From: Patescibacteria group bacterium
GTDB lineage: Bacteria > Patescibacteriota > Minisyncoccia > Phycocordibacterales > SBAW01
Reading direction: 5' to 3'
DNA length: 64,000 nt
NCBI GenBank assembly: GCA_019752125.1
Contig: JAIEMM010000002.1
Coordinates: 67,062 to 131,061, forward strand
The position numbers and the translations under genes were made by a program. Positions 1-64,000 of this stretch are shown here, one piece after another. The notes under the pieces were generated by a model, which saw nothing but the letters and a program-made list of their open reading frames with translations, ran no database searches and was not told the DNA's origin. Each line of letters opens with the position of its first letter. Position 1 is the stretch's first letter.

Positions 1-491
1 CCACCGGGACAGTAGTATGAAAGCGGGCCGCTGCAGATTACATAACTTTTGTTGTTGTAACCTCCAACCAAACTCTTTGGCTGGCAGGCATTTTCGACAC
101 TATTGAACGTAACTATGGTGTAATCAGAGGCAGTGGAACTGACCTCTATCCCCCAGTCGTTTGCGCCACCATTGGCACTTGGGTCACGCGGCCAGGCAGG
201 AAGATACGTTGGGACAAAGGCTGCATTGAGCGCAGCTTGGTGTGTGGCGTCGCAGCTTGCAGAAGCGCAGTCCATCCCTGTCCATCCTCCGAAAACAGGA
301 TAATTGCCTTTATGGTCGTCAGCATAGAGCTCAAATGCTCTTTGTACTTGCCGTATAGATGTTGCCCGGTAACTGTCACGACCTTTTGAACGCGCCGAAT
401 TTAGCGATGCCAGTACAATAGCTGCCAGAAGACCAATTATCGCGATGACAACCAACAGTTCAATAAGTGTAAAACCACGCTGCCGTGTCAT
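1..491 (-). CDS. Type IV pilin-like protein (prepilin-type N-terminal cleavage/methylation domain). 5' end is in the window; the C-terminal part runs off the window start
   Basis: Manual minus-strand translation from ATG at 489-491 gives [65 protein letters not shown]..., a class III signal peptide with a G|FTLIELL cleavage motif and hydrophobic helix. The frame stays open to position 1, so the ORF track missed it. Track ORF 146..379 is an out-of-frame artefact of this gene. Confidence 0.8.
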   Translation of the reverse strand, partial: MTRQRGFTLIELLVVIAIIGLLAAIVLASLNSARSKGRDSYRATSIRQVQRAFELYADDHKGNYPVFGGWTGMDCASASCDATHQAALNAAFVPTYLPAWPRDPSANGGANDWGIEVSSTASDYTIVTFNSVENACQPKSLVGGYNNKSYVICSGPLSYYCPG

Positions 492-507
492 TTACTTGAG
501 TATATCT

Positions 508-1053
508 CTATTTTGCAATGCATTGCAGATATGCTGAATACCCTTCATTGAGATACAACTTGCGCGCTGTATTCCAAGGATTAACCACATCGATGTATTG
601 GAGTGTGTTTGGGTCAGAGGTATTTTCCATCCACGCACAGAGTACGTAATGGGCGCCGTCACTTATATATGACAAAAATTTATTTTGCGCGACCGAACTA
701 CTATTTGGCCACGGCCCAGAGTCAGTATTAACAGGATCTTTTGGGACTGTGGTTGAAAACAAACCTTCAGTAATAAGCTCTGGTAGCCATCTCGACGCCG
801 CACCAGTACTCCAGTATGTCGCTGCTGAAGAATATGTTGTTGCGCTTGTAGCACCAGAGTTCGGATATGCATTGTGATTATTGTTGTAGATCTCAAGTGC
901 AGTTGAGATATTTTTCAACGCTGATTTACGCGCTGAGTCACGAGCTTTCAGACGCGCGTTTGTGAGAGCCGCCAAGACAATAGAAGCCAGTACTCCAATG
1001 ATTGCGATAGCAACCAGCAGTTCAATAAGTGTGAAGCCGCGGTGCCGATACAT
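508..1053 (-). CDS. Type IV pilin-like protein. Real start is probably the internal ATG at 1051-1053 ([27 protein letters not shown]...)
   Basis: Prepilin leader plus the G|FTLIELL motif and hydrophobic N-terminal helix. C-terminal region is variable and Ser/Thr/Asn-rich. The track ORF 508..1107 carries a spurious 18-aa N-terminal extension. Confidence 0.8.
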
Positions 1054-1072
1054 ACGAACAGTATAAACTGAC

Positions 1073-2449
1073 TTAATTACACGATTTACTGCCTGAATTC
1101 CCGGCAATAATATCTATTTGGCATTGATATTCAGTCGCAAACTCCGCAACCTGCTGGCCGTAGAACTGGAGGCTCTTATTACTTGCATTACCACAACCTG
1201 CGAGATAACACATTGCTGCTTTAAATTCTGCTGCGGTGGTCTGTGCGTCTGCACCATTGTCGGTCAGGTAAATTGCCGCCGCCATAAACGCATCTTGAGG
1301 CGCCCAAGGGTTAGGTGGAGTATTTCCAGTACGCTTACCGATGCGATCTTTTGCTTGGTTGTATTGATACTCTGGCGCGGCATACCCTGCATAGAGGGCC
1401 CACGTTGAAGGGATAAACTGCGCCGGACCCATAGCGCCTCCATAGCCGTACCACGGCTTCTTAGATACCGGCATGGTGTTGGGGTTAAGCCCAAGGCTTG
1501 CAGTAATTGCTTGGAAGGGCACCGTGTCGCGCGGAGCCTTCATGTCGACTGTCCACGTACCATTACCAACATTCTGTCCTAAGTTTGATTCTTCGCGGAT
1601 TATTGCCAAAAGGAACGCTGGCCGAATGCCTGTCTCCTTACTTGCCTTGTTTGCATATTCAAGTGCTGTGCCGAACGGGATTGCCGCAGAACCAGTGAGT
1701 TGGAAGAGTGCTGTACGAATCTGTGCAGCTGATTTCTGATTCTGCGCGATGATTGCTTGATATGCCTTTTCCTGTCCTTTTGTGTCAGCTAGAATCTTCT
1801 GCTTTTGTGCCTGTTGAGCTTGTATTTGTTGTTGTTGAAGTTGCTGAACTTGGCGCAACTGAGTTTCTTCTTCGAGTTGTTGTTCTAGATCGGCTTTCTC
1901 TGCTTCCGTCTGAGTGCGAGTGTCTGTTATCTGCATAAACGACTCTTGGAGATGTGCGTTTATTTGGTCGAATGTTGCAAGATCAGAAAAGAACTCCGAC
2001 ACATCTTCCGACGAGAGCGCCATAATTACCAAGGACGACGTGTCGAGCTGGTTTTTCTCGCGCATGATTGCTGCCAACGACTCGAGCTCAGAATTATATT
2101 GCGAGTTAAGACCGAATATTTTGTTCTGTTTGTCCCCTATGCCTGAGGTTAGTTGTTGTATGACCAATGTGCGTGCCTGAATAGCCAACTGCGCTTGTTT
2201 TATATTAGCGTTAAGGATGCTGATATCGCGCGCGAGCGACTGTTCCTGTTTCTGCGCGCTGTCGAGAATAGCCTGTTGCTGAGAAATCTGCTTCTCTAGA
2301 TCGCTGAGCTGTGCCTGGAGTTGTGCACGGTAGCTATCAACGTTTGTTGAATCTTGTGCCTTGGTTACCGACGGCTGTTGTACCAACACTGCCGCCAAAA
2401 AACCAATCGCTATGACTGCGGTAGAAAACCGCTTCATCGTACTATCCAT
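1073..2449 (-). CDS. Secreted coiled-coil protein with a C-terminal lysozyme-like / lytic-transglycosylase-like domain
   Basis: Signal peptide ([19 protein letters not shown]), then about 250 aa of Q/E/L-rich heptad-like coiled coil. The C-terminal domain has [13 protein letters not shown] (E-S catalytic-type motif as in SLT/goose-lysozyme folds) and aromatic-rich [19 protein letters not shown]. Family call is from motif recognition only. Confidence 0.55.
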
Positions 2450-2460
2450 CTCGTAAGTGT

Positions 2461-2492
2461 AACAAAAAAGCTGCCCCTTGGGGCAGCTTTTC
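2461..2492 (-). terminator. Rho-independent terminator downstream of rplY, with bidirectional potential
   Basis: Perfect 12-bp stem aaaagctgcccc/ggggcagctttt (2466-2491) with a 2-nt loop. An A-run on the plus strand gives a U-run on the minus strand. Confidence 0.6.
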
Positions 2493-2494
2493 TT

Positions 2495-3136
2495 TTATTC
2501 TGCGGATTCAGCAGGGGCTTCTTCCTCTTTCTTACCGCGCTCAACGCTGGTTTCAATAGCTGAAAGGTCCATAGGAGCGCTTTCTTCGACTTCATCTGAA
2601 GCAGTATCAATCATGGCAACCACCTCGTCTGTTGGAACGCTGATGATAGCACTTGCTGGAAGCTTCAAGTCTGACACTAAAATCTTACCGTCGAGAGTTG
2701 TGAGTTTTGAGATATCCACATGGATAAGGTTTGGGAGATCTTTTGGAAGCACTTCCATTTCAATCTCGTGAATAACTTTCACCAAAATACCACCAAGGTC
2801 TTTTACTGCAGGAGAAACGCCCTCAAATTCAAGCGGTACAGACACAGTAACGGTCTGACCCTTTTCAATAGCGTAAAAGTCGGCATGGAGAGGCTCACCA
2901 GAAACTGCGTGAAATTCAACGTCATGGATAAGGGCGTCTTTTTCTTCACCTAAACCCTTAAGGGTGATGACAGTTGCCGAACCTGCTGTCTTAAATAGTT
3001 TTTCAAAATCTTTACGAGACACAGAAATAGGAGTTGACTCCTCGCTGCGGCCGTATACAACCGCAGGCATAAGGCCGCCCTTGCGGATAGCCGCTGCTTT
3101 TACCTTTGTATCTCGCTTTTCTACTGCCAATTGCAT
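2495..3136 (-). CDS. rplY: 50S ribosomal protein L25 / general stress protein Ctc
   Basis: Full-length L25/Ctc architecture: N-terminal L25 domain (GLMPAVVYGR..., FHAVSGEPLHADF) plus an acidic C-terminal tail. Confidence 0.88.
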   Translation of the reverse strand: MQLAVEKRDTKVKAAAIRKGGLMPAVVYGRSEESTPISVSRKDFEKLFKTAGSATVITLKGLGEEKDALIHDVEFHAVSGEPLHADFYAIEKGQTVTVSVPLEFEGVSPAVKDLGGILVKVIHEIEMEVLPKDLPNLIHVDISKLTTLDGKILVSDLKLPASAIISVPTDEVVAMIDTASDEVEESAPMDLSAIETSVERGKKEEEAPAESAE

Positions 3137-3187
3137 GTGGAGACATCCTACCCCAAGAAGGCACGGGAATCAAGTATTTGAGGCTAT

Positions 3188-4045
3188 TTACTGCCCCGCG
3201 AACAGGCGCATCTTCTGCACCACGTATGCTTTTGTAGCCTCAACAGAAGGAGTAAGGAATTTGTATGGCGTAGTTTCAGTCCCCTCATCCAGCGTCTTTT
3301 TAAGAGTGTCGTGATAGATAACACGGAGGTCAGTATTGATATGGATCATTGCAACACCTGCGTGTACTGCCTGTTTGAATTCCTCGTCTGTTGAACCTGA
3401 GCCGCCGTGTAAAACCAGAGGTACGCCAGCTGCCGTATTCAAAGCTGCGATACGTTCAATAGAAAGTTTTGGTTGGCCGGAGAGTACGATGCCGTGAATG
3501 TTGCCGACAGCTGGTGCAACTAAGTCTATGCCTGTCTCTTCAACAAGCTTTCGGAGATCTTCTGGTTTAGTCATCATGTCTTCGGTAATCGCAGCACCTT
3601 CAGGGAGAGACTGCATCACGTTAGATGATGTGCCTATGTACCCAAGCTCACCTTCTACCAACACCTCACGGCCGCTTGCGCGTGCGCATTGTACAGACGC
3701 TGAAAGTAAGTGAGAATTTTCTTCAAATGGGAGTTTTGCTCCATCAACAACAACTGAATCTACGCCATCCGCTATCGCCTGCTGCACTTTTTCAACACTG
3801 TAGGTGTGGTCAGCGTTCAGGTACATCTGAATTCCCTGTTCGTTATAAAAATTAACAAGCGCACGAGCCTGTGGTATGGAGAAAAATTCGCGCTCGCCTT
3901 CAGAGAGACCGACGACGACAGGCAACCCCGTTTCTTTAGCAGCTGCAGCTATAGCCTGCAGTTGATTTGAGTCTGAAAAATTAAAATGCCCAAGCGCCCT
4001 TCCTGCCTTTCTGTATTCAGAAATAACTTCTTTCAAGGTTTGCAT
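3188..4045 (-). CDS. fba: Class II fructose-1,6-bisphosphate aldolase (FbaA/tagatose-bisphosphate aldolase family)
   Basis: Class II aldolase motifs: HGGSGS metal/phosphate-binding motif and LVLHGGSGSTDEEF. Length 285 aa. Confidence 0.88.
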   Translation of the reverse strand: MQTLKEVISEYRKAGRALGHFNFSDSNQLQAIAAAAKETGLPVVVGLSEGEREFFSIPQARALVNFYNEQGIQMYLNADHTYSVEKVQQAIADGVDSVVVDGAKLPFEENSHLLSASVQCARASGREVLVEGELGYIGTSSNVMQSLPEGAAITEDMMTKPEDLRKLVEETGIDLVAPAVGNIHGIVLSGQPKLSIERIAALNTAAGVPLVLHGGSGSTDEEFKQAVHAGVAMIHINTDLRVIYHDTLKKTLDEGTETTPYKFLTPSVEATKAYVVQKMRLFAGQ

Positions 4046-4059
4046 AGCTTCTATTATAT

Positions 4060-5079
4060 ATGAGATATAATCACTCTATGGACAGCTCTATCGACTTCTT
4101 TGCTATTGGCGACATTGTCACTGAGCCATTTATCCGCCTCAAGGAAGCGCGAGTTCATTGCAACATAAACGACGAGTCATGTGAGATCTGCATGCGCTGG
4201 GGTGACAAAATTCCCTACGACTATTTTGTGCTTATTCCGGCTGTTGGTAACGCTGCAAACGCAGCAGTCTCAGCGGCGCGGCTTGGGCTGGGGACAACGC
4301 TGCGGGCCTATATCGGCGAAGACAGGTACGGCGAAGACTGTCTTGCGGTACTTAAAAAAGAAGGCGTTGATATTTCATTCATGGTTAAGGACCCGACACG
4401 TCCAAGCAACTACCACTATGTATTGTGGTATGAAACTGAGCGCACAATTTTGGTAAAGCATGAACATTACGACTATCGTCTTCCGGAAATTCCAACTAAC
4501 ACACGATGGCTGTATCTTTCCTCACTCGCTGACAACTCACAAGCCTATCACGAACAGATTGCTCAGTGGCTTATACAGCACCCAGAAACCAAACTTGCCT
4601 TCCAGCCCGGCACATTCCAAATGAAACTAGGCGTGGAAGCTCTCAAAGATATCTACGCGCGCACAGAACTATTTGTATGCAATAAACAAGAAGCGGAGCG
4701 AATACTAAAACTCGAACCCACAGACAATAAAAAAGATTTACTGGATGGACTGCACGCGCTCGGTCCAAAACTTGTGATTATTACCGATGACCGTAAAGGC
4801 GCGTATGCAAGAGACGAACAGGGTGGATATTGGTATGTACCAATGTACCCCGACGCACGAGCACCGTTTGAACGTACAGGCGCAGGCGACGCCTTTGCCT
4901 CTACTGTCGCTGCCGCACTAGCGCTTGGAAAACCATTCCAGGAAGCGCTTCTGTGGGGGCCAATAAATGCAATGTCTGTCGTACAAGAAGTGGGTGCACA
5001 AAAAGGTTTATTAAACCGAGAAAAACTTGAAGAATATCTCCGTACTGCTCCACCTGAATATAAACTGACAAACCTCTAG
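4060..5079 (+). CDS. PfkB-family carbohydrate/nucleoside kinase (ribokinase-like)
   Basis: Ribokinase-fold signature TGAGDAF near the C-terminus and a GNAANAA N-terminal glycine motif. Substrate is unknown. Confidence 0.72.
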   Translation: MRYNHSMDSSIDFFAIGDIVTEPFIRLKEARVHCNINDESCEICMRWGDKIPYDYFVLIPAVGNAANAAVSAARLGLGTTLRAYIGEDRYGEDCLAVLKKEGVDISFMVKDPTRPSNYHYVLWYETERTILVKHEHYDYRLPEIPTNTRWLYLSSLADNSQAYHEQIAQWLIQHPETKLAFQPGTFQMKLGVEALKDIYARTELFVCNKQEAERILKLEPTDNKKDLLDGLHALGPKLVIITDDRKGAYARDEQGGYWYVPMYPDARAPFERTGAGDAFASTVAAALALGKPFQEALLWGPINAMSVVQEVGAQKGLLNREKLEEYLRTAPPEYKLTNL

Positions 5080-5080
5080 T

Positions 5081-5272
5081 CTATTTGTCTGGCAACGTTG
5101 TACGTTGCACGAGCGCAGTAGCAAATGCCTCTGCAATCGGGTTTTTCCCAAAGGCAGTATTGTACACGATCAAAAATGCGCCAAGAGAAAAACTTCCCAC
5201 AAACATCAAGCTAATGACGGGGTTAACCCATGAGCGGAAAATATCGGCTTTTCGTTGAGTCAGTTCAAACAT
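5081..5272 (-). CDS. Small hypothetical membrane protein (63 aa)
   Basis: Has one predicted TM helix (VISLMFVGSFSLGAFLIVY) and sits downstream of the tkt C-half on the same strand. No similarity recognised, so it could be spurious. Confidence 0.25.
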   Translation of the reverse strand: MFELTQRKADIFRSWVNPVISLMFVGSFSLGAFLIVYNTAFGKNPIAEAFATALVQRTTLPDK

Positions 5273-5282
5273 AAAAAAATAA

Positions 5283-6272
5283 TTATGTTAATTTGCGAGC
5301 GAATACAGTCCGTATCGCAGCTTGTATGCTTTCGACATCGAGCTTGTACTCTCTCCATAATTCCGCACCTCCCCCGGATTGTCCAAACCGGTCGTGCACA
5401 CCTATAAACTCCATCGGGACTGAATAATTCTGCGCGAGCACTTCTGCGACAGCGCTTCCCAAACCTCCTGCCACTTGATGCTCCTCTACAGTTACGACAG
5501 CACCCGCTTGTTTTGCAAAAGAAACTACAGCAGCCTCATCGAGAGGTTTGATAGTGTGTAGGTTTATAACGGTTACAGAAATTTCACTTGCAAGCGCCTG
5601 TGCAGCCAAAAGTGCGTTGTGTGCAAGTGGGCCAGTTACAAATACGGCAACTTGGGGGTTAGTACCTTGCCAGAGTTCCATCGCTTTCCCTATTTGAAAC
5701 GGAGTATCTGGAGTCGTAATCACCGGCGTCTTTTCCCGTGCGAGGCGGATATATACAGGCCCAGGGTGTGCTGCGGCGGCCAATGTTGCCTTGCGCGCTT
5801 CTTCTGCATCGCACGGCGAGATCACAGTCATATTGGGCTGTACTCGCATAAGCGCGATATCTTCAAGGGCTTGGTGTGTTGCACCATCTGGACCAACAGA
5901 GAGACCTGCGTGTGAGCCAACGATTTTTACTGGCACATTATTGAGAGAAATAGTCGTGCGAATTTGTTCGTTATTGCGACCCGGAGAGAACGCCGCGTAC
6001 GATGCGATAAATGGAATCTTCCCATAGTTTGCCAACCCCGATGCTATAGTTGCCAGATTTTGCTCTGCAACACCAACTTGTATAAACCGCTCAGGATATT
6101 TTTCCTTAAACGCGAGCATGCGCGTAGATTCTGACAAGTCTGCACACAGCGCCACAACACGTGGATCTTTTTCTCCAAGTTCTAGGAGGCCCCTACCAAA
6201 CCCATCACGCGTTGGCGCGAACGTAGGTTTACTTAAAAGTTCAGGAGCAAGCTTCTGTGCAGGAGAAAGCAT
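5283..6272 (-). CDS. Transketolase, C-terminal subunit (pyrimidine-binding plus C-terminal domains) of a split transketolase
   Basis: 329 aa. FIQVGVAEQN, FSPGRNNEQIR and SHAGLSVGPDGATHQALEDIALMR are typical of the TK C-terminal half, as in split TK of archaea and CPR. Confidence 0.9.
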   Translation of the reverse strand: MLSPAQKLAPELLSKPTFAPTRDGFGRGLLELGEKDPRVVALCADLSESTRMLAFKEKYPERFIQVGVAEQNLATIASGLANYGKIPFIASYAAFSPGRNNEQIRTTISLNNVPVKIVGSHAGLSVGPDGATHQALEDIALMRVQPNMTVISPCDAEEARKATLAAAAHPGPVYIRLAREKTPVITTPDTPFQIGKAMELWQGTNPQVAVFVTGPLAHNALLAAQALASEISVTVINLHTIKPLDEAAVVSFAKQAGAVVTVEEHQVAGGLGSAVAEVLAQNYSVPMEFIGVHDRFGQSGGGAELWREYKLDVESIQAAIRTVFARKLT

Positions 6273-6288
6273 ATCTTTTTAGTATAAC

Positions 6289-6822
6289 TCACCAGCACTG
6301 TGCACCAGGTGTGTAGAGTGCAAAGTCGTTCTCGTAGACAGTATTGTTATTGCAAGGGGCAAGAGACCCGCTGTAGAAAGGCCGCTTCATAGGATTGTTG
6401 CTTGACGTATATGTTTCTACCGTAGCGTACGATATGAGTATGTAATCGGTGCCGTTCGACGTATATATGTATGCATTCCCATAACTTGTGGCACATGTTG
6501 AGCCTCCTTTTGGATCAACTGGCAATGTCCCTATATATGTCGGGGCCAAATTCGGTATATAGCCGTTAGCGCCACTTGTGGTTTTTTGGCCTACGCTACT
6601 ATCAGCACAGATACTCGCCCACCCACTCGCAGGATAGAGGCCGTTATGGTCAGATGCGTACAACTCGAGAGCTTTTTGAAGCTCCTTCAATGTTACCAAG
6701 CGAGTCGCGTCGCGAGCCTTTGCTCTGGCACTATTGAGCGACGTAAGTACGATCGATGCCAAGAGACCGATAATTGAAATCACGACGAGAAGTTCTATCA
6801 ATGTAAACCCTCGCGCTTTCAT
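6289..6822 (-). CDS. Type IV pilin-like protein (paralog of the genes at 1-491 and 508-1053). Start is at the internal ATG at 6820-6822 ([26 protein letters not shown]...)
   Basis: Prepilin leader and hydrophobic helix. The N-terminus is nearly identical to the pilin at 1-491 and the C-terminus diverges. The track ORF extension 6823-6870 overlaps the upstream gene's 3' end. Confidence 0.8.
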   Translation of the reverse strand: MKARGFTLIELLVVISIIGLLASIVLTSLNSARAKARDATRLVTLKELQKALELYASDHNGLYPASGWASICADSSVGQKTTSGANGYIPNLAPTYIGTLPVDPKGGSTCATSYGNAYIYTSNGTDYILISYATVETYTSSNNPMKRPFYSGSLAPCNNNTVYENDFALYTPGAQCW

Positions 6823-6833
6823 TTTTAAATTGT

Positions 6834-7367
6834 TTACCCAAGCATAAACCACGCAGTCAGGCCTAGACACACAACAATGATGCCGATGAGTACCATGTTG
6901 GCCTGCTGCTGCGTTTTGACTAATCCAGTTTTCATCACCATACCAATAAGACCGGTCTGAGTCACAACAGGACTTTGTGTGGATCCAATGGAAATCGTTA
7001 CACCTCCTTGTGAAGGGGTTTGTGGATTAAGAGCCTCTGCCTCTTTGCGACGCTTTGTCATTTCAGCTAAGAACGCATCGTTTGGATTAGCTGCAGCTGC
7101 GGTTTGCGTAAGTGGTTTTGTCTGCGTTACCACAGGAGCTGCAGATGCCGGAGGTATAACAATCGCTACGGGTTGCATTTGGGCTGGCACTGGGGCTGGA
7201 GTCGGAGGAGCGACAGGCGCTACCGGGGCCGGGTGTTCAAGTTCCATAAATGCAGCAGAGATATCTATAGCCGACCACCCCGCACTTGAGAGCGACCGTA
7301 TAACAGCCTCTTTAGAAAACTTCGAGAGATTCTCCTGGATGTATGCCGTGAGTTGTGGATTTGCCAT
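6834..7367 (-). CDS. Hypothetical tail-anchored protein. It has a small N-terminal domain, a Pro/Ala-rich linker, a Ser/Thr-rich segment and a C-terminal TM helix
   Basis: APVAPVAPPTPAPVPAQMQPVAIVIPPASAAPVV linker. The only hydrophobic helix is at the extreme C-terminus (MVLIGIIVVCLGLTAWFMLG). Confidence 0.5.
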   Translation of the reverse strand: MANPQLTAYIQENLSKFSKEAVIRSLSSAGWSAIDISAAFMELEHPAPVAPVAPPTPAPVPAQMQPVAIVIPPASAAPVVTQTKPLTQTAAAANPNDAFLAEMTKRRKEAEALNPQTPSQGGVTISIGSTQSPVVTQTGLIGMVMKTGLVKTQQQANMVLIGIIVVCLGLTAWFMLG

Positions 7368-7376
7368 AAATATATG

Positions 7377-8234
7377 TTACTCGTGTTCGCTTGTTATCGC
7401 ACCCTTCAATGTTCTCAATTCTTTCAAAAACTTTTGCCCCTCTTCCTGCGTCGGCGGCTTACCGTGCCACGTATAGTCAAATTCTATCTCCTTAATCCCC
7501 TTACCTGGAATGGTATGTGCCAAGATAAGCGTCGGCCTCTCAAATATTGCTTTTGCTTGCTCAACTGCGTTGATAAATTCACGCATATTATGCCCATCAA
7601 CTTCAATAACGTGCCAGTTGAAAGCCTCGTACTTGGCACGCACATTTTCCAATGGCATCACATGTTCTGTCATGCCATCTATCTGGATATTATTACGATC
7701 CATAACAGCAGTGAGATTTGAAAGTTTGTTGTTGCCTGCAAACATAGCAGCCTCCCATATATTTCCTGCATCCTGTTCACCATCGCTCATAATGCAGTAG
7801 ACACGAAAATTTTTATTATCCATTCGTGCGCCATACGCATACCCCGCCGCCTGCGACAATCCTGAACCTAGTGGCCCTGAGGTGCTTTCAAGGCCCGGCA
7901 AGCGCATACGCTCCGGGTGGCCTTGAAGGCGTGAGCCAAATTTACGCAGTGTTAAGCATTCTTCAATTGGAAAATACCCAGCATGTGCCATGGCAGCATA
8001 GCGTACGGGTACAATGTGGCCATTTGAAAGGAAGAGTCTGTCACGTTCCTCCCAGTCTGGATGTTTTGGATCCTGTCTAAGGATATGGAAATAGAATGCG
8101 GTAAAAATATCAGCCATCCCTAAGGGGCCAGCTGTGTGGCCAGAACCTGCAGCCATAAGCATTTCAATAATGGTCTCGCGGATAGCCTCCGCTGTACGTT
8201 CTAGCTCTTTTACTTTTCCTTCCGTAAGCACCAT
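7377..8234 (-). CDS. Transketolase, N-terminal subunit (thiamine-diphosphate-binding) of a split transketolase
   Basis: GSGHTAGPLGMADI and the TPP-binding motif GDGEQDAGNIWEAAMFAG (GDG...N). Length 285 aa. Confidence 0.9.
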   Translation of the reverse strand: MVLTEGKVKELERTAEAIRETIIEMLMAAGSGHTAGPLGMADIFTAFYFHILRQDPKHPDWEERDRLFLSNGHIVPVRYAAMAHAGYFPIEECLTLRKFGSRLQGHPERMRLPGLESTSGPLGSGLSQAAGYAYGARMDNKNFRVYCIMSDGEQDAGNIWEAAMFAGNNKLSNLTAVMDRNNIQIDGMTEHVMPLENVRAKYEAFNWHVIEVDGHNMREFINAVEQAKAIFERPTLILAHTIPGKGIKEIEFDYTWHGKPPTQEEGQKFLKELRTLKGAITSEHE

Positions 8235-8257
8235 AGCTATAGCAAAGTATACGTTAC

Positions 8258-8893
8258 TTATTCTATTTCTTTTTGCAGTTGCTCAAATGCGCGAGCCGGG
8301 TCTTCTGCTTTAGTAATTCCTGAACCAATGACAAGTCGTGTCGCGCCAGCCTCTGCAACTTCGCGTGGGTGCGCGGCAACTCCACCATCACATTGCAATG
8401 GAAGGTTTGGATACAACACACGAAGAGTCTTTAAAAGTTCGAGCTCTTTATGGTGCGGGTCGGGCGGCTGACCCTGCACACCTATCGTGTCTATACCCAT
8501 AACCTGTACGTAGTCGTACAAACCTTCAAACAGTGCGAGCACTGAAGGTTCGTCATGTGCACGTAGTGCAACTCCCGCCTCCACCGCATAACTGCCGCCG
8601 CGCAAATGCTGCATACTCTCCAACGCCTCTTTTGCACTTTCCCCATCCGCGTGGATGACAATGCGCGACGCACCAAGTGCGACACATTTTTCTATATGTG
8701 CCTCAGGGTCGGGCAGCATAATGTCAAATTCAAAATCAAAATGTTCCCACAGAGGCATTACTGTTTCGTCCGCGAGAATATTTTCCCCAACGAGGTCAAT
8801 CTGCACCATAGGCGCCACATCACGCAATCGCACAAGCGCCATCTCGAGCTCATCTACACTCTTTGGAAGTATTGCGGGAATTATTTCAATCAT
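8258..8893 (-). CDS. Ribulose-phosphate 3-epimerase-like TIM-barrel protein (divergent)
   Basis: Rpe-like landmarks: IIPAILPKS (like IAPSILSAD), IVIHAD, DGGV and GATRLVIGSGI. The position of the canonical H-x-D metal motif reads QIDLVGEN, so catalytic competence is uncertain. Confidence 0.55.
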   Translation of the reverse strand: MIEIIPAILPKSVDELEMALVRLRDVAPMVQIDLVGENILADETVMPLWEHFDFEFDIMLPDPEAHIEKCVALGASRIVIHADGESAKEALESMQHLRGGSYAVEAGVALRAHDEPSVLALFEGLYDYVQVMGIDTIGVQGQPPDPHHKELELLKTLRVLYPNLPLQCDGGVAAHPREVAEAGATRLVIGSGITKAEDPARAFEQLQKEIE

Positions 8894-9353
8894 GATTCGA
8901 TGTACTCACCACAAGTTGGTCTAATTTAGCAATGCGGCGAATATGACGCTCTTCATTCGAAAACGGTGTGGTTAAAAAAAGTTCTACAGCCATCTTTGCA
9001 CCCTCTTCATTCACAAACCGTGCACCAAACGAAAGAATATTTGCATCATTATGTTTGCGCGTGGTTGGCACAATAGATACATCTCCCCCGTAATATACAG
9101 CCGCACGAACTCCCTTAACACGGTTGGCTGCGATGACCTCACCTTGTCCCGAGCCCCCTATCACGATGCCGAAACTGCCTTTATTTTGAGCCACTTTCTG
9201 AGCACACGGCATAATAAAGTCTGGGTAGTCATCGTCTTCCTTATATATAGAAGTTCCGCAGTCTTCGACTTCATGCCCCAACTCCTTCAAAAAAGGAATG
9301 AGGGTATTTTTTAATTCGAATCCTGCGTGATCAGAAGCTATATATATCTGCAT
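8886..9353 (-). CDS. rpiB: Ribose-5-phosphate isomerase B
   Basis: RpiB/LacAB fold: IASDHAGFELK start motif, GIVIGGSGQGE and catalytic-region C in EDCGTS. Length 155 aa. Confidence 0.88.
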   Translation of the reverse strand: MQIYIASDHAGFELKNTLIPFLKELGHEVEDCGTSIYKEDDDYPDFIMPCAQKVAQNKGSFGIVIGGSGQGEVIAANRVKGVRAAVYYGGDVSIVPTTRKHNDANILSFGARFVNEEGAKMAVELFLTTPFSNEERHIRRIAKLDQLVVSTSNHD

Positions 9354-9356
9354 ATA

Positions 9357-10394
9357 CTAAATATGTTTTGCGAGGCGCGATACATGTTCAACAAGCGCAT
9401 GCGTATATCCCATCTCGTTGTCGTACCATGCCATCACCTTCACCAAATTTCCGTCAATAACACGCGTAAGAGAAAGGTCTGCGATAGATGCAAAAGCGCT
9501 TCCTACAATATCGCTTGAGACGAGAGGCTCATCTGTTACAGAAAATACTGGTTTCCATCGCGCATCGGCCGCTGCCTTTTTCAACAAATCATTTACTTCT
9601 TGCGTACTCGTCGGACGCTTTGAAATAAACGTTACATCAGCAATAGACCCTGCAATAATAGGTACGCGCAGTGAGATGCCGTCAAACTTGCCCGCAAGCG
9701 CAGGCACCGCCTTTGTTACCGCAACAGCGGCCCCCGTTGAAGATGGCACGATATTGTGCGCGCCCGCGCGGCCATCACGAAAGTCTTCTTTAAGTTTTGC
9801 TTTCTTTACTGGACCATCGACTAAGTTTTGTGATGCAGTGTAGCCATGTGTCGTAGACAGCACCGCCTTTTCAATACCAAGACCTTCTTCCAAAATCTGG
9901 ATAAGCGGACTTGCTGCATTTGTCGTACACGATGCGTTAGATGTAATCATCGCGCCCTCAAACTTGTCATCATTGATGCCGACCAAGATAGTTGCGCCGG
10001 CAATACCTTCTGGCGCTTCATCTTTAACTGGCGCAGTGATCACTACCCTCTTGGCCCCGGCACTAAGGTGGACTTTTGCTTTTTCAAAACTCGTAAAGAA
10101 ACCTGTGCTTTCTACCACAATATCTACACCGAGTTTGCCCCACGGCAATTTTGCAGGATCTGCTTCTGCATATACAGGAATCTGTTTACCATCAATTATA
10201 AGAGAATGTTCTCCTGCTTCAACAGAAAAGTCCGCTCTGCCATAGACGCTGTCGTACTTAAGTAAGTATCCCAGATTTTCCGCATCGCCTAAATCGTTTA
10301 TTGCGACAATCTCAAACTCAGGACGCTCATGCGCGACACGCATAAACGCACGACCTATTCTTCCAAACCCATTGATTGCAATTTTCACTGACAT
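9357..10394 (-). CDS. gap: Glyceraldehyde-3-phosphate dehydrogenase
   Basis: NGFGRIGR NAD-binding motif and the active site ASCTTNA. Confidence 0.95.
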   Translation of the reverse strand: MSVKIAINGFGRIGRAFMRVAHERPEFEIVAINDLGDAENLGYLLKYDSVYGRADFSVEAGEHSLIIDGKQIPVYAEADPAKLPWGKLGVDIVVESTGFFTSFEKAKVHLSAGAKRVVITAPVKDEAPEGIAGATILVGINDDKFEGAMITSNASCTTNAASPLIQILEEGLGIEKAVLSTTHGYTASQNLVDGPVKKAKLKEDFRDGRAGAHNIVPSSTGAAVAVTKAVPALAGKFDGISLRVPIIAGSIADVTFISKRPTSTQEVNDLLKKAAADARWKPVFSVTDEPLVSSDIVGSAFASIADLSLTRVIDGNLVKVMAWYDNEMGYTHALVEHVSRLAKHI

Positions 10395-10475
10395 GCATAT
10401 ATTTTACCACTGACTTTATCTTCCCCCTATGCTCAGATTACTAGCAACTCATCTCATATCAGTACACTACAAAGT

Positions 10476-10494
10476 GGCGAGGTCCGACCTCGCC
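10476..10494. repeat. REP-like 19-bp palindrome GGCGAGGTCCGACCTCGCC, copy 1, just upstream of the RAYT start
   Basis: Near-perfect inverted repeat seen directly in the sequence. Two more copies are at 10668-10686 and 11174-11192. Confidence 0.55.
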
Positions 10495-10504
10495 CAAATA
10501 TTTC

Positions 10505-11170
10505 ATGTCGAGAAAGATCTCAATCGTTCCAGGTGAGTTTTACCACCTATATAACCGTGGTACGGAAAGAAGAAATGTATTTATGGATAATACCGACTAT
10601 CGCCGATTCCAAAGTCTACTTTATCTAGCAAATAGCATTTTACCTATCCATTTTGACCATATTAAACCGCGAGGTCGGACCTCGCCCGATATATATCTCC
10701 TTCAACGTAAGAATCTACTGGTTGAGGTGTGTGCATATACCATGATGCCTAATCATTTTCATATCTTGGTAAAGGAAAAAGTCGAGGGTGGAATAAGCCA
10801 TTTTATACAAAAACTTAGTACGGCGTATACGATGTACTTCAATAAAAAGAATGGGCGAAATGGTGTTCTGTTCCAAGGTAAATATAAAATAGTCCATGTG
10901 GACAATGACCAATACTTGAAATACTTGGTCTCCTATATTCACCTCAATCCAATAAAACTTATCGAACCGACATGGAAAGAAACGGGTATTAAAGATAGGG
11001 CTAAAGCTAAGGAATATCTTGCCACTTTCCCCTATTCAAGCTATCCAGATTTTCTGGGCGAACAACGACCGGAAAAGGCAATTATTTCAACACAGAGCCT
11101 CCCGATTTATTTCAACACCACAAAAGATTTTGAAGCTGAAGTTACGGACTGGCTAAGCTACGAAAAATAG
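10505..11170 (+). CDS. IS200/IS605-family HuH Y1 transposase, REP-associated tyrosine transposase (RAYT)-like
   Basis: HuH motif MMPNHFHILV and catalytic tyrosine region KYLVSYIHLNPIK. Flanked by REP-like palindromes. Confidence 0.75.
   Translation: MSRKISIVPGEFYHLYNRGTERRNVFMDNTDYRRFQSLLYLANSILPIHFDHIKPRGRTSPDIYLLQRKNLLVEVCAYTMMPNHFHILVKEKVEGGISHFIQKLSTAYTMYFNKKNGRNGVLFQGKYKIVHVDNDQYLKYLVSYIHLNPIKLIEPTWKETGIKDRAKAKEYLATFPYSSYPDFLGEQRPEKAIISTQSLPIYFNTTKDFEAEVTDWLSYEK
10668..10686. repeat. REP-like palindrome copy 2 (CGCGAGGTCGGACCTCGCC), inverted orientation, inside the RAYT coding sequence
   Basis: Reverse complement of copy 1 apart from 1 nt. It encodes PRGRTSP within the transposase. Confidence 0.45.
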
Positions 11171-11173
11171 GCT

Positions 11174-11192
11174 GGCAAGGTCCGACCTTGCC
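11174..11192. repeat. REP-like palindrome copy 3 (GGCAAGGTCCGACCTTGCC) between the RAYT stop and the giant-gene stop
   Basis: Same orientation as copy 1 with a compensatory G-C to A-T change at the paired positions 4/16. It lies between two convergent stop codons (11168-70 and 11194-96) and could act as a bidirectional terminator. Confidence 0.5.
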
Positions 11193-11193
11193 A

Positions 11194-14100
11194 TTACTGG
11201 ACGATGACGGTGCGGGTTGCGGTACCTGTGTTGCCCGCAGCGTCAGTTGCGCTAAAGAGGATGGTGTAGGTGGTTGAAGTTGAAGTATCGAGAGTCAGCG
11301 CAGAGATATCCATGCGTGGGCCGCCATCAACAGAAACCTGGAAGCCAAGATTCTGGTCAACATTGTCGGTTACGGTTGCGCCCATGTCACTGTAGGTTGA
11401 ACCGATAGAGATAGTTGCTGGATTATTCCCCTGCAAGATAATTGTTGGTGCTACTGTGTCTGTTGAAGTTGCATTACCACCATTTCCTCCCCCGCTTCCA
11501 TTGCCGCCTGTTTGTGGTGAGCCTGTCGAACCCACACCAGAGAGCAGCGAGTCGAGCTGGGCCTTGGTGATACAGGTTTCTCCGCCTGCGTCTGAGAGGC
11601 AGACTTGGTCGGTGTGAACTTCTTTTGCATAGACTTTGTTGAAGATACCGACAGTTGCTGAGATTGCTCCGTTAAACGCACGTACCACCATCGAACCGAG
11701 TCCGCTGATAGCTGAGTTAAGTGTTGATGAGAATCCGCTGACGACTGGGCTTGTTGTAGAAGCTGTAAGAGTTTGGGTTGTTGAGGTTGCCATTGAAGAA
11801 AGTGTGTCGAGTGCCATGTCGCTTACATAGAGGTCTGACTTGATGAACACTTCGATAGTGCCTGTGTTGCTGCTTGTTGCCATCTGCGCAGTCCATGGCT
11901 GGAGCGCAACACCGATGCGGTATGTTGCTGAAGTTGCTTTTGTAGCAACACCTTCTGTTGATGAAAGTACGATCGAGTCGCCTACTGCGATATCGCCGCC
12001 TTCAAGGTTTACCTTCACTGGTACGCGGCCTGAGAGTGCGACCGGCTTGGTTGTTGAAGCGGCCAACGCATCGGCACCGCCGAGGATAAGACCTGGATTG
12101 CTTGAGATAACACCGAGGGTCTTAGCACCTGCCTTTGCCTTCTCTATATATAGAGGGTTTTGAGGATCAAGCGCTACGACATCGCCGGCTGCAAGTGTCT
12201 GGTCGTTTGTTGCGTAGCGTTCAGCAACGTCGTAGTTACCAGTGTTTGCTGCAGTGTAGTAGATATTTCCTGGAGTTGTGCCGCAGGCAACCGTTGCGCC
12301 AGCGCCAACCGAGAAGCAACCTGAACCAACGACTGTGAGGTTTGAAGTTGGAGAGCTTGTACCGATACCAACATTTCCTGCATTTGTAACTGCAAACAAC
12401 GTTGTGGTTGCAGTTGCGGTTGAAGAGCCGATTGCAAACAGCGTTGTGTTGAGATCGCCGTTTTGTGCATGGACAGAAAGTTTTGCAAACGGAGTTGTTG
12501 AGCCAACACCTGTGTTGTTGCCAGCAGCACCTGCGGTTACATAGAAGCCGCGTGACGTAGATGCTGTGGTTCCTTCAAAGGCGCTCAAAAGATACGTGCC
12601 GTTGCCAGCGTTTGTACCAACCGTAAGAGTTGGGTTGACGAGCAAGGCAGACCATTTGCCTGCACCTCCACCGTTTGAAATTGAAGTAGTGACGCTGAGG
12701 CCAGAGCCGTGCTGTGTCGTATATCCAGATACATTGGTACTTCCTTGAATAGCGAACTGGGAGGTGTTTGAAGTTCCAGTACGAGAGATAGACGCACCGT
12801 TTGCATATACCTGGAACAGTGTGCCTCCTGCGTTTACCGCCAATCCCGAAACATTAGCGGTTGAACCACTGCCTGTGTTGATAGCCACATCTCCTTGGTT
12901 GTTTACGGTAAACAACGTCGTCGTTGCTGTTCCGGTAGACGACGCGATCAAGAACATGTTTGGTACCGCGCCATCAGTTCCCATTGGCGTTGCAACAGTA
13001 AGATATGCAAGGCTAGGAGACGTTGTGCCAATACCAAGACCCACCGAAGAGCTATTTCTTATATTCTTTATAGATATAGAGTTTGAAGCGTTCGAGGCGC
13101 CGCCTACCGTCAACAACAACTTCGTATTGGCAGACAGGAGCATGTCGCCCGTGGTAACACCTGAGTTATTACCTGTGCCCGCACTGTTGAACGCAAACCC
13201 ACCAAGAACTGGAGTAGTTGGAGAGTACGCATCGTTGTACATACGGAACATCCATGGACCTGAGCTCGGCGCGTGCAATTCAAGACAATTGTCTGAGGAA
13301 CCAGCACTTGCAGAACATTGAACCTTAAAGAAAGAGTTGTTGGTGTTTGCAGTCGTGCCAAACAAGACGCGGTGGTCTTGTGTAATAAGCATTTCAGATT
13401 GTGTTGACGAACCTACAGCAAACGCTGGAACTCCTGCAGCAAGACTTGATGTATCCACTGAAAGACGTGCGAGTGGAGTAGTTGAACCGATACCGATGTT
13501 GCCTCCACCAAGTGCTGTCAAAACAGGGGTTTTTGCGTTCATCATTCGTATCTGGAACGCTGCACTCGTACTATTGTAGTTATTTCCAATATACGCAGTA
13601 GTAGCGCCCGCTGCGCTATATCCACTGTAAGCAAAGTATAGTGGTTCATCTCCTGCGCTGTCGCTCCATCTAATTGCTTCCCCGTAAGCCGCCCCTGAAC
13701 CTGCCACACTTAAGTTAGATGAAGGTGCCGCTGTACCGACGCCGACGTTGCCAGTATTTGTAACTGCAAACAACGTTGTAGTTGCTGTTGGAGTTGATGA
13801 CGCAATTGCAAACAAGGTTGAAAGACTGCCGGTTGCGCCTGCTGGTGTTGCAATGGAAAGCTGAGCATATGGGGAGGTGGTTCCAATGCCGACGTTGCCC
13901 GCAGATGTGACAGTGAGGAGCGCACTTCCGTATCGAGCGGTTGCACGACCAGCACTTGAATCTAACACACTTGTCCTGCGAGCAATGACAAACGCGTCAC
14001 TGCTTCCAAGACTATCACCGCCGTACGGCCTGCCAGTAAACCATTCAGTCTGACCAGTGGTGTCGTAGTAGTAATTACCGAGACCGCGATAGTTTGTGGA

Positions 14101-17100
14101 AGTGTCTTCTGTTTTAAAGATAGCGCTTGCAGCAGTCCAATCAGTACTATTTACGCTACCATCGATAAGCATCGCGGTTGAATTTACGCCTGTTTGATAT
14201 ATATGGAGAGGCTTCGATGGAGAGGTGGTTCCAATGCCGACATTACCACCATTTAAATAACTTACACCGTTTGAGGCAAAGTTAATTGTCCTTGTATTAC
14301 CGTTCCAGATATCAAGCGTCTGGGCGACCGTACCATTACGCGCATCATAGAGACGCACAGCTCCGTTTGCAGGAGAGAGGTATAGGGTACTATTAGCCGA
14401 ACCAGAATTACTGAAGAGATACGCTCCATCCGTCGTCGTTCGAATATCCAACGACGCATTACCCGCCCCCTGCTGCACTGTAAGGGCAGAGCTAGAAGAA
14501 GGAGTCGACGTGCCTATGGCAACTTGACCAAGATTGTTTATTGCAAACAACGTTGTAGTTGCTGTTGGAGTTGAAGATGCGATAGCAAAAAGTGTTGTCT
14601 GGCTACCTGTTGCGCCTGCTGGTGTTGCAATGGAAAGCTGTGCATATGGAGAGGTGGTTCCAAGACCAAGATTACCTGCACTTGTGATACGCAAACGCTC
14701 AGAAGGAGCTGTGGTTGAATTAGTCGAATTACGTGTAAGGAAAATGAGATCACCCATTGTGGCAGCGGTGGCATCGGTCTCTATATACCCAATACTTGCT
14801 GGTGCGAGAGCGGTAACGCCATTGACATACCCGAACCCTATAAGTCGCTGTGAACCTACGCCATATTCACGACCGCCAAGTTGTAGGTAGTTCGAGTTCG
14901 CTACTGTTGTGGCGCCAAGATTTAAGTCTCCTTGGCTGCGAGCAAGTCTGACAAGCCCACGTTGAAGAGGTGTTCCAACAATATCTGTCAATACATCAGG
15001 AGCCGCAGTTCCAATTCCAACATTTCCTGCGAAGTATGCATTGCCAGTGGTGGTTGCCCCTCCATATATAGTGAGACCTGTTGTTTGAGTGCCACCACCG
15101 ATAGTTGAAGATGCAAACGCTGTGAAGCCACCAGCAAAACTTGAAGCTGTGGTTGATGTTGCTGTGAAGTAGCCTGCGATTGCCTGATTGCCTAAGGTTG
15201 AAGAACCTTCAACAGAGAGTTTGTATGCAGGTGAAGTAGTGCCAATGCCGACGTTGCGGCTGGAATCTATGCGCATTGCTTCTCCGCTGTTGGTCCAGAA
15301 TGAGACAGCTCCCGTTGAAGTTTGGTTAACGATTTCTATATTGTTTTGACGGTTTGCCGTTGCAAACGCTGAACCTATTTGGTTGATACCCCCCTTGGCC
15401 GTACTATTTTCCTTGAAGCTTATTTGGCTCAGGCCACTCGCGTTCGTGTTGTCGAACGTAAATATTGGTGTCGATCCAGAAACGTACAGGAGACTACCTG
15501 GTGAAGTTGTGCCAAGGCCAAGATTGCCTGCATTATCGATAACCACTTTCGTAGAACCCAAAGTTTGGAATGTAAACCCAAGTGAGTTAGTTCCTGTAGG
15601 AGTCGTGTTCGAACTATCGGTTGTAGAATTGAAAACAATTGGTTTTGAAGTGTTTGTGCCCGTGTAACCCTTAATAACGTTGCCGCCCGCACCCGTCTGG
15701 ATAGCAAGGTACTGTGTACTGTTTCGTCTAAATATTGCAGTGTCTGTATTGTCCGCTGTTTCTGTAATATCGAGCAATGCTGTCGGAGCAGTATTGTTTA
15801 TGCCGACAAACCCGCTGTTAAGAACAGTAAACAGAGTCGTCGTTGCCGTTGCGGTTGAAGAGCCGATGGCAAAGAGTGTTGTGTTTGTGTCACCGTTGTT
15901 TGCCTGGATTGCAAAACGAGCGAATGGAGATGTCGAACCAACACCAAGCTGGCCGGTTGCATATTTTGAACCGGTTGTTGAATTGCCCGTACCAAAGAGG
16001 ATGTTTGCAATGTTTATTTGGTTAGACGCTGTCCCATCCGCCACCGAAACATCATTGCCAATAAGAATGTTGTTTGCTCCACTAGTGATGTTTGAATTTG
16101 CGAGTGTCGAAGCCGCACCAAGCACAATGTTTTTTGAACCAGTCGTGATTAAGTTTCCTGCACCATACCCTATAAAGGTATTGTAATCTGCGCCTGTCAT
16201 GATGCCGTATCCAGCTCGGTACCCAACAGCCGTGTACCCTTGCGCGCTGTAGACACCGTTTGAACCGTGCGCCGCAGAAGATCCTATAGCTACTGATGAT
16301 GTAGCCGATGTGTTTTGACGGCTTGCATTTGTTCCAACGGCAACGTTATCTGAGCCGGTAACACTTTGGTCCATCGCGGTGCGTCCAATAGCAACGTTAT
16401 TTGAACCCGTTCTGTTGTTATCAAGTGCGTATCTACCGCCGATGGCAACGTTAGCAGAACCAGTTGTGTTGTTGCCCAACGCACCGGAACCAAAGGCGGC
16501 GTTTTCGGTACCAGTCGTGTTTAAGGTAAGCGCAGAAGAACCAAAGGCGCTGTTGCCGTCAGCTGTATTTGCTGCAAGTGCATTGTAACCAAACGCTGTG
16601 AGGTCAGTAACAACAGCGCCACCCGCAGACGGGAGTGTGTTAAGGGCACGATACCCAAAGGCTGTTGTGCGGATCACGGTCGACGTCGCATTAAACCATG
16701 TGCCACCTGACTGTCCGCCAAAGGTCGAGAAGTTGGTGCTTGATGCATAGAGCACTGAGTTGCCATCTATCTGGTATCCACCAGTCGCACCCGCGGCATT
16801 AAAGAAACCGGAAGTAAATATATTCCCTGCAACCGAGAGTCTTTGGCCTGGCGTTGTGGTGCCGATGCCAATGTTGCCGCCGGATTGAAGTGTAAGACGG
16901 TCGGCAGTGTCATAAAAGCGCAAGTCATTCCCGACTAGGTACTGAACCCACTTATCAGTTGCAGGAGTAGCTACATTGCGGAACGAAAGCCAGTTGGCAC
17001 TACTTCCGCCAGCGGTGATGACCAGAGACTCTCCGGAATTATTCGGATTGTAGACATGCAACATTCCAGCCGGGCTCGTAGTACCAATGCCGACGAGACC

Positions 17101-17682
17101 ATTATTGTCTATAACCATCTTCGTTGATGAATTGAAGTTTGCGGCACTTGCGCCCGCATTTGACGCAACCATAAAGCGCAACTTCGTTTCTCCTCCGAGT
17201 ACCCCGAGTGCCGCAACGTTTGCAGAAACTCCAACTCCGTTACCTGTTCCCAATTGCAACGCTGAAACATATGACCCTGTATTGTCGAGTGTGCCAGCGC
17301 GGATGACGGAGTCTCCAGAACCCACAACATCTAGTTTGTATGTAGGCGTTGTAGTGCCAATCCCAACATTGCCCGCAGAAGTGATGCGCATACGCTCTGC
17401 AACGCTCGCAGAGCCATCGGGGGTCGTAAGGAAAGATAGGTACCCTGGCGCATCTCCTGTACCTGTCCAGCCAGTATCAGCGACGCCAAGTATTTGAGCT
17501 CCTCGCAATGCGTTTCCACCAGCGGTTGTGCCAAAGAAATCAATTTGCCCCAGACCATCTCCTGCAGAGAGTTCTGCGCTTGGTCGACCTTTTTGCAGTG
17601 CCAATTTTGGCGCCGACGTATCGGCGCCGACGTAGTAGAGATTAAGCGAATTGCTGTTGATGGTCGAATAGTTGCGCAACAA
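11194..17682 (-). CDS. Giant repetitive extracellular protein (2162 aa as called). It has no signal peptide and is probably the C-terminal continuation of the upstream giant ORF
   Basis: Many GNVGIGTTSP-x-AKLSV modules and Hep_Hag/YadA-head-like repeats (NNVAIG, DNVAVG, SSVAIG), giving a G/T/S/A/N-rich beta-helix-like composition. C-terminal DUF5011-type Ig-like domain (TDTVAPTIILQGNNPATISIGSTYSDMGATVTDNVDQNLG...TYTILFSATDAAGNTGTATRTVIVQ). The called start is TTG (17680-82) with no ATG and no SD. The frame is open upstream to the TAA at 18001-18003. Confidence 0.8.
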   Translation of the reverse strand: MLRNYSTINSNSLNLYYVGADTSAPKLALQKGRPSAELSAGDGLGQIDFFGTTAGGNALRGAQILGVADTGWTGTGDAPGYLSFLTTPDGSASVAERMRITSAGNVGIGTTTPTYKLDVVGSGDSVIRAGTLDNTGSYVSALQLGTGNGVGVSANVAALGVLGGETKLRFMVASNAGASAANFNSSTKMVIDNNGLVGIGTTSPAGMLHVYNPNNSGESLVITAGGSSANWLSFRNVATPATDKWVQYLVGNDLRFYDTADRLTLQSGGNIGIGTTTPGQRLSVAGNIFTSGFFNAAGATGGYQIDGNSVLYASSTNFSTFGGQSGGTWFNATSTVIRTTAFGYRALNTLPSAGGAVVTDLTAFGYNALAANTADGNSAFGSSALTLNTTGTENAAFGSGALGNNTTGSANVAIGGRYALDNNRTGSNNVAIGRTAMDQSVTGSDNVAVGTNASRQNTSATSSVAIGSSAAHGSNGVYSAQGYTAVGYRAGYGIMTGADYNTFIGYGAGNLITTGSKNIVLGAASTLANSNITSGANNILIGNDVSVADGTASNQINIANILFGTGNSTTGSKYATGQLGVGSTSPFARFAIQANNGDTNTTLFAIGSSTATATTTLFTVLNSGFVGINNTAPTALLDITETADNTDTAIFRRNSTQYLAIQTGAGGNVIKGYTGTNTSKPIVFNSTTDSSNTTPTGTNSLGFTFQTLGSTKVVIDNAGNLGLGTTSPGSLLYVSGSTPIFTFDNTNASGLSQISFKENSTAKGGINQIGSAFATANRQNNIEIVNQTSTGAVSFWTNSGEAMRIDSSRNVGIGTTSPAYKLSVEGSSTLGNQAIAGYFTATSTTASSFAGGFTAFASSTIGGGTQTTGLTIYGGATTTGNAYFAGNVGIGTAAPDVLTDIVGTPLQRGLVRLARSQGDLNLGATTVANSNYLQLGGREYGVGSQRLIGFGYVNGVTALAPASIGYIETDATAATMGDLIFLTRNSTNSTTAPSERLRITSAGNLGLGTTSPYAQLSIATPAGATGSQTTLFAIASSTPTATTTLFAINNLGQVAIGTSTPSSSSALTVQQGAGNASLDIRTTTDGAYLFSNSGSANSTLYLSPANGAVRLYDARNGTVAQTLDIWNGNTRTINFASNGVSYLNGGNVGIGTTSPSKPLHIYQTGVNSTAMLIDGSVNSTDWTAASAIFKTEDTSTNYRGLGNYYYDTTGQTEWFTGRPYGGDSLGSSDAFVIARRTSVLDSSAGRATARYGSALLTVTSAGNVGIGTTSPYAQLSIATPAGATGSLSTLFAIASSTPTATTTLFAVTNTGNVGVGTAAPSSNLSVAGSGAAYGEAIRWSDSAGDEPLYFAYSGYSAAGATTAYIGNNYNSTSAAFQIRMMNAKTPVLTALGGGNIGIGSTTPLARLSVDTSSLAAGVPAFAVGSSTQSEMLITQDHRVLFGTTANTNNSFFKVQCSASAGSSDNCLELHAPSSGPWMFRMYNDAYSPTTPVLGGFAFNSAGTGNNSGVTTGDMLLSANTKLLLTVGGASNASNSISIKNIRNSSSVGLGIGTTSPSLAYLTVATPMGTDGAVPNMFLIASSTGTATTTLFTVNNQGDVAINTGSGSTANVSGLAVNAGGTLFQVYANGASISRTGTSNTSQFAIQGSTNVSGYTTQHGSGLSVTTSISNGGGAGKWSALLVNPTLTVGTNAGNGTYLLSAFEGTTASTSRGFYVTAGAAGNNTGVGSTTPFAKLSVHAQNGDLNTTLFAIGSSTATATTTLFAVTNAGNVGIGTSSPTSNLTVVGSGCFSVGAGATVACGTTPGNIYYTAANTGNYDVAERYATNDQTLAAGDVVALDPQNPLYIEKAKAGAKTLGVISSNPGLILGGADALAASTTKPVALSGRVPVKVNLEGGDIAVGDSIVLSSTEGVATKATSATYRIGVALQPWTAQMATSSNTGTIEVFIKSDLYVSDMALDTLSSMATSTTQTLTASTTSPVVSGFSSTLNSAISGLGSMVVRAFNGAISATVGIFNKVYAKEVHTDQVCLSDAGGETCITKAQLDSLLSGVGSTGSPQTGGNGSGGGNGGNATSTDTVAPTIILQGNNPATISIGSTYSDMGATVTDNVDQNLGFQVSVDGGPRMDISALTLDTSTSTTYTILFSATDAAGNTGTATRTVIVQ

Positions 17683-18000
17683 ATATCCACCGTTCTGTGC
17701 ATTACCGCCCGAGCTAATGGTAACGCCAGCAGCAAGAGTCGGGTCAGCATCAACTTTAAGTACGGGGACAGTACTTGTACCAACCGCAAACAGATACCCA
17801 CCTGCACCAGCATTTGGCGTACCTCCTCCAATAAGTAGCGCATGGGCAATCGTTGAAGTTGCGCTCCCGAGCGTCGTTGTTGCAGTGAAGGAGCCTGCGA
17901 GCGCATTAACACCGAGGTCAGATGAGCCATTAACTGAGAGGGCGCGCCATGGTGAGGTGGTGCCAACTCCAACGTTGCCGCCGCCTAGTATGGTCAGGCG

Positions 18001-21000
18001 TTATGCCGCCCCCGTGCCTCCACGTGTTGTGGTAAATCCGAGTTCGCTGTCTGTGAAGCTGCCGTTCCAGGTTTGTCGCACCTCCATGTATGCACGCATG
18101 TTGGACGCCTCACCACCACCTATCAGCAACTTATCGAGATCGGTCGAGCTGTTTGTGCTGAAGAAATTTCCAACAATACGATTTGTAACATTTCCTGCTG
18201 TGTATCCGCCGATACTGAGGCTGTTGGTCGTTGGCACCATGCCGATTCCTACAGTTCCTGCAAAGTACGCGTTGCCGGTTGTTGTTGCTCCACCAAATAT
18301 CGTGAGGCCAGTTGCCTGTCCGCCAGCGCCGATCGTTGATGATGCAAACGCAGTGAAGCCGCCTGCAAATGACGATGCGGTGGTTGAGGTTGCAGTAAAG
18401 TAGCCTGCGAGCGCATTAACACCGAGGTCAGATGAGCCATTCACTGAGAGGGCGCGCCATGGTGAGGTGGTGCCAACACCAACGTTACCTGCAGTGAAGA
18501 TGCTGCTGCCGGCGCCCTTCGGGGTGAAGTTAAGGTTGATATTGGTATCAGTTCCCTGTGCAGAGATAGTTGGGCCAGAAAGCGTCGCAGAGTTGGCTAT
18601 CTGCAGATAGTTCACCGCGCTTGCTGCCCCTGCCGTAATGACGAGAGCCGACTTCGCACTCGTATCCGAACCGTTGGAAACAAAGAAATTTAGGTTTCCG
18701 GGGGTGTTCGGATTGTTCGCCGAACCTGGGACAGAAGCCGTGATCTGCGCAGGGCTCGCAAGTCCTCCCGTATTTCGCACCTGGAAGTCGATCAGACCGA
18801 TCACATCGTTACCGGAAAGCGAGCTTGGAGAGGCGACGCTTCCTCCTTGTTTACTGAAGCGCAGTACGCCACTGTGAGTTGTCGCACCTCCGAACCTATC
18901 GGCCTCAATTACCGCATTCGTTCCACTCTCAGCCTGCATGACGATCTTATTCTCCTGCGAACCGGTGCCTTGGACGACGAGCGCTGTGTTCGTGTTGCTT
19001 ACTGTAGATGGCGCCGCGCCGATACCGAATCCGTTAGCAGTCGCCTGCGCCCGGAGCGTACCGCCGGCAGTGAAACCGAGCTGGTCCGCGCCGATGTTGT
19101 ACATGCCCGTATTCATGTCGCCCGTGAAGGTGAAGGCAGGCGCACCCGCGGTACCGGTGACGGAAGCCGCAAAATAGGTTGAGGTTGTAGTTGCGGACGA
19201 AGTAAGACCACCAGCAAAACTTGACGCCGTGCTTGATGTTGCAGTGAAGTAGCCAGCAATTGCTTGGTTACCGAGACTTGAGGTTCCTTCAACGGAGAGT
19301 TTGTAGAAAGGAGTTGTGGTACCAAGGCCGACGTTACCGTTATAGTCGATCCTCATCGCCTCAGCCGTGGTAGCGCCCGGGGAAGATGCGCTGCTTGTTT
19401 CAAATGCAAGGTACCCTCGGTATGAACCTGAATTACCTGACGTGATGCGTGCGCCGATGTTGTTGTTTGCTCCAGTTGCCTGTCTAAACGCCATGGACTG
19501 ATAAAAGCCAGTGCCCGCAGAGCTGCCCGAGAGAATAAAGTTATCCTGATTTCCACTGTTTACCGATGTACCAACCACCTCAAGTTTTGTCCCAGGAGTT
19601 GTTGTACCGATACCAACATTGCCGCCGTTAGTTATAGAAACACGATTCGCAATTGAACCTGCAGCACCAGTTGCAAACACAATGTCAGCACCGCCGCGTG
19701 GCTGAAGCACCAAATTACCAACGGTTTGGAACGGATAGGAAGCGCCAATATTGTCAGTGCGGTAAATAGCTGGGTACAACGAATTTTCTGGGTAGGTTGA
19801 TTCAAATCCGCGCAGCGTAAGAGGGCCCGCGACTGAAAGCTGTGTGGTCGAGGCAAAGCCGAGCGTCGTCAAACCCGTAACATTGAGCGTTGAACTGAGT
19901 ATTGTTGCGCCCGTAACAGCGAGCGTCCCTTGCGCGGTGATGTTTCCTGTCGTTGTTGCACCGCCGTTGATAGTAAGACCTGTTGTTTGAGTACCACCAC
20001 CGATCGTTGATGATGCGAGTGAAAGGAAGCCGCTGGTGAAGGTTGAGAGGCCACTGGTGGTAAATGTTCCAGTCGAAGTAATAACTCCTGTGTTGCTGAT
20101 GCTAAATAATGTACTTGTTGCCGTTGCGGTTGAAGAGCCGATTGCAAACAAGGTTGTGTTTGTGTCACCGTTGTTTGCATGGATTGCAAAACGAGCGAAT
20201 GGAGATGTCGAACCAACACCAAGCTGGCCGGCTGAGTATGTTTGGCCACTAAAGCTGCCGTTATTTGTTCCAAACAAAATATTTTGGATAGTAAGTTGCC
20301 CGTTCCCTGTTGATGACGGCAACATAACACCGTTACCGATAGAAACATTGCTGGTACCAGTAGTTATTTCATTGCTTTGCGCAGAGTATCGTGGACCTAT
20401 AACGACGTTGCCGCTACCTGTCGTAATTGCCGAACCAGTGTTATATCCTAATAATGTATTGTAACCCCCTGTCAAATAACTCGATGGACCACCCCCACCA
20501 GCCCCCATACCGACGAATGTAGATCCTGTCGTTGAGGCATACGCGCCAGCGCTCGCGCCAATAAAGGTATTTTGTACAAATGCTGTTGAAGAACCAATAA
20601 GCCCTGCGTTGTAGCCTAGGGCTGTATTACGAGCGAAGGCGCCAGCAAGGTCATTGAAGAGCGCTTGATATCCAACTGCTGTTTCGGCGCTGACAGAAAC
20701 ATTTGCTTGAGCATTCAAGCCGCCAGCGCGTGGGCCAACAAAGACACTCATGTTCGTCGTGCTTGCATACAACACAGTACTTCCGTCTATCTTGTAACCA
20801 CCGGTTGAAGCCGAAGTATTGAAGAAGCCTGATGTGTACACATTGCCCGCGACTGAAAGAGTCGATCCTGGGGTTGTGGTACCAATGCCAACGTTGCCGG
20901 TTGAGACCACAAGATTTCCAGACGTGCCAAGATTTCCAGGGCGCAACATAAGATCCGCGCGTGTATCGAAATAAGAATTTCCAGTTGATTCAGCTGTAAT

Positions 21001-24000
21001 TCTAAATTCATTCACTCCAGCAGTGCTTCCAAAGAAGCCCGCATAATTAGAGCTAGAATTAACGGTCAAGTGACCTGCGTTATCCATGGAAAGCAACGTT
21101 GTGGTTGCCGTTGCAGTTGAAGAGCCAATTGCAAACAAGGTTGTGTTTGTGTCACCGTTGTTTGCGTGGATTGCAAAACGAGCGAATGGAGATGTTGAAC
21201 CAACACCGACGTTGCCCTGGACAATCAAGCCGTTAGTTGGTGCCGTTGTTGCCCAATAACTACTACCGATAGTAGTACCTCCTGAAATCGCGAGCACGCT
21301 AAGTGGGCTACCGAGACCTGAAGCCGCGCCAATACCCACAGCGTTACCGTTTGGGTTAATAAAGAGTTGCGCGCCACCATTACCATAGGCACTCGTACCC
21401 TGAATAGCTCCGTAGCCTCCTATATAAGCACCGAGCGACACCCCTGCCGAGCTACCTATTGTTCCAATGTTGGTGCTTCCAAAGTAGTTGCTGCTTGAAA
21501 TGGTGCCACCGCCAACTACGGCGAGACCAGTCTGCGGCGTTGTAGTACCGATACCGACGTTTGAAGCAAAGTATGCACGGCCTGTTGTTGTTGCAGGGCC
21601 GTTAACTGTAAGGCCGAATGTACCATCACCGATAGTTGACGATGCAAACGCTGTGAAGCCGCCAGCAAAGCTTGAAGCTGTGGTTGATGTTGCAGTGAAG
21701 TAGCCAGCGATTGCCTGGTTACCAAGAGATGAAATTCCTTCAACTGAGAGTTTTGCCCATGGAGATGTTGTGCCAATGCCGACGTTGCCTGCATTTGTCA
21801 CCGCAAACAACGTGCTTGTTGCAGTTGCAGTTGAAGAGCCGATTGCAAACAACGTTGTGTTTGTGTCGCCGTTGTTTGCATGGACTGAAAGTTTTGCAAA
21901 TGGAGATGAAGTGCCAATACCTGTTGTGCCTGCGACGATAAGACCTGTTGATGGAGCCGCAACGAGCGGATACCCAACCGATGCATTAGTTCCAACGTTC
22001 AAGCCAGAAAGTGGAGTAGATCCCGAGCGGATAGAAACACCGTTCGCCCCCGCAGGCATGTACAGAAGACCGCTACCGTCGGTGTTGTGGAAGAAGACAT
22101 GCTGGCCGCTTACCTCAAAACCGTAGTTACCCAGCACTCCTGTTGTACCAATTGTAGTATTTCCATTTTGGAGTGTTCGGAACTGGCTACCAACAGCAAG
22201 CCCGCCGCTTATCGTTGTTGTTGCAGTCGAGACACCTGCATTGATATTGCCGGCATTGTCGACAAGGAAGAGTGTTGTTGAAGCGCTGTTTGAAAGTTCA
22301 AACGCACGGCTAGTAGCAGCGGAACCACCGCCCTGAACACTCAAGGCTGCATACCCCGTTGTAGTGCCAATAGCTACATACGTAGAACCTATTCCAAATG
22401 GGTTTATGGCAAACGGAACTGCGCCGTTGCCAGCTGTCGAGACCGACTCCATATACGGGGTGCTGGCTCCTGCTGAATTGAGCAGGCGTCCAAACCCAAG
22501 TGCGCCCGACGTACCAGTAAAGTCAAACTGAACGGCTGTTTGATTTACTCCTGTTGCAAAAATGCTGCTACTTACAACCAATTTTTTGGTTGGACTAGTT
22601 GAGCCGATGCCAACATTGCCAGCGAAGTACGCATTGCCAGTAGTTGTTGCGCCGCCGTTGATAGTGAGACCACCATTTTGGTTACCGTTACCAATAGTTG
22701 ATGATGCGAGTGAGAGGAAGCCATTTGTGAATGTTGAAAGGCCGGTAACGGTGAAGGTTGATGTTGCAACCAAATTTCCTGCAGTGAGCGTACCTGAAAC
22801 AAGCGCGTCGCCTTGAACTGAAAGTTTTGCGTATGGTGATGTGGTGCCGACACCAACACTACCGTTTGACGCGATAAAAAATGCGGTGCTCGTCCCAAGA
22901 CCGTTTGTTGAAGATGCAACCATAAAGAGCGGCGATGAGCCCACGCCATTTGCCACAACAGAGAACTTAGCCCATGGAGTAGTTGTGCCAATACCGATAT
23001 TGTTTTCGACGCCTAGATTGTTGAAATACAGTTTGTTGTTCCCATACCCAAATGTTTTATACCCATACGTCCCATCCCATCCGTTAGAGATCAATGCATT
23101 GCCACCTGCGTCTTTTACAAGTATGGCACTGCCATTGTTATCCATGAGTTGAATTGCGCTTGCAACCTGCACCAACCCGTTAGACGTCTTGAGAATTCTA
23201 AGCGAGTATGCGTCGGATGGTTTGTAAATATATCCAAATGAGATGTTGCCTGAAGAATCAACCTCTATGTCTCTTGTATTTCCATTCGACGATTCAACCA
23301 CAAACCGTGTTGTCGCATCGCTTACCACCGCAAACCCAGCAGATGGGCTCGATGTGCCAATTCCAACTCTCCCTGCAAAGTACGCATTACCCGTTGTTGT
23401 TGCGCCGCCGTTGATAGTGAGACCACCTGTTTGTGTGCCATTGCCGATGGTTGATGATGCGAGTGAGAGGAAGCCGTTTGTGAAGGTTGCAAGACCAGTT
23501 TGTGTAAGCGTACCCGTGTGTGTGGTGTTGCCTGAGACAGTGAGTCCTTGTGCAGTGAGTGTTCCAAACGCAGCAAGTTGTGCAAACAAGTTTGTTGATG
23601 ACGCTGTTGTTGCGAAGAATGCGCTTGAGGTTGCGTTTGCAAGGACTGTATTTCCGGAGACCGTGAGTGTTGAAGTTGCGGTGATTGCTCCACCGAAGAA
23701 TGCAGTGCCTGATGTGTATTGATTGCCTTGGACGGAAAGATTTGTTGATGGAGAGGTGGTGCCGATGCCAACGTTGCCATTTTGATCTATTCGCAAACGC
23801 TCAGTTTTAACCAGAGATGTGGATGGAGTTGTAAAGAAGGTCATGAACGTACCGTTGGACGCAGTGTTCCAGTTTTCAGATGCGTACATACCAATCGCCG
23901 CACGACTACCTGTTACAAAATTACTTCCGTCATACCCGCGAGCGCCGATGAAACCGATCTGATCATTCGCCAAAAGTGCCGTTGGCGCTACATTTGTTCC

Positions 24001-26598
24001 TCGAGCAGAGCGCAACATAAGAGAAGATCCGCCTGAACCTGAACCGTTGTAGTAACTATCAAAGTACGCAGTAGCATCCGAATTCATACTGGAAACAGTG
24101 AGTGGCACAAGCGGAGTTGATGTGCCGATGCCCACATACCCTGCATTTGTGACGATAAAGTCCGTTTTGGTTGAAGAACCAACTACAAACGATGGACCTG
24201 CAATGCCGTTTGGATTTACTGAAAGCTGACCCCATGGAGTTGTAGTTCCAACACCTACGTTGCCGGCCGTATCAATTGCTAGTTGAGTTGTTTGGCTTGA
24301 GCCAGTCTGGAAGTAGATTGGAAGATACGTGCCAGTGCCGCGACGATTTGCTGCAATCAAAACATTACTTGCAGTAATACCAAAGTTTGCAAAAGAGGCG
24401 TTAGTTGGGTCGGAATTGTTGTACGCATTAACTGCAGACGTAGGAGATGTTCCGTTTGGAAGGAACGAGAAATTTGTATTACCGTTTGTAACATTTGTTT
24501 GGAAGGCGACACGGTTTGCGATAGTGGCGTTGCTGTAGTCTCCCAAAATTCGAGCGCCTAGCGCACTGAGCACAAGGTTACCTGTTGTTGTTGCGCCACC
24601 ACTTACCGTAAGGCCGCCTGCCTGCGTACCATCACCAACTGTTGACGATGCCTGAGAAATGAATCCCTGTGTCAACGTGACACCAAGCGGACCAACCGCA
24701 AACATCGTGTCTCCTGTTGAAGAAGCAATTTGCAAAATGTCGCCTGTCTGGCCCGCAACACCTTGGAGTTTGAGAGTTGGAGTTGAAAGGGAGCCTGATT
24801 GGTTAGCGATGTAAAGTGCTTGGTTGATTTCAAAACGTTTTGGTGCCGTTTTCCAAGAAATGAGTGCGTTAGGAACTACGTTGCCGCGGAAGAAGATAAG
24901 GTCCATGTCTTCTGCGTCAGCCGAGACATTGTCGGAGTTGATGGTGAATGTTGCAGACGCAGTACCTGCGATGGTTGTTGATGCGGCAGAGATGTTGTTT
25001 GCAACGATGTTACCTACGTACACATTTTTCCAATAGAACGATGGAGAACCGAGGTCATACTGGATGTTTTGGTCCGGCGTGAGGTTTGATTTAATCGAAG
25101 AATTAATGATCAAGCTGTTGGATGAGCTGTTGCCGAGAGTCACTGTGTTGCCACCAACAAAAAGATCTCCGCCGAAGTATGCATTGTTCGCAACCTGTAG
25201 CGTGCCAGGCGCTGATGTTGCAATTCCGATACCAAGTCCTCCTACAAAGTAGGCGTTGCCTGTTGTTGTTGCGCCGCCGTTGATAGTGAGACCACCGTTT
25301 TGGTTACCGTTACCAACTGTTGACGATGCGAGTGAGAGGAAGCCGCCAAAGAAACTCGATACCCCTGAGAGGTTGATGGTTTGCGCATTGAGCGTTCCGA
25401 TTGTGCCAGTTTGTGCAAAAAGATTTGTGCTTGATGCTGTTGTCGCGAAGAAGTTTGTTGATGTTGCATTAGCGAGCGTCGTATCTCCAGTTACCGTAAG
25501 CGAACCTCCGTTGAGGAAAAAGTTTCCCGTCGTCGTTGCATTGCCGAGCACTGTAAGGTTCGAGAGCGTTGTTGTTCCTGCAGTGAGCGAATTTTGTATC
25601 GTGACATCACCGGCAAGATTTGATGTACCTGAAACAAAAAGGCGTCTAGTTTCTACGTACTGTGCATTGATGTCGTCAGCAGTAGTGGTGTTGCGAAGAC
25701 GAACATCCGAGAGATTATTTATGACCTGCGAAACAGCGAAGTTTTGGTGTGGACTTTCGTGGCCCGGATTCTGGAGGAAAGAAATCTGTACTGCGAGACG
25801 GTTGTAGAGATCCTCGAGGCGGCCGTTGAGTTCCTCCTGAGTGACACCGCCAACTGCAACACTGCGCTCCACAACACGCTCAACAACAGGATAGTTATTT
25901 ACGATCTGAGTTTTTGAAGTCGTACCAGATGCTGCGGATGCCGAAGTAGAATTCGTCCGCGGTGCCCCAGCACCGATCGGCGAATTCTGCGCAGGTTCGG
26001 TTGTAATTTTTTGTGTAGGCTGGATGACAACGTTTTGTGCAACTTGTGTCTTATCACCAAACAACGTTGCAAAAACATTCGAGAGAAAATTTGTTGCGCC
26101 CGCAAATGCGTTACCTGCGCCCGTTGGCAACACAACTGCTGGCGCCTGTGTGCCGAAGAATGGAGATTGTGCTTCAGAGATTGCAGCGTACTGATTTTGG
26201 TGCGGCACATTCATGCTGCTTGCAAACACAAGTGCGCCAACCAAAAGAACCGCACCAACCGCCATACCTATAGGGGCACCGACAGAAACTTTTTTTACAC
26301 GCAAAAAAATTTGCTCTATTAGAGTGCTGTTTTGAATTTGATATGAGGTCTTTTCGCTTCGGCGTTGCTCTGCAAGCTGGGCTGAGCGCTGCTCTTTAGC
26401 CAAGGTGCGAGCAGATTCAAACTCTTCGATGGAGGAAGGGACCACAAACCACTGGCCGCCAATCTGTTCACCAATGAGCTTTCCTTCACGGCAAAGCTTG
26501 GAGACATAGTCTGGAGCGCACTTCAAACGCGCAGCTACTTTGCGCGCCGAGAGCATCGGTTGACCATCGTTTGAAATTATTTTTTTCGAGGATGTCAT
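18001..26598 (-). CDS. Giant membrane-anchored repetitive surface protein (2865 aa). N-terminal excisionase-like HTH module, then one TM helix, then adhesin/fibre-like repeats
   Basis: N-terminus MLSARKVAARLKCAPDYVSKLCREGKLIGEQIGGQWFV is an HTH_17/excisionase-like motif. TM helix VGAPIGMAVGAVLLVGALVFA sits near residue 110. The remaining ~2700 aa are GNxGIGTTSP modules and Hep_Hag-like repeats. It ends with TAA at 18001-03, in-frame with the next ORF. Confidence 0.85.
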   Translation of the reverse strand: MTSSKKIISNDGQPMLSARKVAARLKCAPDYVSKLCREGKLIGEQIGGQWFVVPSSIEEFESARTLAKEQRSAQLAEQRRSEKTSYQIQNSTLIEQIFLRVKKVSVGAPIGMAVGAVLLVGALVFASSMNVPHQNQYAAISEAQSPFFGTQAPAVVLPTGAGNAFAGATNFLSNVFATLFGDKTQVAQNVVIQPTQKITTEPAQNSPIGAGAPRTNSTSASAASGTTSKTQIVNNYPVVERVVERSVAVGGVTQEELNGRLEDLYNRLAVQISFLQNPGHESPHQNFAVSQVINNLSDVRLRNTTTADDINAQYVETRRLFVSGTSNLAGDVTIQNSLTAGTTTLSNLTVLGNATTTGNFFLNGGSLTVTGDTTLANATSTNFFATTASSTNLFAQTGTIGTLNAQTINLSGVSSFFGGFLSLASSTVGNGNQNGGLTINGGATTTGNAYFVGGLGIGIATSAPGTLQVANNAYFGGDLFVGGNTVTLGNSSSNSLIINSSIKSNLTPDQNIQYDLGSPSFYWKNVYVGNIVANNISAASTTIAGTASATFTINSDNVSADAEDMDLIFFRGNVVPNALISWKTAPKRFEINQALYIANQSGSLSTPTLKLQGVAGQTGDILQIASSTGDTMFAVGPLGVTLTQGFISQASSTVGDGTQAGGLTVSGGATTTGNLVLSALGARILGDYSNATIANRVAFQTNVTNGNTNFSFLPNGTSPTSAVNAYNNSDPTNASFANFGITASNVLIAANRRGTGTYLPIYFQTGSSQTTQLAIDTAGNVGVGTTTPWGQLSVNPNGIAGPSFVVGSSTKTDFIVTNAGYVGIGTSTPLVPLTVSSMNSDATAYFDSYYNGSGSGGSSLMLRSARGTNVAPTALLANDQIGFIGARGYDGSNFVTGSRAAIGMYASENWNTASNGTFMTFFTTPSTSLVKTERLRIDQNGNVGIGTTSPSTNLSVQGNQYTSGTAFFGGAITATSTLTVSGNTVLANATSSAFFATTASSTNLFAQLAAFGTLTAQGLTVSGNTTHTGTLTQTGLATFTNGFLSLASSTIGNGTQTGGLTINGGATTTGNAYFAGRVGIGTSSPSAGFAVVSDATTRFVVESSNGNTRDIEVDSSGNISFGYIYKPSDAYSLRILKTSNGLVQVASAIQLMDNNGSAILVKDAGGNALISNGWDGTYGYKTFGYGNNKLYFNNLGVENNIGIGTTTPWAKFSVVANGVGSSPLFMVASSTNGLGTSTAFFIASNGSVGVGTTSPYAKLSVQGDALVSGTLTAGNLVATSTFTVTGLSTFTNGFLSLASSTIGNGNQNGGLTINGGATTTGNAYFAGNVGIGSTSPTKKLVVSSSIFATGVNQTAVQFDFTGTSGALGFGRLLNSAGASTPYMESVSTAGNGAVPFAINPFGIGSTYVAIGTTTGYAALSVQGGGSAATSRAFELSNSASTTLFLVDNAGNINAGVSTATTTISGGLAVGSQFRTLQNGNTTIGTTGVLGNYGFEVSGQHVFFHNTDGSGLLYMPAGANGVSIRSGSTPLSGLNVGTNASVGYPLVAAPSTGLIVAGTTGIGTSSPFAKLSVHANNGDTNTTLFAIGSSTATATSTLFAVTNAGNVGIGTTSPWAKLSVEGISSLGNQAIAGYFTATSTTASSFAGGFTAFASSTIGDGTFGLTVNGPATTTGRAYFASNVGIGTTTPQTGLAVVGGGTISSSNYFGSTNIGTIGSSAGVSLGAYIGGYGAIQGTSAYGNGGAQLFINPNGNAVGIGAASGLGSPLSVLAISGGTTIGSSYWATTAPTNGLIVQGNVGVGSTSPFARFAIHANNGDTNTTLFAIGSSTATATTTLLSMDNAGHLTVNSSSNYAGFFGSTAGVNEFRITAESTGNSYFDTRADLMLRPGNLGTSGNLVVSTGNVGIGTTTPGSTLSVAGNVYTSGFFNTSASTGGYKIDGSTVLYASTTNMSVFVGPRAGGLNAQANVSVSAETAVGYQALFNDLAGAFARNTALGYNAGLIGSSTAFVQNTFIGASAGAYASTTGSTFVGMGAGGGGPSSYLTGGYNTLLGYNTGSAITTGSGNVVIGPRYSAQSNEITTGTSNVSIGNGVMLPSSTGNGQLTIQNILFGTNNGSFSGQTYSAGQLGVGSTSPFARFAIHANNGDTNTTLFAIGSSTATATSTLFSISNTGVITSTGTFTTSGLSTFTSGFLSLASSTIGGGTQTTGLTINGGATTTGNITAQGTLAVTGATILSSTLNVTGLTTLGFASTTQLSVAGPLTLRGFESTYPENSLYPAIYRTDNIGASYPFQTVGNLVLQPRGGADIVFATGAAGSIANRVSITNGGNVGIGTTTPGTKLEVVGTSVNSGNQDNFILSGSSAGTGFYQSMAFRQATGANNNIGARITSGNSGSYRGYLAFETSSASSPGATTAEAMRIDYNGNVGLGTTTPFYKLSVEGTSSLGNQAIAGYFTATSSTASSFAGGLTSSATTTSTYFAASVTGTAGAPAFTFTGDMNTGMYNIGADQLGFTAGGTLRAQATANGFGIGAAPSTVSNTNTALVVQGTGSQENKIVMQAESGTNAVIEADRFGGATTHSGVLRFSKQGGSVASPSSLSGNDVIGLIDFQVRNTGGLASPAQITASVPGSANNPNTPGNLNFFVSNGSDTSAKSALVITAGAASAVNYLQIANSATLSGPTISAQGTDTNINLNFTPKGAGSSIFTAGNVGVGTTSPWRALSVNGSSDLGVNALAGYFTATSTTASSFAGGFTAFASSTIGAGGQATGLTIFGGATTTGNAYFAGTVGIGMVPTTNSLSIGGYTAGNVTNRIVGNFFSTNSSTDLDKLLIGGGEASNMRAYMEVRQTWNGSFTDSELGFTTTRGGTGAA

Positions 26599-26924
26599 GA
26601 AGTCCGATATTGCTTTTGTTTGTCCAGTGATTTCGGAGAAGGCACTACATATATTTTACGAGAAAAGTTGTTATTTCTTCAGGAAATTTTCATCAAAAAC
26701 TGTGGATAGAAAATAATTAAAAACTTCGTAAAAGCTTTTATAACAAAAGTTATTTTGGAAAACGTATTCAAGTACATCAACAAATTTTTATGCGCTGTTT
26801 TTAGTACAAAGTTTTTGAAAATTATTGCTAATTTTTGTTACTACTTTTTTTATTATGTTTTATAGATTTATCGTATTGCCTTACCGATATCTCGGCTAAA
26901 CGAGTTGATAAATATAAGAAAAAT

Positions 26925-26949
26925 GCCCTGATCGGGCTACCGTCAGGGC
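26925..26949 (-). terminator. Candidate intrinsic terminator downstream of the HTH-TM gene
   Basis: 7-bp stem GCCCTGA/TCAGGGC with an 11-nt loop. On the minus strand it is followed by ATTTTTCTT. Confidence 0.4.
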
Positions 26950-26994
26950 GATTTTCTATGAGATTTTTCTTAGTAAATTCTTACCAAAAAATTT

Positions 26995-27903
26995 CTAGTT
27001 TTTGCTGTTTTGACAATTTTTAAAAATGAAGCAAAATGTTTTTTCTTGAGCGAAAGCCACACTTGCAGGCTTTCCCTTCTCTACTATTACTACTGAATTG
27101 ATGCCCAAAGATCCAAAGAACGCGAACCCAAAAAAGATAGCTGCCACTACGGTGACTGAAGCTACCGCAAATCCTGTCTTCCATATACTTCTTTTAGGGC
27201 GCAAGATTGGCTGTGCTGTGTGTGCTGGTTTGGCTATTTGAGCCACTACATACTCATCTTTTCTTACCTCTGCTGCTGGTTTTGTCCTTTTCTGTATTGC
27301 TGGAAACAAAGGGCTGTTGTCAGGGATGTACGTAAGGGATGTTTTAAATGGAACCTTCTTTTCTGCAATTACTGGTTTTGCAAAACCTTCAGCAACAAAA
27401 GCTGCTTCAGAAACAAGCTTCCCGGAACGCGGAGAATTCTCTGCTAAGAATTCTCCTACGTACGGCACCGTCGTGCCTCCCTGCATTCCGGCTAAACTTA
27501 TTTCTTTAGCAGCTTCGACAGCTGGTGTCACGGTAGACTCTACTTGCGCAACCACGACGGGTGCAGATGCCGAAACAGGAACTTCTTGAGAAAAAGTCTG
27601 GCGCAAGGTTTCCGAAGGAAACCGAGGACCCCCGAGGACTTTCTCGAAAGAAGGTTCCTGTGTAGGTTCAGTCTTTTCCGGTGAGTTTGTATTCTGCGCA
27701 GGTGTCGCCAAGCTCTGACCTCTCTCCTTGCCGAGATACTCGGCAAAAGAAGCTTCATCTACATACCACGCACGACCTACTTTAGTACCAGAAACTCGGC
27801 CAGCTCGGATAAGCTGTCCTACGTAGTCTGGGTGATACTTATTTTCTTTAGCAATACGCTTAGCCGAGATGTATCGCTTTCCCGAGATTTCTAATTCATC
27901 CAT
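26995..27903 (-). CDS. Membrane protein with an N-terminal excisionase-like HTH module (paralogous to the giant protein N-terminus), a low-complexity region and a C-terminal TM segment
   Basis: ISAKRIAKENKYHPDYVGQLIRAGRVSGTKVGRAWYVDEASF matches the HTH module of the giant protein. TM helix FAVASVTVVAAIFFGFAFFGSLG lies near the C-terminus. Confidence 0.6.
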   Translation of the reverse strand: MDELEISGKRYISAKRIAKENKYHPDYVGQLIRAGRVSGTKVGRAWYVDEASFAEYLGKERGQSLATPAQNTNSPEKTEPTQEPSFEKVLGGPRFPSETLRQTFSQEVPVSASAPVVVAQVESTVTPAVEAAKEISLAGMQGGTTVPYVGEFLAENSPRSGKLVSEAAFVAEGFAKPVIAEKKVPFKTSLTYIPDNSPLFPAIQKRTKPAAEVRKDEYVVAQIAKPAHTAQPILRPKRSIWKTGFAVASVTVVAAIFFGFAFFGSLGINSVVIVEKGKPASVAFAQEKTFCFIFKNCQNSKN

Positions 27904-27926
27904 ACACAGCAGTATATCTCGGTAAC

Positions 27927-27947
27927 GAAAACCCCCACTTGGCGGGG
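27927..27947 (-). terminator. Candidate terminator after gatB
   Basis: Stem ACCCCC/GGGGGT with a 7-nt loop. On the minus strand it is followed by TTTTCGTT, immediately before the next gene start. Confidence 0.4.
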
Positions 27948-27971
27948 GTGTGCAAAAGTCCGTTTTATCGT

Positions 27972-29336
27972 CTATTGGAGCGCTTTCTTAAATTCCTCGG
28001 CAAGCGCTGCAGGGTTTGCTGAACCCTTACTTTCCTTCATTCCCTGTCCTACAAGGAACTGGAGAGAAGCGGCCTTCCCTGCCTTGTAGTCCGCAACTAC
28101 TGCCGGCTGAGCTTCGATAATTTTCTGAACAAGAACGGGTAGTGCCGCGTTATCGATCGCAGCAACTATCTTGCCAGTAAGGATCGCTTGCTTTGCCTGA
28201 GGTGACGCCATGGTGCCATCGGCATACTTTCGTACAACTTCAGAGAGGAACACGGCCTCTGGAATGGCCCAGGACGCATCTTTCTTCAGCTGCCCAGCAA
28301 TATCATTAAGAATAAAATTTGCAGCAATTTTTATCATCTCAGGAGAGTCGAGCTCTTTTTCCATCTCGCCAAACAATGCGGCAAGTTTCGCGTCCCCCAC
28401 CAACTGCTCTATGTCTTGGCTCTGCAAGAAACCGAGCGCAGTGAGACGTTCTCGTTTCTCCGAAGGTATCTCGGGTAGAGATGCACGGAGTGTTTCTGCC
28501 GAAAGTTCCGATATCTCGGATAGACGAAGCTTAGGGAGATCTGGGTCTGGGAAGTAGCGGTAGTCGTGGCTCGATTCTTTTTTACGCTGAGAGAATGTGC
28601 TCTGCGTATTCTCGTTCCAACCGCGTGTTTCCTGTACTAAGGTGCCGCCTTTTTCAAGCACCTCTATATGGCGCGCAACTTCGTATGCGATAGCTCGCTC
28701 AACCGAGCGGAATGAGTTAAGATTTTTGACTTCAACTTTTGTGCCAAGCGTGTCGTCGCGACTAACAGAAATATTAGCTTCCACACGCATCTCGCCCTTC
28801 TCCATATTTGCCTCCCCTGCTCCAAGGTAGCGGAGCAACAGCTGAAGTTCCCGTGCAAAATTACCTGCATCTTCTGCGGTATGGATGACAGGTTCTGTAA
28901 CAAGTTCCATCAATGGAACACCTGCGCGGTTGTAGTCGATGAGACTGTGATCTCCCTCGTGTTGCGAGCGAGCTGTATCTTCCTCGAGATGAATACGAGT
29001 TATCTGAACGTTACGAAGTGACCCACCACTTACAAGTGGAAACGCAAACTGGCTTAATTGGTAGCCCTTAGGAATGTCTGGGTAAAAATAACTTTTACGG
29101 TCAAACTCTGTATAGTCTGCGAGCTTCGAGCCAAGCGCGAGGCCCATCCTAAGTACATGTCGCACGGCCTCTTTGTTTATCACAGGAAGCGAGCCTGGGT
29201 GCGCCATACATACAGGGCAAACATTTACGTTTGGGCGCTTTTCATCAGCGTCGTTGAGACACGCGCAAAACATCTTCGTGCGCGTGTTGAGTTCAGCATG
29301 GATTTCAAGCCCTATGGTTGGGCGGTATTCTGCCAT
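27972..29336 (-). CDS. gatB: Aspartyl/glutamyl-tRNA(Asn/Gln) amidotransferase subunit B
   Basis: N-terminal PTIGLEIHAELNT..., Zn-binding-like CPVCMAHPG and a C-terminal GatB/YqeY domain. Length 454 aa. Confidence 0.9.
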   Translation of the reverse strand: MAEYRPTIGLEIHAELNTRTKMFCACLNDADEKRPNVNVCPVCMAHPGSLPVINKEAVRHVLRMGLALGSKLADYTEFDRKSYFYPDIPKGYQLSQFAFPLVSGGSLRNVQITRIHLEEDTARSQHEGDHSLIDYNRAGVPLMELVTEPVIHTAEDAGNFARELQLLLRYLGAGEANMEKGEMRVEANISVSRDDTLGTKVEVKNLNSFRSVERAIAYEVARHIEVLEKGGTLVQETRGWNENTQSTFSQRKKESSHDYRYFPDPDLPKLRLSEISELSAETLRASLPEIPSEKRERLTALGFLQSQDIEQLVGDAKLAALFGEMEKELDSPEMIKIAANFILNDIAGQLKKDASWAIPEAVFLSEVVRKYADGTMASPQAKQAILTGKIVAAIDNAALPVLVQKIIEAQPAVVADYKAGKAASLQFLVGQGMKESKGSANPAALAEEFKKALQ

Positions 29337-29348
29337 AACCCTTATATA

Positions 29349-30317
29349 CTACCGCAAAGCAGCAATAAGTGTATCTCGAAGATTCTTAACTGATTCATCA
29401 TCCAGGACAGAGACAAGGACCGTCCTCTTCCCCTCTTTTGCAAATAAGCCTTGTATTTTTTGTATATATTCAGAATCTCGGGTATCCGACTTCGTCAGTA
29501 CGATAATTTCATCCTTCTGTGACAGAACACCACCCTCAAATGCGCCGAGTTCCCCGCGGATAAGTGCGTAGTCTTCCATCGGAGTATCGGACTCGAGTGA
29601 CACACAGTGCATTAAAAACCGTGTACGCGAGATATGACGGAGGAAACGAGAACCGAGCCCCTTCCCCTCTGACGCACCCTCGATAATTCCTGGAATATCG
29701 GCAAGTACAAATCCGTACAAAGCGCCCAAGTTAGGGTCGAGCGTAGTAAAGGCATAAGAACCAACCTTAGCGGACGCTCCAGTTAATGCGTTGAGAAGTG
29801 ATGACTTCCCCGCGTTCGGCAAGCCTACCAGCCCAGCATCTGCAATAAGGCGCAGCTCGATGCGCAGCTGAGCAGTTTCGCCTCGCGCGCCTGGCGTACA
29901 TTCCATTGGGCTCTGATTCACAGACGACTTGAAGGCGGTATTCCCCGCTCCACCACGACCGCCCTTGAGCACGAGTATCGGCTTATCTTCCTCTATAAGT
30001 TCAAATTCTTCTCCGGTGCTTCCGTTACGGACGATAGAACCTACAGGCAAATCTAGCGTAAAATCTTTTCCTCCCCGACCGCCTCTATTTTGATTTTCTC
30101 CATCCTTTCCATCTTCCGCCTGGAATTTTTTCTCTCCACGATAGCGAGCAAGCAGGTTGATATCTCGTACGCCACGGATATAGAAATCTCCACCATTACC
30201 ACCATTACCACCAGAGGGCCCAGAATATTCTTTGCCTTTTTCGTGCAACCAACGCACGACGCCATCCCCGCCATTGCCAGCGCGCGCGGCTATTGTCATT
30301 TCATCAATAAATGCCAT
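29349..30317 (-). CDS. obg: GTPase Obg/CgtA
   Basis: Glycine-rich Obg fold N-domain (GNGGNGGD, GGRGGAGN) and G1 motif GLPNAGKSSL. Confidence 0.9.
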   Translation of the reverse strand: MAFIDEMTIAARAGNGGDGVVRWLHEKGKEYSGPSGGNGGNGGDFYIRGVRDINLLARYRGEKKFQAEDGKDGENQNRGGRGGKDFTLDLPVGSIVRNGSTGEEFELIEEDKPILVLKGGRGGAGNTAFKSSVNQSPMECTPGARGETAQLRIELRLIADAGLVGLPNAGKSSLLNALTGASAKVGSYAFTTLDPNLGALYGFVLADIPGIIEGASEGKGLGSRFLRHISRTRFLMHCVSLESDTPMEDYALIRGELGAFEGGVLSQKDEIIVLTKSDTRDSEYIQKIQGLFAKEGKRTVLVSVLDDESVKNLRDTLIAALR

Positions 30318-30680
30318 TTAATGTTCGAAGTTGTGTTTCGGTTTCTTAAGCAGCATATGGAGCACCATGGAAAGAACTGAAAGTATAAGCGTTGCTTCCA
30401 AAGCTGGGATAAAGCCACTGACAATAAACCCTGGCACAAGCATTGAGAGCAGCCAGAACAACAGTGCGTTGAGTATAAAAGAGAAAAGCCCGAGGGTAAG
30501 AATGGTAATCGGCAACGTCAGCAACCCAAGCAAGGGACGAACGGTGACCCCGACAATGCCCCAGAGCAATGCGACTAAAAGTGCTGTACCGAAGCTTGGA
30601 ATGACGATACCTGGCACAAAACGTGCAATAAGTAGCAGCGCCCCCGCAGTAACAAAGATGTGAAGTAGTGTTCTCAACAT
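30318..30680 (-). CDS. Small polytopic membrane protein (DUF360/YvlD-like, phage-holin-4-like family)
   Basis: 120 aa with four predicted TM helices. Family assignment is from overall pattern only. Confidence 0.45.
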   Translation of the reverse strand: MLRTLLHIFVTAGALLLIARFVPGIVIPSFGTALLVALLWGIVGVTVRPLLGLLTLPITILTLGLFSFILNALLFWLLSMLVPGFIVSGFIPALEATLILSVLSMVLHMLLKKPKHNFEH

Positions 30681-30697
30681 ATATGCATCTTAGTGCA

Positions 30698-31435
30698 TCA
30701 CAGGTACTTGAGCAATCCATCAAACCCAAATTGCATAAAGAAACCCATATATCCAAAGAGCATATAGAAACCGAACACAACGAGTATTCCTCCTGCAATT
30801 TTTGAAAGAAGCTCAACACTCCCCCTCATCTTCGCAAACCACTTTCCTGCGCTACCGATAAGAAATGCGGTGACCATAAACGGAAGTGTGAGTCCGAGTG
30901 AAAATACAAAAAGAAGTAGCGCACCTTGCGCAGCAGTTGAAGAACTTGATGCAAACAGCAGTACCGTTCCGAGTATGGGACCGACGCAAGGAGTCCATCC
31001 GAGCGCAAACAACATGCCTATAAGAAAAGAGCTTTCCGGTCGGCCGACGACAATAAAATGTGGCGTTCGTATACGACGCTCCGACATAAGAACAGGAATT
31101 TTAATAAGCCCGAGCATTGTCAGACCAAAGACAATAATAATTACACCAGCACCCTGGCTAATAAGCCCGCGCCAGGCCCCGAGCACTCCTCCAATACTTG
31201 CAGCAAACAATCCGAGCACTATAAACACCAGCGAGAAACCCACGCAGAACGCCAGCGCGTTGCGCATAACGCGGCGCTTTGCCTCACTAAAACCAGTTTT
31301 TGAAATTTCCTTCTCAGGCACTCCTGCAATAAATGCTAAGTAGCCAGGCACTATAGGCAGCGTGCACGGAGCGAGAAACATCAGTACTCCAGCAACGAAC
31401 ACTGCAGGAATCAGTGTAACCATGTCAGGCGTCAT
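30698..31435 (-). CDS. ccdA: Cytochrome c-type biogenesis / thiol-disulfide transporter CcdA (DsbD family)
   Basis: Six-TM DsbD-core topology with cysteines in TM1 (LAPCTLP) and TM4 (WTPCVGP). Confidence 0.72.
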   Translation of the reverse strand: MTPDMVTLIPAVFVAGVLMFLAPCTLPIVPGYLAFIAGVPEKEISKTGFSEAKRRVMRNALAFCVGFSLVFIVLGLFAASIGGVLGAWRGLISQGAGVIIIVFGLTMLGLIKIPVLMSERRIRTPHFIVVGRPESSFLIGMLFALGWTPCVGPILGTVLLFASSSSTAAQGALLLFVFSLGLTLPFMVTAFLIGSAGKWFAKMRGSVELLSKIAGGILVVFGFYMLFGYMGFFMQFGFDGLLKYL

Positions 31436-31848
31436 TGCTCTAGTATAGACCGAACTGAATTCAAAAACTCTTTGTCTTTTGGATGTGTAAGCAATTCGTA
31501 CGCTTCATCCAGCGTGGCCCAACGGACGCCAACTATTTCACCATCTTGAGGTCGCACTGCCGTCTGCGTAGTTGTAAAGAAAAATAATGTACGCGTATAT
31601 TCAGGCTCATCCAGCACTTCCCCCAGACCACCCTTACCTATACGTCGTCGTTTGTAGCTACCAAGAAGTTGTATGAGTGTGAGGTCAGTAATACCCGTTT
31701 CTTCTTCAATTTCTCGAATCGCTGCTTGGAGAGCGTCCTCCCCCATTTCAACGCCCCCTTTAGGGAATGACCAAACATTACTACCCTGATTCACGAGCAC
31801 AATACGGCCATCTGGACCTTTGATAATTCCTCCGGCAGATTCTCTCAT
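31432..31848 (-). CDS. NUDIX hydrolase
   Basis: Canonical Nudix box GGVEMGEDALQAAIREIEEETGI. Confidence 0.82.
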   Translation of the reverse strand: MRESAGGIIKGPDGRIVLVNQGSNVWSFPKGGVEMGEDALQAAIREIEEETGITDLTLIQLLGSYKRRRIGKGGLGEVLDEPEYTRTLFFFTTTQTAVRPQDGEIVGVRWATLDEAYELLTHPKDKEFLNSVRSILEQ

Positions 31849-31850
31849 AG

Positions 31851-34382
31851 CTATTCAACAATCTTCCACCCTTGGCTTAGCAATTGTTCTGCTTTTTTGA
31901 ATTTCATTTCGCGAGTCTCAACCCCATTAGTGATGGTAATTTTATCATTACGGCCGGTTGAGCGGACGATGGCGTCGGTTGCGGAGCCGAAGACCGACGC
32001 AGAGGTGTTGTCACCCGCTTGTAGATTTATAGTAGGAATTTCAGCAGGTGCAGGTTGCATTGCCTGTGCCGTAAGTCCATCAAGGATCTGGAATACGCGG
32101 TCTGCAAGCATATATTCCAACTCTTTATACATACGCGTGCCCTCTTTGCGGTACTCGGTAAGCGGGTCGCGTTGGCCGTAGGCGCGCAAGTTTACGCTGC
32201 CGCGTAGATACTCCATAGACTCCAAGTGCTCCATCCATAGCATGTCTATTGTCTGCAGAATGACGGTACGCGCAGCACCTAAAAACGCCTCACGGCCAAA
32301 CTCTATTTCTTTTTTCAAAACAATCTCTGCAGCTCCATCTAATTTTCCAGAAGGGTTTGAAGGGTCTGTCGCGAGTTCTGTAAGCACATCCTCTACATCA
32401 TCAAGAGTGCCAACCAACACCTTGCGGCGGCGATCGTAGACTGCCTTGCGCTGCCTGTCGAGCACGTTGTCAAACTCAAGCACATGTTTACGTGAATCAA
32501 AGTTAAACCCTTCTATTTTTGTCTGCGCACTTTCAAGCGCGCGCGTCACCATTGAGTTCTCTATAGGCTCATCTTCGGCTATACCAAAGCGGCCCATCAG
32601 TCCTTTAATGGAGTCAGGTGCAAAGACACGCATAAGGCTGTCTTCCAGAGAGACGAAAAATTGTGTCTCGCCCGGGTCACCCTGGCGACCGGAGCGGCCA
32701 CGCAGCTGGTTGTCGATACGGCGAGCTTCATGACGCTCGGTGCCAATAACGAAGAGTCCCCCAAGGGCTTTTACCTCGTCCGCATGCGTAGAATGTCCGC
32801 CAGCGCCACCCAACTTAATGTCGACGCCACGGCCTGCCATGTTTGTTGCAACAGTTACCTTCCCTTTCTCACCAGCTGACGCAACAATCTCGCCTTCACG
32901 TTCATGATTTTTGGCGTTCAATATTTCATGCGGAATACCCTCCTGTTTCAAATATGCAGAAAGTAACTCATTTTTCTCAATCGAGACAGTGCCTACAAGC
33001 ACTGGTTGGCCCTTTTTGTGGAGCTCTTTTACTTTTCGTGCGAGCGCCTTAAATTTGCCGTTCTCCGTCTGGAAAATCTGATCGTTACGGTCTACGCGCA
33101 CAACTGCTTTATTCGTTGGTATTTCAACCACCTCAAGTCCGTACACTTTATAGAATTCTTCTGAGGAGGTCTTTGCAGTACCTGTCATACCTGCAAGTTT
33201 GTCGTAGAGACGGAAGTAGTTCTGGTATGTGATGGATGCATAGGTGCGTGACTCTTTCTGTACGGGCACACCTTCTTTAGCTTCTATAGCTTGGTGCAGA
33301 CCTTCAGACCATCTGCGGCCTGGCTGCATACGGCCCGTAAATTCATCGACAATAATTATTTCACCATCTTTAGCAACATAGTGCTTATCTTTGTGGAAGA
33401 GCGCTTTTGCACGCACCGCTGTTTCCAGATGGTGCACGTATTTGATTCCCTTTTCTGTATATATATTTTCTACACCGAGCAACTTCTCTGCATGCTCAAT
33501 ACCGGCATCGGTAAGCTGGATAGCTTTTTGTTTTTCATCAACGGTATAGTCGGTTTCTGGATTGAGTTTTGTGGAAAGCTCCGCAAAGACTCTATACAGA
33601 TCTTCCGACTCAGCAGCAGGTGCTGAGATAATAAGGGGCGTACGGGCTTCATCAATCAAAATGGAGTCGATTTCGTCAACAATTGCAAAGTAGTGGCCTC
33701 GCTGACGTACCTCATTGGAGCTGTATGCAATATTGTCACGCAGATAATCAAAGCCGTATTCACTATTCGTACCGTAGGTTATGTCAGCCTCGTACGCTTC
33801 GCGACGGGAACATGGGCGCAGGAATTCATAAAATACGCGAAAGCTCCCCTCTTCATCGCGTATCGCATCATTTTCTGAATGCGCTCCGTCGTATATATAC
33901 GATTCATTATTATTGATGACACCAACAGAAAGTCCGAGTGCGGCATATACTTGCCCCATCCATACAGCATCGCGCCGTGCGAGATAGTCGTTCACCGTAA
34001 CAACGTGCACACCTAAACCAGGTAGTGCATTTAAATATGCAGGCAATGTTGCAACCAAGGTCTTACCTTCTCCTGTTCGCATCTCTGCAATACCACGTTT
34101 GTGCATAATGATGCCACCCACAAGCTGGACATCAAATGGACGCAAGTGGAGCGTGCGGCGCGCGCTCTCACGAACAGCAGCGAAGGCTTCAGGGAGAAGT
34201 GAGTCAAGCGTTTCTCCCTCTTTCAAGCGCTGACGGAACTCAAGCGTTTTTTCTTTTAGTGCCTCATTAGAAAGAGCCTGGAATTCAGGTTCAAAAGCAG
34301 CCACAGCTGCAATGGTCTTAGCATTATCCTTGAGAACACGAGACCCTCCACCAAAGAGATTTTTGAGCGAAATCATGGGCAA
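31851..34382 (-). CDS. secA: Preprotein translocase ATPase SecA. The called start is TTG at 34380-82, and the ATG six nt downstream (MISLKNLF...) is an alternative
   Basis: DEAD-motor Walker A MRTGEGKT, preprotein-binding and helical scaffold domains. Length 843 aa. Confidence 0.95.
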   Translation of the reverse strand: MPMISLKNLFGGGSRVLKDNAKTIAAVAAFEPEFQALSNEALKEKTLEFRQRLKEGETLDSLLPEAFAAVRESARRTLHLRPFDVQLVGGIIMHKRGIAEMRTGEGKTLVATLPAYLNALPGLGVHVVTVNDYLARRDAVWMGQVYAALGLSVGVINNNESYIYDGAHSENDAIRDEEGSFRVFYEFLRPCSRREAYEADITYGTNSEYGFDYLRDNIAYSSNEVRQRGHYFAIVDEIDSILIDEARTPLIISAPAAESEDLYRVFAELSTKLNPETDYTVDEKQKAIQLTDAGIEHAEKLLGVENIYTEKGIKYVHHLETAVRAKALFHKDKHYVAKDGEIIIVDEFTGRMQPGRRWSEGLHQAIEAKEGVPVQKESRTYASITYQNYFRLYDKLAGMTGTAKTSSEEFYKVYGLEVVEIPTNKAVVRVDRNDQIFQTENGKFKALARKVKELHKKGQPVLVGTVSIEKNELLSAYLKQEGIPHEILNAKNHEREGEIVASAGEKGKVTVATNMAGRGVDIKLGGAGGHSTHADEVKALGGLFVIGTERHEARRIDNQLRGRSGRQGDPGETQFFVSLEDSLMRVFAPDSIKGLMGRFGIAEDEPIENSMVTRALESAQTKIEGFNFDSRKHVLEFDNVLDRQRKAVYDRRRKVLVGTLDDVEDVLTELATDPSNPSGKLDGAAEIVLKKEIEFGREAFLGAARTVILQTIDMLWMEHLESMEYLRGSVNLRAYGQRDPLTEYRKEGTRMYKELEYMLADRVFQILDGLTAQAMQPAPAEIPTINLQAGDNTSASVFGSATDAIVRSTGRNDKITITNGVETREMKFKKAEQLLSQGWKIVE

Positions 34383-34402
34383 AGATTACCATAAATATGT
34401 AG

Positions 34403-34433
34403 AAAAATCCCCCGCCAGCGGCGAGGGATTTTT
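34403..34433 (-). terminator. Strong terminator-like hairpin 25-55 nt upstream of the secA start, with bidirectional potential
   Basis: AAAAATCCCTCGCC-(gct)-GGCGGGGGATTTTT forms a 13-14 bp GC-rich stem flanked by an A-run and a T-run. Confidence 0.45.
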
Positions 34434-34707
34434 CTTTCGAGAGGATATCCTTTAATCGAATATTAAAGGAGAGAGCGACTATGCGCGCTTCTTCTTCTTT
34501 GCTGCTTTCTTTTTCTTTGCCATTGTAGTAGCGATCTGATCGCAAAATTTTTATGACATCGACCGACCTTGTGTAAAGTTTGTCCGCGGACAATTCAATA
34601 CACAATCTCGATGCTCTACCAATCAGTATCGAGTAAATAAGTTATAGATACAATGAAATTAATCTTCGCAGTGTGGATAACTTTATTTTTTAAATAAAAA
34701 ATAATTT

Positions 34708-35715
34708 CTATAAAATTTTTACTTCTGGTTCAATTTTTATTTTCAACTCGTCAAAAACTTTTTTTTGTACAACATGTACAAGTTCTTTTACGTCCTGCGC
34801 AGAAGTTCCGCGCGTAGCAGCAACAACGAGTGCTTGTTTTTCAAACAAGCGTGCACCATTAACTGCATACCCTTTGAGATGCAGTGCATTATCAAGGAGC
34901 CAGGCCAAAGGTACTTTTACCCCCTCCGTTTCCGGCATGGAAAATAAAGGCATGTCAGGATATTTTTCTTTAAGAACCTCCGCATCGGCGCGCGACATAA
35001 TAGGGTTTTTAAAGAAAGAGCCTGCTGTTCCTAGGACTGAAAGGTCAGGGAATTTTCTATTGCGGATGGACAATATTTCACCACGAATTTCCTGCAATGT
35101 TGGTGTCTGACCCCCTGATGCAAAGCGCGCTTGCAGATCTTTGTAAGAAATATTTGGCGCAGGCGTAGAAGAAAGTCTAAGCGTTGCGGCAAGTACAACA
35201 TATCTTCCCTCCTCTTCTTTAAAGATGCTTCCTCGATATCCAAAAGCACACTCCTGTGCTGAAAGCATTTTTACTTGGTTGTTTTTCGTATCATACACAG
35301 CCACCAACGTCAGCACTTGTGAAAGCGCTGCTCCATAGGCACCTATATTTTGAACTACGGCCCCACCAAGAGTGCCTGGAATACCGGAAAGATTTTCTAT
35401 CCCCCACAAACCACGATCGACACAGAAAGCGACTAGTTCGTCCCAGTTCTCACCCGCCGATGCAGCCACACTAGTTCCATCAACAGTGATCCCGTTTTTG
35501 ATTTCAATTTTTATCACTAACCCATCGAACCCTTCATCTGGGATAAGCATGTTTGATCCTCCGCCCAAAATGAGGGTGGCTAGTTTTTTGTCCCGAGCGA
35601 AGTCGAGAGATTCTACAAGTTCAGCTACAGTTTTTACAACAACAAAATATCGCGCCAGCCCCCCTATCTTAAATGTCGTATAGGGTGCGAGCGCGATATT
35701 TTCTTGGAATTCCAT
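34708..35715 (-). CDS. murB: UDP-N-acetylenolpyruvoylglucosamine reductase
   Basis: FAD-binding domain (LILGGGSNML, GIENLSGIPGTLGGAVVQNIGAYG) plus the MurB C-terminal domain. Confidence 0.85.
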   Translation of the reverse strand: MEFQENIALAPYTTFKIGGLARYFVVVKTVAELVESLDFARDKKLATLILGGGSNMLIPDEGFDGLVIKIEIKNGITVDGTSVAASAGENWDELVAFCVDRGLWGIENLSGIPGTLGGAVVQNIGAYGAALSQVLTLVAVYDTKNNQVKMLSAQECAFGYRGSIFKEEEGRYVVLAATLRLSSTPAPNISYKDLQARFASGGQTPTLQEIRGEILSIRNRKFPDLSVLGTAGSFFKNPIMSRADAEVLKEKYPDMPLFSMPETEGVKVPLAWLLDNALHLKGYAVNGARLFEKQALVVAATRGTSAQDVKELVHVVQKKVFDELKIKIEPEVKIL

Positions 35716-35718
35716 GGA

Positions 35719-38028
35719 CTACTGCTGGAGTGTACCGTTTTGGATTTGAACGATAAGCGCCTCTATCTGAGATGCGAGCGAAGGCTGGATCTGTTCTGCA
35801 CGCTTGAGCGCTATGATGGCATTTTTCTTATCACCCGCAGTGTAATACGCAGCCGCAAGACCTACCTGGTATTGCAGATTTTGGGGGTCTTTCTTTATTC
35901 GGAGCTGCCACGTAGCGATAACACGGTCGTATTGCTTTGTCTGCACGTACACTTGGAGAAGGCGTGCGTCATCAACAATGACATCGCCAAACCCTTCCTT
36001 AAGAAGCGCATCAGCCTCTGCTTGATTACCTGTTTGTATAAGAGCTGCCGCATACAAACTGCGAGCACTGGTAAAGGCTGGAGCTTCGTCGAATGCTTTT
36101 TTAAGCGTTGACAGTGCATTCTGCTTATCCCCTGCATTTAAGTACGACACCCCAAGCTCAAACATAATTTGCTGTTTATATGGAGAGTCTGCAAGGGCCT
36201 GTGTAAGAATTTTCTGTGCCTCACCATATTGCCCGAACGAGTCCAGGAAGGCACCGGCAAATACTTCCAGGCGAGCATCATGCGAACGCTGCTGCATAAG
36301 CGTTTCTATTGAAGATTTTGCGAGGTTGAACGTATCTTGTTTAACAGATGGGTCAACTGATGTGGAAGCTGCCATGCCGGAAGTGTATTGGAGTAATTGC
36401 TCAACCACTTCCTGATACCCGATTACTGTTCCGGGCCAAGGACCAGGAGCGAGCGCGTCTTTGAAATCCTGTAGTTCCTGAGCTGCGGTCTTCGCCTGCT
36501 GGGTATACCCACCCTTGCCGTCGGACACAAGCACCTGCGGCACAAGGGCTTTGAGCAACCCTTGTGCGCGTGCAATGCCCGGCACGTTTACTGTCCACAC
36601 AACAAGGAGCGTCGCGATAATCACGACAGGCGCAGCAACTGCCACCGCGTTGTCACCAAGCGGTCTTGTCCACGACATCCATCGCGCAGGTGTTTTTTTA
36701 GAATACGAATGTACGAATGCGAGGATCAAGAAGAAGTACACCGAGCTCATAATGTCATCGAACACCGTGAGGTTATTGAAGGCATATGCAGCCAGAAGGC
36801 CGAGCAACACTGCTTGCTCAGGCACTGAAAGTTCTGAGCGCCAGATCATCCATATCGCAAGCATAAAGAGTGACACGTATAAGAGGAACGCCGGGAGGCC
36901 ACCTGCTATCAACCAGTCTAAGAACTGATTGTGGGCGCGGTCGAACCATTGCTCCTGGTTATACATCTCTGGTTGGTAATGTTTGTTGAAGACGAAGTTA
37001 AAGTTTTCTTGTCCCCATCCAAGGGCAATTGTCTTAGGTGATTCTGTAAACCCATGCCATGCCATATTCCAAATCTGAAAACGAGCGATGGTTGTTGGGT
37101 CGTTTAGAGAAATAGACGCGACACGCGAAAGGGTGTCGGAAGAATTTCGAAGAATTGGCGACGTACGCAGCGCGAAGAATGCAATAACGAGCACTGCAAT
37201 AACACCAAGCCCCCAGTACGAAACACGGCGGAGGGTACGCCACTCACTACCACGCCCCTGCCATGCAATATAGATAGCCGCAATGACAAGACCGCCGAAG
37301 AAACCCAAGAACGCACCGCGCGTTTGAGTAAAGTAGAGGCCCATAAATTGAAGTACCAATGCGATGCCATACAGCACCTGTGCCCCTGTTGAATTTCGCT
37401 GCCTCACAAGCATAAAGAGTGTGAGGAAGAGGTTGAAGAGCATGAAGATAGCGAGATACGTTGCATTTCCAAACGTACCATCAGCACGTGGACCGCTCTG
37501 GCTGCTGATTGGGAAAAAGTGTGCTGATTGCAACAATGCGTACACACCCATCAACGCACCGGACGCAATGGAAGCTTGGAACAATCTGTTCCACCAGCCC
37601 TCTGCCGCAACTACCGCACCGACAATAATAAAGTATGCACACAGATGGAGGATGGTGAGGTATCCTTCCATGCGTTCAAAGTTGCTCCAGAAGCTTTTTA
37701 GTGGGTCAACACTTACAATTGTTGCAATACCCATCCACACTACAAACGCGCACACTGCCCACATCAAGCTAGATGCGCGTGGACGATATTTTGGCTCACG
37801 AAGAGCGAGAAGTATGTACGCACCGGCAAGCAACTCAACAATAATGCGGAAAGCGAAGTTCTTTCCCGTGATGAACGGGAAGAACATGTTTGCAAGCGGA
37901 ATATAAAGGTTGTGTCCCGACTGATATCCTGCCCCACCGTCTGCAATAATAAAAGGAACAAAGAAAAGAAGTGCGGACCCAATAAGCAGCGTCCAGCGCA
38001 AAAAGCGTGTATATGACATAGCTCGCAT
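35719..38028 (-). CDS. O-antigen ligase/polymerase-like (Wzy_C) polytopic membrane protein with C-terminal TPR repeats
   Basis: About 400 aa with at least 10 TM helices of the O-antigen-ligase type, then a soluble Ala/Leu-rich TPR-like region (YNLAKSS..., ELGVSYLNAGDKQNAL..., VGLAAAYYTAGDKKNAI). Confidence 0.6.
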   Translation of the reverse strand: MRAMSYTRFLRWTLLIGSALLFFVPFIIADGGAGYQSGHNLYIPLANMFFPFITGKNFAFRIIVELLAGAYILLALREPKYRPRASSLMWAVCAFVVWMGIATIVSVDPLKSFWSNFERMEGYLTILHLCAYFIIVGAVVAAEGWWNRLFQASIASGALMGVYALLQSAHFFPISSQSGPRADGTFGNATYLAIFMLFNLFLTLFMLVRQRNSTGAQVLYGIALVLQFMGLYFTQTRGAFLGFFGGLVIAAIYIAWQGRGSEWRTLRRVSYWGLGVIAVLVIAFFALRTSPILRNSSDTLSRVASISLNDPTTIARFQIWNMAWHGFTESPKTIALGWGQENFNFVFNKHYQPEMYNQEQWFDRAHNQFLDWLIAGGLPAFLLYVSLFMLAIWMIWRSELSVPEQAVLLGLLAAYAFNNLTVFDDIMSSVYFFLILAFVHSYSKKTPARWMSWTRPLGDNAVAVAAPVVIIATLLVVWTVNVPGIARAQGLLKALVPQVLVSDGKGGYTQQAKTAAQELQDFKDALAPGPWPGTVIGYQEVVEQLLQYTSGMAASTSVDPSVKQDTFNLAKSSIETLMQQRSHDARLEVFAGAFLDSFGQYGEAQKILTQALADSPYKQQIMFELGVSYLNAGDKQNALSTLKKAFDEAPAFTSARSLYAAALIQTGNQAEADALLKEGFGDVIVDDARLLQVYVQTKQYDRVIATWQLRIKKDPQNLQYQVGLAAAYYTAGDKKNAIIALKRAEQIQPSLASQIEALIVQIQNGTLQQ

Positions 38029-38081
38029 TGTAGCAGATAGGTGTCTTTTGGGGCAAAAGACCCGTTATACTAGCCGTACAA

Positions 38082-39338
38082 ATGATCCATTGGACTAAGC
38101 AACAGTTATACGACCTTCTGCGGTGGTCTGAGCGTTACACCAAGGTAAACATGGTGCATTTTGTAGGTGGCAACGTGTGGATGAATTTGGGCAGAGTGTT
38201 TTCCATTGGGACAGGTCTCGTACTGACAGCCGCGTTTGCCAACCTCCTCGACCCCGAACTATTTGGTGTATATAAATATGTGCTCGCGGCCGCAAGTCTG
38301 GTTGGTGCGTTTACACTCAACAACATGAGCGGCGCACTGATGCGCGCCGTTGCACAAGGCAAACAGCACGTAGTGCCTGGTGTTGTGCGCACCATGATGC
38401 TCTGGAGTGTGCCGGCAAGCATCGTAAGTGCCGGGATTGGCGGATACTATCTCTTCCACGACAACACGACGCTTGGCTACGGATTTCTTTTTATAGCTGT
38501 GTTCAACGTCATTTCCAATGGGTATGGCTTAGCAAAGTCTATTATTATCGCGAAGGGCGATTTTAAAAATTCTTTTTTCTTGGGCCTTCCACGCACCATT
38601 TTCCCAATTATAGTAATTGTCGCTGCACTGTTTTTTACACACAGTGTTATCTGGATTCTTGCTGCATACTTTTTCTCAAACGCGTTTGCAAGTTGGATAC
38701 AATACCTATGGACTCTAAAGAGGTATGGTATACGAGGTTCAGAGCACGATGTTGAAGAAACTGTACGTTTTGGAAAACATTTGAGTATTCTGGGGTTTTT
38801 TGTGCTCGTAAGCGGGCAGATAGATCAACTTTTGTTGTTTCATTTTTCCGGAGGCACCCAATTGGCGATATATGCTCTTGCCCTTGCGCCTGTTCTTGAA
38901 ACACGCAATTTACTTGATAACTTTCTTTCCATACTGTTCCCGCGGCTAGCCGCAAAAGACAAGGAGGAAGCGCGACGTGGGCTAGGACTGAGACTGCGCC
39001 AGCTCACCGTAGCGGCCATTCTACTCACAGCACTCTATATTGTATGCATACCATTTCTATTTACATTCTTGTTTCCAAAATACATGCCTGCCATTCTCGT
39101 CAGCCAAGTACTTGCACTAGGAATTTTATTCCAACCACGAGGCGTAATAGACACCTATATTATTGCCCACGGAGAAGTGAAGCGACGGTATGTTGCTATT
39201 CTTTCAAGCCAAGCTGTTGAATTTATACTTTTCTGCACCCTCATTCCCCTCTTTGGGCTCTGGGGCGCAGTGTGGGCAACCGTGCTTTCTGAAGCTGGAG
39301 CGGCACTCGCACTCTATATCATCTACAAAACGCTTTAA
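38082..39338 (+). CDS. Polysaccharide flippase (Wzx-like, MOP/oligosaccharidyl-lipid flippase family). The start may be the internal Met at about 38151
   Basis: Twelve-TM profile characteristic of the Wzx polysaccharide-biosynthesis family. Confidence 0.6.
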   Translation: MIHWTKQQLYDLLRWSERYTKVNMVHFVGGNVWMNLGRVFSIGTGLVLTAAFANLLDPELFGVYKYVLAAASLVGAFTLNNMSGALMRAVAQGKQHVVPGVVRTMMLWSVPASIVSAGIGGYYLFHDNTTLGYGFLFIAVFNVISNGYGLAKSIIIAKGDFKNSFFLGLPRTIFPIIVIVAALFFTHSVIWILAAYFFSNAFASWIQYLWTLKRYGIRGSEHDVEETVRFGKHLSILGFFVLVSGQIDQLLLFHFSGGTQLAIYALALAPVLETRNLLDNFLSILFPRLAAKDKEEARRGLGLRLRQLTVAAILLTALYIVCIPFLFTFLFPKYMPAILVSQVLALGILFQPRGVIDTYIIAHGEVKRRYVAILSSQAVEFILFCTLIPLFGLWGAVWATVLSEAGAALALYIIYKTL

Positions 39339-39745
39339 GCGCTAGGCTGATTTTTGTACTCCTCGTGCAAAGGAGTCTCAAGGCGAAATGTATCTTTTTC
39401 AAAATCTTCGCCACCACGCAGACCGTCTACAAAGGTTATAAAAACAGAATCCTCGAGCGCAACAAATTCGTGCGCTTCTCCAGGCTCCCACACCGCTAGG
39501 TCATTTTTGTTCAAGATATATTTCTCAACCCTTCCTCCCTCTCCGTTCATGTCCTTGCCGTATGCCTCAAAGCTACCCGAGACAATAAAGTCGTGCTGGC
39601 GAGACACTTTGTGGAAGTGGTTGCCGCGGACACTACCTTTTGTAGTGAAGATAATAGTGCAGTGTTGTTTTGGTTCATTAACAAAAATGTCGGTGATGGT
39701 GCCGCGAGCGTCTTCAAAATTGATTGGTTTATGTTGGAGTTTCAT
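39335..39745 (-). CDS. Cupin-fold sugar 3,4-ketoisomerase-like protein (FdtA/QdtA/WxcM C-terminal domain family). Start at the internal Met (MKLQHKPINF...)
   Basis: Small cupin with the His pair HFHKVSRQHD. The internal start removes a 26-nt overlap with the upstream gene. Confidence 0.5.
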   Translation of the reverse strand: MKLQHKPINFEDARGTITDIFVNEPKQHCTIIFTTKGSVRGNHFHKVSRQHDFIVSGSFEAYGKDMNGEGGRVEKYILNKNDLAVWEPGEAHEFVALEDSVFITFVDGLRGGEDFEKDTFRLETPLHEEYKNQPSA

Positions 39746-39755
39746 ACGTACATTT

Positions 39756-41036
39756 TTACATGTGCGGAACGATAAACGCAATCTTCGGATATTTAGGTCC
39801 GAGTTTCTCTTTAAGGAATGGTGCGATGTTCCACGGCAAAATAAGCGCGTGTGTGACGGCGTCGGTAATAGCGTCGTCGGACACTATTGGTATGTGTGAG
39901 CCGGGTGTGTACTTACCTATTTTAAGAGACGATGTATCAGTAATAAATTCAAGTAGGCTTGTGTCGATTCCGCAGTAATGTAGTAGGGTGTTGCCCTTGG
40001 TTGCAGCGCCAATACCGATGACTGTTCCGCCACTGTGTTTTGCCGCAGTGAGTTCTGCCATCAAATTCAACTTAAATTGTTGGATGTTTTGCATCATGCG
40101 CTGGTACGTTCCAGCAACAAAGAGGCCGGCAGCTTCTTCTCTTGCGATATATGTTTTAACAAGCGGCGTCTCCTCTCCCCCTTTTTTAACAGTGATACGG
40201 ATGGAGCCACCCATATACTCGTTCTCCTGAATATCTGTAATGGTCATGCCGAGGTTTTTAAAGAAGCGCGCAAGCGGCTTGATTGCAAAGTACGACATGT
40301 GTTCGAGATAGATTGTGTCAAAGGCAAGCTTCTGGACGAGATGTAGCATATATGGAACTTCAGCAACAAATGCTCCTGCCTGCGCAGGCAGGCCACCTGA
40401 CACAAGCGCGCGTTCAACGTCCTGCATAAACGCGCTCATGTCGCCAATATGATTGAAGGCGTTCGTTGCAGTAATGATTTTTGCTCCGCCTTGTTTTACT
40501 ACTTCATCTACTGCCACCTTGCTCCAAAAATCATTAATGGTAGGTACGCCATTTTGTGTCGCGAGTGCTGCAATATTATGAGACGGCTCAACGCCAAGAA
40601 TTTTTGAACCCGATTGTGCACGAAACGCAGCAAGCAATGTTCCTACTGAGCTGCCGATATCTACAACCAAATCTTCTGCTCCAACTCCTTCTCGTGCAAT
40701 GACATCAGCTGCCATATCCTCGAAGTGCTGCACGGAAACTTCTGAGTTCTGTGAATCGTAACTGTAATCGTGCGCCTGGTAACGTTTCTGCGGTGGAACA
40801 ATAAAACCAGTCATCGTGTGTCCGCAGTCGCCACACAAAAGAACCTGGAGTGGGTACTTTTCCTCGGGCTCAGACAATTCCTCCTTTTTTAAAAATGTAT
40901 CGGCAAGCGGATGCAGCCCCAAATCAAGAATGAGTTTCAAATCGGCGGAGCCACACAGAAGACAAGTCGTGACAGGCATGAGTGCATACATTCTAACAGA
41001 AAGTGTTTTAAACACGTTTTTATTGACTTTCCTCAT
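39756..41036 (-). CDS. SAM-dependent sugar C-methyltransferase-like protein (TylC3/NDP-hexose C3-methyltransferase family) with an N-terminal Cys4 zinc ribbon
   Basis: C-x2-C...C-x2-C at the N-terminus (CLLCGS...CGDCGH), a class I methyltransferase core (VVDIGSSVGTLL) and a C-terminal C-methyltransferase-like domain. Confidence 0.55.
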   Translation of the reverse strand: MRKVNKNVFKTLSVRMYALMPVTTCLLCGSADLKLILDLGLHPLADTFLKKEELSEPEEKYPLQVLLCGDCGHTMTGFIVPPQKRYQAHDYSYDSQNSEVSVQHFEDMAADVIAREGVGAEDLVVDIGSSVGTLLAAFRAQSGSKILGVEPSHNIAALATQNGVPTINDFWSKVAVDEVVKQGGAKIITATNAFNHIGDMSAFMQDVERALVSGGLPAQAGAFVAEVPYMLHLVQKLAFDTIYLEHMSYFAIKPLARFFKNLGMTITDIQENEYMGGSIRITVKKGGEETPLVKTYIAREEAAGLFVAGTYQRMMQNIQQFKLNLMAELTAAKHSGGTVIGIGAATKGNTLLHYCGIDTSLLEFITDTSSLKIGKYTPGSHIPIVSDDAITDAVTHALILPWNIAPFLKEKLGPKYPKIAFIVPHM

Positions 41037-41086
41037 GATTATTGTATTCTTTCTCGGCCAACCAAAACAGCCTAAGGGAGGCTACG

Positions 41087-41998
41087 TTGCAGCAGTTCTT
41101 CGATATCATCCAAGAGGGTCGTTTCGATCCCAGAAAGATCAAGGTCGGCTGGGGCGCACCCGGCATGTCCCTCAAGCGGACGCCGGAGTCCGAAGCCTAT
41201 CTCGCCCACAAGTGGGAGGAACATCTGGCCAAGGGCAACACGCCCTGGCCGGACGATCTGAAGCCTAAGCGGGTCCGGCTGGCAAGCTTCCAACCGACCC
41301 AGGACGGTGCTGAAATCGTCCTCGATCCGTGCATCCGCTACTACGACTCGCTGGGTTCGAACTCGCCTGAGTTCGAAAAGCTGTTCGGCCACGAGTGTGT
41401 CCCCAACGCGCTGGCGGTATCGGTCTTCGTCGAGACGTATGACGGGCAGATGCTCGTCAGTGTCCGCAACAGCAAGACGGACTACAAGCCGCACGGCTAC
41501 CATCTCTCCAACGGCGGGTACTTCGAGTTCTGGAACGCGAAGGACCCCAAAAAGGCCGACAAGGACCCGACATCTGCGGCTCGGCGTGAGCTCAAGGAAG
41601 AAACCGGTCTCGACGATTCCCACGTGGTTTTGTTGGACTGCATCGGGGCGGCCTATGACCGGTGGGCGCTCCACACGGACATCATCTACCACGCTGTGAC
41701 CAACCTGACGGCGAAGCAGGCCCTCGCTCTCCCGCACGATGACGAGAACGACATGCGTGCGGTGCCGAGCGACAAGGAACACTTCGAGCTGTTCCTCGGT
41801 GGGTTCATGCATGCAAACGTCGTCATCCCGATGGCAACGTTGCTCATCATCGGCACCGAACGGTACGGCCTCCAGTGGAGGGAGGAAATGCTCAACGTCC
41901 TGGCCGACGGCAGCCAGTGCTACGATGATCCGGCCGAGCGCCTCCTCCGCGAAGCGGAAGACACCGCCCAGTTCCAGAAGTACATCCAGAGCCTGTAG
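41087..41998 (+). CDS. Hypothetical protein with a Nudix-like motif (RELKEETGL), encoded in a GC-rich island that is probably foreign. The start is probably TTG at 41087, 5 nt after the SD TAAGGGAGG
   Basis: GC is about 60% against 45-50% in the flanks, with strong GC3 bias (Lys AAG, Leu CTC/CTG). It has its own strong SD and a terminator. The track ORF (41042..) and the antisense ORF 41072..42016 are artefacts of the GC-rich composition. Confidence 0.5.
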   Translation: MQQFFDIIQEGRFDPRKIKVGWGAPGMSLKRTPESEAYLAHKWEEHLAKGNTPWPDDLKPKRVRLASFQPTQDGAEIVLDPCIRYYDSLGSNSPEFEKLFGHECVPNALAVSVFVETYDGQMLVSVRNSKTDYKPHGYHLSNGGYFEFWNAKDPKKADKDPTSAARRELKEETGLDDSHVVLLDCIGAAYDRWALHTDIIYHAVTNLTAKQALALPHDDENDMRAVPSDKEHFELFLGGFMHANVVIPMATLLIIGTERYGLQWREEMLNVLADGSQCYDDPAERLLREAEDTAQFQKYIQSL

Positions 41999-42019
41999 CC
42001 ACAGGCCCTCACACACTCA

Positions 42020-42054
42020 AGCCCTACCGGCAACGGCAGGGCTTTTTCTTTTTG
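42020..42054 (+). terminator. Rho-independent terminator of the GC-island gene
   Basis: Stem AGCCCTACCGG/CGGCAGGGCT with a GCAA loop, followed by TTTTTCTTTTT. Confidence 0.55.
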
Positions 42055-42070
42055 TAGTAAGCTACTCAGT

Positions 42071-42712
42071 ATGAAAACAGTATTGCTTACGGGAGCTGGT
42101 GGCGGCATTGGTAGCGCGATCGCATCATCCATGACTGGTGATGGGTATGAAGTGGTGACTATAGATCGAAACGATGCAGATCTTTCTTCCTACGAAGACA
42201 TTCAGAAACTTGCAGAAAAATTCTCTGCGGAGGGAAAAACGTTTGACTGGGTTGTCTGCGCGCATGGGTTTATAGACGGCGTGACGGAACCTGAGCAACA
42301 AGACCCTGAAATGATAGTTAAAAATTTCGAGGTAAATACATTCTCTCTTTTTTATATTTCGAAATTGTTTCTTCCTCTACTTACAGAGGACGGCGGAATG
42401 ATTTTTATTTCTTCGACCTCAGGTATACAAGCAAATGGGCGCTTTCTTGCATACTCAGCATCAAAGGCTGCAGTTAATTCCCTAGCCCAAGGATTGGCAC
42501 GTAATAAACCCGAACATCAATTTTTTAGCCTATGTCCTGGCCCAACAAATACATCTATGCGAGAACGCATTGCAGGTGATGCCACAAAAATGCAAAGTCC
42601 TGACGTAATTGCAAAAACTGTACTTGATCTTATAAACCAAAATGGCGATTTCAAGAGTGGAGATATTATCTCCGTCCGTGACGAACAAGTCGCTATTGTT
42701 TCAAAAATATAG
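42071..42712 (+). CDS. Short-chain dehydrogenase/reductase (SDR) family oxidoreductase
   Basis: TGAGGGIG cofactor motif and catalytic YSASK. Confidence 0.82.
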   Translation: MKTVLLTGAGGGIGSAIASSMTGDGYEVVTIDRNDADLSSYEDIQKLAEKFSAEGKTFDWVVCAHGFIDGVTEPEQQDPEMIVKNFEVNTFSLFYISKLFLPLLTEDGGMIFISSTSGIQANGRFLAYSASKAAVNSLAQGLARNKPEHQFFSLCPGPTNTSMRERIAGDATKMQSPDVIAKTVLDLINQNGDFKSGDIISVRDEQVAIVSKI

Positions 42713-42714
42713 TC

Positions 42715-43707
42715 TTACTTCTCAGCCGGCTTTGGATTTGCAAGGTACCAGTCGATGGTTCGGCGCAAACCTTCTTCAAGATTTACTTTTGCTTCCCAGC
42801 CCGTATCTGTTTTTATCTTTTCAACCGATGGTAGGCGGCGTTTAACACTACCCTCTGGAGAGTTCTTTTGGACAGTTTCTGTTGGATGCCACTGCATGAG
42901 CTCAAACATCTTTTCAACCAGATCTCCGATCTTCGTCTCAACATTTGTGCCAATGTGATACGTGCCGTTGTCAGTTTTCTTTGACTCCATGACTGTTTGG
43001 ATTGCCTCAACGGCATCGTCTATGTAGCAGAACGAGCGCGTGTCGTCTGCGCCAAAGATAGTAAATGGTTCTTCTTTAGCACTGATGCGAGCGACAAGCT
43101 CTGGGACTACATGGTCGTAGCCTGCGCGTGGCCCGTAGAAATTGTGTGGGCGCACGATAGCCATTCTAAGGTTGTAGGCCTTTGCGTAGTGAATAAAAAA
43201 CAACTCACCAATGAGCTTTTGCCCGCCGTATGACCAGCGCGAGTTGTACGTGTCAGAAATAATAAGCGGCGCAGTTTCAGGTGTTGGAATCTCAATTATG
43301 CCAAGATCAAAACCGCTCGCGTATGCTTCGTTTGAAGACGTGTAGAGAATTTTTGCATCAGGTTTTCCGTTCTTACTACGAAACCATTCGAGCGCATTCA
43401 TCGTTGTTGAGAGGCCAATGCGAAGCACTTCGTGCGGAATAGAGTAGAAAAGTTTTGTTCCGTTGATGCCAACCAAGTGATACACCTCATCGTAGCCAGT
43501 ACCAAGAGCGTCCCACGCCTCGGGCTTGGTCAAATCCCCCTCTATTAGTTTTACATTCGGAAGCTGGAGTAGTGCTTCAAAATCTGGGTTGCGTTTGCCA
43601 CGGAAAAAATTGTCTGCAAGCGTAAGTTCAACCCCCTGGCTAGCGAGGCGTTTAGAAAGATGGTAGCCGATGAATCCCGCTCCACCAGTGATAAGAACCT
43701 TTTTCAT
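42715..43707 (-). CDS. NAD-dependent nucleotide-sugar epimerase/dehydratase (extended SDR)
   Basis: ITGGAGFIG Rossmann motif and catalytic YGGQK. Confidence 0.8.
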   Translation of the reverse strand: MKKVLITGGAGFIGYHLSKRLASQGVELTLADNFFRGKRNPDFEALLQLPNVKLIEGDLTKPEAWDALGTGYDEVYHLVGINGTKLFYSIPHEVLRIGLSTTMNALEWFRSKNGKPDAKILYTSSNEAYASGFDLGIIEIPTPETAPLIISDTYNSRWSYGGQKLIGELFFIHYAKAYNLRMAIVRPHNFYGPRAGYDHVVPELVARISAKEEPFTIFGADDTRSFCYIDDAVEAIQTVMESKKTDNGTYHIGTNVETKIGDLVEKMFELMQWHPTETVQKNSPEGSVKRRLPSVEKIKTDTGWEAKVNLEEGLRRTIDWYLANPKPAEK

Positions 43708-43714
43708 TCAGCGA

Positions 43715-44503
43715 TTATAGCACCGTTGTCTTATACTTCTTGTTTATCTCGACAATGCCGTCAAAGATAGAAAGGTCGCCCGTGTTACCAAGAAGTTTCT
43801 TGGCATAGTGCGCAAGCGCAGAAGTGTCTTTAGGAAGGCATGCACCGCCGAAACCACGGAACTGTTCATTTGCATCAAGATATACATCACCAACATTGCG
43901 GTGTTTAACAATGGCATTTTTTACTTTGTTGTAGTCAGCTCCTGCAGCTTTGCAGAGGTCATAGAACTGGTTCGCATACACAATACGAAGCGCGTTGAAT
44001 ACATTCAAGAAATATTTTGCAAACTCAGCCTCAGTTGGGGTAACTACCGCATACGCTTTTGGCAATGGATCATGCACTTCTCTCAACAACTCAGCGTCAC
44101 GGGTATTGTAGACACCCATAATGCAGACATCGTGATTTTCTACGAAGTCGACATACATTGCGCGTTCACGGAGAAACTCTGGACAGAATGAGAGACGAAG
44201 ATTTGGATATTGTTTTGAGAGGCGGTCAGTGGTACCTGGCTCTACAGTAGATTTGATAGTGATGAGACCACGGAATTTTTCTGCAGCAAGATCTGCAACC
44301 ACCTTCTCTACAATGGATGTGTCGCAAGAACCGTCTGCCGACTGAGGGGTTGGAACGGAGACAAAGACGACTTCAGAGAAGAGGACGTCTTTGATAGACG
44401 TCTCAGGCATTTTAACGTCGTACACCGACACCTCATGTCCAATACGAGTAAGGCCGTGTTGAACGGCTGCACCAACTTTTCCGACTCCGATAATTCCGAC
44501 TCG
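43715..44503 (-). CDS. UDP-glucose/GDP-mannose 6-dehydrogenase family protein, short form (start probably MRVGIIGVGKVG)
   Basis: N-terminal Rossmann GIIGVGKVG, a CPEFLRE motif and the catalytic-Cys motif GGACLPKD. At about 262 aa it seems to lack the usual C-terminal UDP-binding domain. Confidence 0.55.
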   Translation of the reverse strand, partial: RVGIIGVGKVGAAVQHGLTRIGHEVSVYDVKMPETSIKDVLFSEVVFVSVPTPQSADGSCDTSIVEKVVADLAAEKFRGLITIKSTVEPGTTDRLSKQYPNLRLSFCPEFLRERAMYVDFVENHDVCIMGVYNTRDAELLREVHDPLPKAYAVVTPTEAEFAKYFLNVFNALRIVYANQFYDLCKAAGADYNKVKNAIVKHRNVGDVYLDANEQFRGFGGACLPKDTSALAHYAKKLLGNTGDLSIFDGIVEINKKYKTTVL

Positions 44504-44574
44504 CATAAAAACGTACCTTATCATAGCCACCGTTGGCCAACAACACAACTTGACTAAGAGGCAAGAAATATTGC

Positions 44575-46302
44575 CTATATACGTCGATAGATTACAAAAT
44601 CTCCGACGCGAGCCTGCTCTTTTAACACAGGGATCCTTGAGTATTCACCCACTTCCCCCGTTTGCGACACAACAAGTGTAATGTCTAGCAAGTCAAAGGC
44701 TTTGGCCCATGGCAAGGCATAAAATGCCGCATAGCCTTGGGAAAGTTTTCCAAACTCCTCTTCTGGGACAGCGGAGGGGTCACCAAACTTCTCTCGCAAC
44801 CACAACCCCCACAGACGATCGCCCACATGATGCGCTTCTGTGCGAATTGTATTTTCAAAATCTTTTGGCACTATTCCCTTTAAACGATATTCCAAGAAAA
44901 GTCGGTTCTCAAAGAATGTCTGAGGGATCGGATAGCTGCCCGCATTTACACTGTTTGGGGCATCGTCATGAGTGTAGATGGGAATAAAATCCGATGAATA
45001 TTCATCTGTCCAAACCACCTGGGGCGCTTCAATAGTATTGAGATACGCAACCAGCGGTCCATACTTTTGTTGCGACAAAGCATTCGCACGAGTGCTCTGA
45101 TACCATGGCGCCAAAAATCCCATGCTGTTGTAAACGAGAACGAGGAGCAGTGCAGCAGTAAGAGCCGGGCGGAAACGAATTGCCACAAATCGTTCAATCA
45201 GATATCCCGCAAACAACCCTGCAAGCACTCCCGCTAGAGGTTTAGTGAGGTACCAATGGTAATGACCAGGCTGAAGATATGAACCAGTGAGCATTTGTTG
45301 ATTAAGCACACACAGCAAGGCCGCTGAAATAATGAGAAAGAACACCTTGCCTGGTTTCGAAAATCCTTTTGGCCACAAAAACCCGACCACAAGCGCTATC
45401 AAGGGAAGAAGTGCTCCGAGTATAAACTCACGGCGATGAACAAGGCCGAGAAATTGTGAAAGATGTTCGTAGCCAGGCAATGCAGAAAGCGCCATGTAGT
45501 TAAAAAGGAATGGAACCGCGGCCAACAATCCTACGGTCCCGGAGAGAAATATGTATGATGCGTGCTCGTACTTTCGCTGTATAAGGAACCACCCAAACGA
45601 GAGGACCATAACAAGACCAAGAAATGTATACGTGAACGGTGTTATATAGAGCGTCGCTCCAACAAGCAGCCCGATAACAATGGTTTTCCACAACACAGCT
45701 TTTTCATGCCCGTCCGCCGTGGCAGATTGGAAAAACTCGCGGAACATACGCAACAACGAAGCAAACATAAAGATTCCTGCGATCGAGGGATTTACGAGAC
45801 GCGAAAAGAATACAAAAGGACCGCCAGAAGGACTACCTCGAAGAAGATCAAGAAATGGTGCGGGTGAAAACGCAATCAAGTTGTATCCAAACATCGGAAC
45901 CGCAGCGGCCAAAAGCGATGCAATGCGCGAACCTGAAAGCGCAAAGGCAAGCGCATAGATAAGTATGGTGATTATAAATACAGAAACTGATTTCGAAATA
46001 ATCGCTGCACGCGCAGGCTCTACATGAATTGCTTTTGCAAATAGTGCAATTATGTCCTCGCCCAAAGGCGGCGTTGCGTACGGAATATTTTTATTTGGGA
46101 GAAATGTATTACCCGCAGTACTGTGACCCTCTGACACTTCCACAATGCGCGCCAAATAATGATTTTCTGCATCGTGCATCATCATTTCTATACCCTTAAA
46201 TTCTGGCTCTCTCCACAACATAAGGTTTGGGGCAAGCACAATAAGCGCGGCAACTAAGGCGAGAGTGAGCGCAGCCCAATGTTCTTTTACGAGGAGTTTC
46301 AT
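44575..46302 (-). CDS. Large polytopic membrane protein, possibly a GT-C-fold glycosyltransferase. Start probably at ATG 46300-46302 (MKLLVKEHW), which overlaps the asnB stop as ATGA
   Basis: At least 11 predicted TM helices, an acidic DAE motif in the first extracytoplasmic loop and a C-terminal soluble domain. No specific family recognised. Confidence 0.5.
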   Translation of the reverse strand: MKLLVKEHWAALTLALVAALIVLAPNLMLWREPEFKGIEMMMHDAENHYLARIVEVSEGHSTAGNTFLPNKNIPYATPPLGEDIIALFAKAIHVEPARAAIISKSVSVFIITILIYALAFALSGSRIASLLAAAVPMFGYNLIAFSPAPFLDLLRGSPSGGPFVFFSRLVNPSIAGIFMFASLLRMFREFFQSATADGHEKAVLWKTIVIGLLVGATLYITPFTYTFLGLVMVLSFGWFLIQRKYEHASYIFLSGTVGLLAAVPFLFNYMALSALPGYEHLSQFLGLVHRREFILGALLPLIALVVGFLWPKGFSKPGKVFFLIISAALLCVLNQQMLTGSYLQPGHYHWYLTKPLAGVLAGLFAGYLIERFVAIRFRPALTAALLLVLVYNSMGFLAPWYQSTRANALSQQKYGPLVAYLNTIEAPQVVWTDEYSSDFIPIYTHDDAPNSVNAGSYPIPQTFFENRLFLEYRLKGIVPKDFENTIRTEAHHVGDRLWGLWLREKFGDPSAVPEEEFGKLSQGYAAFYALPWAKAFDLLDITLVVSQTGEVGEYSRIPVLKEQARVGDFVIYRRI

Positions 46303-48152
46303 TGTTGTACCCATTGATGATGCCATAGATGGAGCATGAGAAGCGAGAATAGTTTTTTTGAATGATTGCGCGTGCCTTCAATATGTTCTTCCACGTAGCG
46401 TGAGACTACGCGTGGCTCACACAAACCCGCCTTACGTACGTTAGATTCTGAAAGTGTCTCAGTGAGGAGCTCCTTCCACTCACCGCGCAACCACTGCCCT
46501 ACTGGCAACCCAAACCCATGTTTCTTTCTCCATGCAATAGAGTGTGGGAGTTTTTGTTCTGCAAGACGACGTAGAATATATTTGCCTCGGCCTCGATTCA
46601 ATTTTAAATGAGAAGGAAGGGTAAGCGCATATTCAGCTACTGCTCTGTCCAAAAACGGTGCCCTTGTTTCAAGCGACGCACACATGCTCGCACGGTCTGC
46701 TTTTGTTAAATACAGTTCAAGAAGAGCCCGCGAATACCACCATGAAGATTGTGTAAGTGGGGGCGCGCCAGATGCTTCTGAAAATATGTGTTCATCTCGT
46801 TTTGCAATGGAGTGTATCGTATCGCGGTGCGCCGGCGTGAGAAGCTGCGATATTTCCTGCTCTGAAAATGCCGCGAGCCATGCGTGGTGGACCTTAGGAG
46901 GCGCCTTGTCTGCCCCTTTAAGAAACTGTCGCGCCTTAAAATCAAAACTCATGTAGCCGTGTGATACCGGCAAATGATCTACTGCAGAGGAAATACCTTT
47001 CCTTACTGCCTGCGGAAGAAACTTATAGCCATGAAGAAGCTGCTGTGCAAAAAAAGTTGGATACCCTAAAAACAATTCATCACTACCATCACCTGAGAGC
47101 GCGACGGTGATTTTTTCGCGAGCAAAGCTTGAAAGAAGGTGGAGCGGGAGAGTGGCAGGATCTGCGATTGGCTCATCCACATACCCAGCCATAGTGTGGA
47201 GCGCCCCCTCTATATCTTTAGCATTAAGAATATGTTCATGGTGAATTGTGCCTATATGTTTTGCTACTTGCCGCGCATACGACGACTCATCGAAACTTTT
47301 CTCATCAAACCCAACAGAAAATGTGTGTACTTCTCCTGCAAGTTTTTTTGCATACGCTGCAATAAGAGATGAGTCGATGCCACCGGAGAGAAATACTCCG
47401 AGTGGCACATCGCTCACAAGCTGTCGCCCTACTGCTGCTTCGAGCAACGTATCGAGTTCTTTAAGAGCGACTGCTTCTGAAACAGGACTCGGCGTAAAAG
47501 ATGGGTGCCAATAGCGTTCTTCACGTAGGCCGGAACGGGTCACTACAAGGTATGTTGCCGGCGGCACTTTTGAAATATGCTCAAACATTGAAAACGGTGC
47601 CGCCGAGACATCGTATGAAAGATATGAGGCGAGCCCTTCTGAACTCACTGTATGTGCTATGCCCGTATGAGCAAAAAGAGCTTTTGGTTCAGACGCAAAC
47701 ATAAGTGTGCGCTCGGTTCGTATGTAATAAAGAGGTTTTTCTCCGAAACGATCGCGAGCAAGAAACAACGTATCGTTTGAGCCATCATAGAGACCTATAC
47801 TGAACATCCCTTCAAGGCGTGCAAACATTTTTTCTCCCTCCTCCTCAAAGAGTGCAAGTATAACTTCTGTATCTGATTGAGTAGAAAATGTACGCCCCTT
47901 TGATTCCAACTCCTTACGAAGTTCTTTGTAGTTATAGATCTCTCCGTTAAATACGATAGAGAGATTTTTCCTATGCATCGGTTGCGCTGCAGCTGGAGAA
48001 AGATCAATAATGGCAAGACGTCTGTGCGCTAAACCCACATCCTTCCCCTCCCATACGCCCTGCCCATCAGGTCCACGATGCGCAAGTATGTCATTTATGC
48101 GCGAAAGCTCGTCTTTGCTTCCTTCACCAAAATATCCACCAATGCCACACAT
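46299..48152 (-). CDS. asnB: Asparagine synthetase (glutamine-hydrolysing), AsnB family. Start is the ATG giving MCGIGGYF
   Basis: N-terminal Cys2 Ntn-amidotransferase domain, PP-loop SGGIDSS and full length of about 617 aa. Confidence 0.88.
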   Translation of the reverse strand: MCGIGGYFGEGSKDELSRINDILAHRGPDGQGVWEGKDVGLAHRRLAIIDLSPAAAQPMHRKNLSIVFNGEIYNYKELRKELESKGRTFSTQSDTEVILALFEEEGEKMFARLEGMFSIGLYDGSNDTLFLARDRFGEKPLYYIRTERTLMFASEPKALFAHTGIAHTVSSEGLASYLSYDVSAAPFSMFEHISKVPPATYLVVTRSGLREERYWHPSFTPSPVSEAVALKELDTLLEAAVGRQLVSDVPLGVFLSGGIDSSLIAAYAKKLAGEVHTFSVGFDEKSFDESSYARQVAKHIGTIHHEHILNAKDIEGALHTMAGYVDEPIADPATLPLHLLSSFAREKITVALSGDGSDELFLGYPTFFAQQLLHGYKFLPQAVRKGISSAVDHLPVSHGYMSFDFKARQFLKGADKAPPKVHHAWLAAFSEQEISQLLTPAHRDTIHSIAKRDEHIFSEASGAPPLTQSSWWYSRALLELYLTKADRASMCASLETRAPFLDRAVAEYALTLPSHLKLNRGRGKYILRRLAEQKLPHSIAWRKKHGFGLPVGQWLRGEWKELLTETLSESNVRKAGLCEPRVVSRYVEEHIEGTRNHSKKLFSLLMLHLWHHQWVQQ

Positions 48153-48164
48153 ATACAATGCATT

Positions 48165-49124
48165 TTATACTTCCTCCTCGTATATTTGTGCAATTGAAAA
48201 TGGGCGCTTGTTTTGAGATTCGTAATACGTGCGGACAATAATTTCCGCAAGAACACCAAAAAGTACAAATTGAACGCCGACTATGACAAACAATGCCGCG
48301 AGGTTTGGAAGCGGTGTTTCAATAAGCGTAGGACCGCCGGCAAACTTGACGCCAAACGCTACACACAGAGTTACAAAACCAGCAATGATACTCACAAACC
48401 CCCAACCACCAAAGAATCGCATCGGGTGGTTGAAGTACCGACGCATAAAGGCAACAAATACCAAGTCGAGAAGTACCCGCACAATGCGCCCAAAACCGTA
48501 TTTGCTTCTACCAAACCGACGAGGCTCAAACGAGACTGGCACTTCAGCGATTAGTCCGCCACGCCACGCAGCAAATGCCGCCACAAAACGATGCATGTCG
48601 CCGTACAGACGGATATCCTGCACAACCTCTGCCTTATATGCCTTGAGTGTGCATCCGTAGTCGTGCAAGTACACACCGGTAAAAAATGATATGAGTTCGT
48701 TTGCCATAACCGATGGGAGGCGACGCGCGAAAAACTCATTTTTCCAACGGCCCTGTCGCCACCCAGACACGACTGTAAAACCCTCATCGAGTTTTTCTAC
48801 AAGTTTCGGTATGTCGCGTGGGTCGTTTTCAAGGTCAGAATCGATCGTAACTATTACGTCACCGCGCGCGCGTTCTATACCTGCCGCAAGTGCTGCTGTT
48901 TGGCCAAAATTACGTCCAAAACGGATAAGACTAACGGGCATAGTCCCCTTCTCGCGAAGGATCGCATCTACCGTGCCATCGTTTGACCCGTCATCAACCA
49001 TTACAAGCTCAAAAGAGCCGAAGGAAGGTGCCGCTTCGCGGATACGTTCAAAAAATAAAGGCATACTTTCCGCTTCGTTATACAGCGGAACTACGATGGA
49101 AAGTTTGGGCGCTCTTACGCTCAT
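48165..49124 (-). CDS. GT2-family glycosyltransferase (polyprenyl-phosphate sugar transferase, DPM1/ArnC/GtrB-like) with C-terminal TM helices
   Basis: LSIVVPLYNE and DDGSNDGT motifs, DSD, and two C-terminal TM helices. Start taken as MSVRAPK (ATG 49122-24). Confidence 0.78.
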   Translation of the reverse strand: MSVRAPKLSIVVPLYNEAESMPLFFERIREAAPSFGSFELVMVDDGSNDGTVDAILREKGTMPVSLIRFGRNFGQTAALAAGIERARGDVIVTIDSDLENDPRDIPKLVEKLDEGFTVVSGWRQGRWKNEFFARRLPSVMANELISFFTGVYLHDYGCTLKAYKAEVVQDIRLYGDMHRFVAAFAAWRGGLIAEVPVSFEPRRFGRSKYGFGRIVRVLLDLVFVAFMRRYFNHPMRFFGGWGFVSIIAGFVTLCVAFGVKFAGGPTLIETPLPNLAALFVIVGVQFVLFGVLAEIIVRTYYESQNKRPFSIAQIYEEEV

Positions 49125-49146
49125 GGCGGCATGGTACCATGCGGAC

Positions 49147-50031
49147 ATGATTATCGCGAAGCTGCAAGGAGGGTTGGGAAATCAAATGTTCCAGTACGCA
49201 TTTGGTCGTGCACTCGCAGAGAAATACGGCGTTCCACTCAAGCTGGATGTCACGATGTTTCCTTCGTATAAGTATCACAGCCTCACAATAGACAAGCTCG
49301 CAATTACCGCACCCTTCGCGACAAACTCAGAGATACGACGTTTTACAATTCATCGCCGCCGCCCGAATTGGCCGTGGAAGATTTTAAACCTATTCCTACA
49401 CAATCCTAAAAAATACGTCGTAGAAAAAACCTCCTATTACTATCCTGAAGTCCTCGAGACACAACCTCCTTGTCTAGTTGATGGCTACTGGCTTACAGAA
49501 AAATATTTCTTAGATATCGAACCCCTCATTCGAAATGAGTTTGCCATTAGAGGAGAGTCCAACGACTACACAAGACAGATGGAAGAAAAAATTAAAGCCG
49601 CAGAGCACCCTGTCATGCTCCACGTACGACGTATGGACTTTGCACACGACTCAACAATGAAGAAATTTCATGGCACCGTATCTCCTGAATATTACGAACG
49701 TTCGATCGCATATATACGTGAGCGCATTCAAAACCCGACATTCTTTGTTTTCTCCGATGATCCTGAATGGGCGCGGGCAAACATACACCCAGGCGCACCG
49801 ACAGAATATATCGGCCAAGGCGCACAGTGGAACTATCTCGACCTCTACCTTATGACACTCTGCGAACATTTCATTCTGGCTAACAGCACCTTTGGGTGGT
49901 GGGGCGCATGGCTCTCGAAGCACTATCGCAAGAATATAACCATCATGCCTAAATATATGAGCATAAAAATGGATTCTCGTGACTTGGCCTGCCCAGGATG
50001 GGTAGTCTTCGATGACAAATCACTTCGCTAG
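49147..50031 (+). CDS. GT11-family glycosyltransferase (alpha-1,2-fucosyltransferase-like)
   Basis: N-terminal GGLGNQMFQYA signature. The track ORF start (48691) is a spurious antisense extension, and the start is taken at MIIAKLQGGLGNQ. Confidence 0.72.
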   Translation: MIIAKLQGGLGNQMFQYAFGRALAEKYGVPLKLDVTMFPSYKYHSLTIDKLAITAPFATNSEIRRFTIHRRRPNWPWKILNLFLHNPKKYVVEKTSYYYPEVLETQPPCLVDGYWLTEKYFLDIEPLIRNEFAIRGESNDYTRQMEEKIKAAEHPVMLHVRRMDFAHDSTMKKFHGTVSPEYYERSIAYIRERIQNPTFFVFSDDPEWARANIHPGAPTEYIGQGAQWNYLDLYLMTLCEHFILANSTFGWWGAWLSKHYRKNITIMPKYMSIKMDSRDLACPGWVVFDDKSLR

Positions 50032-50046
50032 AAATCAAAAAGGTAC

Positions 50047-51357
50047 ATGCTATACTCTTCATCACGTATGAAGAAACAGGCCCAAAAGTCCGTAAAGATT
50101 ACTCCAGCTCTACGAGCCCTTATAAAGAAGGCAGTTACTGAATCTGATTGGCTCCACCATCCAGAACCGGGGCGCGTAAACAATGGTTGGCCTATGTTTG
50201 ATGAGAAGGAAGTGTTAAACGCGCTTGATGCACTTCTCAATGTTCGTATCTCGCAAGGCGTAAAAGTGCAGCTCTTCGAGGAGATGGCCGCGAAATATGT
50301 CGGTACCAAATATGCAGTTGCGTGCAACTCGGGCTCATCTGCAAACCTTCTTGCACTTACCGCACTCATTGCATCAGGCAAAGTTAAACGCGGAGATGAA
50401 GTAATAATCCCTGCCACAACATTTGCCACGGTCGCCTCGCCTATCGTCCAAGCAGGTCTTATACCGGTATACGTGGACGTTGACCAGAATTCTTGGAACC
50501 TCGATATAAAAGAAGTTGAGAAAGCTATCGGTCCTAAAACTCGCGTGCTTATGCCCGTCCACACCTTCGGCAACCCCGTCGACATGCCCGCAATTATGAA
50601 AATTGCTAAAAAGCATAAACTGATTGTGCTCGAGGACTGCTGTGAAGCACACGGTGCCGCAATAGGTAAGAAAAAGGTTGGTTCATTCGGCGACATTTCC
50701 ACACTATCGTTTTTCGTCGCCCACAACATAACCACCGGCGAGGGCGGCATGATATTTACAAACGACAAGAAGCTCGATGAACTATTGCGCTCACTCCGCG
50801 AGTTCGGCCGCGTTTCCAACGATGTAATGAAAAACGAGCGTTTTACGCATGGAGACAAGGTACTGAAAGGTTTTGACGCGCGTTATATTTTTCTTCGCTT
50901 GGGCTACAACATGCGCATGACGGATATCACAGCGTCACTTGGCATCGAACAGATCAAGAAACTCGACTCGTTCAACAAGCAGCGCATCCGCAATGTAGAG
51001 GCATATCTTAAAGCCCTTGCTCCATACGAAAAATTCTTGATATTGCCAACTATCCGCAAAGGCACGTTCCACAGCTTCTATGGCTTCCCATTCTTGATAA
51101 AGAAAGACGCCCCGTTCTCCCGAATGGACTTTGTAAAATTCCTCGAGGCGCGCGGCATAGAGACACGACCTTTCTTTGGAGGATGCCTCCCAGACCAACC
51201 CGCATTTCGTGATGAACCAAAACGTGTTGTAGGCAACCTTCCTGTAGCTCGCTGGACCCGCGACTGGAGTATTTTCGTTGGGTGCCACCCAGCTCTTACC
51301 GCCGACCACATCAAACACGTAACGAAGGCTTTTAAAGAATTCCTTTCACAGTACTAA
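50047..51357 (+). CDS. DegT/DnrJ/EryC1/StrS-family PLP-dependent sugar aminotransferase/dehydratase
   Basis: Fold-type I aminotransferase of the DegT family (GDEVIIPATTFATV, SFFVAHNITTGEGG). The start may be the Met at 50068 (MKKQAQ...). Confidence 0.82.
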   Translation: MLYSSSRMKKQAQKSVKITPALRALIKKAVTESDWLHHPEPGRVNNGWPMFDEKEVLNALDALLNVRISQGVKVQLFEEMAAKYVGTKYAVACNSGSSANLLALTALIASGKVKRGDEVIIPATTFATVASPIVQAGLIPVYVDVDQNSWNLDIKEVEKAIGPKTRVLMPVHTFGNPVDMPAIMKIAKKHKLIVLEDCCEAHGAAIGKKKVGSFGDISTLSFFVAHNITTGEGGMIFTNDKKLDELLRSLREFGRVSNDVMKNERFTHGDKVLKGFDARYIFLRLGYNMRMTDITASLGIEQIKKLDSFNKQRIRNVEAYLKALAPYEKFLILPTIRKGTFHSFYGFPFLIKKDAPFSRMDFVKFLEARGIETRPFFGGCLPDQPAFRDEPKRVVGNLPVARWTRDWSIFVGCHPALTADHIKHVTKAFKEFLSQY

Positions 51358-51361
51358 CGCT

Positions 51362-52306
51362 ATGGAAAAACGTACGCACGTGCTTGTAACGGGCGCGAGC
51401 GGATTTCTCGGCAAAACCCTTATTCCTCTTCTTGAAGAAAATGGATATGGTGTCCAAACTCTTGGGCGAGGCGAAGCTCCATTTCCCCATCTCACTCACT
51501 ACAAAGCAGATGCTTCTGTGGAAATTCCGTGTGCCGCAGTAGAACATACCGACGCCATAGTTCACCTTGCAAGCGACGTTGCTATTGCAAAGTCTATACA
51601 AGAGCCTGCGGAGCACATCAAAACAAATCTTTCCATGACATTGAATGTGCTTGAGGCCTGCAAACAAGCCGGTCGCTCCCCTCTTTTCATCTATATCTCT
51701 ACCGACCGAGTGTATGGCAAAGCAACAAACACCGTGGATGAAGAGTCTGCAGTATTCCCTGTTGAACCATACGTTGCAGCAAAATTAATGAGCGAAACTG
51801 CTGTCGCCACATATGCACACCTACTTGGTATGTCGTACGCCATTATACGCACAAGCGCCGTGTTCGGTCCCTTTCAACCACGCCGTGGTTTTATTTCAGA
51901 CATGATATGTAAAATGCTTGAGCAAGACAGTATAACGGTAGGGCCACTGCAGGGAGTTAAAAACTTTACCTATGCACGCAATTTTGCTGATTCCATTCTA
52001 CGACTACTCGAAGCTGGACCAACCGCACTCAATCGCATCTATAACATAGGCGGCGCCCCATACTCATTGAGCCACATGCTAGAAACTGCACGAAATATAA
52101 TTGAGCGGCAAGATGGAAAACACATCACCGTACATATCGATGAGTCTATAAAGATTCCTGACAAGCACGACATAGGGCCGTTTAGACTTTCAACACAAGC
52201 AGCTCAGGAACGACTGGGCTGGAAAGAGAGTGTGTCTCTTGAAGAAGGTCTTGAAAAAACGATAGACTATTTTCGGCGCACTCTTAAAAACCCGAGCAGT
52301 ATGTAG
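51362..52306 (+). CDS. NAD-dependent nucleotide-sugar epimerase/dehydratase (extended SDR)
   Basis: VTGASGFLG motif and YVAAK. Confidence 0.8.
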   Translation: MEKRTHVLVTGASGFLGKTLIPLLEENGYGVQTLGRGEAPFPHLTHYKADASVEIPCAAVEHTDAIVHLASDVAIAKSIQEPAEHIKTNLSMTLNVLEACKQAGRSPLFIYISTDRVYGKATNTVDEESAVFPVEPYVAAKLMSETAVATYAHLLGMSYAIIRTSAVFGPFQPRRGFISDMICKMLEQDSITVGPLQGVKNFTYARNFADSILRLLEAGPTALNRIYNIGGAPYSLSHMLETARNIIERQDGKHITVHIDESIKIPDKHDIGPFRLSTQAAQERLGWKESVSLEEGLEKTIDYFRRTLKNPSSM

Positions 52307-53004
52307 TACTGGTAGAAGCCCCAAAGATACCAATAGAGATAGGATTTAATCCATCCCATAAGTGCGAAGCGTGAGGTTCCAACTGTCCTCTCAGTCCACT
52401 GTACTGGCACTTCAGCTATTGTTTCCCCTGAAAGATACGCTTTGAGCGTAAGCTCTATTGCGTAGGTAAAGCCTCGGGTTGACTCTATTGGCGTCTTCTT
52501 GAGAAATGATGTGCGGAAAAGTTTTGTGGCATATGTTGCATCATGAGTTGGAAGTCCAACAAGGAGGTAGAGAGAAAGGCCTGCTGTCCGCGAAAGAATT
52601 GCTTTGATTGTTCCACTGCTGCCGTGCGAACCGCCAGGCATATAGCGAGACGCAGCCACAACCGCTGCACCCGTTTCATTCATACGAGCATACATCGCAT
52701 CTACCTGACTGATAATCTCAACTGGGTCGTCTGCCATGAGCACAAGTGCAGCAGAAGCTTCAGCGCGCGCAAGACCAGTTTTCATTGCGCCTAAAACTTT
52801 TGTACCTTCGTTTACTATGAGGACGACGCGAGGGTCTTTTTCTGCAATCGGGCGAGCAACTTGAAGCGTTGTGTCTTCTAGAAAATCGTACACAACCAGC
52901 ACTCGCCATGGAGTGTGGACATGCGCACAGAGGTTTTTATACAGAGTTTCAAAATTCTCCTTTTCGTTATACACCGGGACAACAATATCCAAGCCGTTTT
53001 CCAT
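52267..53004 (-). CDS. GT2-family glycosyltransferase (polyprenyl-phosphate sugar transferase-like). Start at the internal Met (MENGLDIVVPVYNE)
   Basis: VVPVYNE motif, DD region and a C-terminal TM helix. Confidence 0.72.
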   Translation of the reverse strand: MENGLDIVVPVYNEKENFETLYKNLCAHVHTPWRVLVVYDFLEDTTLQVARPIAEKDPRVVLIVNEGTKVLGAMKTGLARAEASAALVLMADDPVEIISQVDAMYARMNETGAAVVAASRYMPGGSHGSSGTIKAILSRTAGLSLYLLVGLPTHDATYATKLFRTSFLKKTPIESTRGFTYAIELTLKAYLSGETIAEVPVQWTERTVGTSRFALMGWIKSYLYWYLWGFYQYYILLGFLRVRRK

Positions 53005-53053
53005 ATACGCGAGATGGTAGCACGTTTGCAAGGCACATCCTATACTTAAAGCC

Positions 53054-55258
53054 ATGCGCAAATTATCGTCTTTGTTTGTAACGTTTTTCCTCGCAGCTTG
53101 CACAGCAGGTTCATACATAGCCTCTATAGTAGTTTCAGAATTCGGAAATGCGGGGTCAGATCTCCAAACTTTCTACGTAGAAGGTTTTTCAAGGACACTC
53201 TTTTCTGTCTCTATATTTTTTGCACTATGTGCTGCAGCCTCCCTCACATACGCATCCTCTCCAGTATTCCGAAATAGACTTTCCAACGTATGGGCGCACC
53301 TACAGCATTACTTTGAAGGATCTCTTTTTCGGTACGCCATTCTTTCGTTTGGATCTGCTGCAGCATTTTTATTTGCACTTAATGCGCCGGGTATCATCCA
53401 CGGCACGTTTCTTATTGACGACTATGGTATGTACGCCATTGCTGTACAAAAAACCCCGTGGCAACTCTTTTGGACTCCCATTAACGACCACGTTATTCCA
53501 CTCTTTTGGTTGGAACTAAAAACAATCTTTACATTCATCGGCACTAATCCTCCCCTATTAAATTTTCCGCTCTTCCTGCCCGCTATAGTAGCCATAGGTG
53601 CGGCTGGGGTTCTTCTACGGCAACTTGGATTTGGTTTGGGGACACTCGCTGGACTCCTTATACTCTTCGGGAGCACAACTATCGTAAGCCACCAGTTGTA
53701 CGGATTTTATGCAGTGGCGCCGTATTTTCAAGTACTCGCACTACTCACGCTCTCGCTTGTATGTTTTACGCACGCACGCCAAAGTACTCGATATCCTAAA
53801 CCTTATTTCACAGCCTCACTCATCCTTATTGTCGTGTGTGTTTTGATTGAAAGCGGAGGTATTTGGGCCCCTCTTGCGCTCGCGCTTTTTGCAGTAGCGT
53901 ATCAACTTTCTAAAAAAGAAATCCTGTCTATTGAGTCTATATGGAAGGCTGTAAAGAAAGAGAAGCTGATGGTTTTCCTTTCTGTGCTCATTACCGCTGT
54001 GTATGTCGGGTATCTTGTGGTCATTCCGTATTTCTCTGATGCGTCATTTTACGGCCCAGACCGTCTCCCCATTTCAATTGCAAGCATATACGAACTGTAC
54101 AAAGTCCTAACCGCTGGAGTTCTTTCGTCGTTCCTTATGCCTCGCATGGGGCTTATCTTAAGCCAGCCGCGTTTTGAAAACGTCGAGATACTCTGGCACC
54201 TTGGGATGCTTCTGCTTTTCGTAGCGGCAGCATATATCTTCTGGTGGGCCTCAGTGAGAGGCACTATTCGTTCTCGAGTATGGGGATTGTATTTCCTTAT
54301 GCTTTCTCTTGGCACCTCTCTGCTTGTCGCAATTGCCCGCCCAAGCTCTCACGCTGTTTCGTTTTACCGAGACCAAAACTTACTCTTCCCTCTCTTTTTT
54401 ATCTCTCTTGCCTTTGTGGTCATTGGGTACGAATGGGTTCGCAGCGCTTCAAATGAACGCGGTAAGGAAATCCGCATCTCAGCAGTCGTCGCTGTTTGTG
54501 TTTTAGTGTTTGGATGCCAAATGGTATTTTCTTTCTACAAAGACCAGTACCTTGGTGATATTTATTTTAATAATTCACTCATCACAGAACTACAGGAGAC
54601 GTTAGTGCCTGCACTCAATGAACTGTCTGCACAGCATCCATCACTACCCATTCCAGTAATTGGCGGCGCGTTCCTTGGAAGCAGCGCTTACCAACTCCCC
54701 AACCTTTCAGCATTTTCTTTCTTTCTAGGGATACGAGATGTCGTTTGGATTACCCCTGGAACAAACGCTGCAACCTCATCTATGGTGTTTGCAGATGCCC
54801 TACGCCACGATGAGCGTCTACGTATGTGGTATCTCGCTCCAGGAGAAATTTCTGAAACCTGCAGTACGGAAGTGACCGGTACCGACACCCGCGAGCTTAT
54901 TCCAGAAAAACCATTGGTAGTAATACCAAGCGTAGATACAGCTAAATCAGGCAAGCTCACTTTTGGTATCATCGCCAAAGAGGCACCTGAAAAAATCCTT
55001 ATTGATATTTCTTTTAAAAATGACTTCGGTGCCACAAGCACTCTCGCCACTATACGTCTCGACCAATATACGCTTCGAGCCCAAGGAAAGGATCGCCGTT
55101 ATGCATGCGCCATTAACCTCAATGACATACCTGCATATGCACTCTCACGGACAGTGCGAACTATTTCCTTTACTGTTAGGACTCCTGGCACGTATGACGT
55201 TAGCGCGAGATTTTTGCAGAGCGGCGAAAGACTACCGAGCGATACAAAAAGAAATTAA
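53054..55258 (+). CDS. Large polytopic membrane protein (at least 12 TM) with a C-terminal soluble domain, possibly a GT-C-like glycosyltransferase/polymerase
   Basis: Hydropathy pattern, and a DD pair in the first extracytoplasmic loop (FLIDDYGMY). No specific family recognised. Confidence 0.5.
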   Translation: MRKLSSLFVTFFLAACTAGSYIASIVVSEFGNAGSDLQTFYVEGFSRTLFSVSIFFALCAAASLTYASSPVFRNRLSNVWAHLQHYFEGSLFRYAILSFGSAAAFLFALNAPGIIHGTFLIDDYGMYAIAVQKTPWQLFWTPINDHVIPLFWLELKTIFTFIGTNPPLLNFPLFLPAIVAIGAAGVLLRQLGFGLGTLAGLLILFGSTTIVSHQLYGFYAVAPYFQVLALLTLSLVCFTHARQSTRYPKPYFTASLILIVVCVLIESGGIWAPLALALFAVAYQLSKKEILSIESIWKAVKKEKLMVFLSVLITAVYVGYLVVIPYFSDASFYGPDRLPISIASIYELYKVLTAGVLSSFLMPRMGLILSQPRFENVEILWHLGMLLLFVAAAYIFWWASVRGTIRSRVWGLYFLMLSLGTSLLVAIARPSSHAVSFYRDQNLLFPLFFISLAFVVIGYEWVRSASNERGKEIRISAVVAVCVLVFGCQMVFSFYKDQYLGDIYFNNSLITELQETLVPALNELSAQHPSLPIPVIGGAFLGSSAYQLPNLSAFSFFLGIRDVVWITPGTNAATSSMVFADALRHDERLRMWYLAPGEISETCSTEVTGTDTRELIPEKPLVVIPSVDTAKSGKLTFGIIAKEAPEKILIDISFKNDFGATSTLATIRLDQYTLRAQGKDRRYACAINLNDIPAYALSRTVRTISFTVRTPGTYDVSARFLQSGERLPSDTKRN

Positions 55259-56351
55259 CTACTGCAACTGCCACTGTTGCTATGAGTGCGCCAAGTAGAT
55301 ATGGCATGTGGATCAGTTCAACTGAACACCACAAGATAGAGAGATTGATAAGAAAATCTATACCTACCACAATCATATACAACACAAATTGCACATGAGT
55401 CTGCGAAAGCGCGTGTTGACGGAACGTAAAGAACTTATGCAGTGAAAAACTTACAACAATTGCGATCGCAAGTGCCACAGAAGAAGCTGCAAGATAATGT
55501 ACGCCCCCAAATTGAACAAGCGCGAAGAGGACGCCAAAATACACTGCGGCTGCAGTGGCGCCCGAGATTATATAGCGGGCAAGTTGTGCCAAAGGCAGAC
55601 GCGCTAAGCGAGGCAACATCCTCTTTCCAAAATGAATGACGCTGGGCGGAAACATGCCCAACACTGGAATAATGAGATTCCATGGCGCCTCATAGCGAAC
55701 ATAGAGCTGCGGATGTACAAGCGAGAGCGCTCTGTTATGCCCCGCATTATATGCCTCATACAGCTCGGAATAGTTAGGGAGCTCACTTTCCTTTACATAA
55801 AACATGATGTTTTGCGCGTAGAAAAAGGCTACGCGTGCATCTCCCCAAAAGAACTTGCGCAAACAATCAACCGGAACATACCCTTGCTCCTTAAACCGTG
55901 CCTCCCAGTAATCAGGCCATTGTTCGTTAATGTGATGAACGCCACCCTGTCCTGGAATTGCTGCAGAAAATAAAATAACAGGCGCCGCGTCCGTAAGATT
56001 TTTTACAAATGTGCGTGACGCAGCGTCAGAGAGATGTTCGCCTACCTCAAGTGAAATAGCGAGATCAAAATTGCGGTTCAATGAGAGAGGTTTCTCCAAA
56101 TCAGCTGCAATAAATTTTTCTTTCGGGATGCTTAGCTTTTCCCGTTCAACATATTCACCATCGTAGCCGACAACATCGGAAATATCTTTCTCCATAAACG
56201 CCCTGAGCCACAAACCTTGTCCACATCCAATATCAAGCACTGATTCGGGTTTCAAATATTTTAATACCTGCGGGACGACAGTACGCGCTGACCGAAGATT
56301 TGCATCTTCCATTTCTTTAAAAAAATCGCCCGAATATGATCTTTCAGTCAT
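55200..56351 (-). CDS. Fusion protein of an N-terminal class I SAM-dependent methyltransferase and a C-terminal GtrA-like four-TM domain
   Basis: LDIGCGQG SAM motif and an acidic motif-II region. The C-terminal roughly 130 aa carry four TM helices typical of GtrA-family proteins. Confidence 0.58.
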   Translation of the reverse strand: MTERSYSGDFFKEMEDANLRSARTVVPQVLKYLKPESVLDIGCGQGLWLRAFMEKDISDVVGYDGEYVEREKLSIPKEKFIAADLEKPLSLNRNFDLAISLEVGEHLSDAASRTFVKNLTDAAPVILFSAAIPGQGGVHHINEQWPDYWEARFKEQGYVPVDCLRKFFWGDARVAFFYAQNIMFYVKESELPNYSELYEAYNAGHNRALSLVHPQLYVRYEAPWNLIIPVLGMFPPSVIHFGKRMLPRLARLPLAQLARYIISGATAAAVYFGVLFALVQFGGVHYLAASSVALAIAIVVSFSLHKFFTFRQHALSQTHVQFVLYMIVVGIDFLINLSILWCSVELIHMPYLLGALIATVAVAVVNFFLYRSVVFRRSAKISR

Positions 56352-56417
56352 TGCGGCAGTATAGCAGTTTTTGTGACGTTTTTCTCTCTCACGGAGTCAT
56401 ATATACTGATATCACCT

Positions 56418-58172
56418 ATGTGCGGCATTGTAAGCATAATCGGCAAAAATGCCGCCCAGGAGCCTCTTGAGGCTGCGCTCGACACGCTAAGTCACCGTGG
56501 TCCGGACGACCGCGGAACAATGGCTTTTGCAGGTGCCACCCTTGGCCAAACACGTCTCGCCATCATCGACCTTTCCCCTTCCGGCCATCAGCCGATGAAA
56601 GACAATGTCAAGAACATTGCCATCACCTTCAATGGCGAAATCTATAACTACCAAGAACTCCGCACAGAACTTGAGTCGAAGGGGCATCAATTTTCTACAC
56701 ACTCAGACACAGAAGTTATTTTAAAAGCCTACCAAGAATACGGCAGCGAATGTCCGAAAAAACTTGATGGAATGTTTGCCTTTGTTATTTGGGATGATGA
56801 AAAGAAAACAGCCTTTATGGCACGTGATCGCTTTGGTAAGAAACCTCTCTTCTATGCTCATACGCCAGGCGGCACTCTTGCAGTAGCATCAGAAATCAAA
56901 GCACTTAAAGCGGCAGGTGTTAAAACAGAAATAGATCCGCAAGGCATCGACGCCTATTTGACCCTTATGTACGTACCGCCCTGGCGCACGGTATACAAAA
57001 ATGTTCACACTATTCTTGGCGGACAGTGCGCTACCTACAAAAATGATGTGCTCAGCGTTGAGACGTACTGGAGAATGGAGCGCAAACCTGTCTCCGTATC
57101 CTACGACGAGGCGAAGGAAGAAGTTCGCGGATTGTTCACCGACGCAGTAAAGAAACGAATGGTTGCCGCAGATGTAGAAGTCGGCGCATTCCTTTCTGGC
57201 GGCATCGACTCAAGCCTTGTGACAGCCTATGCACAACGCGTGTTGGACCGTCCGCTTCAAACATTTTCACTTGGGTATGGCGACCTTATTGATGAACTCC
57301 CATTTGCAGACCAGCTCGCAAAAAAAGTTGGGACAAACCATCGTACCCTTCAAGCGTCAGCTGATCTCATTCATGAGTTTGAAGCAGCGATGGCATATTT
57401 TGACGAGCCGCATGGCGACCCTGCAGATTTTCCTCAACACCTTCTCTCTCAGGAAACTTCCACGTATGTGAAGGTTGCGCTTTCAGGTGAAGGTGGTGAC
57501 GAAATGTTTTTGGGCTATGGCCGATACTTCTCCTACTGGCACACGAGTAAACTTTCACGTTTACGAAACATGTTGTTTTCAAATCAGTACAAAGATTTTC
57601 TTAAAAACAGTACTGTCTTCCCTCTCTCACTTAGAAAAACTCTTCAGAAAGATTCAACACATGTGTGGACTGAACCAATCGACAAACTTGTACAGAACTT
57701 TAGCGGCTCTACTGTTCAAAAGATGGCCCTCTTCGATATCACCACAAACATGCAAGGCCAGCTACTTACAAAAGTGGACGAGATGGGCATGATGCATGGT
57801 CTGGAAGTGCGTTGCCCCTTCCTTGACTACAAACTCGCGGAGTTCGCGTTTAACCTACCAACTGAATATAAAACTGATGGCAACACAGGTAAGCTGATTC
57901 TTAAAGATTTGCTCGCAGAAGAAATGCCTCGAGAATTTGTTGATAGAAAGAAGCAAGGGTTCGGCGCTCCTGTACGCAAGTGGCTTGGAGAACCAACATT
58001 GCGAGCATATGTTGAAAATGCGTTCAAAGACGCACGTGTGTACGAATATCTCGACAAAGACGCAGTGCAACGATTTATTCAGCAAACCTATGCCAGCCAG
58101 AAACCAAAAGGTTATTACCAATTGTGGACACTTCTCTGCCTTGAGGTATGGTTAAAACGTCATGCAGATTAA
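56418..58172 (+). CDS. AsnB-family glutamine amidotransferase (second paralog). It is probably a sugar-carboxylate amidotransferase in the glycan locus. Start at MCGIVSII
   Basis: N-terminal Cys2, PP-loop SGGIDSS and full length of about 585 aa. Confidence 0.85.
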   Translation: MCGIVSIIGKNAAQEPLEAALDTLSHRGPDDRGTMAFAGATLGQTRLAIIDLSPSGHQPMKDNVKNIAITFNGEIYNYQELRTELESKGHQFSTHSDTEVILKAYQEYGSECPKKLDGMFAFVIWDDEKKTAFMARDRFGKKPLFYAHTPGGTLAVASEIKALKAAGVKTEIDPQGIDAYLTLMYVPPWRTVYKNVHTILGGQCATYKNDVLSVETYWRMERKPVSVSYDEAKEEVRGLFTDAVKKRMVAADVEVGAFLSGGIDSSLVTAYAQRVLDRPLQTFSLGYGDLIDELPFADQLAKKVGTNHRTLQASADLIHEFEAAMAYFDEPHGDPADFPQHLLSQETSTYVKVALSGEGGDEMFLGYGRYFSYWHTSKLSRLRNMLFSNQYKDFLKNSTVFPLSLRKTLQKDSTHVWTEPIDKLVQNFSGSTVQKMALFDITTNMQGQLLTKVDEMGMMHGLEVRCPFLDYKLAEFAFNLPTEYKTDGNTGKLILKDLLAEEMPREFVDRKKQGFGAPVRKWLGEPTLRAYVENAFKDARVYEYLDKDAVQRFIQQTYASQKPKGYYQLWTLLCLEVWLKRHAD

Positions 58173-59295
58173 AGAGATTTTTAATAGAATCGCCTTCAAG
58201 ATTAGAGGTGGTGTAGTTTCTTTATCCCCTTCTGGAACACCAAAAGGGTATGTTCTTATTTCCTATTTTGCGTATCCATTTCTGACTGACAAAGCACTTA
58301 CAGGACATACCAACTACTGGGAGGCGCGGCAGATGGCGAAGGAATTTCTTGACCGAGGCTATGCCGTAGATGTCATCGACACGACAAATAAGTCCTTTGT
58401 ACCAAAAAAGAAATACGCCATTTGTATCGACACACACAGCAACTTAGAACGTCTTGCGCCATTACTTGGAGACACATGCATCAAAGTACTCCACACTACA
58501 ACAACTCATTGGTGTACTCAAAACGAAGCTGCACAAAAGCGCAGCGCTGATCTATTGGCGCGGCGCGGCGCGTCACTTGCACCTGAACGCCAGCTTCCAC
58601 CGAGCAATGCGCTTGAAGTTGCAGACATAGTATTAATGCTCGGCAACAGCATTACGCAGCAGAGTTATGCATACGCGCACAAACAAATAGTTCCTATCTC
58701 AGTCTCGGCAGTAAAAACATTCGCCTCTCCTGAATCAAAAGACTTTGAGCGCGCGCGAAATAGTTTTATTTGGCTTGGTGGCGCAGGAGCAATTCATAAA
58801 GGCGCAGACTTGGTACTTGAAGCATTTGCCTCCCTTCCTGACCTGACACTCAGTATGTGCGGAAAATATCTGTATCCAGAATTTGAAGCAATTTACAAAA
58901 AAGAACTTCACGAAACCCCCAACATCAAAAGCTTGGGATATGTGCAGCTCGAGGGCGGGCAATTTGAGCAGATACGCTCAAGTTCAGCGTTCTTGGTATT
59001 CCCTTCGTGTGCTGAAGGCCAGGCTGGTTCTGTAGTCGCCGCACTACACGCAGGCCTTATACCAATCGTCACCAAGGAGTGTGGGGTTGATGTGGACGAT
59101 TTTGGTTTTGTATTGAAAGATGCAAGTGTTGAGGAAATAAAGAATACTGTGCAAATGGCAGCCGCCCTGCCAGTAGAAGAACTTAGGCGCCGCGCTACGT
59201 TAGGATGGAAATATGCAAACACACACCACACGCGTAAAACATTTGCTGCCCGATTCTCTGAGTTTGTTGATATGCTTGAAACAAAAATAAAATGA
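58162..59295 (+). CDS. Putative GT-B-fold glycosyltransferase (GT1/GT4-like)
   Basis: C-terminal region resembles GT-B donor-binding domains (IWLGGAGAIHKGADLVLEAF, E-x7-E-like spacing). Overlaps the neighbours by 11 and 4 nt. Family call is weak. Confidence 0.45.
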   Translation: MQIKEIFNRIAFKIRGGVVSLSPSGTPKGYVLISYFAYPFLTDKALTGHTNYWEARQMAKEFLDRGYAVDVIDTTNKSFVPKKKYAICIDTHSNLERLAPLLGDTCIKVLHTTTTHWCTQNEAAQKRSADLLARRGASLAPERQLPPSNALEVADIVLMLGNSITQQSYAYAHKQIVPISVSAVKTFASPESKDFERARNSFIWLGGAGAIHKGADLVLEAFASLPDLTLSMCGKYLYPEFEAIYKKELHETPNIKSLGYVQLEGGQFEQIRSSSAFLVFPSCAEGQAGSVVAALHAGLIPIVTKECGVDVDDFGFVLKDASVEEIKNTVQMAAALPVEELRRRATLGWKYANTHHTRKTFAARFSEFVDMLETKIK

Positions 59296-60155
59296 GTATG
59301 GAACAAGAACTAATTTCTGTCGTAATGCCCGTCTATAACGAAGAGGATCTTGTTACTCGCGCGCTCGAGTCATTACAAAATCAGACATGGAAGAATCTAG
59401 AAATTATTGTTGTTGACGACCACAGCACAGACAATACTGCGGCCATTGTAAAGAAAATTGCAGCACAAGACTCGCGAGTGCATTATTACTTAAATCCAAA
59501 GGGAGTTTCCAAGCGCAAAAACTGGCGAGGCTACGACATAAACGCAGGATGGTCTGCACGCGCATATGGGTTCTCTATTGCCAAAGCACAATGGGTAACA
59601 ACGCAAGACTCTGACGATGCGTCATTATTAAACCGCATTGAAGTCCAGTATATGCTCGCAAAAAAATACAATGCGACATTTGTTGCGGTTGGATGGATGG
59701 ATTTAAATGAACAAACGCTTGGGAAAAAACTCGACGTTGAGAGAATATTCAACGATGTCGGAGAGGAACACGTAATAATTACCCCGAAGGAAATATCGGC
59801 TATAGCGAAGAAGGAAAAAGGGGTGTTGATGGTTGAACCATTCCATCAATTCATCCCCTTCCCTTTCAAGTGGTTTCCCTATACACGCAAGCTGTTTTAC
59901 CGTTCGAGCGACGGTCCGCCAGGCGCAGACAACTGCATGTTTTTTAGCCGTGAAGTTATCGACCGTGGAATTAACTTCCGTACCCGCAACAAGCGTACGT
60001 GGGGCACACCTTCGGGACGTGGTTCCGGGCGTGACTTCTTTTTTCGCACTGCATATGAGCTGGGTAATAGTTGGTCATTCCGTTTGCCATTGTATCTGTG
60101 GAATGTGAAGTTAAAAAACAAAGACTACGTGGGTTACGACAAATATCTAGTATGA
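59292..60155 (+). CDS. GT2-family glycosyltransferase
   Basis: ISVVMPVYNEED, VVDDHSTDNT and a DSDD-type acidic motif. Confidence 0.8.
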   Translation: MSMEQELISVVMPVYNEEDLVTRALESLQNQTWKNLEIIVVDDHSTDNTAAIVKKIAAQDSRVHYYLNPKGVSKRKNWRGYDINAGWSARAYGFSIAKAQWVTTQDSDDASLLNRIEVQYMLAKKYNATFVAVGWMDLNEQTLGKKLDVERIFNDVGEEHVIITPKEISAIAKKEKGVLMVEPFHQFIPFPFKWFPYTRKLFYRSSDGPPGADNCMFFSREVIDRGINFRTRNKRTWGTPSGRGSGRDFFFRTAYELGNSWSFRLPLYLWNVKLKNKDYVGYDKYLV

Positions 60156-61060
60156 AATTTTCCATCATCACACCCGCATACGATATAGCGAAATGGCTCT
60201 CCCCCACTATCGAAAGTGTCCTTTCACAAGCGGGAGATTTTTCTATTGAATATATCGTTGTTGTAAACGATTCCCCTGACGAAACGCTTGGCGTTGCACA
60301 ACATTACAAACAAAAAATTGATGACGGGGTGTGGGATGTTAAGTGCAATGGCATCACTATGCAGATTATTGAAGCAGGAAAACCTGAGGGTATGTATGTG
60401 GCACTTAACGAGGGGTTTTCGCAGGCCACAGGCGAGATCTTTGCATGGATTGCAGGGGACGACATATACGAGCCGGGGGCATTTGAGGCCATGAAAGTGG
60501 CCTTCGCTGCTCGTCCTGATATCAGCTGGCTCAAAGGTATAACTTCAACAATTGATGAGCAAGGAAATAGGTTGCACCGCGGGCACTGCCGCACATACGC
60601 CCGCGATTGGCTTAAAATGGGCGTATACGGTATGGAAGCCTATCATGTGGAGCAAGACAGTGTATTTTGGCGTGCAGAGCTATGGCACAAAGCAGGCCCC
60701 TTTCCTTCGTACTTTAAAAGCTCAGGTGATTTTTGGCTCTGGCCCCAGATGGCAAAATATGCACCACTTATGAGCGTGGATGTATACACGAGTTGTTTCA
60801 GAAAGCGCGAAGGTCAAGACAGCCGAGTAAATGCTGTCCGTCTGCTTGCCCAAAAGAAACAGGCGCGCGGTAGGCGCCCACTCGGTGCTTGGATTCCTCG
60901 TCTCTTTTTCTGGCCATACTTCCACGTTCCGAGGAATTTCCAAAAAACGCTCGACCTTGTATATCCATTTCTTTTTCCTCTCACTCCCCGACCATATCTT
61001 TCAGTTGAAAATGGTACTGTTGTGGAGCGTCAGATGAAAACATTTTATATACCGGAATGA
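60152..61060 (+). CDS. GT2-family glycosyltransferase. Start at MKFSIITPAYD, overlapping the previous stop as ATGA. Paralog of the gene at 62837-63745
   Basis: FSIITPAYD and VVVNDSPDET motifs and a shared ALNEGF..TGEI block. The track's 27-aa N-terminal extension is spurious. Confidence 0.75.
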   Translation: MKFSIITPAYDIAKWLSPTIESVLSQAGDFSIEYIVVVNDSPDETLGVAQHYKQKIDDGVWDVKCNGITMQIIEAGKPEGMYVALNEGFSQATGEIFAWIAGDDIYEPGAFEAMKVAFAARPDISWLKGITSTIDEQGNRLHRGHCRTYARDWLKMGVYGMEAYHVEQDSVFWRAELWHKAGPFPSYFKSSGDFWLWPQMAKYAPLMSVDVYTSCFRKREGQDSRVNAVRLLAQKKQARGRRPLGAWIPRLFFWPYFHVPRNFQKTLDLVYPFLFPLTPRPYLSVENGTVVERQMKTFYIPE

Positions 61061-61749
61061 TAATGAAACTTAAAAATTTACTGCGACGATTCGGCTATGA
61101 TGTCCGACGCTATTATCCATTCTGGGAAACAGTGGCGCTGCCTCGCAACATCACTACAGTACTCGATATAGGCGCAAATAATGGCGAGTTTTCAAAAGAG
61201 ATATTCACTCATGTACCAAAGGCAGAAGTATATGCGTTTGAACCCCTTTCTGATTGTTTTACGACCATGCAAAAAGCATTGGGAGGCAACTCTCATTTTC
61301 ATGCGTTTAATACTGCGTTGGGTGACACAACCGGACAGACAACAATTCAACGTAGCAGTTTCCACCCCAGTTCTTCACTTCGAACGATGGCTGCGCTACA
61401 CAAAATTCTGTATCCAAAAACAGCAGGGGTACAAACAGAGACCATAGGAATTGTTCGTCTCGATGACATCATGAAAGATATTTCGATCAAAGGAACTATG
61501 ATGATCAAGATTGACGTTCAAGGCTTTGAAGACAAGGTCATAGCTGGCGGCACAGAAACGTTCAAACGTGCCTCTCTTATACTTATAGAGACTTCCTTTG
61601 TAGAGCTGTACGAAGGGCAGCCACTTTTTGGCGATATCCATGACCAGCTCCGCGCACTCGGTTTTTCCTACTATGGTTCAGCAGCAGAACATCGCAATCT
61701 AAAAACAGGCGAGCTTCTCTATCAAGATTCTATTTTTGTTCGAAATTAA
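61057..61749 (+). CDS. FkbM-family SAM-dependent methyltransferase
   Basis: VLDIGANNGEFS motif in a 230-aa FkbM-domain architecture. Confidence 0.68.
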   Translation: MIMKLKNLLRRFGYDVRRYYPFWETVALPRNITTVLDIGANNGEFSKEIFTHVPKAEVYAFEPLSDCFTTMQKALGGNSHFHAFNTALGDTTGQTTIQRSSFHPSSSLRTMAALHKILYPKTAGVQTETIGIVRLDDIMKDISIKGTMMIKIDVQGFEDKVIAGGTETFKRASLILIETSFVELYEGQPLFGDIHDQLRALGFSYYGSAAEHRNLKTGELLYQDSIFVRN

Positions 61750-62807
61750 TCCGCTGCGATTTTCTTAAAAAATTCTGCCAGCTGTTGTGTACAACGGTCG
61801 GGGTCAAGATTTTGCTCCGCGTATGTACGTGCGTTTCTGCCCAAGCGTTCGCGCAGTTCCCTATCACCAAGTAGTCGTTTGATCGCATCGCGCATTGCGC
61901 GGACATCATGCTGCGGCACAAGCACTCCGTTTACACCATCTTCAATATACGCCTCCATCCCCTGCGAACGAGAAGCAACGATGGGTTTACCCATCGCAAG
62001 CGCTTCATACACAGCAGAGATACCCATCTCATTATTGAGACCATTTGATGTGTCGAGAGGTATTACAACCACGGACGCATTTTCGTACGCAGTTTTCAAT
62101 TCTGGGACACTGAACGTTTTGTGTAATACATGCGCCGGTAAAGGTTTTAATTTCTCTAGTCGAGACTGACGAGTAGTGATAATCAATTCTTTTCCCAACC
62201 CTTCTGTGGCAGCGAATAGTAATTTGATATCGCGGTCGGGGTCTCGTCCCGGTGCAAAGATAGCCCCTTCTCCAAGCATGTGTGCTGGCGTAAAAAAGTT
62301 CAGATCAACACCGTAGGGAATAAATTCAACCTTGCCTCTGAGGTTTGGGAAACGTGCCTCCAGGAGATCTTTCTCTTTTTTACTTATGGTTACAATCCCT
62401 GCACATCGCGAGACCATCCACGCAAACACTTTTTGCAACGTGGTTTTTTCTTTTCCAATGAGGCCCATAACACTGAAGTCGTGCATGACCCATCTTGGTT
62501 TTTTTACATGAAGAAGCGTGTGCACCAACTGTGTCCCATATCCAGTTGAGGTAAAAACAATGTCGTAGGAAAAGAAGGCTGGGTATATCGGAAGATGGAC
62601 CCAGTACACGCTCAGCACGTATTTTCGTAAAACTCTGCATAGCCACAGAGGCAGAAATTGCTCCAGCTCCAGATGCTTTGCCTCAACACCAAATTTGTGG
62701 AGGCGTAGCATGCCCCAAAACCCATTCCCTTGTTCCTCTCCCCGCTTTGTCTTCTCCAAATGCGGCTTCCGATAGCCTGTAAAGAGGTATAAGACCCTTA
62801 TTTGCAT
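61746..62807 (-). CDS. GT4-family (GT-B fold) glycosyltransferase
   Basis: C-terminal E-x7-E-type donor-binding region (EMGISAVYEALAMGKPIVAS...EDGVNGVLV). Confidence 0.78.
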   Translation of the reverse strand: MQIRVLYLFTGYRKPHLEKTKRGEEQGNGFWGMLRLHKFGVEAKHLELEQFLPLWLCRVLRKYVLSVYWVHLPIYPAFFSYDIVFTSTGYGTQLVHTLLHVKKPRWVMHDFSVMGLIGKEKTTLQKVFAWMVSRCAGIVTISKKEKDLLEARFPNLRGKVEFIPYGVDLNFFTPAHMLGEGAIFAPGRDPDRDIKLLFAATEGLGKELIITTRQSRLEKLKPLPAHVLHKTFSVPELKTAYENASVVVIPLDTSNGLNNEMGISAVYEALAMGKPIVASRSQGMEAYIEDGVNGVLVPQHDVRAMRDAIKRLLGDRELRERLGRNARTYAEQNLDPDRCTQQLAEFFKKIAAD

Positions 62808-62836
62808 GGGCCCATTGTGGGGCTATACTGCCCTCT

Positions 62837-63745
62837 ATGCAATACCCGAAGATTTCGATTGTGGTCCACAGCTTCAACCGAGCAGATTACCTTAAAGAAG
62901 CTCTGGATTCTATATTGAATCAACAGTATCCAAACTTAGAGTTGGTTGTTGTCGATGACAACTCAAGCGATGACAGCTGGGAGGTCATCGAAGCCTACCG
63001 ACCAAGACTCGCGTACGCAGAAAAGCTTGAAGGCAGCCGGACAAGCCCTATTCACGCACTCAACGTAGGCTTCTCTCATACAACTGGCGAAATAATGGGT
63101 TGGCTTAATAACAAAAATAAACTTATGCCAGGAAGTTTACGTGCGCTCGCTGAAGTGTTTAACACGCTGCCCCATGTTGAATGGCTCACTGGTATAGGAC
63201 TTTTACTAAACAAAGATGGTGTCATCACCGATGTTATTCCTGTGCGTAAAGATCTCTATGAAAGTATGCTGTGTGTTCCTTGGAATATCCAGCAAGAGTC
63301 TACATTTTGGAAACGGTCTTTATGGGAACGAACAAAAGCCTCTTTTGATGAAAAGTATCCGTGGGCATTTGATGTCGCACTCTGGAACACAAAGTTTTTC
63401 TTACACGCATCTCTCTACCACTTAAACACTGTCCTTGGTGCATACCGCAAACTCCCCTCTGCACAAAGCACTGCTCGCAAAGATGAATTCTATTCCTACA
63501 TAGAACTGTCGAGACAAGAACTTAGGCGCAGGGTTCCATTTTCTGTGCTGATACTTTCGTATGTGTATGTTTTCCTACGCATCTTTAAACCAATCCTACG
63601 TAACATCCCCGACAGGATATATGCAATGATTCCTGTATTGAATTGTTTTTGTCACAAGGCAATCCGATTCCAAAACACCAATGGCAATCCACCACACGTA
63701 AAAATCTACAAACGCAATCCGTTTAGAACTATCTTTCCTTGGTAG
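62837..63745 (+). CDS. GT2-family glycosyltransferase (paralog of the gene at 60152-61060)
   Basis: ISIVVHSFNR, VVVDDNSSDDS and ALNVGFSHTTGEI. Confidence 0.75.
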   Translation: MQYPKISIVVHSFNRADYLKEALDSILNQQYPNLELVVVDDNSSDDSWEVIEAYRPRLAYAEKLEGSRTSPIHALNVGFSHTTGEIMGWLNNKNKLMPGSLRALAEVFNTLPHVEWLTGIGLLLNKDGVITDVIPVRKDLYESMLCVPWNIQQESTFWKRSLWERTKASFDEKYPWAFDVALWNTKFFLHASLYHLNTVLGAYRKLPSAQSTARKDEFYSYIELSRQELRRRVPFSVLILSYVYVFLRIFKPILRNIPDRIYAMIPVLNCFCHKAIRFQNTNGNPPHVKIYKRNPFRTIFPW

Positions 63746-63759
63746 ACTAACCATCTGAC

Positions 63760-64000
63760 ATGCAACATACGCAAGAAACAAAATTGCAGAAAATGAATCG
63801 GTTCTGGAATGATTCCCCAAGCCAGATGATTCGTTCCAAGAAAACACCAGGCTCCAAAGAGTTTTTTGATGAAATAGAGTGGCGTAGATATTTTCTTGAA
63901 ACCCACATCAAACCGTGGGCGAAATTTGAAACATACGCTGGGAAGAAAGTGTTGGAGGTAGGGTGCGGTATGGGAACTGACACTATGCAATTTGCCCGCG
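63760..64000 (+). CDS. Class I SAM-dependent methyltransferase, partial (runs off the window end)
   Basis: Manual translation from ATG 63760 gives MQHTQETKLQKMNRFWND...KKVLEVGCGMGTDTMQFAR with the VLEVGCGMG SAM motif. The frame is open to the window end. Confidence 0.6.
   Translation, partial: MQHTQETKLQKMNRFWNDSPSQMIRSKKTPGSKEFFDEIEWRRYFLETHIKPWAKFETYAGKKVLEVGCGMGTDTMQFAR

Follow-up and report, generated by a model that had tools for sequence, protein, structure and literature searches.

The GC-rich gene in the glycan locus of the 64-kb stretch of DNA analysed here (the window) is best explained, with somewhat better than even confidence for the account as a whole, as encoding a NUDT22-like NDP-sugar hydrolase that is an old member of its gene cassette, with an allele that was replaced in this genome and a high third-position GC content (GC3) that arose by repeated import and slow amelioration. 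A first-pass annotation had suggested that the gene is a recent insertion, perhaps from a high-GC donor. That inference is tempting, since a sharp GC island with its own expression signals has the look of a new arrival from a high-GC host, but the gene is in fact a fixed cassette member with alleles swapped within the lineage.

A compositionally atypical gene in a conserved slot

Among the 500-nt segments of the 64-kb window, GC content was 0.566 at 41001-41500 and 0.612 at 41501-42000, compared with 0.33-0.56 in all others. The Nudix ORF at 41087-41998 (+) had a GC content of 0.607, with the excess confined to third codon positions (GC1 0.618, GC2 0.378, GC3 0.826). GC3 in the 40 other ORFs of at least 150 aa in the window was 0.433 ± 0.041 (maximum 0.517), placing the Nudix ORF approximately 9.6 standard deviations from their mean, a composition as atypical for the host as is expected of a genomic island. 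All codon families were shifted toward C- or G-ending codons, including Phe TTC (13/13), Ile ATC (12/12), Asn AAC (10/10), Lys AAG (17/18), and Leu CTC plus CTG (26/29). The GC-rich island and the preference for GC-ending codons reported in the first-pass annotation were both borne out by these values. GC1, GC2, and amino-acid composition were host-like, with a GARP/FYMINK value of 1.07 for the protein and a host mean of 1.08.

The genes around the Nudix gene were conserved. Its divergent and invariant left neighbor encodes an NDP-sugar C-methyltransferase (39756..41036, minus strand; Pfam Methyltransf_13/14), found in the same position in L001-L004, L006-L009, L012, and L013. The usual right neighbor, assigned by Pfam and synteny, is a short-chain dehydrogenase/reductase (SDR) gene (42071..42712, plus strand; adh_short) with a GC3 of 0.332. 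Two further partners identified by Pfam, an NAD-dependent epimerase/4,6-dehydratase-type gene (42715-43707, minus strand) and a short gene of the UDP-glucose/GDP-mannose-dehydrogenase (UGDH) family (43715-44548, minus strand), were present in all loci of sufficient length. A small cupin gene (39335..39781, minus strand), with weak FdtA/WxcM-like Pfam matches and 91% identity to its counterpart in L012, is a member of the same deoxysugar cassette. The gene order in the approximately 12 known loci was C-methyltransferase and Nudix gene diverging, followed by SDR in the Nudix direction and then epimerase and UGDH-like gene in the opposite direction. Synteny at the Nudix slot was identical in L001-L004, L006-L010, L012, and L013, and the arrangement was recovered from independent ENA, JGI, NCBI, and Logan assemblies. 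The Nudix gene is thus an old, fixed member of the cassette, occupying the same slot in all of the approximately 12 known loci. All related loci that were recovered have an orthologue in that slot, so that a new insertion between the C-methyltransferase and SDR genes is not supported; relatives carrying the gene at the same position with the same GC3 excess are what the first-pass annotation itself had set against its reading.

Searches for relatives covered approximately 15 billion proteins, among which the window protein was the representative of its own 50% cluster and had no homologue above approximately 48% identity. Its closest non-self homologues (38-48% identity) were all Saccharibacteria-context proteins, below which there were generic Nudix matches or fusion proteins at E ~1e-17. 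An exhaustive search returned 224 proteins at E ≤ 1e-10, and a third search with a broad profile, limited by its word index, added almost no new members. The close family has approximately 17 members, and every readable genomic context was a Saccharibacteria-type glycan locus. A genome scan seeded with the 17-sequence alignment, in place of the broad 43-sequence alignment, found the gene in 2 of 185,579 species genomes, both Saccharibacteria. In the relatives, GC3 of the Nudix gene was 0.69-0.80 vs neighbor means of 0.42-0.58, making it a GC3 outlier in every locus, and its silent sites were saturated between the approximately 12 loci. GARP/FYMINK was 0.93-1.25 in 17 of 17 close-family proteins, compared with 1.6-3.3 in distant GC-rich relatives. 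The L012 locus also contained a second GC3-rich module, a clearly accessory IMPase (0.753), stacked beside the Nudix gene. L002 has a second Nudix gene and L008 an IMPase, but the idea that these are further copies of such mobile modules was rejected (hhalign probability 6%; 31% identity).

Allele replacement and the origin of the GC3 excess

Comparison of the window genome (W) with its closest sampled relative, L012, indicated that the Nudix gene has a history different from that of its neighbors. Amino-acid identity was 73-92% for the flanking genes and 44.6% for the Nudix protein. The excess identity at 4-fold sites was 0.18-0.56 in seven flanking genes, with confidence intervals excluding 0, but 0.03 [-0.14, 0.23] in the Nudix gene, so that silent sites were saturated in the Nudix gene and unsaturated in the seven flanking genes. 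In trees of the C-methyltransferase, epimerase, and SDR, W and L012 were sisters; the Nudix proteins of W, L012, and L007 were each approximately 45% identical to everything else, which is discordant with those trees. Blastn, sliding identity, and the 4-fold-site test delimited a low-similarity block at approximately 41060..42010 in which nucleotide identity in 60-nt windows was approximately 40-65%, against approximately 80% in the flanks, with a single peak of 0.78 over a conserved motif. This block coincides with the GC-rich island; it includes the Shine-Dalgarno sequence and the coding sequence and excludes the terminator hairpin. The coincidence of the divergent block with the island indicates that the allele was replaced, and divergence far above that of the flanks, together with saturated silent sites and sharp edges, shows that recombination in the conserved flanks brought the new allele in. 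Intrinsically fast evolution of the gene is contradicted by other genome comparisons, because its identity tracks that of the flanks in other pairs of genomes: 80% vs 82% for L002 and L003, and 78-81% among the alleles of L001, L002, and L003, matching their flanks. The allele in W was thus exchanged for a highly diverged one after the split from L012, and at least two replacements are needed within the W/L012/L007 clade. Of the horizontal origin proposed in the first-pass annotation, an allele history discordant with the flanks and a composition foreign to the neighbors therefore stand, while the new acquisition does not.

The 64-kb window contained no tRNA. There were no meaningful flanking repeats at the Nudix locus and no DGR-like template repeat nearby, and the sole transposase was an IS200-like gene 30 kb from the Nudix gene. 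No viral or plasmid relatives of the gene were found, and a phage or plasmid vehicle was rejected on that basis. The pattern resembles serotype-specific gene replacement at O-antigen and capsule loci, in that conserved flanks enclose a central gene that has diverged deeply, similarity breaks off sharply, and composition differs persistently from that of the genome. Classical O-antigen and capsule loci have an atypically low GC content and undergo multi-gene swaps that include wzx/wzy and glycosyltransferases, whereas here one soluble enzyme gene was swapped, with high GC at silent sites only.

The GC3 excess most likely stems from alleles with GC-richer codon usage that were imported repeatedly from an unsampled pool and then ameliorated slowly. 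Two observations count toward this: the GC3 offset was larger in the discordant alleles of W, L012, and L007 (+0.28 to +0.39) than in the concordant alleles of L001-L003 (approximately +0.19-0.21), and L012 carries the GC3-rich accessory IMPase beside its Nudix gene. By parsimony, S→W changes outnumbered W→S changes in the Nudix gene (24 vs 6) and were balanced in the flanks, a count that is biased under skewed composition. An under-powered non-stationary likelihood analysis gave equilibrium GC3 of 0.62 [0.26-0.83] for the Nudix gene and 0.42 [0.29-0.53] for the flanks. Two further observations weigh against this account. GC1, GC2, and GARP/FYMINK were like those of mid-GC organisms in all alleles, which is unexpected after long residence in a GC-rich genome. 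In addition, no donor was found, and the known contexts are of the Saccharibacteria type only.

The strongest competing explanation, which we consider rather unlikely, is vertical inheritance with no transfer. Under this explanation a gene-specific force on silent sites keeps GC3 high, and fast protein evolution lowers identity. The force could be GC-biased gene conversion, or selection that favors GC-ending codons because they stabilize the mRNA or tune its translation. The presence of the GC3 excess in all of the approximately 12 loci despite mutually saturated silent sites, the host-like amino-acid composition, the lack of a known donor, and the higher point estimate of equilibrium GC3 for the Nudix gene are all in its favor, and the strong Shine-Dalgarno sequence and own terminator of nearly all orthologues suggest special expression needs. 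However, fast protein evolution is insufficient to account for silent-site saturation between W and L012 in the Nudix gene and in none of the seven flanking genes, and elsewhere Nudix identity follows that of the flanks. The highly expressed L25, GAPDH, FBA, transketolase, and pilin genes of the window had GC3 of 0.38-0.49, indicating that translational selection in this genome does not prefer GC endings, and translational selection for high expression was rejected as the cause. Special mRNA structure was also rejected, since the coding sequence was no more structured than its synonymous shuffles (minimum free energy z = -1.66) and an Rfam search of the GC-rich block returned no match. NNG codons are part of the bias in all codon families, which also counts against vertical inheritance. 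A member of the wider family, P0168, from a 39%-GC genome, has an ordinary GC3 of 0.27, which likewise counts against this explanation, and a bias intrinsic to the superfamily was rejected on that basis.

A related proposal, which we regard as doubtful, is that the excess is a gene-specific 'codon regime' maintained across a whole clade of Saccharibacteria by a silent-site force rather than a fading foreign mark. The force could be a need to keep the expression of a nucleotide-sugar hydrolase, which may be toxic, insulated and codon-tuned, or it could be local GC-biased conversion. The combination of a family-wide GC excess at silent sites with host-like amino acids makes the choice between amelioration and selection a small but real puzzle in these reduced genomes.

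A one-off, recent acquisition from an outside donor with high GC, such as an actinobacterial host, newly inserted between the C-methyltransferase and SDR genes, is quite improbable. The GC3 of 0.826, the actinobacterium-like codon choices, the sharp edges of the block, and the strongest Shine-Dalgarno sequence in the window are what such an event might leave, and the superfamily does have distant members, among them a Streptomyces protein, whose amino-acid composition is GC-rich. This reading is nevertheless largely refuted by the conserved synteny, with an orthologue carrying the same GC3 anomaly in the slot of all known relatives. The donor suggested in the first-pass annotation also failed to appear: no high-GC donor or GC-rich carrier was found among the approximately 15 billion proteins, the closest homologues were from Saccharibacteria contexts, and the only two species genomes with the gene were Saccharibacteria. 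GC2 and GARP/FYMINK of the window gene matched those of the host, all 17 close-family proteins had mid-GC amino-acid compositions, and the hallmarks of mobility (tRNA, repeats, or a link to phage or plasmid) were absent.

Hypermutation limited to the Nudix gene, with a GC-biased spectrum raising silent divergence, replacement divergence, and GC3 together, is very improbable. It would explain why high divergence and high GC3 fall together in one block, and why the distances are star-like at approximately 45% with no intermediates. No mechanism is known that targets a whole coding sequence in such a manner, however, and neither a DGR-like template repeat nor any other repeat was present nearby. 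In addition, the alleles of L001, L002, and L003 were as similar as their flanks, their per-site silent rates were similar to those of the flanks, and the transcribed terminator hairpin was perfectly conserved.

Expression signals of the Nudix module

The GC-rich island is a self-contained gene module, made up of a promoter-like site, a very strong Shine-Dalgarno sequence, a TTG start, the coding sequence, and its own intrinsic terminator, and the module is probably monocistronic. The putative promoter, found 5' of the gene by a consensus scan, is TTGACT-16-TATTCT at 41023..41050 (+), with its -35 element within the 5' end of the divergently transcribed C-methyltransferase gene. This stretch was approximately 80-90% identical to L012 and is therefore part of the conserved flank. 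The Shine-Dalgarno sequence, TAAGGGAGG at 41073..41081 (+), is separated by a 5-nt spacer from the TTG at 41087, a start that agrees exactly with that of the 303-aa NCBI protein. Its duplex with the anti-Shine-Dalgarno sequence (-11.3 kcal/mol) ranked first of 39 ORFs (median -4.1), even though the other ORFs were allowed their best start. Sequences of similar strength preceded most of the Nudix orthologues.

The intrinsic terminator at 42019..42053 (+) consists of a hairpin at 42019-42044 (-16.6 kcal/mol) followed by T5CT5. Its stem contains one A.C mismatch, because of which it was missed by a simple scanner. The hairpin core, CCCTACCGGCAACGGCAGGG, had the same letters in L012, and each orthologue with sufficient downstream sequence, except that in L008, had its own strong terminator. 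The strong ribosome-binding site, TTG start, and terminator singled out in the first-pass annotation are confirmed by these results.

The chance that the block represents something other than (or in addition to) the Nudix gene is negligible: a full-length antisense ORF of 314 aa is present (41072-42016, minus strand), but it is codon-aligned with the sense frame, is open because TTA, CTA, and TCA codons are missing from that frame, and is unconserved, since relatives have 1-5 such codons each; a structured RNA lacks an Rfam match; an assembly chimera is contradicted by the same arrangement in independent assemblies; and the sense protein is conserved with a confident predicted fold.

The predicted protein and its possible role

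The coding sequence at 41087..41998 (+) is a real Nudix-family gene and is predicted from Pfam, family alignments, an AlphaFold2 (AF2) model, and Foldseek to encode a 303-aa, two-domain, NUDT22-like hydrolase with an N-terminal domain (approximately residues 1-105), a Nudix domain (approximately 108-227), and C-terminal helices (230-302). The Pfam NUDIX profile (PF00293) matched residues 108-220 above its gathering score (31.8 bits vs a cut-off of 21.1). The catalytic helix (R167 E168 L169 K E171 E172 T G174 L, or RELKEETGL) is an intact REUxEExGU. In alignments of 17-43 sequences, E168 and E172 were invariant (43/43), and R167, E171, and G174 were invariant or at least 90% conserved. The canonical Gx5Ex7 spacing before REUxEExGU is absent; relatives have Gx7Ex7RE, and in the window protein this upstream half of the box has a 7-residue insertion and a Lys in place of the Glu of the relatives' Ex7RE. 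The Nudix-like box with non-canonical spacing noted in the first-pass annotation is therefore real.

The AF2 model of the 303-aa protein (pLDDT 91.1, pTM 0.89) and the Foldseek results agreed on an alpha/beta/alpha Nudix fold. There were 152 matches to PDB structures at E ≤ 1e-3, and all of the 50 listed were Nudix or IDI-type folds. The best match was human NUDT22 (E 2.4e-13, TM 0.69/0.73, 286 of 303 columns), which surpassed any single-domain Nudix protein by seven orders of magnitude. Identity to NUDT22 in the structural alignments was 14-16%. A search of every PDB sequence with the family profile (E ≤ 1) did not list NUDT22, and PDB sequence searches recovered generic Nudix cores only. The model thus offers a likely fold and reaction class, that of a NUDT22-like nucleotide-sugar pyrophosphatase, for a rare family without specific annotation.

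The products of UDP-glucose hydrolysis by NUDT22 are UMP and Glc-1-P (PMC10101856), and the enzyme has no conventional Nudix box (PMC5688067). The window protein resembles this UDP-glucose/UDP-galactose hydrolase (PDB 5LF9, 5LOR, 5LOU) in its full-length architecture of N-terminal plus Nudix domain and in departing from the canonical box, and its glycan-locus context makes a nucleotide-sugar substrate plausible. It differs in being bacterial, in its low identity (approximately 15%) with no sequence-level match (profile vs PDB, E > 1), in having two additional long helices at its C terminus (246-302), and in the fully canonical REUxEExGU half of its box. The two-domain architecture of NUDT22, which has been called an outlier among human Nudix enzymes, therefore has bacterial counterparts.

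Judged from fold and context, the enzyme probably cleaves a nucleotide-sugar, and a deoxysugar intermediate linked to dTDP, GDP, or CDP is a more likely substrate than UDP-glucose. The metal-binding REUxEExGU helix would cleave the pyrophosphate (NDP-sugar + H2O → NMP + sugar-1-phosphate). The Saccharibacteria cassette of 4,6-dehydratase/epimerase, C-methyltransferase, cupin, and SDR would produce a C-methylated deoxysugar that goes into a surface glycan, and the Nudix enzyme might trim or recycle a pool of one intermediate, or alternatively supply sugar-1-phosphate to another nucleotidyltransferase. Recovery of the nucleotide would be of value to a salvage-dependent organism. The nucleotide-sugar pyrophosphatase suggested in the first-pass annotation fits this picture, given the full-length NUDT22 match in the model and the conserved glycan locus. 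For episymbiont biology, an insulated and exchangeable predicted nucleotide-sugar hydrolase at the surface-glycan locus is a candidate for a role in glycan variation or nucleotide salvage.

WcaH provides a precedent for a Nudix NDP-sugar hydrolase in a glycan operon; like the window protein, it is a Nudix enzyme encoded within a surface-polysaccharide cluster, and it acts on a nucleotide-sugar, as is predicted for the window protein. Regulation of precursor pools has been proposed as its role (PMC10037897). It differs in having approximately 160 aa and a single domain, and in cleaving at the sugar C1 to yield GDP and mannose. Membership of the window protein in this GDP-mannose mannosyl hydrolase (WcaH/NudD) family was rejected, as the 303-aa protein had no NCBIfam match above noise and the structural match to the family was confined to the core (E ~5e-5, TMq 0.23-0.28).

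Composition and expression signals of the Nudix gene

The Nudix gene (41087-41998, plus strand) lies in a GC-rich island of the glycan locus. A windowed GC analysis of the 64 kb gave 0.566 and 0.612 in the two 500-nt windows across 41001-42000, and every remaining 500-nt window fell within 0.33-0.56. The ORF had a GC content of 0.607, with 0.618, 0.378, and 0.826 at first, second, and third codon positions (GC1, GC2, and GC3). GC3 was 0.433 ± 0.041 (maximum 0.517) in the 40 other window ORFs of at least 150 aa, placing the Nudix gene about 9.6 standard deviations away, and the anomaly was limited to third codon positions. All of its codon families favored C- or G-ending codons (TTC 13/13, ATC 12/12, AAC 10/10, AAG 17/18). 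The rise in GC and the codon preference reported in the first-pass annotation are therefore real, and the rise is sharply localized.

The expression signals were also present as described there. The Shine-Dalgarno sequence (SD) seen in the sequence, TAAGGGAGG, lies 5 nt upstream of the TTG start at 41087 on the plus strand, and its anti-SD pairing (-11.3 kcal/mol) was the best among 39 ORFs (median -4.1). Translation from this TTG exactly reproduced a 303-aa NCBI protein annotated "Patescibacteria group bacterium". The terminator is a hairpin (42019-42044, -16.6 kcal/mol) followed by T5CT5, which a simple scanner overlooked because its stem has one mismatch. Nearly all of the Nudix orthologues had their own strong terminator and strong SD.

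Other compositional features were seen in the window. Two pronounced low-GC troughs (26501-27000, 0.328; 34501-35000, 0.380) seem to be intergenic or promoter regions. A Y1 transposase gene of IS200-like type (10505-11170), 30 kb from the Nudix gene, lies in a low-GC patch (0.387) and was the sole mobility gene seen across the 64 kb. Two giant minus-strand ORFs (11194-17682 and 18001-26598; 2162 and 2865 aa), which probably encode repetitive surface proteins, had an unusual position-specific composition, with GC2 (0.56-0.57) above GC1. Transketolase is split into N-terminal and C-terminal genes (5283-6272 and 7377-8234), separated by two pilin-like (N_methyl) ORFs, and adjoins Rpe, RpiB, GAPDH, FBA, and a PfkB kinase in a compact pentose-phosphate/glycolysis block.

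Conservation of the slot and exchange of the gene

The close Nudix family is tiny. It was represented by 13 clusters among 5.8 billion, and an HMM search run exhaustively over 1.84 billion representatives found about 17 close-family proteins, along with 224 proteins of the wider superfamily with the whole ~300-aa architecture (E ≤ 1e-10). Only two of 185,579 species genomes contained the close family, both uncultured Candidatus Saccharibacteria MAGs, and a metagenome scan added only near-duplicates. Among the superfamily homologs, several of about 490 aa (P0086, P0093, P0095, P0100, P0102, P0115, and similar) had a C-terminal half made up of the complete NUDT22-like unit, and many of them were GC-rich in amino-acid composition; they represent an uncharacterized fusion architecture of other, perhaps actinobacterial, lineages; P0138 (933 aa) is a further fusion.

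The gene occupied the identical slot in every related locus recovered (L001-L004, L006-L010, L012, and L013): a minus-strand C-methyltransferase, the plus-strand Nudix gene, usually a plus-strand SDR (short-chain dehydrogenase/reductase), then a convergent epimerase/dehydratase and short UGDH-family gene. Pfam assignments of the window neighbors agreed with those in the related loci, and farther out were cupin, flippase, Wzy_C ligase, glycosyltransferase, aminotransferase, and Asn-synthase-like genes. The locus is one for surface-glycan synthesis, and one of its branches is for a C-methylated deoxysugar. Homologs of its two asparagine-synthase-like (amidotransferase) genes (46299-48158 and 56373-58172) recur in related loci, suggesting that a sugar acid is amidated.

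GC3 of the Nudix gene in the relatives was 0.685, 0.712, 0.726, 0.771, 0.784, 0.692, 0.714, 0.744, 0.795, 0.741, and 0.710, compared to neighbor-gene means of about 0.42-0.58. It was the highest of each locus, with one exception: in L012, whose genome is the closest sampled to that of the window, a neighboring accessory gene was slightly higher. The recent insertion originally proposed is thus contradicted, since relatives hold a GC3-rich orthologue in the same slot. Codon identity at identical residues between the window and more distant relatives was 0.45-0.53 (expected 0.43-0.48). These silent sites are saturated, and therefore it is composition, rather than retained nucleotides, that the orthologues have in common.

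The regions flanking the Nudix gene in the window and in L012 were 76-80% identical in nucleotide sequence (blastn), and protein identity was 73% for MurB, 84% for Wzy-TPR, 73% for flippase, 91% for cupin, 86% for C-methyltransferase, 82% for SDR, and 92% for epimerase, but only 44.6% for Nudix. Identity matrices for C-methyltransferase, epimerase, and SDR paired the window with L012 as its sister, L007 being the next closest, whereas the Nudix proteins of these three were each about 45% identical to one another and to all others. In other genome pairs, Nudix identity followed the flanks (e.g., 80% vs 82%). At 4-fold sites under identical residues, excess identity between the window and L012 was 0.18-0.56 in seven flanking genes, with every bootstrap interval above zero, and 0.03 [-0.14, 0.23] in Nudix. 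The low-similarity block (~41060 to ~42010) coincided with the GC island, including the SD and coding sequence and excluding the terminator hairpin. This pattern is the signature of allele replacement by recombination in conserved flanks, and no fewer than two such events are needed to account for the window, L012, and L007. A foreign composition and horizontal exchange, as first proposed, therefore stand, while a new insertion does not, nor could recency on the timescale of genomes be demonstrated.

Candidate causes of the GC3 excess

The persistent silent-site GC enrichment is a secondary puzzle. The somewhat favored explanation is recurrent import from a pool richer in GC, with slow amelioration afterwards. 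GC3 offsets were largest in the discordant alleles (window +0.39, L012 about +0.32, L007 +0.28) and smaller where Nudix and flanks agree (L001-L003, about +0.2). Recent silent changes in L001-L003 numbered 24 GC→AT vs 6 AT→GC by parsimony, a count biased under skewed composition, and were balanced in the flanks. L012 also carries a second GC3-rich, clearly accessory module stacked after Nudix. However, neither a GC-rich carrier nor a close donor exists in the databases, and the amino-acid composition of all 17 close-family proteins was mid-GC, with GARP/FYMINK ratios of 0.93-1.25 (mean 1.08 for the window host), compared to 1.6-3.3 in distant GC-rich relatives. A non-stationary likelihood fit gave overlapping estimates of equilibrium GC3 for Nudix (0.62 [0.26-0.83]) and the flanks (0.42 [0.29-0.53]). 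The high-GC or host donor suggested initially is not evidenced, and a force acting on the silent sites themselves is only somewhat behind import with amelioration.

Tests of other causes gave them no support: RNA structure (z = -1.66 vs synonymous shuffles; no Rfam match), expression-linked codon bias (GC3 only 0.38-0.49 in L25, GAPDH, FBA, transketolase, and pilin genes), superfamily-intrinsic bias (homolog P0168 had GC3 0.27 in a 39%-GC genome), antisense coding (a 314-aa antisense ORF was a non-conserved, codon-aligned by-product), and a phage or plasmid vehicle, for which searches found no relatives.

Predicted function and accessory genes

The protein matched Pfam NUDIX (31.8 bits, threshold 21.1), and an NCBIfam search returned nothing specific. 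REUxEExGU, which forms the catalytic half of the Nudix box, is intact in the protein and conserved across the family. The upstream half is non-canonical, being Gx7E in relatives, and the window copy has an additional 7-residue insertion and a Glu→Lys change there. For a confident AlphaFold2 model built from 15 family sequences (pLDDT 91.1, pTM 0.89), the best PDB match was human NUDT22 over the full length (E 2.4e-13, TM 0.69/0.73, 286 columns); all other Nudix structures matched in the core only (E ≥ 1e-6). NUDT22 has been described as a sequence outlier without a conventional Nudix box (PMC5688067), and hydrolyzes UDP-glucose to UMP and glucose-1-phosphate (PMC10101856, citing Carter et al. 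2018). Similarity of the family to NUDT22 was undetectable in sequence, and the protein is therefore termed NUDT22-like in modeled fold only, rather than a demonstrated family member. WcaH, a Nudix nucleotide-sugar hydrolase likewise encoded within a glycan operon, is a precedent (PMC10037897). With this predicted fold and locus, the earlier suggestion of a nucleotide-sugar pyrophosphatase appears to be a good one. The protein adds a bacterial member to a known kind of enzyme, and its mosaic glycan locus is likewise of a known kind.

A 175-aa cytidylyltransferase-like gene (PF01467) follows SDR in one clade (L001, 11673-12200; L002, 4232-4759; L003, 4770-5297) and probably in L013, and is missing from the window, L007, L008, and L012; its product could re-activate a sugar-phosphate released by the Nudix enzyme. 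A second Nudix gene in L002 (5808-6413, 201 aa, GC3 0.653), between the epimerase and UGDH-like genes, was unrelated to this family (hhalign probability 6%).

The extra L012 module (7398-8308, ~911 bp), between the Nudix terminator and SDR, is missing from the window and L007. It consists of a promoter-like site, SD ACGGAGGAA, an inositol-monophosphatase-family (IMPase) gene (7466-8254; Pfam 5.6e-49, GC3 0.753), and its own terminator. Its SD pairing was -9.5 kcal/mol, compared to -11.3 for the Nudix module and weak pairing (median -4.1) in window host genes. Near-identical, duplicated terminator tails, GGGCTTTT(T)CTTTTT, flank the module, and the window Nudix terminator looks like a mixture of both terminators of L012.
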